Positions 1 to 64,000 of a DNA stretch of 64,000 nucleotides are shown one piece after another. The stretch is taken from assembly GCA_964016885.1 (NCBI GenBank), contig OZ024740.1, positions 99,572,001 through 99,636,000 on the forward strand, written 5' to 3'. The notes under the pieces are model-generated. The model did no database searches. It worked only from the letters and a program-made list of their open reading frames with translations, and was not told the origin of the DNA. How positions within the stretch are numbered: position 1 is the first letter of the stretch; every line of letters begins with the position of its first letter. The position numbers were made by a program, and so were the translations under genes. The DNA is from Eledone cirrhosa (Eukaryota).

Positions 1-7620
<7,620 letters not shown>

Positions 7621-9692
7621 GAATAGTCAACAAAACCAAAACAAGAAGGAATCCTATTTGAAACGTGCACTACTTGACACCGAGATTGCACTCAAGCTTT
7701 CACATGAGAATGAGAGGGCAAGGAAAGAGAACAGGGCCATAGAAAACATTAAAACAAACCCTAAGGCCTTCTTTAAATTTGCAAAAGAAACTGCCTCAGT
7801 ACACTGCAAGATTGGACCACTCTTCCACACGGACGGTTCATTAACCGAAAATCCCCAAGAGATATGTGAAATACTGAACGAACAGTACAAAAGTGTCTTC
7901 ACATGTCCACTGAGGCACATGCAAATAACGAAGCCAGAGGAGTTCTTTGATGCCACAACACTACATCAAGAAATGGCAACCATCAACCACATAGACATAA
8001 CGGAGGAGGATGTGGTGTACGCCATTGATGAAATTAGAACAGACTCGGCTGCTGGACCTGATGGATTCCCAGCAGTTCTCCTAAAAATATGTAAGCGGGC
8101 CTTAGCAACTCCACTGAAGATGCTCTTCAGAAGCTCCTTGGCTAGCGGTGTACTACCCAGGGAGCTGAAAGAAGGCACAATATGCCCTATCCATAAAGGA
8201 GGTAGTAGAGCGGAGGCCAAGAACTATAGGCCAGTCTCCCTGACGTCGCATATCAGTAAGGTCATGGAGCGAGTCGTCAGAAAGAAACTAATCACTTTCC
8301 TCGAAGAAAATGACCGCCTGACTAGCACGCAACATGGCTTCCGCCCAGGAAGAAGCTGCCTTACACAGCTGCTACATCACTACGACTGGGTACTGAGACA
8401 GCTACTAGACAGCTCACATGTAGACGTGATATATCTTGACTTTGCGAAGGCCTTTGACAATGTCGACCACGGAATGATATGTCACAAACTACACGGACTC
8501 GGCATAACTGGAAAAGTAGGTGAGTGGCTGCATGGCTTCCTGAGGGACAGAAGCCAGGCAGTCGCAGCAAATGGGGCCCTCTCGAGGGAAACACCGATAA
8601 CAAGTGGGGTGCCTCAGGGGACAGTCCTGGGACCACTACTGTTTTTGGTGGCTCTCTCGGACATGCCCTCTGTGGTGCATGCAACAACATCCCTCACTAG
8701 CTATGCTGATGACACTAAGGTAGCACAGGCAATCAAAAACCCGGCTGACGCTGCCCTCTTACAGCAGGATCTGGATGCCATATACAGATGGGCGGAAGAA
8801 AACAACATGCAGTTTAATGCTGGCAAATTCCAAGCCCTACAATACAAACCTGCAAACACAAACACAAATATAGCGGAACACAGCTACACAGGACCAGGAG
8901 GGACCGATATCCCCGTGTCAAATCGATACGAGACCTGGGCATAGACATGAGCGATGATGCATCTTTTTCTTCACACATCATGAAGGTGGCGACAGCATGT
9001 AGACGATTCGCTGGCTGGATCTTGAGGACTTTCCTTACAAGAGATCGAGACACCATGTTGACACTGTGGAGGACTTTTGTCCTAAGCCGCCTGGACTACT
9101 GCTCCCAGCTGTGGTCACCCCATAGTGTCAAACTAACCACAGAGCTTGAGGCAATCCAGCGAAGCTACACCAAGAGGATTGCCAAGATGAGGGAGACAAG
9201 CTACTGGGAGAGGCTGAAGGAACTGAACCTCTACTCCTTGGAGCGAAGACGGGAGAGATACGCAGTGATCTACATGTGGAAAATCCTGGAGGACTAGCAC
9301 CAAACTTTGGCATTGGGAGCTGGACCAACCGTCGAACAGGACGTCACTGTGTGGTGCCAAAGGTCCCGTCTTCCACATCTAGAATAAGGAGCAGGTATTG
9401 CAATAGCCTGGGATTCAAGGGCCCTCAACTCTTCAACAGGCTGCCGAGGCATCTGCGAGACTTGCATGACGTGGAGGTGGATGTCTTTAAGAAACATCTC
9501 GACACCTTGTTATCCAGGATCCCGGATGAGCCCACAGCAAGACACGAGGGAAACCTAAGGGCAGCAGCAACAAACTCCCTCCTACACCAGTGGCCAACCT
9601 ATACAGGCTGGAGATAAAATGTGTAGCAACAAGGGCGGTGCCCCAGCATGGCCTCAGCCGGATGGCTGAAACAGGTAAAAGAGTAAAAGAGT
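7621..9692 (+). mobile_element. 5'-truncated CR1-group LINE (ORF2 RT and C-terminus, 3' UTR, GTAAAAGA tail)
   Basis: RT motifs NYRPVSLTS, QHGFRPGRSC, YLDFAKAFD, SGVPQGTVLGPLLF, YADD, then LYSLERRRER and GPQLFNRLP. Split over ORFs 7619-8944, 8947-9297 and 9276-9617 by two frameshifts. 3' UTR ends GGTGCCCCAGCATGGCC...GGCTGAAACAGGTAAAAGAGTAAAAGAG. The ATG at 7619 is created by the satellite junction. Confidence 0.9.
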
Positions 9693-11727
<2,035 letters not shown>

Positions 11728-11781
11728 TAAACAAATAATGAATAAACAATGAAACAGTTCCTTATATTAAACAAAAAAAAG

Positions 11782-11935
11782 TTCACTATTTAACGATCGT
11801 TTCTAGGATATATGTGTGTTAGAATTGGCATGCATATTCAACAGATCTATGTACAAAATTATACAAAATTATACAAACTATCAAGATTAAATATACATAC
11901 CAACACATATATATGCCGTCTTCAGAAATAATGAA
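11782..11935 (-). ncRNA. Type I hammerhead ribozyme with long stem II (PLE left arm)
   Basis: Mirror copy of 23642-23795. Confidence 0.7.
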
Positions 11936-12580
11936 ATATATTTATTGATAATAACAACAATTCAAACTTTCAGGTCCGTTTGGGAACAAAATTGACCAAT
12001 GAAAATACAAAAGGTTTAATGCAGTTCGGTGTGTGTATATACATGTAACTACCCTTACACATATTTTACAAAAATGTATGCACAACTTGTATACGCATAC
12101 AAAAAGGATGGATGCAAATACAAAATTTCAAGGTTAATGTCTCTGTAAGTTTATAATGCACAGATAAGATGCGTATAGACACATAAATATGAAATAAGTG
12201 TATACACATATTTTCATACTAACACATATCCGTACAATCACACATACACGCGCGTATATGCATAAACATACACATAAACTACGAACATAAAAACACACAC
12301 ACACCCCCACTCACATATATATATATATGTGGATATAAAATCTTAAGCACATGGATATTAATTCACTCACATAAACACTGGCACACACATTTAGATCAAG
12401 ATACAGAAATTAGGTGGGAGGGGGGGAGAGGTCAGTATTCAACTGTTTGGGCAGACTGCTTAATATAGATGTATCTATAAACTAAGAAAATAAAAAATAA
12501 TAAAAAATAATAAATAATAAATAAACATTAAAAAGGAAAGAAAAGAAAAAGAAAAAAGAAAAAAGAAATATATCAAGAAA

Positions 12581-12657
<77 letters not shown>

Positions 12658-12805
12658 CACACACACACACATATATATACATACACATATACAAACACAT
12701 ACATACATATACACACATCCACACTTAGAACATACATACACACACATATATAAACAAATACATATACACACATACATACATATACACACATACATATAAA
12801 TACAC

Positions 12806-12856
<51 letters not shown>

Positions 12857-13149
12857 CACTCATACATACACATATAATCACACATACTATATAGACACAC
12901 ATATATATACACACATACACTCACATATACATACACTTACCTACATATATACATACAGATATACACATACATACCTATATATACACACAAATATATACAG
13001 ACATATATACATACATACAGACAAATACTTACGCATCTATATATCGGTATATACATACAAACACCACTACACTCTCACACAACTCAGACATACAAAGAAA
13101 AAGGTATATACCTATACACATATACATATACAAATAGAGAAACATATAC

Positions 13150-13218
<69 letters not shown>

Positions 13219-13416
13219 CACACATACACACATACACATACATACACATACATACATGTACACACACATAGATATATATACACACATACACACATACACA
13301 CATACATATATAGTCATACACACACATACACCTACACGAACATACACATACACATATATAAAGATATATAAACACACACACACACATACACACACACACA
13401 TATATATAAAAAATAA

Positions 13417-13451
<35 letters not shown>

Positions 13452-13782
13452 CATATACATACACACATACATAGACATATATGTACATACATACACATAC
13501 ATAGATACACACACACACATACATACATATATATATATACACACACATAGACATATACATACATACACACACAACATACATACACACATATATACTCATA
13601 CATAGAATTAGATATATAATCATACATACATACGCACTTACATATACTCATATATACAAATACATACGCATCCATATATGCGTATATACATAGAAACATC
13701 ACTACACCCTCACCCAACTCAGACATACAAAGAAAAATGCATATACATATACATATATACACGCATTAATAGAGATATATAT

Positions 13783-13822
<40 letters not shown>

Positions 13823-14034
13823 ACTTATATACATATACCCACACACACATACAACCATAAATACACATACAAACACCCACATATACATATATATACACAT
13901 ATATATATATACACACACATAAAAAACAGACATGCACATATATATATTTTTTTTTACACATATATATACACATATATATACATATACACACCCTCACATA
14001 TACACACATACACATAAGTTATATTATAATAATA

Positions 14035-14079
<45 letters not shown>

Positions 14080-14358
14080 CGAATATAGACATATATACAC
14101 ACATAGATACACATATATATATATATATACACATACATATACACACACACACATATACACATTCACATATATATGTGTGTGCACACACACATATATATAC
14201 ATACACACATATAGACATAAACACATATATGTGTATACATGCACACACCCACATATATCCACATAGATACGAAGATAGACATATAAATAGAGAGACATAC
14301 ATATATATACACACACACATATACATACATACATACACACACATATATATATATATAC

Positions 14359-14404
<46 letters not shown>

Positions 14405-14460
14405 AGACATACACATACACACACATATACACATGTATATATACACATATACACATACAT

Positions 14461-14535
<75 letters not shown>

Positions 14536-15771
14536 ATCTTACATTCATATTTGCATGCGCATATATGTATTTTTATATTCAGATATAAATACCCAAACCT
14601 ATATACACCTACCTACATATATATTCATACATACACGCTTACAAACACAGATGATAATAGTATGGGGGAAAGGGGGGGGGTTTGAGAAGGGGATTATAGT
14701 AAATATATGTTTCAAGAAACATAGAATATTATCCGTATCTAGATCCAATGTATGTTTTTACATAGTTTCAGTGTTAGGAAATACAATAAACAAGAAATAA
14801 GGCAAAATTTATGCATTTCAAAATAAATAAGTATACCATTAATTATATGTTAACTAAACTAAAGATATTTAACATATTGATTTCTAAGGTGTAAATTAGT
14901 TAGGTTTATAATATTTGAAGCAGAGTTTTGAAGTTAAATAGTAGTAGAGTATTAATTATAGTATAACTAAATTAAAGTTAATAACGTTATGGTATCAATA
15001 TTAGGAAATGAATTTAGTAATAGGGAAAAAACAAATAAAGTATTACATCGGTAGTAGAATATAAATTATAGGTTAACTAAATTAAAAATTATATATTTAT
15101 TTCTATAGTATATGTTAATTAGGTATATAATAAATAAAACAGATATTGTATTTTATCAATAGCAGAATATAATTATATGCAAATAGAAATCAAAATTAAT
15201 ACATATACATATACATATACATACACATATATATATACATATATATACATATATATATACATATATACACATATACACACGCACACACATACACATACAC
15301 ATATACATATACATATTTTTTCAAAAATTGCAAAGAATATATTAACTAGGTATATATCCAAAACACATCCCATTCTATGATTACATGACATTCTGCAATT
15401 CGTCTGTATAAGGATACTAATTTTAAGCCAATTAAATTAAATTTTTAGGTTGATTAAAATTAAAACCAAATTATAAATATATTTCTAAAATGTATATTAA
15501 TTAGGTCTATAATACTAAAAATTATTTCTCTGTCATTGCATACACGATATTTTGTTATATTTTATCTGTAAAAGAATTATAATAAAAGGTTTAAATAAAT
15601 TAAAATTAATCTATAAATTAAATTACTAAGTATATATTAGTAATATTTAAAGGTTTTTCACAATTTATGATTACATAATATTTTATATTCTCATCTGTAA
15701 TAGAATTTTAATTAAATTAAATTTATAGGTTAACTAACATTTAAATTAAATTAATTTCTAAAATAATGTTA

Positions 15772-18141
15772 TTAATTAGGTTTATAATATTTAAATGTTT
15801 TTTTTAGTTTATGATTACACGATATAATTAATTCTTGTCGTTTATTTAATAGGATATCCTTAGATTTCATTATTTCAAATAGTTCTTGGGAACATAATCT
15901 ACATTCATTTCTATTATTTTGATAAGGGGTGGCTCTTTTGAGCACACTCCAGGTCAAATCATATTCTATATTCTTATTTTTATAACTATTGATTTTTTCT
16001 GCTAGAGATGTTGTATTAGCCAGTGCGGCATTTTTAAAACTATTCTTGTGGGTATTAAACCTTGTCTTAAAATTGTTAGAGGTAGCTCCTATATATGAGC
16101 AAATAGAATCTTTAGTTTTAACATTACATTTATAGACTATGTTGTTAACAAGACAATTCCCTTTTAATGGGCAGTTTGCTTTGTTTCTACAGTTACAACC
16201 TTTCGTTAATTCTGTATTTGAGGAGATATTATGGTTAATTTGATGTACTGGTGGTATACTTATGGTTTTCTTACATTTATATGCATTATAGGCACTTATA
16301 TTTTGTTTTATGTTATTTGTTGTAGAGTATGAGAATTTAACTGTAGACCTATTTAAGATTTGATGGTATTTGTGGTTTGGCGGGAAGTTTTTCTCTAGGA
16401 TATAAAAAAATTTTTTAGCAATATTATCCTTAATTTGTAAATTAAATGGAGCATTATACCAAGTAACCCGTCTATTACGGTTTCTATGTTGTTTATTATT
16501 TTTATTATTTTTATAGGTTGTATCGTGATTTTTACTAGGAGGATTAATGTTAATGATCTCACCACAACCCTTTTTAGTTATATTTGTAGATTTAGGTGTT
16601 TTATCCTTTTTATTAGGAGTTTTATTATTAATATTTATTAGAGTTGTATGATAAGTAGTTTTTTGAGAGTTACTATACTTTATATTAGAAGATTTGGTAT
16701 TTTGGGGTATAGTGTGGGTGGCATTTAGGTGTGTACTTTTCATTTGGTGTTTGTTGGTAATATTAGGTTGTATGCTTTCAGTATTTTTAGTAGAAGGTAT
16801 ATATTCTAATCTATTTTTGTGGCCACTTCTATCTAGAGCTTCGTTATAGAAGGTCGCATTTTTATCAAATACATCTTGGTTAGAAGAGAGGTTAGAAATT
16901 CTAAGTGATATATTATATGCAAGGTTTTTAAGGATAGATTTAGGGTGATTAGATTGTGAGTGTATGTAATGTAAGTTTTGGTTTGGTTTATGGTAAGGTT
17001 GGTAGATACCCGTAGCTAAATCTAAAGTTATATCTAGGAAATTTACTACTTTACTTGTTTTTTCAAAAGTAATATTAAGATTATAATAGTCTTTAAGGAA
17101 AGTTCTAATATGTTTTTTGTTTTTTTCAATTTCTGAAAGGCTAAGGTTGTTAGAAAGAAGAAGACAGTCATCACGATATAAACCACCTTTGAGGTGGGGA
17201 AAGGAGGCATTTATGTTGAAAAGGAGAAAGAGGCCCACAAGATCAGTAATTTGGGCGGAATCGCTTGAACCCATAGTAATATCAAATAGATTACTATATG
17301 TGTTTCTGGTCCAGTATTCATTCTGAAATTCAATAAGTGTTAGTCTAGCATGTGTACTAATATTAATGTCATCCAAAGTTAAGTTAGATCTATTTTTAGC
17401 AAATATCAATGCTTTGTTCAGGAGTATAGGTGATATAGAAGAATAGTAATTATCTATATCAAATTGTAGAAATGAAGCAGAAGATTTACATCTAATATTT
17501 TTAAACCAGTTAATTACCTGGGAGGTGTTTTCCCAGAGTGGTAAAATAACGTGTTTTCTTATTTGTGGGATGACTCTATCCAAAATTTTTTTGCTAATTA
17601 TTCCAATATCTGATTTGGAGGGACATATAAGTCTAATAGAAGGATTTGAGTTAAAGTTTGATTTATGATCCTTCAGGTTGAAGTGTGGTCTTTTCAATGC
17701 CAAAGGTTCAGTTCTATCTTCAATGTTTAGTTTTTTTACTATGTTGTGTGTTTTGTTGTTGATGTTGGTGAGTGACGCATTATTAGATTTTTTATAATTT
17801 TTTCTGAGTTCTTTATATATGAACTCATTATAATGTTCAATATCCATATGATACAAGTTACCAGTTTTGTCCGAGTGGACATGGATTTTTTTAGACTTTT
17901 TTAGGTCCAATAGGGTAGAATCAACGTCCTTTTGAAAGACGGATTTATACTTTTTAAATTTGAGGTGTTTAATTAAATTAAAAAGGTCTTTCTCGAAGTC
18001 TTCAAGTAAAAAGTTGTGTGGTGGATTCTTGTAAGTATTGAAATCATACATATATTTCCGATCTGCTTGTTTAGATTTTCTATCGAAGTGGTAGGCTCTC
18101 CATCTAACCCTTCTGATAAAATTATTAGTTTTTTGAATCAT
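15772..18141 (-). CDS. PLE polyprotein: reverse transcriptase + Cys-rich linker + GIY-YIG endonuclease; open frame, N-terminus cut at the inversion junction
   Basis: Motifs FIRRVRWRAYHF, SDKTGN (DKT variant of the PLE DKG motif), QFDIDNYYSSI, ITMGSSDSAQITDLVG, GLYRDD, VNFLDITL, thumb YHKPN..SNHP, CNC-x5-CPL-x3-C, NIVYKC..YIGAT..FKTRFNTH, CRLC. The track's first residues MCFWSS come from the opposite arm. Confidence 0.92.
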   Translation of the reverse strand: MIQKTNNFIRRVRWRAYHFDRKSKQADRKYMYDFNTYKNPPHNFLLEDFEKDLFNLIKHLKFKKYKSVFQKDVDSTLLDLKKSKKIHVHSDKTGNLYHMDIEHYNEFIYKELRKNYKKSNNASLTNINNKTHNIVKKLNIEDRTEPLALKRPHFNLKDHKSNFNSNPSIRLICPSKSDIGIISKKILDRVIPQIRKHVILPLWENTSQVINWFKNIRCKSSASFLQFDIDNYYSSISPILLNKALIFAKNRSNLTLDDINISTHARLTLIEFQNEYWTRNTYSNLFDITMGSSDSAQITDLVGLFLLFNINASFPHLKGGLYRDDCLLLSNNLSLSEIEKNKKHIRTFLKDYYNLNITFEKTSKVVNFLDITLDLATGIYQPYHKPNQNLHYIHSQSNHPKSILKNLAYNISLRISNLSSNQDVFDKNATFYNEALDRSGHKNRLEYIPSTKNTESIQPNITNKHQMKSTHLNATHTIPQNTKSSNIKYSNSQKTTYHTTLININNKTPNKKDKTPKSTNITKKGCGEIININPPSKNHDTTYKNNKNNKQHRNRNRRVTWYNAPFNLQIKDNIAKKFFYILEKNFPPNHKYHQILNRSTVKFSYSTTNNIKQNISAYNAYKCKKTISIPPVHQINHNISSNTELTKGCNCRNKANCPLKGNCLVNNIVYKCNVKTKDSICSYIGATSNNFKTRFNTHKNSFKNAALANTTSLAEKINSYKNKNIEYDLTWSVLKRATPYQNNRNECRLCSQELFEIMKSKDILLNKRQELIISCNHKLKKTFKYYKPN

Positions 18142-18182
18142 ACTGGACCAGAAACACATATAGTAATCTATTTGATATTACT

Positions 18183-19685
18183 ATGGGTTCAAGCGATTCC
18201 GCCCAAATTACTGATCTTGTGGGCCTCTTTCTCCTTTTCAACATAAATGCCTCCTTTCCCCACCTCAAAGGTGGTTTATATCGTGATGACTGTCTTCTTC
18301 TTTCTAACAACCTTAGCCTTTCAGAAATTGAAAAAAACAAAAAACATATTAGAACTTTCCTTAAAGACTATTATAATCTTAATATTACTTTTGAAAAAAC
18401 AAGTAAAGTAGTAAATTTCCTAGATATAACTTTAGATTTAGCTACGGGTATCTACCAACCTTACCATAAACCAAACCAAAACTTACATTACATACACTCA
18501 CAATCTAATCACCCTAAATCTATCCTTAAAAACCTTGCATATAATATATCACTTAGAATTTCTAACCTCTCTTCTAACCAAGATGTATTTGATAAAAATG
18601 CGACCTTCTATAACGAAGCTCTAGATAGAAGTGGCCACAAAAATAGATTAGAATATATACCTTCTACTAAAAATACTGAAAGCATACAACCTAATATTAC
18701 CAACAAACACCAAATGAAAAGTACACACCTAAATGCCACCCACACTATACCCCAAAATACCAAATCTTCTAATATAAAGTATAGTAACTCTCAAAAAACT
18801 ACTTATCATACAACTCTAATAAATATTAATAATAAAACTCCTAATAAAAAGGATAAAACACCTAAATCTACAAATATAACTAAAAAGGGTTGTGGTGAGA
18901 TCATTAACATTAATCCTCCTAGTAAAAATCACGATACAACCTATAAAAATAATAAAAATAATAAACAACATAGAAACCGTAATAGACGGGTTACTTGGTA
19001 TAATGCTCCATTTAATTTACAAATTAAGGATAATATTGCTAAAAAATTTTTTTATATCCTAGAGAAAAACTTCCCGCCAAACCACAAATACCATCAAATC
19101 TTAAATAGGTCTACAGTTAAATTCTCATACTCTACAACAAATAACATAAAACAAAATATAAGTGCCTATAATGCATATAAATGTAAGAAAACCATAAGTA
19201 TACCACCAGTACATCAAATTAACCATAATATCTCCTCAAATACAGAATTAACGAAAGGTTGTAACTGTAGAAACAAAGCAAACTGCCCATTAAAAGGGAA
19301 TTGTCTTGTTAACAACATAGTCTATAAATGTAATGTTAAAACTAAAGATTCTATTTGCTCATATATAGGAGCTACCTCTAACAATTTTAAGACAAGGTTT
19401 AATACCCACAAGCATAGTTTTAAAAATGCCGCACTGGCTAATACAACATCTCTAGCAGAAAAAATCAATAGTTATAAAAATAAGAATATAGAATATGATT
19501 TGACCTGGAGTGTGCTCAAAAGAGCCACCCCTTATCAAAATAATAGAAATGAATGTAGATTATGTTCCCAAGAACTATTTGAAATAATGAAATCTAAGGA
19601 TATCCTATTAAATAAACGACAAGAATTAATTATATCGTGTAATCATAAACTAAAAAAAACATTTAAATATTATAAACCTAATTAA
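18183..19685 (+). CDS. Truncated second copy of the PLE ORF (RT C-half + GIY-YIG)
   Basis: 500 aa, identical to the left copy except one N/H change (THKNSF vs THKHSF). Lacks the RT motif QFDI and the N-terminus, so non-functional alone. Confidence 0.85.
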   Translation: MGSSDSAQITDLVGLFLLFNINASFPHLKGGLYRDDCLLLSNNLSLSEIEKNKKHIRTFLKDYYNLNITFEKTSKVVNFLDITLDLATGIYQPYHKPNQNLHYIHSQSNHPKSILKNLAYNISLRISNLSSNQDVFDKNATFYNEALDRSGHKNRLEYIPSTKNTESIQPNITNKHQMKSTHLNATHTIPQNTKSSNIKYSNSQKTTYHTTLININNKTPNKKDKTPKSTNITKKGCGEIININPPSKNHDTTYKNNKNNKQHRNRNRRVTWYNAPFNLQIKDNIAKKFFYILEKNFPPNHKYHQILNRSTVKFSYSTTNNIKQNISAYNAYKCKKTISIPPVHQINHNISSNTELTKGCNCRNKANCPLKGNCLVNNIVYKCNVKTKDSICSYIGATSNNFKTRFNTHKHSFKNAALANTTSLAEKINSYKNKNIEYDLTWSVLKRATPYQNNRNECRLCSQELFEIMKSKDILLNKRQELIISCNHKLKKTFKYYKPN

Positions 19686-20921
19686 TAACATTATTTTAGA
19701 AATTAATTTAATTTAAATGTTAGTTAACCTATAAATTTAATTTAATTAAAGTTCTATTACAGATGAGAATATAAAATATTATGTAATCATAAATTGTGAA
19801 AAACCTTTAAATATTACTAATATATACTTAGTAATTTAATTTATAGATTAATTTTAATTTATTTAAACCTTTTATTATAATTCTTTTACAGATAAAATAT
19901 AACAAAATATCGTGTATCCAATGACAGAGAAATAATTTTTAGTATTATAGACCTAATTAATATACATTTTAGAAATATATTTATAATTTGGTTTTAATTT
20001 TAATCAACCTAAAAATTTAATTTAATTGGCTTAAAATTAGTATCCTTATACAGACGAATTGCAGAATGTCATGTAATCATAGAATGGGATGTGTTTTGGA
20101 TATATACCTAGTTAATATATTCTTTGCAATTTTTGAAAAAATATGTATATGTATATGTGTATGTGTATGTGTGTGCGTGTGTATATGTGTATATATGTAT
20201 ATATATATGTATATATATGTATATATATATGTGTATGTATATGTATATGTATATGTATTAATTTTGATTTCTATTTGCATATAATTATATTCTGCTATTG
20301 ATAAAATACAATATCTGTTTTATTTATTATATACCTAATTAACATATACTATAGAAATAAATATATAATTTTTAATTTAGTTAACCTATAATTTATATTC
20401 TACTACCGATGTAATACTTTATTTGTTTTTTCCCTATTACTAAATTCATTTCCTAATATTGATACCATAACGTTATTAACTTTAATTTAGTTATACTATA
20501 ATTAATACTCTACTACTATTTAACTTCAAAACTCTGCTTCAAATATTATAAACCTAACTAATTTACACCTTAGAAATCAATATGTTAACTATCTTTAGTT
20601 TAGTTAACATATAATTAATGGTATACTTATTTATTTTGAAATGCATAAATTTTGCCTTATTTCTTGTTTATTGTATTTCCTAACACTGAAACTATGTAAA
20701 AACATACATTGGATCTAGATACGGATAATATTCTATGTTTCTTGAAACATATATTTACTATAATCCCCTTCTCAAACCCCCCCCCTTTCCCCCATACTAT
20801 TATCATCTGTGTTTGTAAGCGTGTATGTATGAATATATATGTAGGTAGGTGTATATAGGTTTGGGTATTTATATCTGAATATAAAAATACATATATGCGC
20901 ATGCAAATATGAATGTAAGAT

Positions 20922-20972
<51 letters not shown>

Positions 20973-21029
20973 ATGTATGTGTATATGTGTATATATACAT
21001 GTGTATATGTGTGTGTATGTGTATGTCTG

Positions 21030-21098
<69 letters not shown>

Positions 21099-21347
21099 GT
21101 GTGTATGTATGTATGTATATGTGTGTGTGTATATATATGTATGTCTCTCTATTTATATGTCTATCTTCGTATCTATGTGGATATATGTGGGTGTGTGCAT
21201 GTATACACATATATGTGTTTATGTCTATATGTGTGTATGTATATATATGTGTGTGTGCACACACATATATATGTGAATGTGTATATGTGTGTGTGTGTAT
21301 ATGTATGTGTATATATATATATATGTGTGTATATATGTCTATATTCG

Positions 21348-21408
<61 letters not shown>

Positions 21409-21620
21409 TATTATTATAATATAACTTATGTGTATGTGTGTATATGTGAGGGTGTGTATATGTATATATATGTGTATATATATGTGTAAAAAAAAATATA
21501 TATATGTGCATGTCTGTTTTTTATGTGTGTGTATATATATATATGTGTATATATATGTATATGTGGGTGTTTGTATGTGTATTTATGGTTGTATGTGTGT
21601 GTGGGTATATGTATATAAGT

Positions 21621-21652
<32 letters not shown>

Positions 21653-21767
21653 GTGCATGTCTGTTTTTTATGTGTGTGTATATATATATATGTGTATATA
21701 TATGTATATGTGGGTGTTTGTATGTGTATTTATGGTTGTATGTGTGTGTGGGTATATGTATATAAGT

Positions 21768-21807
<40 letters not shown>

Positions 21808-22371
21808 ATATATATCTCTATTAATGCGTGTATATATGTATATGTATATGCATTTTTCTTTGTATGTCTGAGTTGGGTGAGGGTGTAGTGATGTTTCTAT
21901 GTATATACGCATATATGGATGCGTATGTATTTGTATATATGAGTATATGTAAGTGCGTATGTATGTATGATTATATATCTAATTCTATGTATGAGTATAT
22001 ATGTGTGTATGTATGTTGTGTGTGTATGTATGTATATGTCTATGTGTGTGTATATATATATATGTATGTATGTGTGTGTGTGTATCTATGTATGTGTATG
22101 TATGTACATATATGTCTATGTATGTGTGTATGTATATGTATGTATATATATATATATATATATCTTTATTTTTTATATATATGTGTGTGTGTGTATGTGT
22201 GTGTGTGTGTTTATATATCTTTATATATGTGTATGTGTATGTTCGTGTAGGTGTATGTGTGTGTATGACTATATATGTATGTGTGTATGTGTGTATGTGT
22301 GTATATATCTATGTGTGTGTACATGTATGTATGTGTATGTATGTGTATGTGTGTATGTGTGTATATGTATA

Positions 22372-22440
<69 letters not shown>

Positions 22441-22727
22441 GTTTCTCTATTTGTATATGTATATGTGTATAGGTATATACCTTTTTCTTTGTATGTCTGA
22501 GTTGTGTGAGAGTGTAGTGGTGTTTGTATGTATATACCGATATATAGATGCGTAAGTATTTGTCTGTATGTATGTATATATGTCTGTATATATTTGTGTG
22601 TATATATAGGTATGTATGTGTATATCTGTATGTATATATGTAGGTAAGTGTATGTATATGTGAGTGTATGTGTGTATATATATGTGTGTCTATATAGTAT
22701 GTGTGATTATATGTGTATGTATGAGTG

Positions 22728-22782
<55 letters not shown>

Positions 22783-22930
22783 GTGTATTTATATGTATGT
22801 GTGTATATGTATGTATGTGTGTATATGTATATGTTTATATATGTGTGTGTATGTATGTTCTAAGTGTGGATGTGTGTATATGTATGTATGTGTTTGTATA
22901 TGTGTATGTATATATATGTGTGTGTGTGTG

Positions 22931-22993
<63 letters not shown>

Positions 22994-23641
22994 TTTCTTG
23001 ATATATTTCTTTTTTCTTTTTTCTTTTTCTTTTCTTTCCTTTTTAATGTTTATTTATTATTTATTATTTTTTATTATTTTTTATTTTCTTAGTTTATAGA
23101 TACATCTATATTAAGCAGTCTGCCCAAACAGTTGAATACTGACCTCTCCCCCCCCCCTCCCACCTAATTTCTGTATCTTGATCTAAATGTGTGTGCCAGT
23201 GTTTATGTGAGTGAATTAATATCCATGTGCTTAAGATTTTATATCCACACATATATATATATGTGAGTGGGGGTGTGTGTGTGTTTGTATGTTCGTAGTT
23301 TATGTGTATGTTTATGCATATACGCGCGTGTATGTGTGATTGTACGGATATGTGTTAGTATGAAAATATGTGTATACACTTATTTCATATTTATGTGTCT
23401 ATACGCATCTTATCTGTGCATTATAAACTTACAGAGACATTAACCTTGAAATTTTGTATTTGCATCCATCCTTTTTGTATGCGTATACAAGTTGTGCATA
23501 CATTTTTGTAAAATATGTGTAAGGGTAGTTACATGTATATACACACACCGAACTGCATTAAACCTTTTGTATTTTCATTGGTCAATTTTGTTCCCAAACG
23601 GACCTGAAAGTTTGAATTGTTGTTATTATCAATAAATATAT

Positions 23642-23795
23642 TTCATTATTTCTGAAGACGGCATATATATGTGTTGGTATGTATATTTAATCTTGATAGT
23701 TTGTATAATTTTGTATAATTTTGTACATAGATCTGTTGAATATGCATGCCAATTCTAACACATATATATCCTAGAAACGATCGTTAAATAGTGAA
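23642..23795 (+). ncRNA. Type I hammerhead ribozyme with 115-nt stem II (PLE right arm)
   Basis: Stem I TTCATTATTT/AAATAGTGAA; CTGAAGA at 23652; stem II ATATATATGTGTTGG/CTAACACATATATAT; GAAA at 23774; palindromic stem III ACGATCGT; cleavage triplet GUU after 23785. The base of stem II is imperfect. Confidence 0.72.
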
Positions 23796-24029
23796 CTTTT
23801 TTTGTTTAATATAAGGAACTGTTTCATTGTTTATTCATTATTTGTTTAATATTTTATCTTGACTCTGTATACCATTTATCTTTCACCGAAAGTGATTTTT
23901 CATTACATCTCTTCTTTCCATGATATCCGGAATACATTGAGTTCTTCATACGGATTGGACACTACCGTAAACTCTTGGTAGATTTATCTACATATATATA
24001 TATATATATATAGTTATATATATATATAG

Positions 24030-24102
<73 letters not shown>

Positions 24103-24113
24103 TATATATATAG

Positions 24114-24150
<37 letters not shown>

Positions 24151-24166
24151 TATATATATAGTTATA

Positions 24167-24206
<40 letters not shown>

Positions 24207-24335
24207 TATATATATAGTTATATATATATATATATAGTTATATATATATATATATAGTTATATATATATAGTTATATAGTTATATATATATAGTTATATA
24301 TATATAGTTATATATATATAGTTATATATATATAG

Positions 24336-24380
<45 letters not shown>

Positions 24381-24601
24381 TATATATATAGTTATATATA
24401 TATATATATATATATATAGTTATATATATATAGTTATATATATATATATATATAGTTATATATATATAGTTATCATATATATATATATATATATATAGTT
24501 ATATATATATAGTTATATATATATATATATATATATATAGTTATATATATATATAGTTATATATATATATACTATATATATAGTTATATATATATATATA
24601 G

Positions 24602-24648
<47 letters not shown>

Positions 24649-24693
24649 TATATATATATAGTTATATAGTTATATATATATATATATATATAG

Positions 24694-24727
<34 letters not shown>

Positions 24728-25064
24728 GTTATATATATATATATATAGTTCGTTTCTGAATTTGTTATATATATATATATTTATATATATATATATATAG
24801 TTCGTTTCTGAATTTGTTATATATATATATATTTATATATATATATATATAGTTCGTTTCTGAATTTGTTATATATATATATATTTATATATATATATAT
24901 ATAGTTCGTTTCTGAATTTGATATATATATATATATTTATATATATATATATAGTTCGTTTCTGAATTTGTTATATATATATATATATTTATATATAGAT
25001 ATATATAGTTATATATATATATAGTTATTTATATATATATATAGTTATATATATAGTATATTTG

Positions 25065-25099
<35 letters not shown>

Positions 25100-25306
25100 T
25101 ATATATATATATATAGTTATATATATATATATATATATAGTTATATATATATATATATATATAGTTATATATATATATATATATAGTTATATATATATAT
25201 ATATATATATAGTTATATATATGTATATATATAGTTATATATATATATATATATATAGTTATATATATATATATAGTTATATATATATATATATGTATAT
25301 ATATAG

Positions 25307-25357
<51 letters not shown>

Positions 25358-25366
25358 TATATATAG

Positions 25367-25407
<41 letters not shown>

Positions 25408-25441
25408 TATATATATATATATATATAAAGTTATATATAGT

Positions 25442-25473
<32 letters not shown>

Positions 25474-25509
25474 TATATATATATATATATATATAAAGTT
25501 ATATATAGT

Positions 25510-25541
<32 letters not shown>

Positions 25542-25700
25542 TATATAGTTATATAGTTATATATATATATATATATATAGTTATATATATATATATATAT
25601 ATATATAGTTATATATAGTTATATAGTTATATATATATATATATATAGTTATATATATATATATATATATATAGTTATATATATATATATATATATATAG

Positions 25701-25737
<37 letters not shown>

Positions 25738-25927
25738 TATATATATATAGTTATATATATATATATATATAGTTATATATATATATATATATATTAGTTA
25801 TATATATATATATATATAGTTATATATATATATAGTTATATATATATATATATATATAGTTATATATATATATAGTTATATATATATATAGTTATTATAT
25901 ATATATATAGTTATATATATATATAGT

Positions 25928-25959
<32 letters not shown>

Positions 25960-26028
25960 TATATATATATATATATATATATAGTTATATATATATATAG
26001 TATATATATAGTTATATATATATATAGT

Positions 26029-26060
<32 letters not shown>

Positions 26061-26202
26061 TATATATATATATAGTTATATATATATATATAGTTATATA
26101 TATATATATATAGTTATATATATATATATAGTTATATATATATATAGTTATATATATATATATATAGTTATATATATATATATATAGTTATATATATATA
26201 GT

Positions 26203-26241
<39 letters not shown>

Positions 26242-26324
26242 TATATATATAGTTATATATATATATATATAGTTATATATATATATATATAGTTATATAT
26301 ATATAGTTATATATATATATATAG

Positions 26325-26363
<39 letters not shown>

Positions 26364-26588
26364 TATATATATAGTTATATATATAGTTATATATATATAT
26401 ATATATATATATAGTTATATATATATAGTTATATATATATATATATATATATATAGTTATATATATATATAGTTATATATATATATAGTTATATATATAT
26501 ATATATATATATAGTTATATATATATATATAGTTATATATATATATATATATATAGTTATATATATATATATATATATAGTTATATAT

Positions 26589-26630
<42 letters not shown>

Positions 26631-26675
26631 TATATATATATAGTTATATAGTTATATATATATATATATATATAG

Positions 26676-26722
<47 letters not shown>

Positions 26723-27123
26723 TATATATATATAGTTATATAGTTATATATATATATATATATATATAGTTATATATATATATATATATATAGTTATATA
26801 TATATATATATAGTTCGTTTCTGAATTTGTTATATATATATATATTTATATATATATATATATAGTTCGTTTCTGAATTTGTTATATATATATATATTTA
26901 TATATATATATATATAGTTCGTTTCTGAATTGTTATATATATATATATTATATATATATATATATAGTTCGTTCTGAATTTGATATATATATATATATTT
27001 ATATATATATATATAGTCGTTTCTGAATTTGTTATATATATATATATATTTATATATAGATATATATAGTTATATATATATATAGTTATTTATATATATA
27101 TAGTTATATATATAGTATATTTG

Positions 27124-27158
<35 letters not shown>

Positions 27159-27427
27159 TATATATATATATATAGTTATATATATATATATATATATAGT
27201 TATATATATATATATATATATAGTTATATATATATATATATAGTTATATATATATATATATATATATAGTTATATATATGTATATATATAGTTATATATA
27301 TATATATATATATAGTTATATATATATATATAGTTATATATATATATATATATGTATATATATAGTTATATATATATATATATATATATATAGTTATATA
27401 TATATATATATATATATAAAGTTATAT

Positions 27428-27471
<44 letters not shown>

Positions 27472-27706
27472 TATATATATATATATATATATAAAGTTAT
27501 ATATAGTTATATATATATATATATATATATATAGTTATATATAGTTATATAGTTATATATATATATATATATATAGTTATATATATATATATATATATAT
27601 ATAGTTATATATAGTTATATAGTTATATATATATATATATATAGTTATATATATATATATATTATATATAGTTATATAGTTTATATATATATATATATAT
27701 ATATAG

Positions 27707-27745
<39 letters not shown>

Positions 27746-28027
27746 TATATATATATATAGATATATATATATATATAGTTATATATATATATATAGTTAT
27801 ATATATATATATAGTTATATATATATATATAGTTATATATATATATATAGTTATATATATATATATAGTTATATATATATATATAGTTATATATATATAT
27901 ATAGTTATATATATATATATAGTTATATATATATATATATAGTTATATAGTTATATATATAGTTATATATATATATATATAGTTATACATATATATATAT
28001 AGTTATATATATATATATATATATAGT

Positions 28028-28139
<112 letters not shown>

Positions 28140-28180
28140 TATATATATATATATATAGTTATATATATATATATATATAG

Positions 28181-28257
<77 letters not shown>

Positions 28258-28751
28258 TATATATATATAGTTATATATATATATATATATATAGTTATAT
28301 ATATATATAGTTATATATATATATAGTTATATATATATATATATATATAGTTATATATATATATAGTTATATATATATATAGTTATATATATATATATAT
28401 ATATAGTTATATATATATATAGTTATATATTATATAGTTATATATATATATATATATATAGTTATATATATATATAGTTATATATATATATAGTTATATA
28501 TATATATATAGTTATATATATATATATATATAGTTATATATATATATATAGTTATATATATATATATAGTTATATATATATATATATAGTTATATATATA
28601 TATATATAGTTATATATATATATATATATAGTTATATATATATATAGTTATATATATATATATATAGTTATATATATATATATAGTTATATATATATATA
28701 TATAGTTATATATATATGTATAGTTATATATATATATATATATATATATAG

Positions 28752-28788
<37 letters not shown>

Positions 28789-28947
28789 TATATATATATA
28801 TATAGATATATATATATAGTTATATATATATATAGTTATATATATATATATAGTTATATATATATATATATGTATATATATAGTTATATATATATATATA
28901 TATATATAGTTATATATATATATATATATATATAAAGTTATATATAG

Positions 28948-28990
<43 letters not shown>

Positions 28991-29025
28991 TATATATATA
29001 TATATATATATAAGTTATATATAGT

Positions 29026-29066
<41 letters not shown>

Positions 29067-29337
29067 TATATATATATATATATATATAAAGTTATATATA
29101 GTTATATATATATATATATATATATATAGTTATATATAGTTATATAGTTATATATATATATATTATATATAGTTATATATAGTTATATAGTTATATATAT
29201 ATATATATATATAGTTATATATATATATATATATATATATAGTTATATATAGTTATATAGTTATATATATATATATATAGTTATATATATATATATATAT
29301 ATATAGTTATATAGTTATATATATAATATATATATAG

Positions 29338-29378
<41 letters not shown>

Positions 29379-29648
29379 TATATATATATATAGATATATA
29401 TATATTAGTTATATATATATATAGTTATATATATATATATAGTTATATATATATATATAGTTATATATATATATAGTTATATATATATATAGTTATATAT
29501 ATATATATAGTTATATATATATATATAGTTATATATATATATATATAGTTATATATATATATATATAGTTATATATATATATATATAGTTATATAGTTAT
29601 ATATATAGTTATATATATATATATATAGTTATACATATATATATATAG

Positions 29649-29755
<107 letters not shown>

Positions 29756-29782
29756 GTTATATATATATATATATATATATAG

Positions 29783-29819
<37 letters not shown>

Positions 29820-29858
29820 TATATATATATATATAGTTATATATATATATATATATAG

Positions 29859-29893
<35 letters not shown>

Positions 29894-30066
29894 TATATAT
29901 ATATATATATATAGTTATATATATATATATAGTTATATATATATATAGTTATATATATATATATATATATAGTTATATATATATATATAGTTATATATAT
30001 ATATAGTTATATATATATATAGTTATATATATATATATATTATATATAGTTATATATATATATAGT

Positions 30067-30098
<32 letters not shown>

Positions 30099-30313
30099 TA
30101 TATATATATAGTTATATATATATATATTATATATATATAGTTATATATATATATATAGTTATATATATATATATATAGTTATATATATATATATATATAG
30201 TTATATATATATATAGTTATATATATATAGTTATATATATATATATATAGTCTATATATATATATATATAGTTATATATAATAATATATATAGTTATATA
30301 TATATAGTTATAT

Positions 30314-30347
<34 letters not shown>

Positions 30348-30480
30348 GTTATATATATAGTTATATATATATATATATATCTATATATATATATATATAT
30401 ATAGTTATATATATATAGTTATATATATATATATATATATATATAGTTATATATATATATAGTTATATATATATATAGTT

Positions 30481-30680
30481 NNNNNNNNNNNNNNNNNNNN
30501 NNNNNNNNNNNNNNNNNNNNNNNNNNNNNNNNNNNNNNNNNNNNNNNNNNNNNNNNNNNNNNNNNNNNNNNNNNNNNNNNNNNNNNNNNNNNNNNNNNNN
30601 NNNNNNNNNNNNNNNNNNNNNNNNNNNNNNNNNNNNNNNNNNNNNNNNNNNNNNNNNNNNNNNNNNNNNNNNNNNNNNNN
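30481..30680. other. Assembly gap (200 N)
   Basis: Run of N; contiguity across it is unproven. Confidence 1.
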
Positions 30681-30686
30681 ATATAG

Positions 30687-30751
<65 letters not shown>

Positions 30752-30752
30752 G

Positions 30753-30793
<41 letters not shown>

Positions 30794-30824
30794 GATATAT
30801 ATATATATATAGATATATAGATAT

Positions 30825-30906
<82 letters not shown>

Positions 30907-30926
30907 TATATATAGATATATATATA

Positions 30927-30999
<73 letters not shown>

Positions 31000-31020
31000 T
31001 ATAGATATATATATATATAT

Positions 31021-31061
<41 letters not shown>

Positions 31062-31064
31062 TAT

Positions 31065-31194
<130 letters not shown>

Positions 31195-31219
31195 TATATA
31201 TATATATATATATATATAT

Positions 31220-31254
<35 letters not shown>

Positions 31255-31441
31255 TATATATACATATATATATATATATAGATATATATACATATATATA
31301 TATATATACATGTATATATATATATATAGATATATATACATATATATATATATATATAGTTATATATATATATATATATATAGAGTTATATATATATATA
31401 TATATATATATAGATATATATACATATATATATATATATAG

Positions 31442-31474
<33 letters not shown>

Positions 31475-31707
31475 GTTATATATATATATATATATATATA
31501 GTTATATATATATATATATATATATAGTTATATATATATATATATATATATAGTTATATATATATATATATATATATAGTTATATATAGATATATATATA
31601 TATATAGATATATATACATATATATATATATAGTTATATATATATATAGTTATATATACATATATATATATATATATACATAATATATATATAGTTATAT
31701 ATATATG

Positions 31708-31766
<59 letters not shown>

Positions 31767-31767
31767 G

Positions 31768-31812
<45 letters not shown>

Positions 31813-31813
31813 G

Positions 31814-31918
<105 letters not shown>

Positions 31919-31919
31919 G

Positions 31920-32122
<203 letters not shown>

Positions 32123-32133
32123 ATATATATGTA

Positions 32134-32351
<218 letters not shown>

Positions 32352-32352
32352 C

Positions 32353-32434
<82 letters not shown>

Positions 32435-32483
32435 AGTTATATATACAAATATAGTTATATATACATATATAGTTATATACATA

Positions 32484-32579
<96 letters not shown>

Positions 32580-32590
32580 TATATATATAC

Positions 32591-32627
<37 letters not shown>

Positions 32628-33266
32628 CATATATAGTTATATATACATATATAGTTATATATACATATATATATATATATATACATATATAGTTATATAT
32701 ACATATATATATATATATATACATATATAGTTATATATACATATACATATATAGTTATATATACATATATAGTTATATATACATATACATATATAGTTAT
32801 ATATACATATATAGTTATATATACATATATATATATATATATACATATATAGTTATATATACATATATATATATAGTTATATATATATATACATATATAT
32901 ATATATAGTTATATATATATATACATATATATATAGTTATATATATATATACTTATATATATATAGTTATATATATATATACTTATATATATATAGTTAT
33001 ATATATATATACATATATATATATAGTTATATATATATATACATATATATATATATTTATATATATATATACATATATATATATAGTTATATATATATAT
33101 ATAGTTATATATAGTTATATATATATATATATATATAGTTATATATATATATATATATATATATAGTTATATATATATATATATATATATAGTTATATAT
33201 ATATATATATATATATAGTTATATATATATATATATATATATATAGTTATATATATATATATATAG

Positions 33267-33301
<35 letters not shown>

Positions 33302-33326
33302 TATATATATATATATATATATATAG

Positions 33327-33365
<39 letters not shown>

Positions 33366-33404
33366 TAGATATATAGATATATATATATAGTTATATATAT
33401 ATAG

Positions 33405-33461
<57 letters not shown>

Positions 33462-33484
33462 TATATATATATATATATATATAG

Positions 33485-33523
<39 letters not shown>

Positions 33524-33638
33524 TATATATATATATATATAGATATATATACATATATATATATATACATGTATATATATATATAGATATATATACATAT
33601 ATATATATATATAGTTATATATATATATATATATAGAG

Positions 33639-33675
<37 letters not shown>

Positions 33676-33827
33676 TATATATATATATATAGATATATAT
33701 ACATATATATATATATATATAGTTATATATATATATATATATATAGTTATATATATATATATATATATATAGTTATATATATATATATATATATATATAG
33801 TTATATATATATATATATATATATAGT

Positions 33828-33859
<32 letters not shown>

Positions 33860-33966
33860 TATATAGATATATATATATATATAGATATATATACATAATA
33901 TATATATATAGTTATATATACATATATATATATATATAGTTATATACATATATATATATATATAGT

Positions 33967-34008
<42 letters not shown>

Positions 34009-34053
34009 TATATACATATATATATATATATATACATAAATATATATATATAG

Positions 34054-34195
<142 letters not shown>

Positions 34196-34196
34196 G

Positions 34197-34513
<317 letters not shown>

Positions 34514-34524
34514 ATATATATGTA

Positions 34525-34682
<158 letters not shown>

Positions 34683-34683
34683 C

Positions 34684-34748
<65 letters not shown>

Positions 34749-34790
34749 GTTATATATACAAATATAGTTATATATACATATATAGTTATA

Positions 34791-34821
<31 letters not shown>

Positions 34822-34836
34822 GTCTATATATATATA

Positions 34837-34874
<38 letters not shown>

Positions 34875-34904
34875 TATATATATATATATGTCTATATATA
34901 TATA

Positions 34905-35044
<140 letters not shown>

Positions 35045-35055
35045 TATATATATAC

Positions 35056-35092
<37 letters not shown>

Positions 35093-35624
35093 CATATATA
35101 GTTATATATACATATATAGTTATATATACATATATATATATATATATACATATATAGTTATATATACATATACATATATAGTTATATATACATATATAGT
35201 TATATATACATATATATATATATATATACATATATAGTTATATATACATATATATATATAGTTATATATATATATACATATATATATATATAGTTATATA
35301 TATATATACATATATATATATATAGTATATATATATATACTTATATATATATAGTTATATATATATACTTATATATATATAGTTATATATATATATACAT
35401 ATATATATATAGTTATATATATATATACATAAATATATATATTTATATATATATATACATATATATATATAGTTATATATATATATATAGTTATATATAG
35501 TTATATATATATATATATATAGTTATATATATATATATATATATATATAGTTATATATATATATATATATATATATAGTTATATATATATATATATATAT
35601 ATAGTTATATATATATATATATAG

Positions 35625-35717
<93 letters not shown>

Positions 35718-35750
35718 TATATATATATATATATAGTTATATATATATAG

Positions 35751-35855
<105 letters not shown>

Positions 35856-35876
35856 TATATATATATATATATATAG

Positions 35877-35915
<39 letters not shown>

Positions 35916-35936
35916 TATATATATATATATATATAG

Positions 35937-35979
<43 letters not shown>

Positions 35980-35998
35980 TATATATATATATATATAG

Positions 35999-36043
<45 letters not shown>

Positions 36044-37083
36044 TATATATATATATATATATAGTTATATATATATATATATATATAGTTATATATATAT
36101 ATATATATATAGTTATATATATATATATATATATAGTTATATATATATATATATATAGTTATATATATATATATATATATAGTTATATATATATATATAT
36201 ATATAGTTATATATATATATATATATATAGTTATATATATATATATATATATATAGTTATATATATATATATATATAGTTATATATATATATATATATAG
36301 TTATATATATATATATATATATAGTTATATATATATATATATAGTTATATATATATATATATATATATAGTTATATATATATATATATATAGTTATATAT
36401 ATATATATATATATATAGTTATATATATATAGTTATATATATACATATATATATATAGTTATATATACATATATATATATAGTTATATATAGTTATATAT
36501 ATACATATATATATATAGTTATATATACATATATATATATAGTTATATATAGTTATATATACATATATATATATAGTTATATATAGTTATATATACATAT
36601 ATATATATAGTTATATATATATATATATAGTTATATATACATATATATATATAGTTATATATAGTTATATATACATATATATATATAGTTATATATAGTT
36701 ATATATACATATATATATATAGTTATATATATATATATATATAGTTATATATATATATATATATAGTTATATATATATATATAGTTATATATATATATAT
36801 ATATAGTATATATATATATATATATAGTTATATATATATATATAGTTATATATATATATATATATAGTTATATATATATATATAGTTATATATATATATA
36901 TATATAGTTATATATATATATATATATAGTTATATATATATATATAGTTATATATATATATATATAGTTATATATATAGTTATATATATATATATAGTTA
37001 TATATATATATATAGTTATATATATATATATAGTTATATATATATATATATAGTTATATATATATATATAGTTATATATATAT

Positions 37084-37235
37084 GTAGATTAATCTACCAG
37101 AGGATATATATGTGTTAGAATTGGCATGCATATTCAACAGATCTATGTACAAAATTATACAAAATTATACAAACTATCAAAATTAAATATACATACCCAA
37201 CACATATATATGCCGTCTTCAGAAATAATGAAATA
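37084..37235 (-). mobile_element. Internally deleted mini-copy of the PLE 3' end
   Basis: 37084-37099 matches rc of 23976-23991, fused to rc of ~23638-23772 (HHR 5' half and stem II). About 200 nt including GAAA and stem III are missing. Confidence 0.88.
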
Positions 37236-38556
37236 TATATATATATAGTTATATATATATATATAGTTATATATATATATAGTTATATATATATATAGTT
37301 ATATATATATATATAGTTATATATAGTTATATATATATATATAGTTATATATATATAGTTATATATATATATATATAGTTATATATATAGTTATATATAT
37401 ATATATAGTTATATATATATATATAGTTATATATATATATATAACTATATATGTATATATATAGTTATATAGTTATATATATATATATATAGTTATATAG
37501 ATATAGTTATATAGTTATATATATATATATATAGTTATATAGATATATATAGTTATATAGATATAGTTATATAGATATATATATAGTTATATATATATAT
37601 ATAGTTTATATAGATATATATAGTTATATAGATATAGTTATAGATATATATAGTTATATAGATATATAGTTATATAGATATATAGTTATATAATATATAT
37701 AGTTATATAGATATATAGTTATATAGATATATATAGTTATATAGATATATATAGTTATATAGATATATATAGTTATATATATATATATAGTTATATATAT
37801 ATATATAGTTATAAAGATATATATAGTTATATAGATATATATAGTTATATAGATATATATAGTTATATAGATATATATAGTTATATAGATATATATAGTT
37901 ATATAGATATATATAGTTATATAGATATATATAGTTATATAGATATATATAGTTATATAGATATATATAGTTATATATATATATATAGTTATATATATAT
38001 ATATAGTTATATATATATATATATAGTTATATATAGATATATATAGTTATATATAGATATATATAGTTATATATATATATATAGTTATATATAGATATAT
38101 ATAGTTATATATATATATAGTTATATATATATATATATAGTTATATATATATATATATATATAGTTATATATATATATATAGTTATATATATATATATAT
38201 ATATAGTTATATATATATATATATATATAGTTATATATATATATATAGTTATATAGATATATATATAAAAACAAATAACGAAACGAAATTAAATTTCGTT
38301 TCGCTTCTAACTCACTTTTGTATGACTGACGCTTAAACAATTAAGTTAAAGTGTACATCTACATATGTATACGGAAGTATTAGTATGCATATAAATACAC
38401 ACTTGTATACATATGTACATGTACTCAGCTTTTCACTAGACACTTTACAGTGACTGTCAGCTTGTCTGTCTGTAACCACACAGACGGACCGGGTTTTAGA
38501 GTCATACGGGTTTTCAAGGAAACACATTTCGTCTATTCTCCAGAGGGCCAGACAGG

Positions 38557-38601
38557 AATATTGGACTAGTTTCGATATTATTACATCTCATCAGCAATAT
38601 T
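38557..38601 (-). ncRNA. Type I hammerhead ribozyme (469-bp unit L1)
   Basis: rc reads AATATTG CTGATGA GATGT-AATA-ATATC GAAA CTAG TC CAATATT. Confidence 0.92.
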
Positions 38602-39025
38602 TACCCATCTTCCGGCTTCTCTGGAGAATTGTAAAAGCACATATCGTTATATGCTTTTTCTATGAAAATTAGTAGTGGGTAGACTAATTTGCATAGAACG
38701 TGAGTCATTGTACGCACCGGTTCAGCGGAGACGATAAAAACAAATAACGAAACGAAATTAAATTTCGTTTCGCTTCTAACTCACTTCTGTATGACTGACG
38801 CTTAAACAATTAAGTTAAAGTGTACATCTACATATGTATACGGAAGTATTAGTATGCATATAAATACACACTTGTATACATATGTACATGTACTCAGCTT
38901 TTCACTAGACACTTTACAGTGAGTGTCAGCTAGTCTGTATGTAACCACACAGACGGACCGGGTTTTAGAGTCATACGGGTTTTCAAGGAAACACATTTCC
39001 TCTATTCTCCAGAGGGCCAGACAGG

Positions 39026-39070
39026 AATATTGGACTAGTTTCGATGTTATTACATCTCATCAGCAATATT
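39026..39070 (-). ncRNA. Type I hammerhead ribozyme (unit L2)
   Basis: As L1, with stem II GATGT/ACATC. Confidence 0.92.
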
Positions 39071-39412
39071 TACCCATCTTCCGGCTTCTCTGGAGAATTG
39101 TAAAAGCACATATCGTTATATGCTTTTTCTATGAAAATTAGTAGTGGGTAGACTAATTTGCATAGAACGTGAGTCATTGTACGCACCGGTTCAGCGGTAT
39201 TTAATTGTTTAAGCGTCAGTCATACAAAAGTGAGTTAGAAGCGAAACGAAATTTAATTTCGTTTCGTTATTTGTTTTTATCGTTTCCGCTGAACCGGTGC
39301 GTACAATGACTCACGTTCTATGCAAATTAGTCTACCCACTACTAATTTTCATAGAAAAAGCATATAACGATATGTGCTTTTACAATTCTCCAGAGAAGCC
39401 GGAAGATGGGTA

Positions 39413-39457
39413 AATATTGCTGATGAGATGTAATAATATCGAAACTAGTCCAATATT
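39413..39457 (+). ncRNA. Type I hammerhead ribozyme (unit R1)
   Basis: Stem I AATATTG/CAATATT; CTGATGA 39420-26; GAAA 39441-44; palindromic stem III ACTAGT; GUC cleavage after 39450. Confidence 0.93.
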
Positions 39458-39881
39458 CCTGTCTGGCCCTCTGGAGAATAGAGGAAATGTGTTTCCTTGA
39501 AAACCCGTATGACTCTAAAACCCGGTCCGTCTGTGAGGTTACATACAGACTAGCTGACACTCACTGTAAAGTGTCTAGTGAAAAGCTGAGTACATGTACA
39601 TATGTATACAAGTGTGTATTTATATGCATACTAATACTTCCGTATACATATGTAGATGTACACTTTAACTTAATTGTTTAAGCGTCAGTCATACAAAAGT
39701 GAGTTAGAAGCGAAACGAAATTTAATTTCGTTTCGTTACTTGTTTTTATCGTTTCCGCTGAACCGGTGCGTACAATGACTCACGTTCTATGCAAATTAGT
39801 CTACCCACTACTAATTTTCATAGAAAAAGCATATAACGATATGTGCTTTTACAATTCTCCAGAGAAGCCGGAAGATGGGTA

Positions 39882-39926
39882 AATATTGCTGATGAGATGT
39901 AATAACATCGAAACTAGTCCAATATT
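39882..39926 (+). ncRNA. Type I hammerhead ribozyme (unit R2)
   Basis: Same motif at +469. Confidence 0.93.
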
Positions 39927-40350
39927 CCTGTCTGGCCCTCTGGAGAATAGAGGAAATGTGTTTCCTTGAAAACCCGTATGACTCTAAAACCCGGTCCGTC
40001 TGTGTGGTTACATACATACTAGCTGACACTCACTGTAAAGTGTCTAGTGAAAAGCTGAGTACATGTACATATGTATACAAGTGTGTATTTATATGCATAC
40101 TAATACTTCCGTATACATATGTAGATGTACACTTTAACTTAATTGTTTAAGCGTCAGTCATACAAAAGTGAGTTAGAAGCGAAACGAAATTTAATTTCGT
40201 TTCGTTATTTGTTTTTATCGTTTCCGCTGAACCGGTGCGTACAATGACTCACGTTCTATGCAAATTAGTCTACCCACTACTAATTTTCATAGAAAAAGCA
40301 TATAACGATATGTGCTTTTACAATTCTCCAGAGAAGCCGGAAGATGGGTA

Positions 40351-40395
40351 AATATTGCTGATGAGATGTAATAACATCGAAACTAGTCCAATATT
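40351..40395 (+). ncRNA. Type I hammerhead ribozyme (unit R3)
   Basis: Same motif at +938. Confidence 0.93.
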
Positions 40396-40789
40396 CCTGT
40401 CTGGCCCTCTGGAGAATAGACGAAATGTGTTTCCTTGAAAACCCGTATGACTCTAAAACCCGGTCCGTCTGTGTGGTTACATACAGACTAGCTGACACTC
40501 ACTGTAAAGTGTCTAGTGAAAAGGTGAGTACATGTACATATGTATACAAGTGTGTATTTATATGCATACTAATACTTCCGTATACATATGTAGATGTACA
40601 CTTTAACTTAATTGTTTATATATATATATTTATATAGATATATATATATAGATATATATAGATATATATATATATATATAGTTATATAGATATATATATA
40701 TATATAGATATATATATATATAGTTATATAGATATATATATATATATATAGTTATATAGATATATATAGATATATATATATATATATAG

Positions 40790-40850
<61 letters not shown>

Positions 40851-41090
40851 TATAGTTATATATATATATAGTTATATATATATATAGTTTTATAGTTATA
40901 TGTATATATATAGTTATATATATATATATATAGTTATATATAGATTTTGAGTTTATGTTGGTTGTATACCAACACCTCAGTATGCAGGCTGGAGCACTCG
41001 ACGAAGTGCGCAAGTTGGTTTGGTTACTCCGGAGTAGTGTAAAATAAAGTTAAATAAAAGTCAAATGATTAAAATTTAGCTTCGTTTATT

Positions 41091-41145
41091 ACTGCTATAT
41101 ATATTTCAGTGACAGCCATCTTTGGCTGTGACCTCTTCAGGCAGT
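41091..41145 (-). ncRNA. Type I hammerhead ribozyme
   Basis: Mirror of 41361-41415. Confidence 0.85.
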
Positions 41146-41360
41146 TTGAATTAGTATGGTATAGACAAGTACATATGTTGTTTAGGTGTATGATATTGTC
41201 AATACTCTGATATGCCCAGTTCCTTGTTGGGTTGTTAATTCACTGGGGAACTGGAGTTCCTCAGTGAATTAACAACCCAACAAGGAACTGGCATATCAGA
41301 GTATTGACAATATCATACACCTAAACAACATATGTACTTGTCTATACCATACTAATTCAA

Positions 41361-41415
41361 ACTGCCTGAAGAGGTCACAGCCAAAGATGGCTGTCACTGA
41401 AATATATATAGCAGT
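41361..41415 (+). ncRNA. Type I hammerhead ribozyme (AUA cleavage triplet)
   Basis: ACTGC CTGAAGA GGTCACAGCCA-AAGA-TGGCTGTCACT GAAA TATATA TA GCAGT. Confidence 0.85.
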
Positions 41416-41457
41416 AATAAACGAAGCTAAATTTTAATCATTTGACTTTTATTTAAC

Positions 41458-43335
<1,878 letters not shown>

Positions 43336-43692
43336 TCATTTATATATATATGATATGTATAATGAACATGCATGCTTCTTGCTGCTGAATATAGGAAATA
43401 GTGCACAGAATACTTTTAATACTCTAATTTCACATTTCTGAAAATGCTTCCCTTAGGCTGGGTGTCTATTACAAGGTCAGAGAATATATATAAAAAATTC
43501 TCACATATATTTTTCTGGAAATAATGTAAAAGTGGGTAAATGTTATTGACAATGTGATTTTTTGACAACCCCTATCATGTAGAAATATGTATGAGTGTAT
43601 ATATGCAGGTGTGTATGTGTGATGTATGTATCTATATTTACATACATTTGATCTGTTGGACTGAATACATTTGAATCTTGAAATAATAGCAT

Positions 43693-43860
43693 ATAATTGG
43701 TTCTACTTTTGGCACAAGGCCAGCATTTACCCAGTACATTACTAGTACTTTATTTTATCGACCCCGTAAGGATGAAAGTCAAAGTTAAACTCGGCGGGAT
43801 TTGAACTCAGAATGGTGTGGGCCGTAACTCTATGCGTCAAAGCATGGCGTCCGACCAACT
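43693..43860 (-). mobile_element. tRNA-derived SINE, family A
   Basis: rc contains B box GAGTTCAAATCC, CTTT.ACTTTCATCC and the 3' end GCTGGCCTTGTGCC..AGTAGAA; homologous to 48465-48649. Confidence 0.8.
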
Positions 43861-44049
43861 AAATACATATAATTATAACCACTCCAAGTACTGAGTACTT
43901 ATTCTTGTTTACCATATATATTCATTTGATCAGCATCAACAAGATTCCAGACATCATTTGCTTAGCAAGTCGGATGGAACTCATCAGATGGGACCAAGGA
44001 AACAATGTTTCCATTGTTCTTTCCAATTACTGATACTATCTTTAGTGGT

Positions 44050-44465
44050 GGGCAAGAGAGAAGACTGTTGGTATGGACATGTGATGGGCATGGAGGATAA
44101 ACAATGAGTGAAGAAGTGACAGGAAATTCCAGTGGATGGAAGCCAGAGTACAGGTAAACCAAGGAGGACGTGGGCAGAGATAAGAGCTGGCCTCAAATTG
44201 TTGAGACAAAGAAATGTGGTGAGTGGAGAGATGCTATGCTGAAAAAGATCTGTCTAAAACATGTAAGTGTTTTAAAATGAATGTTAAAATGATGATGATG
44301 ATATATTGGTGTTAGGAAGAGCATCCCCCATAGAAAACCTGCCAGATAGTCCTATATGAGTGAGACACGGTCACCCAACCAAATTTGCCTCAAGTGGGAC
44401 AACTCCCGTCTAACCCATGCTAGTGTGGAAGATGGACGTTAAATGAAGAGGATGATGATGATGGT
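44050..44465 (+). mobile_element. Decayed RTE LINE 3' end and RTE-type tail
   Basis: Remnant ERRL.WYGHVM..GKPRRTW; tail ..GGAAGATGGACGTTAAA(TGA)n as at 58360-58397. Confidence 0.7.
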
Positions 44466-44590
44466 ATATAGTGTATGTGATTCAGTGAATTACTGATGGT
44501 GGTACTGATATAAGCACTCAATGCATAAGCAGAGCGTATATGATAATAGAAAAGATTAAGTTTTTTGCTTGTATTTATGTTTAATTGTGT

Positions 44591-44689
44591 ATCAATCTAT
44601 TACACACATTTCACAGATGATTGACTCAAGGTCTCCCACGGGAGCTATGGATTCAACTCCAGCATCAATCTGCTCATCAGACTGGTGAT
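44591..44689 (-). ncRNA. Decayed hammerhead ribozyme with branched stem II
   Basis: rc: CTGATGA GCAGAT...(GGAGTTG/CATAGCTCC hairpin)...ATCTGT GAAA TGTGTG TA. Stems I and III are degenerate. Confidence 0.45.
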
Positions 44690-45264
44690 TTAACTAAAGA
44701 TAAAGGGTTTGTGGAGATCAATGAAATGTTGGGTATATTTAAATATCAACCCTAATTTTTTGCATGGGTGTGTGTGCATGTAAGTATTTAAGTGTGTAGG
44801 CATGCCTGCTTGTGTGTGTGTATATATGTATATGAGTATGTGTATGTTTTTTAAGCTTGTGTATTCAATTGTGAGTATGTATATATATATGTATGTGCAT
44901 GTGTGCACGGTATGGGTGTGTGTGAGGACCAGAAGAGTTGATGGTCAGCTTGGCAGCTACAACAGGCAGACAAAATACTGTTCAAAACTCAGCATGAGAC
45001 AACGATCCCCTTGGAAGGGAGGTGTGGAGTTCAGTACTGTGTGGCATTGGTTTCAGGTTACAAATGCTTGTCAAGCTGCAACAAAACACAATCAGCAACA
45101 GGTGTAATAATGATAACATCAACATCAACAACAACAAAGGTGGTAGAGACAACTTCCACATCACCAAATAAATACATTGAGCCATAGTAGTAGTAGCAAT
45201 AATAGTAATTCTAGTAGGGATGATAATCAGTATGAGAGTATCAACAGTAACAATAATGATAATA

Positions 45265-45420
45265 ATAATTGTTTCTACTTTAGGCACAAGGCCAGCAATT
45301 ACCCAGTGCATTACTGGTAATTCATTTATCAACCCCGTAAGGATGAAAGGCAAAGCATAGAGTTATGGCCTTTGCGATTCTGAGTTAAAATCCCGCCGAG
45401 GTTAACTTTGCCTTTCATCT
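45265..45420. mobile_element. SINE family A with 5' inversion
   Basis: 3' half on the minus strand (45265-45355) joined to the B-box-containing part on plus (45356-45420). Confidence 0.72.
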
Positions 45421-45449
45421 CATTTTACGAAGTTAACTTTGCATTTCAT

Positions 45450-45700
45450 TTCATTTACGTCCGCTTTTTTCCTTGCTTGCAAGGGTGGCACAGGAACTGA
45501 TTCTGGCTTGATTTCTACAGCTGGATGCCCTTCCTAACACCAACCTCATTTACAGTGAGTGATGGGTGCTCTTTTCCGTGGCACCTCCACGTCCACTTTA
45601 CAGTGGAATGATACGGACCCCAGTCCTTATCATCTCATTTCTACAGCTGAGTAAACTGGAGCAATGTGAAATAAAGTGTCTTGCTCAAGGAGACAGCACA
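45450..45700 (-). mobile_element. SINE family B (RTE-tailed), 5'-truncated
   Basis: Reverse complement of ~59930-60215. Confidence 0.8.
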
Positions 45701-45701
45701 T

Positions 45702-45734
<33 letters not shown>

Positions 45735-45744
45735 ATATATATAA

Positions 45745-47075
45745 CATCATCATGATCATCATCATCCTCGTTTTACGACCATTCTTCCATGCTAGCATGG
45801 GTTTGAGGGTTGTCCTGTTGTGGGCAGTGTCCAGTCAGCTGACCTTGTCTTGCTCATACGGCAACTGATTCTGGCTTGATTTGTACAGTTGGATGCTCTT
45901 CCTAACACCAACCTCATTTACAGTGAGAGCTGGATGCTTTTTTTCTTCCATGGCACCTACACGTCCACTCTATAGTGTGGGCTGGGTGCTTTTTTGCTGT
46001 GGCACCTCCATGACCAGTTTGCAGTGGGAGGGTATGGGGGCATATTGTCTATATGCTTCAACTTCGGCTTGTACCTGTAGGAAGTCAGGTCTTCTGTATT
46101 ACTGGGTGATGCCAGAAGTCACGGTCATGTGTCATCGCCTTTAAGAGGAGCAATTGTGTAAGGTCTTCTTGAGTCTCCCCACTCCGCGGCTTCCATCGAC
46201 TTCTAGTGCTCTGCACCTTTTTATGCAGCTGTCATCCTTCATACGCATCACATGTCCATACCAACGCAACCTACTCTCCTGCACACAGCATTTGATTCCT
46301 CTTATGCTCAGTCTCTCTCTCAATCTGTCTATGCTTTGCCGTTCGCGTATATTACTATTATAGATCCATCGGAGCATGCAAGCTTCGTTTCTTTCTAATC
46401 TGCGCAAGTCTACTACAGACAGTGCCTAGGTCTCACTACCATGTAACATTGCCGTTCGTATACACGCATCATACTGTCTGCCTTTCATTTTGGGGATGGA
46501 GTTCCTACCTACACCTTTCCTACATACTGAGCAAGGTAATTTCCCTGAGGGGATCTGGGTTCTGTATTCTCGTCTACTTACGAGGACCTTAGTCTTTGTC
46601 AGGTTGACTTTGTGACCCTTTCTTTCTAGTCCCTGCTTCCATGTTTGGAATTTCTTCTCTAGTTCCACCATAGATTCAGCTATAAGTGTGAGATCATCAG
46701 CATATAGGAGATCACATGGGCATCCGGTTTTAAACTCCTCCGTTATTGCCTGCAAATCTATAATGAACAGGGGAGGGCTAAGAACAGAGCCCTGGTGGAC
46801 ACTGACCTGTATGCTAAATTCCTCGCTATAGTCATTGCTAACCCTAACATTGCTGACTGCTCCTCTATACAAGGCTTGTAGAGCTTTCACAAGCCATTCA
46901 TCTACTCCTAGTTTCCTAAGACCCCACCAGATTATAGCACGGGGGACTCTGTCAAAGGCTTTTTCCAGATTGACGAATGCCAGATAGAGCGGATTACTTT
47001 TAGCTAGGTACTTTTCCTGTAACTGCCTCACAAGGAAGAGGGCACCAGTGGTACTTTTTCCTGGTACAAACCCAG
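45745..47075 (-). mobile_element. RTE-clade LINE fragment with internal deletion
   Basis: GFVPGKSTT, FVNLEKAFDRVPR, VHQGSVLSP, LLYADDL, AMLHGSET, RLRWYGHVMR; (CAT)n tail at ~45745. The deletion joins GRNSI to KMKGR. Confidence 0.88.
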
Positions 47076-47396
47076 TAATATATATTTATATATATATACT
47101 AGCTGAATTACCTGGGATTGCCTGGGTTACTGATGTTCTAATTCATGTATGTGTAGATGTGTGTTTGTATTCAATAACGTACCTAATGAATGTGCAAACA
47201 CATACACACTCACAGACACATACATATTCATATACAAAACGTGATATCCTATTGGTTTAATGCAAATGAAAATAAAAATTACATGCTGATACTCACGGGG
47301 TCTAATACCTTGTACAATTTAATTTGATTTGGTCCAGCCATTAGAGAATGCATAGGAGCAGGCAGACAAAGAATTTTATATCTACAGATATATCTA

Positions 47397-47435
<39 letters not shown>

Positions 47436-47555
47436 TATGACTAATACACTATTCACTTCCCTGACATTTGTGTATTATTCTATCTACTATACATGCACCT
47501 TTGACGAGTTGTCGTACACCTGAGCACTTACACAATAATTTCTCGGTGGGATATG

Positions 47556-47685
47556 GTCTGAGTTCAAATCCTGCCGAGGTTAACTTTGCCTTTCATCCTT
47601 AAGGGGTCGATGAAATAAAGTACCAGTAATGCACTGGGATACTTGCTGGCCTTGTGCCAAAAGTAGAAATAATAATTATTATTAT
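47556..47685 (+). mobile_element. SINE family A (5'-truncated)
   Basis: TCTGAGTTCAAATCC...CTTTGCCTTTCATCC...GCTGGCCTTGTGCCAAAAGTAGAAATAATAAT. Confidence 0.8.
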
Positions 47686-47929
47686 ATATAAATATATATT
47701 ACTGGGTTTGTACCAGGAAAAGACACCACTGGTATATATTTATATATATATATATATATATACATATATGGATAAAATGGTGAGCTGTGTGGTTGCAATA
47801 TATATATATATATATAATTTGCAACACACAGCTCACCATTTTATTCATATATATATAAATATATATATAACACATGTACACACACACACATAAAAGTATT
47901 GAGTACCTTGTGAATAGGTGCATATATTG

Positions 47930-48800
47930 GTGCAAGCAATTCATCACAACTTCAGACCTTGTGTTGATTCTGTGGCTCTTAACTTTGATGATTTCTGCAG
48001 ACTGTGAAAGACATAGTCAGCAAGCGTTTTTGGAGATGTCCACTTAAAGATTTCTCATTCCATTCTGAAGTTAATGTTTTAGTTCTGTCACCTCTCCAGC
48101 TTTGTCAGACTGGTTTGTAATGTTTTATGGTAATGTTTGAAGGAGCTGGTGTGGTTATTGAAATGGGATTTGAAATCCTTTCCTCTAGCTCCTATGTAGA
48201 TGTAATCTTTTCTGTCCTCAGCATGCGAGGTGCAGCTGTAAACGCTTCCAGAGGGCATGCAATGTTTTTTAGTAGACACTCCGTAAGAGATCTGCAATTA
48301 CATTTTTCAGTTCTGAGGAACAGTAGTCAGCATAGGTCAATTGATTTGAAAAGACAGAGTTTCATGCGACCCATATGATGTAATTCTGTATGCAATTGGT
48401 GTTATCATGACTGGTTAGTTCCCTGATTGTTTTGTGGTTGAGGGCCATTATTTACTTCTGAATGGGGCGGTGGATTGACAGTATCGGTAGAGGGTCGGAC
48501 GCCATGCTTTCCAGCATAGTTACGTCCCTTTACGATCTGAGTTCAAATCCCACCAAGGTTGACTTTGCCTTTCATCCTTACGAGGTCGATAAAATAAAGT
48601 ACCAGTAATGCACTGTGTAATTGCTGGCCTTGAGCCTAAAGTAGAAACAATTATTTACTTCTGAATGTTTGGTGTTGTTGAATTTAAAATCTTAACAATG
48701 TGCCTATTGAAGAGCTGAGGAAAGTACTGATCAAGGGCCCTCAAGAAGTTTACAGAAATGTTAGTCCAGGCATGCCTTTGTTTGATCCCACTCTGTGGCA
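47930..48800 (-). pseudogene. Old PLE fragment (linker + GIY-YIG), interrupted by a SINE
   Basis: NFLRALDQYFP..LFNRHIVK..STTPN and VYSC..YIGA..FKSHFNNHTSSFK..TSL align with the PLE ORF at 15772-18141. Confidence 0.75.
48465..48649 (+). mobile_element. Full-length SINE family A with 18-bp target-site duplication
   Basis: TSD ATTATTTACTTCTGAATG at 48447-48464 and 48650-48667; tRNA-like head and B box GAGTTCAAATCC. Confidence 0.9.
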
Positions 48801-49153
48801 TTTTGATCAAAATTTTATTTAATGTAGCCCTAAGTGAATCTATGGATTGTGAGTGAAATTCGGTGGAGAAAACTGTTTGGAAACCCTCCAGATAGTCTAC
48901 AACTTTAATATAAAGAGCCACTCATATAACACACTATGTCATACTGAAGACCCCTGAAAATTACGATAAAGGTCATGCTTATCGAATGCTGAGCAACTTC
49001 CAAGTTAATTTTATGAGTGATTGGTTCCATTGATTGAATCAGTTAGAGCTTTCATCGTGGGAATCGATGAAGGTCTAACAACAATATGTGTATGCATGTT
49101 AATAAATATATGTATATATTATATAGTTATGTAATAAACAACATAAGATTATT

Positions 49154-49228
49154 ATTTCATTTACCAAATGTTTCATGAAGACAGACGAGCTTGGCACATA
49201 CGTCTGCCTTCAATCGTCAGAATGAAAT
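49154..49228 (-). ncRNA. Type I hammerhead ribozyme
   Basis: rc: ATTTCATT CTGACGA (T)TGAAGGCAGACG...CGTCTGTCTTCA(T) GAAA CATTTG GTA AATGAAAT. Confidence 0.8.
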
Positions 49229-49812
49229 GTTGTTTTCACTCTTACCAGGTGGATACCTACACATATTTGTGAGTGAATAATAATAATATAATAACAATAT
49301 TATTAATATTCGGTTTGTTTGCAAGCAAACAGCCTCAAGGCACCTTTTGTTCCAACGGTAGCAGAGAGAAAATAGTTGACAATTGTTTCAGATGTATTGC
49401 CCCTTATCTAAACTATATATCCCCTTATCACTGTTACCCACTGGAACTGCTGAGGGTAAATAGTATTCTCAAAGGTATACATCAAGTGATTAGCAATTTT
49501 ACGGCTGGCTTTGCCGAAAGAAAAAAAACAATTTTTTTTTCGCTTTAGCATGGGTGATACCTAAATGTATGCAAATTTATATACATGCACACACACACAC
49601 AAACACACATATATATATCATCATCATCATCATTGTTTAACGTCTCTCTTCCGTGCTAGCATAGGTAATATATATATATATATATGTGTGTGCGTGTGTG
49701 TGTATATATCCAGTTAGTATTTGATAAGTATGTAATCAGGTGTCTTTCCATTATCTCAAACACTTCGAAAGGAGAAACTCCAAAGAAGCAAGACACAAAC
49801 TTAACCTTAATA

Positions 49813-49843
<31 letters not shown>

Positions 49844-51731
49844 GAGAGAGAGAGATATGGGGGGGGGGTAGATCAAGAGAAAGAGAGAGAGGATATGAAT
49901 GCAATTACATATATATATCCCGTTTTCCAACTTGTAACAAATAATATCAATATTGTAAAGAGCACTTCCTTATAATGTGTCTCCATTATGCATAACATAT
50001 AGTTCTTTTACTTCTCTCTATCATTACTACTCATATAAAGGACTTCCTTTATTTTATTTTATATTTTTACCTTTTCTCAACAGTTTCCTAAACAGAAGTG
50101 CTTACCTGACACCAAGTCTCTAATTATGAAATTTCTTTCTAACTGACATTTTAAGTAACTGATACTTTTTTTTTTTAATCTGCCATTTTTATCTTTCCTA
50201 CTTTCTGAAAGGTCATACCACATAGCAACATATATTGGCCTTATATGAAATTATCACTAACTGCGTATACCATATTATCATCACCATTGATATCGTCAAA
50301 AACGTCATCATTATCTTTTCCACCATCATCATCATTCTTATAGCTATCTCGCAACCACATTGCAGATTAATCACAGAGTGTTTCAAAAAGGACGAAAAGC
50401 CAATGATGGAAACTCTAAAGCATTGCTTGACTTGATAGAGATAGTAGGCAAATACTCTTTAAAAATATCCACCAAATGTAGGACATATAGTGAATGTAAT
50501 CCGTCATACTCTTAAAAAGTGTTGATCATGGTTAACATTGATTTTGTCGTAGATATACTCAACACATCTTGTTATGGTGCTACGCAACAATAAAAAGGAC
50601 GCTTTTACGCACCCTCTTGAACTGTTCAAAATAGCAGCCGAACTCCCCTCAAACTACACTGTACTGCCCTAAATAAAGAAGGGTACAATGTACTTTTGGA
50701 TACACTAATTCTGAATATATCATATCAACAATATGGTTGAATTGCCTTTGATCACAGGTCTGTTGTATAAAAACTAACTGTACTATAAAGACCAGGAGTA
50801 TCATGAGCCATCATCATATTTATCATCTTAATCATCTCTCTGAAATCTAATCTCATCACTGCTAGACAATACTGAAATTTCTTATACCAAAGAAAATGAG
50901 CTTTTACAGCCATTGATCTTGCTAGAAACAGCAAACAAACAAATCTCCTAAAACTCTTGAATAGGAAAGATACATTGAGGAATGTAGTCCTGGATGCATA
51001 TGGATGATGAAAATTGTATGAAATAATGGCAAGAAGGAAACTACACAAGAGAAAGCCCTAGAAAATCCTAGCTACAATTTGTAATAGCTAATCTCAAAAT
51101 CCTGAATCTCACAGTCGTGTTGACAAAGGAATACAACAGGTAGATGGAGGCTGCGTTGGAAGAGATCTGTAGTGACCTCTTGGGCGAGAAGGAGAGTTAC
51201 GTCCCATGGAGACTATAAATTGAGAAACTGAAAGTACCTGCTCTCTTACAAAGCTAGCCGTCCAGGAGTTAAGATGTAATTTTGCCTTCTCCCACTTTTC
51301 ATTTTTACCACACCATGTGGAGTGAACAGATTAAGAGAAACTCTTTCTCAGGCGACTTCAACTTCGGAACAGAAAACCAGTAAAGACTAACATTTACTCT
51401 CACCTCGTCGCCAATTCTACAACTAATAATACCAGTTATACATATTATATTATTTCAAAAGGTATGTCTTATTTCCAAGTTGTAACACACACTCATAACA
51501 ATAAAGATGAGGCAATTATTGACACTCGTGTGAGATATTTCAGCATGTTTCATTTAATTACTTTATTCCTAAATTGATGACCAAATAAAGCAAAAACTAA
51601 ATAACATCGACGAACTCTCAAGCTCGCTAAACTGGTGACCCAGACGTTGGTATATAGAATATATACAACTAGAGAAAAAAAGTGTTTGATGTTTTTGTTT
51701 TTTTTACCTTTGTTGAAATTTTTGAAGATGT

Positions 51732-51788
51732 CAAGATGGCGGCTTTCTTCTTCAACAGTTTTTTGGCGCGAAACCGAGCGCCATGTTG
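51732..51788. promoter_or_regulatory. YY1-E2F-YY1 motif cluster, probable host core promoter / 5' UTR
   Basis: CAAGATGGCGGC (51732), TTTGGCGCGAAA (51762) and GCGCCATGTTG (51778) within 57 bp of non-repetitive DNA. Confidence 0.45.
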
Positions 51789-52659
51789 GTTTTTACTTTT
51801 TTTCTCTCTCTATCATTGTATATATGACTGCACACACACATTTTCTTTACTGTATTACATGCCTGCATATGCACACACATTTCTTTGACACACACCAACA
51901 TGTTGTTGTCCTTAGTATATGATATTCAAACGTTGTAATATTCTGCAAGATCCCTTCAACCCTTGTGGATTTACCTAAACATGCTATCGACACATTGCAG
52001 CTTAATTCACCTGCACCGCAACACGAGAATGCTAATTGCAGCTGAAATCAAACAGTTTCGCATCTCGTTGCACACTCATCGTCCATAACAACCTCCATCT
52101 TGTTACTTTACCCGACTCACTGGGAAAACAACAAACGGAACTGGACCTGTCAGCATTTCTACCATTCCTATGGATTCGCCAGAATTATGGAATTTACATT
52201 TCAACTACTACTCACCTACAGATTCAACTTGCTTTTTTTCTTTTCAAAGCAACTAGCCATTTTTTTCCTGGCTGCCTAGCACTTTCGGCAATACATCTGG
52301 CATGCCGACATATTCTCGCCTACTCATCTTGCCAGCACTGGTAAACTAACATAACAGCTTCACCCATAGCTACTGGTACAGCACTTACCATTAACATTTA
52401 ATGCAAGAACAGAAACTTCGCCCATGTAAGACTTTATCCGTTTTTTGTTAGACCCTTGGTGGTCACGTATAAACTACAAAACAACTAGTCATTTGACACA
52501 GCGGCTCAACACGGCCCTTAGCGCCTCATTTTTCTTCTTGCATGCATTCTTCTGTTCAATTATTTTTCACTGATGTGCTCTTTCAGCATTTTTCCCTGCT
52601 GATTCAATAATCTGTATCGTCTTACGACTAGAGGGGGAGTATTGTAGTGACCTAAATTC

Positions 52660-53180
52660 CTCGGGCGCACATACATTCTCTGTGCGTGATTTGGCTCAGC
52701 TCAGCCAATCAGCGCCAGTAGAAGAGAATGTATCCCTATGCGCCATGAGGGAAAAATTCCCGCGTGGATTTGAGAAATCGCTCTCTTGCACGCGAACTTC
52801 AAAAAGTAAACACCTATTTTCTTTCGTCGTAAAATCACTAGCCAACATGTAACACAACAACTTAACCACGGCCTGACAACACTTCAGCCAGTAGACCGAG
52901 CCTCCCTAACTCTTAATTCGTTTGTTTTATCTCTCTGGGCATGCCAGCTACTCAGCTCCACTCAGCTCAACCTTATTAATAAATAATATAAAAAAAGCAA
53001 AGTCGTTGTCGATATTCCTAACATCTTACTACCAAACTGTTACCACAGCAATGCTTTAAATGTGATATGGAAGGATTCCTTCCAGGAGTTTTATCACAGC
53101 AGCAACCATAACCTCGATTCTTCGTGGTGATACATCTACTCTTAAAACCATCCTGTTAAAACTGGTAACCATAGACAACG
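52660..53180. promoter_or_regulatory. CpG-enriched promoter-like region (CCAAT, E2F-like site, two RFX X-box-like motifs)
   Basis: AGCCAATCA 52703, TTCCCGCG 52757, GTTACCACAGCAAT 53039, GTAACCATAGACAAC 53165. Confidence 0.38.
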
Positions 53181-55334
53181 CAGGAGTATTTCGGCATGAA
53201 ATGCTCCTTTACAATATATATATATACATCAACCCTCTGTAGATGTATTGTTCTATGTAGATGTATTGATAATGCCATTGTTTGCTTAGTCGCTCACTTA
53301 CACAATATATCGGATACATTCTTTTTTCTGTCCGGTTGTTTGAAGAAAAGACAAAAAAAAAAAGACAAGAAGTTTATTTTCTTTTTTCCTTGTGTTCGCG
53401 GTATTTTTCTTTACGGAGACGTATTTTGCCGCTTACCTAAAGTATGGAAAAGTGAATGTGAAAGAATGATGATGATGGCGATGATGGGCGACAACGATGG
53501 TCAAGACGACGATGACGACAATGAGGATGAGGTTGACAATGCATTGATCATAGGTGGAAGCATTTTATTTTAAGTCCACACATTCAGGTCTGATATGGAG
53601 CTAGTGTTTCTTCATTATCATAAATAGGCTTTTCTAACTGTACTAATAAATGCACATTCATAGCCTTCCATATCTAAAAATTATTGACTTGTTTTAGAAT
53701 ATTTCAGAAGCTTAGAGAATGACAAAAAAAGTGCTGCCTAGATGCTTAATATTTCTAAATAAACCATTAATGTAACCAGTAAGAAACTCTCTGCACCCTG
53801 CCAGAGTTTTCAAATTTAAAACAACTGTTTTTAAGACCAACATTATGTTCTATTTCATAACTGAGTATTTAATGTGTGGTACTTTGTATAGTTTTGGCAA
53901 TGTTTTACTAGCTGGATGCCCTTCCTATCACCAACCACTTTACAGCATGGACTAAGTTAATTATTTGTGCAACCAGCACTAGAGAGGTCTTAGTGGACTG
54001 AACTCTCTTCTCTATTTTGTATCATGTTTATTTAGAGTGACTGCACTCCTAGACAGGTTGCTACATTTCAGCATACAGATTCCACATCTATCCTGTGCAG
54101 TATTATTTTATTCAGAGTCACGACCCTCCTAAATGGGTTGCCATCTATATTTTAAACTAGTTTAGTTGCTCTCCTTTCTTTTAAACTGCTTTATTCTGTC
54201 TTGTACCATCAGTCAATCATATGATGGTTCTAGTAACCTATTAGTTTGTTGTTATGCTATTTTATAAGTTGAAAACCGCTCACTTAACCCTTCTCAATTT
54301 TTGTAGAACTATACAGAATGGGATTTTATCACAGAGCCTTGTAGCTGATTCTGAAGTGGAGAAGAAAAAATGAGAGAGAGAAGAATTAATGCTAGCACTT
54401 GACTAGCACTTTATTTATCAACACCTACAAGGATGTAAGGCAAAGTTGATCTCAAAATACTTGATAATGAAATAGAAGTAGAATCTGTGTGCTGACAGAG
54501 CAGACAAAAGCAAAGAAAATCATATGTTCTACTATTGGATGTTCAATTGATCGAACAATTAAATGCTTATCATCAAAACTGACAGAGAATCCATTACCAA
54601 CGTCTCATGAGAGCATGGATCTCTTTACCAATCCAGCTATGATGTGTTATATAAATATTGATTAATACATGACCCACCTTATTGATTATATGACAGATAC
54701 AACAATGCTGGCTGTCTGTTTAAACCTTTTGCTACCAACTTACTTGAAACTGTCATGAATTTTTCATACAAATTTCTCATTTAAAAATGTTAATATTTAA
54801 ATTAAAACATTCCATAATTTTATGTAACAATATTTTTATGTAATATTTCATATATCAGTTTAATAATATAAATGTTAAGCTATATTACTAAATTTCCCCA
54901 AATTTTCATTATTTTCAAATCAAATTGAAACAATCTGACAATGTATTTCATTATAAATATTGTAATAAAAGAGTTAAAACACTATTTTGTGTGATCTTTG
55001 TTTATACAACAGTTAGCAAGGTAACAGAGAATGTCTAATATAATATACCTCTTCTGGAAAGATATTTATTGACCAAGCTTAGCGTACATCTCCATACAAG
55101 TTTATATGCATTACCACAGAACTACAAGTGAATTTTCTCTATTGGAAATATGTCGTAGCAAGACAAGACCTTATAGGCAATTGAATTGTCAGCTATATAT
55201 CAACTTAGTCATTGGAAATAGGTTCTTTAGATCTTTTCTCCATATAGTTATATACAGATTCAATAAGAAACTACTCGACTCCTATCTTTAGTATTTGTTT
55301 TGCTTTTTATTTCACTTTGCATTTATTATTGTGA

Positions 55335-55620
55335 AGGCATGTGGCCGAGTGGTTAGCGTATTTGGCTCACAGTCATAAGATCATAGAGTTCATTTGCAAA
55401 TCGGGAGACATATTGTGCCTTGAGCAAAGCTCTTTATTTCGCTCAGTTAAAATAACGATTAGCAGCAGTAGTAGAAGCAGCAGCTGGTGCTTAACTCTGC
55501 AATTGACTGGCATCCTATCCAGGATGTTGTCTTGTACTCCCATTGAATGCTCATGAAACTGGGATAAGCTTCTAATTTTGTCCAGGCCATGCAACCATCA
55601 AAGACCCAATGTAAAATAAT
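55335..55620 (+). mobile_element. Old tRNA-derived SINE
   Basis: A box GTGGCCGAGTGG, B-box-like GAGTTCA, core GTGCCTTGAGCAAAGCTCTTTATTTC resembling family B. Confidence 0.65.
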
Positions 55621-55649
55621 AATTCTAACTCTTACTCTATTTATTATCA

Positions 55650-55845
55650 GACACCATGCTTTTCAGCATAGAGTTACGGCCCTTTACGTTCTGAGTTCAA
55701 ATCCTACCAAGGTTAGCTTTGCCTTTCATCCTTACGATGTAAATAAAATAAAGCACCAGTAATGCATTGGGGTCAATTTAATCGACTTTCCTCTTCCCAT
55801 CAAATTGCTGGCCTTGTGCTTAAAGTAGAAACAATTATTATTATT
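55650..55845 (+). mobile_element. SINE family A
   Basis: Homologous to 48465-48649; ends GTAGAAACAATTATTATTATT. Confidence 0.82.
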
Positions 55846-56176
55846 CTGTTTCATTAAACTGCAGCAATGCAACAACGTTGAAACACATTCTTCAAGGATT
55901 TAGTTTAGTCAATCTAGTTTATCAATTTCATATCATAAATCCAGGACCGTTTTGTTGAGCACAACATTTTATACCAATATATACATAGATACAGACATAT
56001 ACTCACATGTTCACACAAAACAAAACAGTCACACACACAAAGATATATTCATCATCATCATATATATATATATGTGTGTGTGTGTAAGTATTTCCGTAGA
56101 AAAGGCAAAGGAAAGAAGAGTGCTGTATGTATAGTACAGAGCCATATAATTATGTAATAAACAACACAATATAAGT

Positions 56177-56248
56177 ATTCCATTACCCAAGGTTTCGCGA
56201 TGTTAGACGATTCTAACAGAAACGTCTGTATCGTTCATCAGATGAAAA
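56177..56248 (-). ncRNA. Type I hammerhead ribozyme (same family as 49154-49228)
   Basis: rc: TTTCAT CTGATGA ACGATACAGACG...CGTCTAACATCGC GAAA CCTTGG GTA ATGGAA; shares the flank TATGTAATAAACAACA. Confidence 0.75.
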
Positions 56249-56443
56249 ATATTTATGTATATAAGATATGAAATTAAAATCTATTACAAATGAAAGTGAG
56301 GCTGAATTAAAATAACGGAAAAAATACATGTATTCACAGAATCAGATATATAATCACATGAACACATACATAAAATTGAAGATAAAAATATACATACACA
56401 CGCATATATACAAAAATACATGCATACGCATGCACACATACAT

Positions 56444-56479
<36 letters not shown>

Positions 56480-56483
<4 letters not shown>

Positions 56484-58397
56484 TTGCCATCACTGACGCT
56501 GATAAGAAGATAGCTTGGAAGTGTCACTACGAAAGGCTACTAAATGAGGAGAATAATTGGGAGAAAGACAGTCTCCCCCACATCGATCCAATAGAGGGAC
56601 CAGCAGTGCAAGTTGAAGGTAGTGTAATAAATAAGGCGATTAAAGACAGGCAAGGCGAATGGGGTCGTTCCGAAGGACTGGCGTAGCAGCATAATCATTA
56701 ACTGCTACAAATGTAGTTCGGGTTTGTGTCAGGTAAAAGTACAACAGACGCTCATTTCATTGTACGACAACTACAGGAGAAGTACCTAGCTAAAAGTAAA
56801 CCCCTTTTGTTGACTTGGAGAAAGCCTTTGACAGAGTACACCGATCGATTATCTGGTGGGCTCTTAGAAAACTAGATGTTGATGAATGGCTTGTGAGAGC
56901 TATACAAGCCATGTATAAAGAAACAGTCAGCAAGGTTAGAATTAACAACGAATATAGTGAAGAGTTTAGCGTAAAAGTTGGTGTTCATCAGGGCTCCGTC
57001 CTGAGCCCACTACTATTTATTATTGCCCTTCAGTCTATAACAGAGGAGTTCAAGACCGGCTCCCCATGGGAACTACTATATGCAGAGGATCTAACGCTCA
57101 TAGCTGAATCAATGGCTGAACTAGAGAAGAAATTCCAAACATGGAAGCATGGCCTAGAATCAAAAGGCCTTAAAATTAACCTGTCTATGACTAAAGTTCT
57201 AGTTTTAGGAAGGAAAATAGGCCATTGGTCCCATCTAGGAAATGGCCATGCTCAGTGTGTAGGAAAGGAGTAGACCGAAACTCCATTTTATGTCCCAAAT
57301 GCAAAGTATGGGTGCATAAAAGATGTATTGGGATCACAGGTAAGCTAACTAAGAATATAGATTTTATATGTGGCCGGTGCTCAGGTGCAATAAGTAGCAG
57401 CAAGTGCCCACTAAATACTAGCTCATTCCATTGCACAGATGGTTCTATAGAAATAGTGGACAGCTTCCGTTACCTGGGTGACAAAATCAGCAGTGAGAGA
57501 GGGTGCTCTGAAAGTACAGTAGCTAGAGTCAGAACGGGATGGAAACAGTTCAGAGAGCTAATACAACTATTGGCCGCTAAAGGGTTCTCTCTAAAAATGA
57601 AAGGCAGGCTGTATGATGCCTGCAAACGAACAGCAATGTTACATGGCAGTGAGACTTGGGCATTGTGTGCAGAGGATATACGCAGACTGGAGAGGAACGA
57701 AGCTTGCATGCTCCGTTGGATGTGTAATAGTGATATACGTGAACGGCAAAGCATAAATGAACTAAGGGAGAAATTAGTAATAAGAGGAATCAGATGTTGT
57801 TTACTCGAGAAAAGACTACGTTGGTATGGTCACGTGATGCTCATGAAAGACGACAGCTGTATAAAAAAGTGCAGGGCGACAAAAATAGACGGTAACTACG
57901 GAGTAGACAGACCCAGAAAAACCTGGGAGGACTTGATAAATTCCGACCTCACACACTTACATCTCTCCAAGACAATGTCACTGGACCGAGATCTTTGGCG
58001 CTACACTGTAATACAGAAGACTCGCCTTGCCTAAGTACAAAGCGAAACCTACAGTCAGTAGGCACCTGTAACAAAAATACACCTCCGGTTCACCACCCCT
58101 TTCAATGTAAAGTTATCTTGGTACCACAACATCCAGCCCGAAACAAATGAGGTTGTGTAGGTGTCACGACAAAAAAACACACAGTCCACGCTGTAATGTG
58201 GCCGTGTAGTTAACACGGTAAAAACCTCCCAGTACACACTGTAAACGTGGTTGGTGTTGGGAAGAGCACCCAGCCGTAGAAAACCTGCCAGACAATCCTA
58301 TACGAACAAGACAACCAATCTTGCCTCAAGTGGGAAAATTCCCGTACAAACCCATGCAAGCGTGGAAGATGGACGTTAAACGATGATGATGATGATG
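56480..58397 (+). mobile_element. RTE-clade LINE, 5'-truncated and frameshifted, with PHD-like finger inside RT
   Basis: AWKCHYERLLN, EKAFDRV, GVHQGSVLSPLLF, LLYAEDL, CSVC..CPKC..VHKRC..CGRC, FRYLGD, RLRWYGHV; tail GGACGTTAAAC(GAT)n. Confidence 0.9.
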
Positions 58398-58679
58398 ATA
58401 TATATATACATATAGACATATGCACACATGTGTATAATTACCACTCACAGGTATATATATACACAAACATAAAATACGTAAATTTAGCAGACAGGCTTGG
58501 ATATATAAAATCAAATATAATAAATACACTTATATATATATACATATCCGCGTATATATAAATAGCAAATACTGAAATATATATATATATATATATATTT
58601 CAATTTAGTAGTCAATTACAATTATTAAGCTCTAAGAAAATACTTCTGAGCATTACATTGCAATTTAAAAAAATATTAT

Positions 58680-58818
58680 CAACCCTGCAGGGTGTCCAAC
58701 ATCCTCTTCCTCATTAAGTAAACTTGGTGAGGTTGCCGGTTTAGTCACCGACGAACTGACCATGCAACAGGTTGTACTGGGTTACATGTTAGCAGTCGCA
58801 CTCAAGAGTGACTCAACA
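58680..58818 (-). repeat. Interspersed repeat, probable RTE 5' UTR fragment
   Basis: Homologous to ~59690-59772, which precedes an endonuclease-like remnant (SVGVLL) on the minus strand. Confidence 0.45.
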
Positions 58819-58821
58819 CAT

Positions 58822-58926
<105 letters not shown>

Positions 58927-58927
58927 A

Positions 58928-59169
58928 ATTTTGAGTTTATGTTGGTTGTTCCTGAGAGAAATAACAACACTACCAGGAGCTGGACATATCGATGGATTGA
59001 CAGAGTAAAGTACACGTCAACAACATGTGTACTTGTCCTTCCCACACAAATTCAGACTGCCTGAAGAGGTCACAGCCAATGATGGCTGTCACCGAAATAT
59101 ATATAGCAGTATATCTATAATTTGTAATAAACGAAGCCAAATTTTACATATTTGACTTAATGACTTAAT

Positions 59170-59175
<6 letters not shown>
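58928..59175 (+). mobile_element. Second member of the 41-kb HHR mini-element family, inside (TA)n
   Basis: Starts with the same ATTTTGAGTTTATGTTGGTTGT terminus as 40944, then inverts into a diverged plus-strand copy of 41255-41457. Confidence 0.85.
59056..59110 (+). ncRNA. Type I hammerhead ribozyme
   Basis: ACTGC CTGAAGA GGTCACAGCCA-ATGA-TGGCTGTCACC GAAA TATATA TA GCAGT. Confidence 0.88.
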
Positions 59176-59224
<49 letters not shown>

Positions 59225-59225
<1 letters not shown>

Positions 59226-59775
59226 TGGCTGCCAACTCGTTTTCGAGGACGGCCACTACTTTATTTCCATGTAGGAGAACCCCTACCGATGCGCTGAACA
59301 AGTTTGACATTTTAGTCCAGCCAGCGACTTGAAAACTCTGGTACAAACACTACACTTGTGACAATTATTGACACATAGTGCTGGGCCCATGGTACCATGT
59401 GATGACAAGTGCAGAGAAATCTCCAGATATAAGGCAATGCCTGTGCCGTGAAGCTTTTATAGTGAGCAAAGGCACTGCACAAAGACAGTCCCACTCTCTT
59501 AACCAAGATGATATTTACCAAAAAGAACAAGTCAACATCATTGGATACCATCAGGGTTGCAGGTGTTATATCAGAGTTTTCCTTCTAGAATTCTGCCTTG
59601 ACAAAGGCTAAGAGGTCATCTCTCCCGGTGATTTTGGATGGCCATTGACTCTTAAGAGCTCCTTTGCCCTCTGACAGGTTTTGTTTTTAGTCCTGCAGGA
59701 TGTCCAAAGTCACCCTCCTCACCAAGAAACCTTGGTGGGGTTGCCAGTTTAGTCGCCAACGACCCGACCATGTAC
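59225..59775 (-). mobile_element. Probable decayed RTE 5' region
   Basis: Shares sequence with 58680-58765; weak AP-endonuclease-like remnant. Confidence 0.4.
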
Positions 59776-59842
59776 ACACACACATATATATATACATACA
59801 TATATCTATACACATATATACAATTACATATATACATACATA

Positions 59843-60235
59843 TGGAGGCACAAATCTTAGTGGTTAGAGCATTAGCCTTGCAATCGAAAGGTTGTGAGTT
59901 CAATTCTCAGACCAGGTGATGTGTTGTTTCCTTGAGCAAGACACTTTATTTCACAATGCTCCAGTTTACTCAGCTGTAGAAATGAGATGATAGGGACTGG
60001 GGTCCCTATCATTCCACTGCAAATTGGTCGTGGAGGTGCCATGGCAAAAAAGCACCCAGCCCACACTGTAAAGTGGACGTGTAGGCGCCACGGAAAAAAG
60101 GCACCCAGCACTCACTGTAAATGAGGTTGGTGTTAGGAAGGGCAACCAGCTGTAGAAATTAAGCCAGAATCAGTTCCCGTCCTACTCTTGCAAGCAGGGA
60201 AAGGCGGACGTAAAATGATGATGATGATGATGATA
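59843..60235 (+). mobile_element. Full-length SINE family B: tRNA head + core + RTE-derived tail
   Basis: Head TAGTGGTTAGAGCA..GAGTTCAATTCT, core CCTTGAGCAAGACACTTTATTTCAC, tail TTGGTGTTAGGAAGGGCA..GGACGTAAAA(TGA)n matching the local RTE 3' ends. Confidence 0.85.
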
Positions 60236-60325
60236 CATATACACATATATATAATTACATATATACATGCACATACATACGTACATACATACATGCATAC
60301 ATACATATAAGTAGATACACATATC

Positions 60326-62475
60326 CTCATCATCATTTTACGTCCGCTTTTCCTTGCTTGCAATGGTTGGACGGGTCCTATTCAGCACAACATCTCTCCC
60401 ACGTCACAGTACTTCGTCATCTCCACTGTGAGTTTCAGCGATCTGAGGTCTGCTCTCACCACCTCCACCCATGTTTTTTTGTGGTCTACTTCTACTGCGT
60501 CTTCTCTTCACTTGGACTTCCTGGCACTTCTTCACCCATCGGTCATCCTCTATGTGCATCACATGTCCATACCATCTCAGCCTTCTCTCCTGCACACCAC
60601 AGCTTATCCCTCTTATACCCAGTTTCTTTCTCAACTCGTCTATGCTTGGTCATTCACGCACATTGACATTGCACATCCAAAGGAGCATACTTGCTTCATT
60701 TCTCTCCAGCCAACGCATATCTTCTGCAGTTGCTGCCCATGTCTCACTAACATGCAGCATCGCGTATCTCACACAGGCATCATATAACCGTCCTTTTGTA
60801 TGCAGGGAGAAACCCTTCTTTGTCAACAGACGGAGCAGCTCCCTAAACTTCTTCCATCCCGTCCTTATCCTAGATACTATGGCCTCGGAACACCTCCTTC
60901 ACATGCTAATCTGACACCTGGGTACCAGAAGCTATCAACCACTTTTATATAACCCACCTGCATTGGAAAAATGAGTCTATCACTGCGATTACTACTGCCA
61001 ACTCTCCCCGTACATCTACTGCATACGTAGTTTTCCGTACCTGTTAGTTTGCCTACTATCCCACTACAACTCTTGTGTACCCAAGATCTGCATTGCGTAC
61101 ATTTTATGGAATTTATGTCAGTTCCTTTCCTACATATCGAACATGGCCCTTTCCCTGATGGAATCAGAGTATTGTCCTCTCTTCTACTTATCAATGTCTT
61201 TGTTTTAGCTATGTTCACTCTCAGGCCTGTTGCTTCTAACTGCTGTTTCCATAGCCAGAATTTATTCTCTAGCTCTTTTACTGATTCTGCTATAAAAACC
61301 AGATCATCAGCATAAAGAAGTTCCCATGGCCATCCAGTCTTAAACTCCTCCGTTATGGCTTGGAGGACTATAATGAACAAGAGTGGGCTGAGGACTGAAC
61401 CTTGATGTACACCTACTTGTATCTGGAATTCTTCACTAAACTCCATTCCTATTATCACTTTACTGACATCACCTCTCTACATAGCTTGCGCTGTCCTCAC
61501 AAGCCATTCCTCTACCTCTAGTTTCCTTAGGGACCACCAGATGACAGATCGGGGTACCCTATCAAAAGACTTCTCTAGGTCAACAAAAGCTAAGTACAGT
61601 GGCTTATTCTTCTTTAAGAACTTCTCTTGTAGTTGCCTCACTATGAAGAGGCTTCTGTTGTACTTTTCCGAGGCACAAAACCAAACTGCATCTCATCTAA
61701 ATTGACACTTTCTCTAATCAGTTGCGCTAATATTCTCTCTTCCACTTACATAACCTCATCCATCAGCTTTATGCCCCTATAATTTCACCTCCCTAGAGCA
61801 CCCCCTTTACCTTTGTAACAATTTATGAGAATACTGCTGCATCAGTCTTTGGGTATGACACCACCATATATAGCTTGATTAATGATGCGTGCAACTAGTT
61901 TAGCGCCTACTTCTCCTGAAGCCTTCAGCATCTCAGCAACTTTCCCCGACGGCCCAGCAGCCTTACCCTTCTTTATTTCCTTAATTGCCTCTTGTACACT
62001 ATATTCGTCAATCTCAATATCTGGTCCCTCTGTTGGGTCTACTGGGGGTAATTTCTCATAATGACATTTCCAGGCCTCCTTCTTTTGATCATTCGTGACA
62101 CTAAGTACACCGGCATCATTCCGGTCACACTTATCTCCAACAACATCCTGATTTTCACTGACACACTGCCTTGCAATGTGGAACACCGTACGTCTCTGAT
62201 CTTCCCGTCGCAGAACATTGGCAAACCTCCTACTCTCAGCCTCCCTGCGTGCTATGTACACTTGACATCTAGCTTTTCTCTTAGCGGCTGTGTATCCGTC
62301 TCTACTCCCACCCTTTTTCCAAGCTTTTCATGCCAGTCTTTTGTCTCTAATGGCCCTATCTATCGTGCTGTTCCACCACCAGATCACTTTCCGTCTGGTA
62401 GAAGCTCTGCCCAACCACAAGTTTCTTTAGTAGCATGCAGTAAGTTGTCACTCAAGAAACTCCAGTTATCATCTA
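60326..62475 (-). mobile_element. RTE-clade LINE, 5'-truncated and degenerate, with PHD-like finger
   Basis: AWKCHYEK, GKAAGPSG, GVHQGSVLSPLLF, LLYADDL, CSIC..CTQC..VHKSC..CSRC, RRLRWYGHV; (CAT)n tail. Confidence 0.9.
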
Positions 62476-62649
62476 TATAGACATATATATATTTATATAC
62501 ATATGTGTAATACACATAAAAACATACATTTACGTACAAAATATAAATATACACATGTAATGTCTCCCAAATAATAATAATTAAAAATGAGTTAAGGGGG
62601 CATACATATATATTCGTATATAAAGGGTTAAGTGGTAGAGGTAAATTAA

Positions 62650-63660
62650 CATAAAGAGAGGCACTATGTTTTTCTTATGGTTACTAAAAGCAATATCATC
62701 AGCCAAATTAGGGGTAGTAGAGAGAGAAATCTTAACATTATTTTTGTTAAATAATTCATAGTACTTATGGTTAAGAGGGAACTTTTTGCGTAAGATGGAG
62801 AAGAACATTTTAGTGAGATTAGAAGCTACATTATAGGAAAACGGAGGATAAAACCAAGATAGATTCCGAGATCTATTCTGGCATGGAGAATTAGCAGAAT
62901 TAGAAGGGTTTATAGGCATGTTTAGAGTATGTTTTAAGTTATTATGCATAGTAGTGCATGAATTCTTAGTATTACGGGAAGGAGTTCGGTTAAGGTGTCT
63001 ATTAGAACTCATCCCGAACTCATTGCTAAGAGTAGGTAGCAAACCATTATAAGAAGACCGGTTCTTTCTATTAGTGTTTTAAATCTATTATTACTAGAGA
63101 GACAATTCTGTGCAATTACATTATAATTACTTAATTTATGGGTGGATAGAAAAGCAGGTAGGTAATAAATCTTATCCTTAAGCCTGATTTAGAAAGAGCC
63201 TCATTATAGTACCATTTCGTTAAATATATTCTATGTGAAATAGACATTACAATAGATTTAAGAATAGAGGAGGGTGAGTGGAAAGACTATTAATATAAGT
63301 TAGGACCTCACATGGTTTATGATAAGGATCGTAGATTCCTGTATCAAGGTCTAAAGTAGCATCAATGAAATTAACAACCTTATGGTTAGGTTCATTTGTG
63401 ATAGAAAGACCAAAGCTTTTAAAACATTTATGCAAATGCTTCTTGAGAATATCGATTCAATGTGCGTAAAAGTTATCTACAGTAAATAGAGCATCGTCTC
63501 GGTATAAGCCTCCTTGCAGGAGGGTATATCCTCCTTTAGTTTGTTTAGGAGGTAAATTTCCACAAGGTCAGTAACTTGTGCAGAGTCACTTGACCCCATA
63601 GTGATGTCAAAGTTACCTGGTCTATTAGCCCTAGTCCAATAACAACCATTGAACTCTTAG
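62650..63660 (-). pseudogene. Older PLE copy (RT C-half and linker), related to the palindromic element
   Basis: YWTR..FDITMGSSDSAQVTDLV, GLYRDD, VVNFIDATLDLDTGIYDPYHKP, RNLSWFYPPFS..FPLNHKY; contains frameshifts. Confidence 0.88.
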
Positions 63661-63812
63661 ATAATACATTGTAAATTCTTAGCATTTATAATGTATTATC
63701 TTACTTGCATCTCTAATATGTGGACAAGTATTCTTCAAGTTTTAGATTTATTGTAGTCCCTATTTTCAGTGACATGCATTTTAGAATTTTTATGTTTATT
63801 TTTTTTCATTTC

Positions 63813-63946
63813 GGCTCCGATGAGGAGACTTTATCAAACTTTTACTTTTATTATCATTTACTATTATCGATTTTATAATCAATAATTCGATAATTATCAT
63901 CAGTATGTACAGAATACTGATATGGTTTCCGAAACAATTGTCAGCC
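63813..63946 (+). ncRNA. Type I hammerhead ribozyme with 107-nt branched stem II (U4C core variant)
   Basis: GGCT CCGATGA GGAGAC...GTTTCC GAAA CAATTG TC AGCC; palindromic stem III ACAATTGT; GUC site. Confidence 0.78.
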
Positions 63947-64000
63947 ATTAAATATATTTGTTTTCTCTAGCTTTTAATCCCCCTCTCTCTCTCTCTCTCT

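Follow-up and report, generated by a model that had tools for sequence, protein, structure and literature searches.

The array at positions 38265..40618 of the window, by which we mean the whole 64,000-nucleotide stretch of Eledone cirrhosa contig OZ024740.1 analyzed here, raises the question of how a small ribozyme-bearing repeat comes to stand as two opposed tandem blocks between (TA)n tracts, which enzyme put it there, and from what form of RNA it was copied. A sequence-only reading of this DNA had proposed a hammerhead retrozyme array giving rise to a viroid-like circular RNA, with a neighboring Penelope-like element (PLE) as its candidate helper. We consider it probable that the array is a young insertion of a high-copy noncoding hammerhead-repeat family (an animal non-LTR retrozyme) that has two fixed ends and is likely copied in trans by a Penelope-like RT-endonuclease.

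Structure of the Array

Both blocks of the array have a TRF period of 469, the left being the reverse complement of the right, such that the two stand head-to-head. The left arm (38265..39197, minus strand) measures 933 bp or 1.99 units (2.0 copies, 98%) and the right arm (39201..40618, plus strand) 1418 bp or 3.02 units (3.0 copies, 99%), with three extra bases at the inner junction (39198..39200). Unit positions are numbered from the predicted cut (position 1 is 39451), on the basis of a cut-to-cut reference monomer of 469 nt at 39451..39919 of the plus strand. In this numbering, the inner ends lie at unit positions 305 and 220, and the sense 3′ ends of the left and right arms, at unit positions 299 (site A) and 230 (site B), respectively, are each joined to a (TA)n-type target tract (23992..38267 on the left and 40617..40942 on the right). 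The proposed fold-back of 2 + 3 units is therefore borne out in unit number and in head-to-head orientation, but the arms are not whole units in one register, as their end positions differ (299 vs 230). The array has no LTR architecture, being bounded by (TA)n, and because both flanks are (TA)n, target-site duplications cannot be delimited. The unit is noncoding, with a longest stop-to-stop frame of 84 codons when circularized, and the GC content is 33% in the 2-kb bin that contains most of the array.

The Hammerhead Ribozyme and the Predicted Fold

All five units carry a type I hammerhead with the core CTGATGA...GAAACTAGTC. Three are on the plus strand, at 39404..39464, 39873..39933, and 40342..40402, with predicted cuts after 39450, 39919, and 40388, respectively, and two are on the minus strand, at 38550..38610 and 39019..39079, where the C17 positions that mark the predicted cuts are 38564 and 39033. 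Each is composed of a stem I (AAUAUUG/CAAUAUU) with a bulged extension, a 5-bp stem II, the core segments CUGAUGA and GAA, and a palindromic ACUAGU stem III followed by C17. The Rfam model HH9 matches all five at 29.9–31.8 bits (E 1.8e-5 to 7.7e-5), below its gathering score of 52, such that the Rfam search at the gathering threshold gave no match in the array; miRNA-family matches obtained alongside HH9 were discarded as low-complexity hairpins. The claim of a five-unit array with intact type I hammerheads stands on these results, the stems that had been quoted for the unit are all at their expected places, and the G-U/G-C variant of stem II is real.

Folding of the monomer, which had been suggested as a check, gives −160.7 kcal mol–1, as good as none of 100 shuffled sequences (z −12 for the linear and −9.6 for the circular form), with 70% of the bases paired. 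The predicted structure is branched, with 10 hairpins. The extended rod that had been described applies to the stem under the ribozyme, which is rod-like, but not to the monomer as a whole. Across 18 ribozyme variants of this family and of the sister family described below, 93% of cells in the predicted pairs are paired, and 7 of the 17 pairs are altered on both sides, in stems I and II. This score, which is inflated by the relatedness of the sequences, is equaled by none of 500 shuffles, and slid controls pair at 34–50%. The covariation was taken from a 60-column ribozyme alignment, in which ACTAGT is invariant by construction of the search pattern, and is limited to it because a two-family alignment of the whole unit is unreliable in its middle part. 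Within the 469-nt family, 36 of 328 paired positions are variable, compared to 33 of 141 unpaired positions, although, of the 34 changes that recur at paired sites, 13 disrupt the pair predicted for the window unit.

Stem III is just 1–2 bp long, and the hammerhead would therefore be expected to cut mainly as a dimer. The short stem III resembles that of the axolotl ribozyme HHR_Amex1, for which the accessible text of Cervera and de la Pena 2020 (PMC7229834) gives 6% cleavage of the monomer and good cleavage of the dimer. A U in place of C at the cut site (U17) occurs in 6,210 units, or about two-thirds of the counted cores, and would make for slower cleavage, as is usual at GUU. This triplet is nevertheless among the cleavable ones listed in the available part of PMC3138052. 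Self-cleavage and a 469-nt circular RNA are predictions. No RNA run containing the unit is listed among 23 runs, a result that bears on expression in neither direction.

We note in passing that sequence variants within arrays recur at unit positions 24–25 (window 39474–39475), in 7 and 6 of 36 arrays against a mean of 0.87, although some arrays are counted twice through overlapping loci. The substitutions are mixed and could reflect a base modification or a site at which the RT is error-prone.

A Dispersed, Young Family and Its Sister

Searching the animal's own genome (3.0 Gb) with the unit gave at least 1,246 candidates. Counts made with exact patterns, which are lower bounds, give at least 9,235 intact ribozyme cores of the 469-nt family and at least 1,541 exact A ends that run on into (AT)n, compared to none with the reversed-pattern control; copy number and flanks, both put forward for checking in the sequence-only reading, thus point to a large family set in (TA)n. 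Copies that are 98–100% identical are found on two contigs, two subfamilies, one with about 98% and the other with about 88% identity to the unit in the window, are distinguishable in the first 40 loci among the matches listed, and arrays range from under 1 to over 40 units. A sensitive search of masked loci also uncovered a sister family, collinear with the first at about 61% identity, of which a 34-mer has at least 10,903 matches (examples are L093:581–1096, L154:2433–2898, and L185). Its units of about 422–540 bp vary in length with an internal (TA)n hairpin, and its ribozyme has A17 at the cut site and a U-U at the base of stem II. When generalized to ribozymes of this type, the search pattern matches the genome at least 39,507 times, against none for the control. 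With this dispersal, the covarying stems, and the fact that no examined copy enters an ORF, the assignment to a noncoding type I hammerhead retrozyme family is upheld.

Four contig runs contain relatives 85–100% identical to the unit, under run labels that are coded. In one contig of run X5, which bears a different organism label, the loose end corresponding to window 39280 becomes (AT)n at site A.

Two Fixed Ends and the Penelope-like Signature

Where the arrays meet (TA)n, they do so at one of two fixed sites, A (unit position 299) or B (223–235), which are separated by about 70 nt. An internal copy of this region, with site B in the loop of a small CTTAA/TTAAG hairpin, followed by the tail hairpin and site A, lies at 39675..39749 of the plus strand. 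At the outer ends of the window array the corresponding terminal tail (38265..38333, minus strand), which we infer to be the interval between two RT start sites, is present at the A end only. Among the first 40 A-anchored loci of those listed, the far end is an inverted B in 28 (26 directly, and 2 that were initially open and closed as B on a longer fetch), something else in 12, and a second A in none; two of these loci, L055 and L056, are a single duplicated insertion. Anchoring on B gave a corresponding picture: among 31 distinct B sites of those listed, 19 lie opposite an A site and 7 more proved to be A-B after fetching, with 4 others, 1 open, and no B-B pair. The 19 pairings were matched by eye, and the A and B samples overlap and were drawn from the first 164 Mb of contig 1. 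In total, 34 of 39 inverted insertions have both canonical ends, one A and one B, the remaining 5 being open or complex. Arrays that look direct often retain an inverted B stub of 13–25 nt, and the sister family ends at positions homologous to A and B.

This arrangement has a close counterpart in PLEs. As presented in the available part of Frangieh 2024 (PMC11167929), AT-rich DNA is nicked by a PLE protein on both strands, each of which is extended, with synthesis starting at two internal RNA sites that bound the genomic tail, and Craig 2021 (PMC8557442), to the extent of the text at hand, describes inverted 5′ copies, a one-sided tail of 30–40 bp, and (TA)n targets. The Penelope-like insertion signature is present here in all of its parts, namely an inverted 5′ arm, a one-sided tail, two fixed ends, and a microsatellite target. 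Because one-A-one-B ends match the two-start-site tail of a PLE RT, they constitute junction-level evidence for the helper class that had been proposed, and PLE mobilization is now supported more strongly than it was before. We note, however, that the 12 of 40 A-anchored loci that lack a B end are evidence against this explanation. Also on the negative side are the length of the tail, compared with that of other PLE tails below, the U17 found at the cut site of many units, and the insertions (10 of 39) in which one arm is matched better at another locus.

The Neighboring Element as a Candidate Helper

While the class of the helper is supported, the PLE in the window is only a possible helper. 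This inverted, Hydra-type element (11722–23991) has an 801-aa RT and GIY-YIG frame on the minus strand (15772–18177), hammerheads of its own near 23652 and 11925, and a 134-nt tail (23858–23991). Its motifs (RVRW, DKT, CxCx5C, CxxC, and CxH) match the description of Hydra PLEs in the consulted sections of Craig 2021 (PMC8557442), and the assignment is made on these motifs because Pfam has no family for the protein and Atlas returned PLE-type clusters with no clade. There are 144 scored near-identical matches to it, many with 830-aa frames. As separate observations, the family is very young and elsewhere occurs in tandem with a period of about 6.65 kb; stem II of its hammerhead is 115 nt long, the cut site of this hammerhead is U17, and the tail of the element is far above the 30–40 nt described for PLEs.

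Comparison of the unit with the 3′ 2.6 kb of this element and with nearby pLTR fragments gave, among the matches listed, low-complexity similarity only. A helper or parent PLE with a sequence match to the unit was found neither in about 0.93 Mb of fetched loci nor in the window PLE, and none of the hammerhead-bearing families in the fetched loci has a tail that matches that of the unit. Since the shared similarity is of low complexity, the tails differ (134 vs about 70 nt), and many hammerhead-bearing PLE families, with two ends of their own, occupy the same (TA)n tracts, proximity does not single out the neighbor, the candidate of the sequence-only reading, as helper.

Arms, Junctions, and the Template

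The inner ends of the arms are spread evenly round the unit, with 4 of 90 within 10 nt of the cut compared to 3.8 expected. As they ignore the cut position, the RT would appear to read through it, and its template would be either circular or a multimer left uncut. Within an insertion, the positions of the two inner ends show no correlation (mean circular distance 109 nt vs 117, simulated p 0.21, for 45 junctions, one of them duplicated); an apparent closeness in a first subset was gone with all 45 junctions. In 29 of 39 insertions the two arms are mutually closest or tied-closest (strictly closest in 20), and in the remaining 10 one arm had a better match at another locus than in the opposite arm. 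The closeness of the arms favors a single RNA, or a single source, for both.

In the explanation that we prefer, arrays would be transcribed into multimeric RNA, which the hammerhead, with its short stem III, would cut mainly in dimeric form, giving monomers and multimers, some of them ligated into circles. A PLE protein, likely a dimer, would then nick both strands of a (TA)n tract and prime two cDNAs, one of them at site A and the other at site B, which lies about 70 nt upstream; the template of both would be a single RNA, or they would be copied from separate RNAs of common source. Synthesis of each cDNA would run past the ribozyme cut, its length being random and anywhere between 13 nt and more than 40 units, and the far ends of the two would be joined head-to-head. 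Published data also weigh against this explanation: the PLE hammerhead is dispensable for insertion in vitro, with no strand bias between the two start sites (Frangieh 2024, PMC11167929, from the portion available), and cleavage was seen in only one of nine Xenopus retrozyme dimers in the available text of Li et al. 2026 (bioRxiv 10.64898/2026.07.22.740005).

More tentatively, and as a reading somewhat less likely than not, we suggest that a dimer of a Penelope-like RT engages a single circular retrozyme RNA at two sites separated by 70 nt and carries out two simultaneous target-primed rolling-circle reactions, one per nicked strand, producing head-to-head arrays of up to about 20 kb in one event. 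If true, the model would account for the tails and inverted copies of PLEs at large, with these tens of thousands of young units as a readout of the reaction.

A conceivable variant, to which we would give about the same guarded standing, keeps the helper class and takes the template to be an uncut linear multimeric transcript, with the ribozyme weak or incidental and the circle unneeded for spread. The arrays themselves speak on both sides of this. In L124, the same ordered series of unit variants is mirrored in the two arms (5 variants are common at one offset, compared to no more than 1 at each of the other 14), and the units of L125 and L104 recur with trimer/tetramer and dimer periodicity, respectively, such that some arrays may point to multimeric templates, as may the predominance of U17 among the cores and the observation, in the accessible portion of Frangieh 2024 (PMC11167929), that unprocessed RNA is the main substrate of the anole PLE. 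However, copying of a linear transcript cannot lengthen arrays, yet the longest arms have 31 and at least 42 units; the 20 units of L128 are identical at all but one column over both arms; and the ribozyme core and stems are conserved with compensatory changes across families of 61% identity. The long arms and the near-uniform L128 may thus be counted for circles and L124, L125, and L104 for multimers, although such patterns could have other origins, in multimeric circles or in unequal crossover or conversion at a later time. As an additional detail, L125 (G000:C1:375633000–375642999) is a higher-order repeat of three and then four unit types with a 1,864-bp period, and its short inverted arm is an exact match to one unit type.

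The remaining alternatives depart further from the proposed trans-copying by a PLE. That the inverted arm was copied from the first at the DNA level by fold-back, or arose as a satellite rearrangement after insertion, we regard as improbable: the higher-order periodicity is typical of satellites, and the common series of L124 is in register with the smallest loop between the arms, but a mirrored series is seen in 1 of 26 inverted loci (those with 5 or more pieces, some being repeat views of one array), the uncorrelated inner ends and the fact that either arm can be the longer one are not what a fold-back would give, and the fixed B end with stubs down to 13 nt is left unexplained. Very improbable, and largely refuted by the loci at hand, is the view that the units are pLTR repeats from the 3′ end of a coding PLE, of which the arrays would be 5′-truncated copies, a possibility that the sequence-only reading had itself raised against its own proposal. 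The ends are indeed PLE-like; however, no examined insertion runs into a PLE ORF, whether in the 40 A-anchored loci, in a second set of 20 loci, or in 15 single sister-family loci, and of 120 variant A sites the 30 examined by eye are likewise not joined to one. No ORF with PLE RT and GIY-YIG was found inside or joined to any array examined, and the unit number is far from constant. Still harder to credit is an endogenized copy of an independently replicating viroid-like RNA, despite the small, highly paired, ribozyme-bearing unit and the occurrence of related sequence in runs labeled with 13 organisms, since those coded labels may mean kin, prey, or contamination. Against it, the hammerhead is on one polarity of the unit only, the fold is branched, there are thousands of genomic DNA copies with PLE-type ends, and one exact-pattern scan each of metagenome and viral contigs gave no match.

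Relation to Known Systems

On the sequence features, namely a hammerhead in consecutive tandem units, the absence of coding capacity, dispersed recent copies, and a highly self-paired monomer, the unit is assigned to the animal non-LTR retrozymes, an element class that is already known. As characterized in the available parts of PMC7229834 and bioRxiv 10.64898/2026.07.22.740005, these share with it noncoding tandem units that each contain one type I hammerhead, a GC content below 50%, a highly paired monomer, a weak palindromic helix III, dispersed arrays, and PLEs in the same genome. The unit had been called fairly large, and at 469 nt it does exceed the 170–400 nt given in the consulted text of Cervera and de la Pena 2020 (PMC7229834), but it falls within the 51–972 bp spanned by the consensus lengths excerpted from Li et al. 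2026, which makes its size ordinary. Unlike those retrozymes, as far as the available descriptions extend, the present family forms head-to-head arrays with two fixed ends; its RNA and circles are predicted, and a pLTR parent was not found in the loci examined.

Twin priming by LINE-1 also yields an inverted 5′ arm, both target strands priming cDNA on one RNA, with a variable second site and two pieces that are adjacent in the template. Here, in contrast, the position of the second site does not vary, and the overlap of the arms extends over entire units. Viroids and viroid-like replicons differ from the unit in its single-polarity ribozyme and its thousands of DNA copies. With PLEs, as portrayed in the extracts of PMC8557442 and PMC11167929 at our disposal, the unit shares the inverted 5′-truncated arm, the one-sided tail, the (TA)n target, and a type I hammerhead upstream of the ends, but it has no ORF, and both of its arms are concatemers of one small unit. 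Its tail of about 70 nt compares with 30–40 nt in the portion of Craig 2021 (PMC8557442) available and with about 60–135 nt in the hammerhead-bearing families of this genome, whose ends lie about 40–70 and 100–205 nt past the cut, as opposed to 230–299 nt in the unit. The nonautonomous Chlamys PLEs of the same source (Craig 2021, PMC8557442), such as MRC1, are likewise noncoding PLE passengers with multicopy head-to-tail insertions; as far as the text available goes, however, these resemble an autonomous family at their 3′ end and Chlamys elements mostly lack hammerheads, whereas the hammerhead of the unit is complete, and the loci examined revealed no autonomous family to match it.

The mobilization of retrozymes by PLEs has, in the available part of Li et al. 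2026 (bioRxiv 10.64898/2026.07.22.740005), been argued from co-occurrence and pLTR similarity only; a 2020 review (PMC7761336), in its accessible text, states that animal retrozyme repeats show no motif identifying their helper; and the corresponding sections of Craig 2021 (PMC8557442) call the formation of PLE inverted structures and tails undefined. The literature searched, judged at listing level, yielded no description of tails or inverted arms in retrozymes. What is added here is the PLE two-start-site signature at retrozyme junctions, conserved at homologous places in two families about 61% alike, and the strict one-A-one-B rule sets limits on models for the formation of tails and inverted structures in PLEs. 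Given about 39,500 related cores, young subfamilies, and intact PLE ORFs in one genome, both helper specificity and the choice between circle and multimer as template become directly testable.

Other Elements of the (TA)n Tracts

In loci L031–L140, at least 12 distinct hammerhead-bearing end families occur in (TA)n tracts, with paired ends about 60–135 nt apart, and several of them have a GAGTGCT-like word in the tail. Within the window, palindromic end fragments of another hammerhead-bearing family, with stem III AUAUAUAU and a one-sided tail of ~100 nt, lie at 40945–41465 and 58948–59176 and are probably PLE termini. The (TA)n-derived tracts are very long, up to 14 kb, with a strong G skew (1–7613, 23992–38267, and 41466–43361), and LINE-type RT fragments are found at 7601–9700, 46426–47085, 56800–58034, and 60877–61476, two of them with PHD-finger frames.
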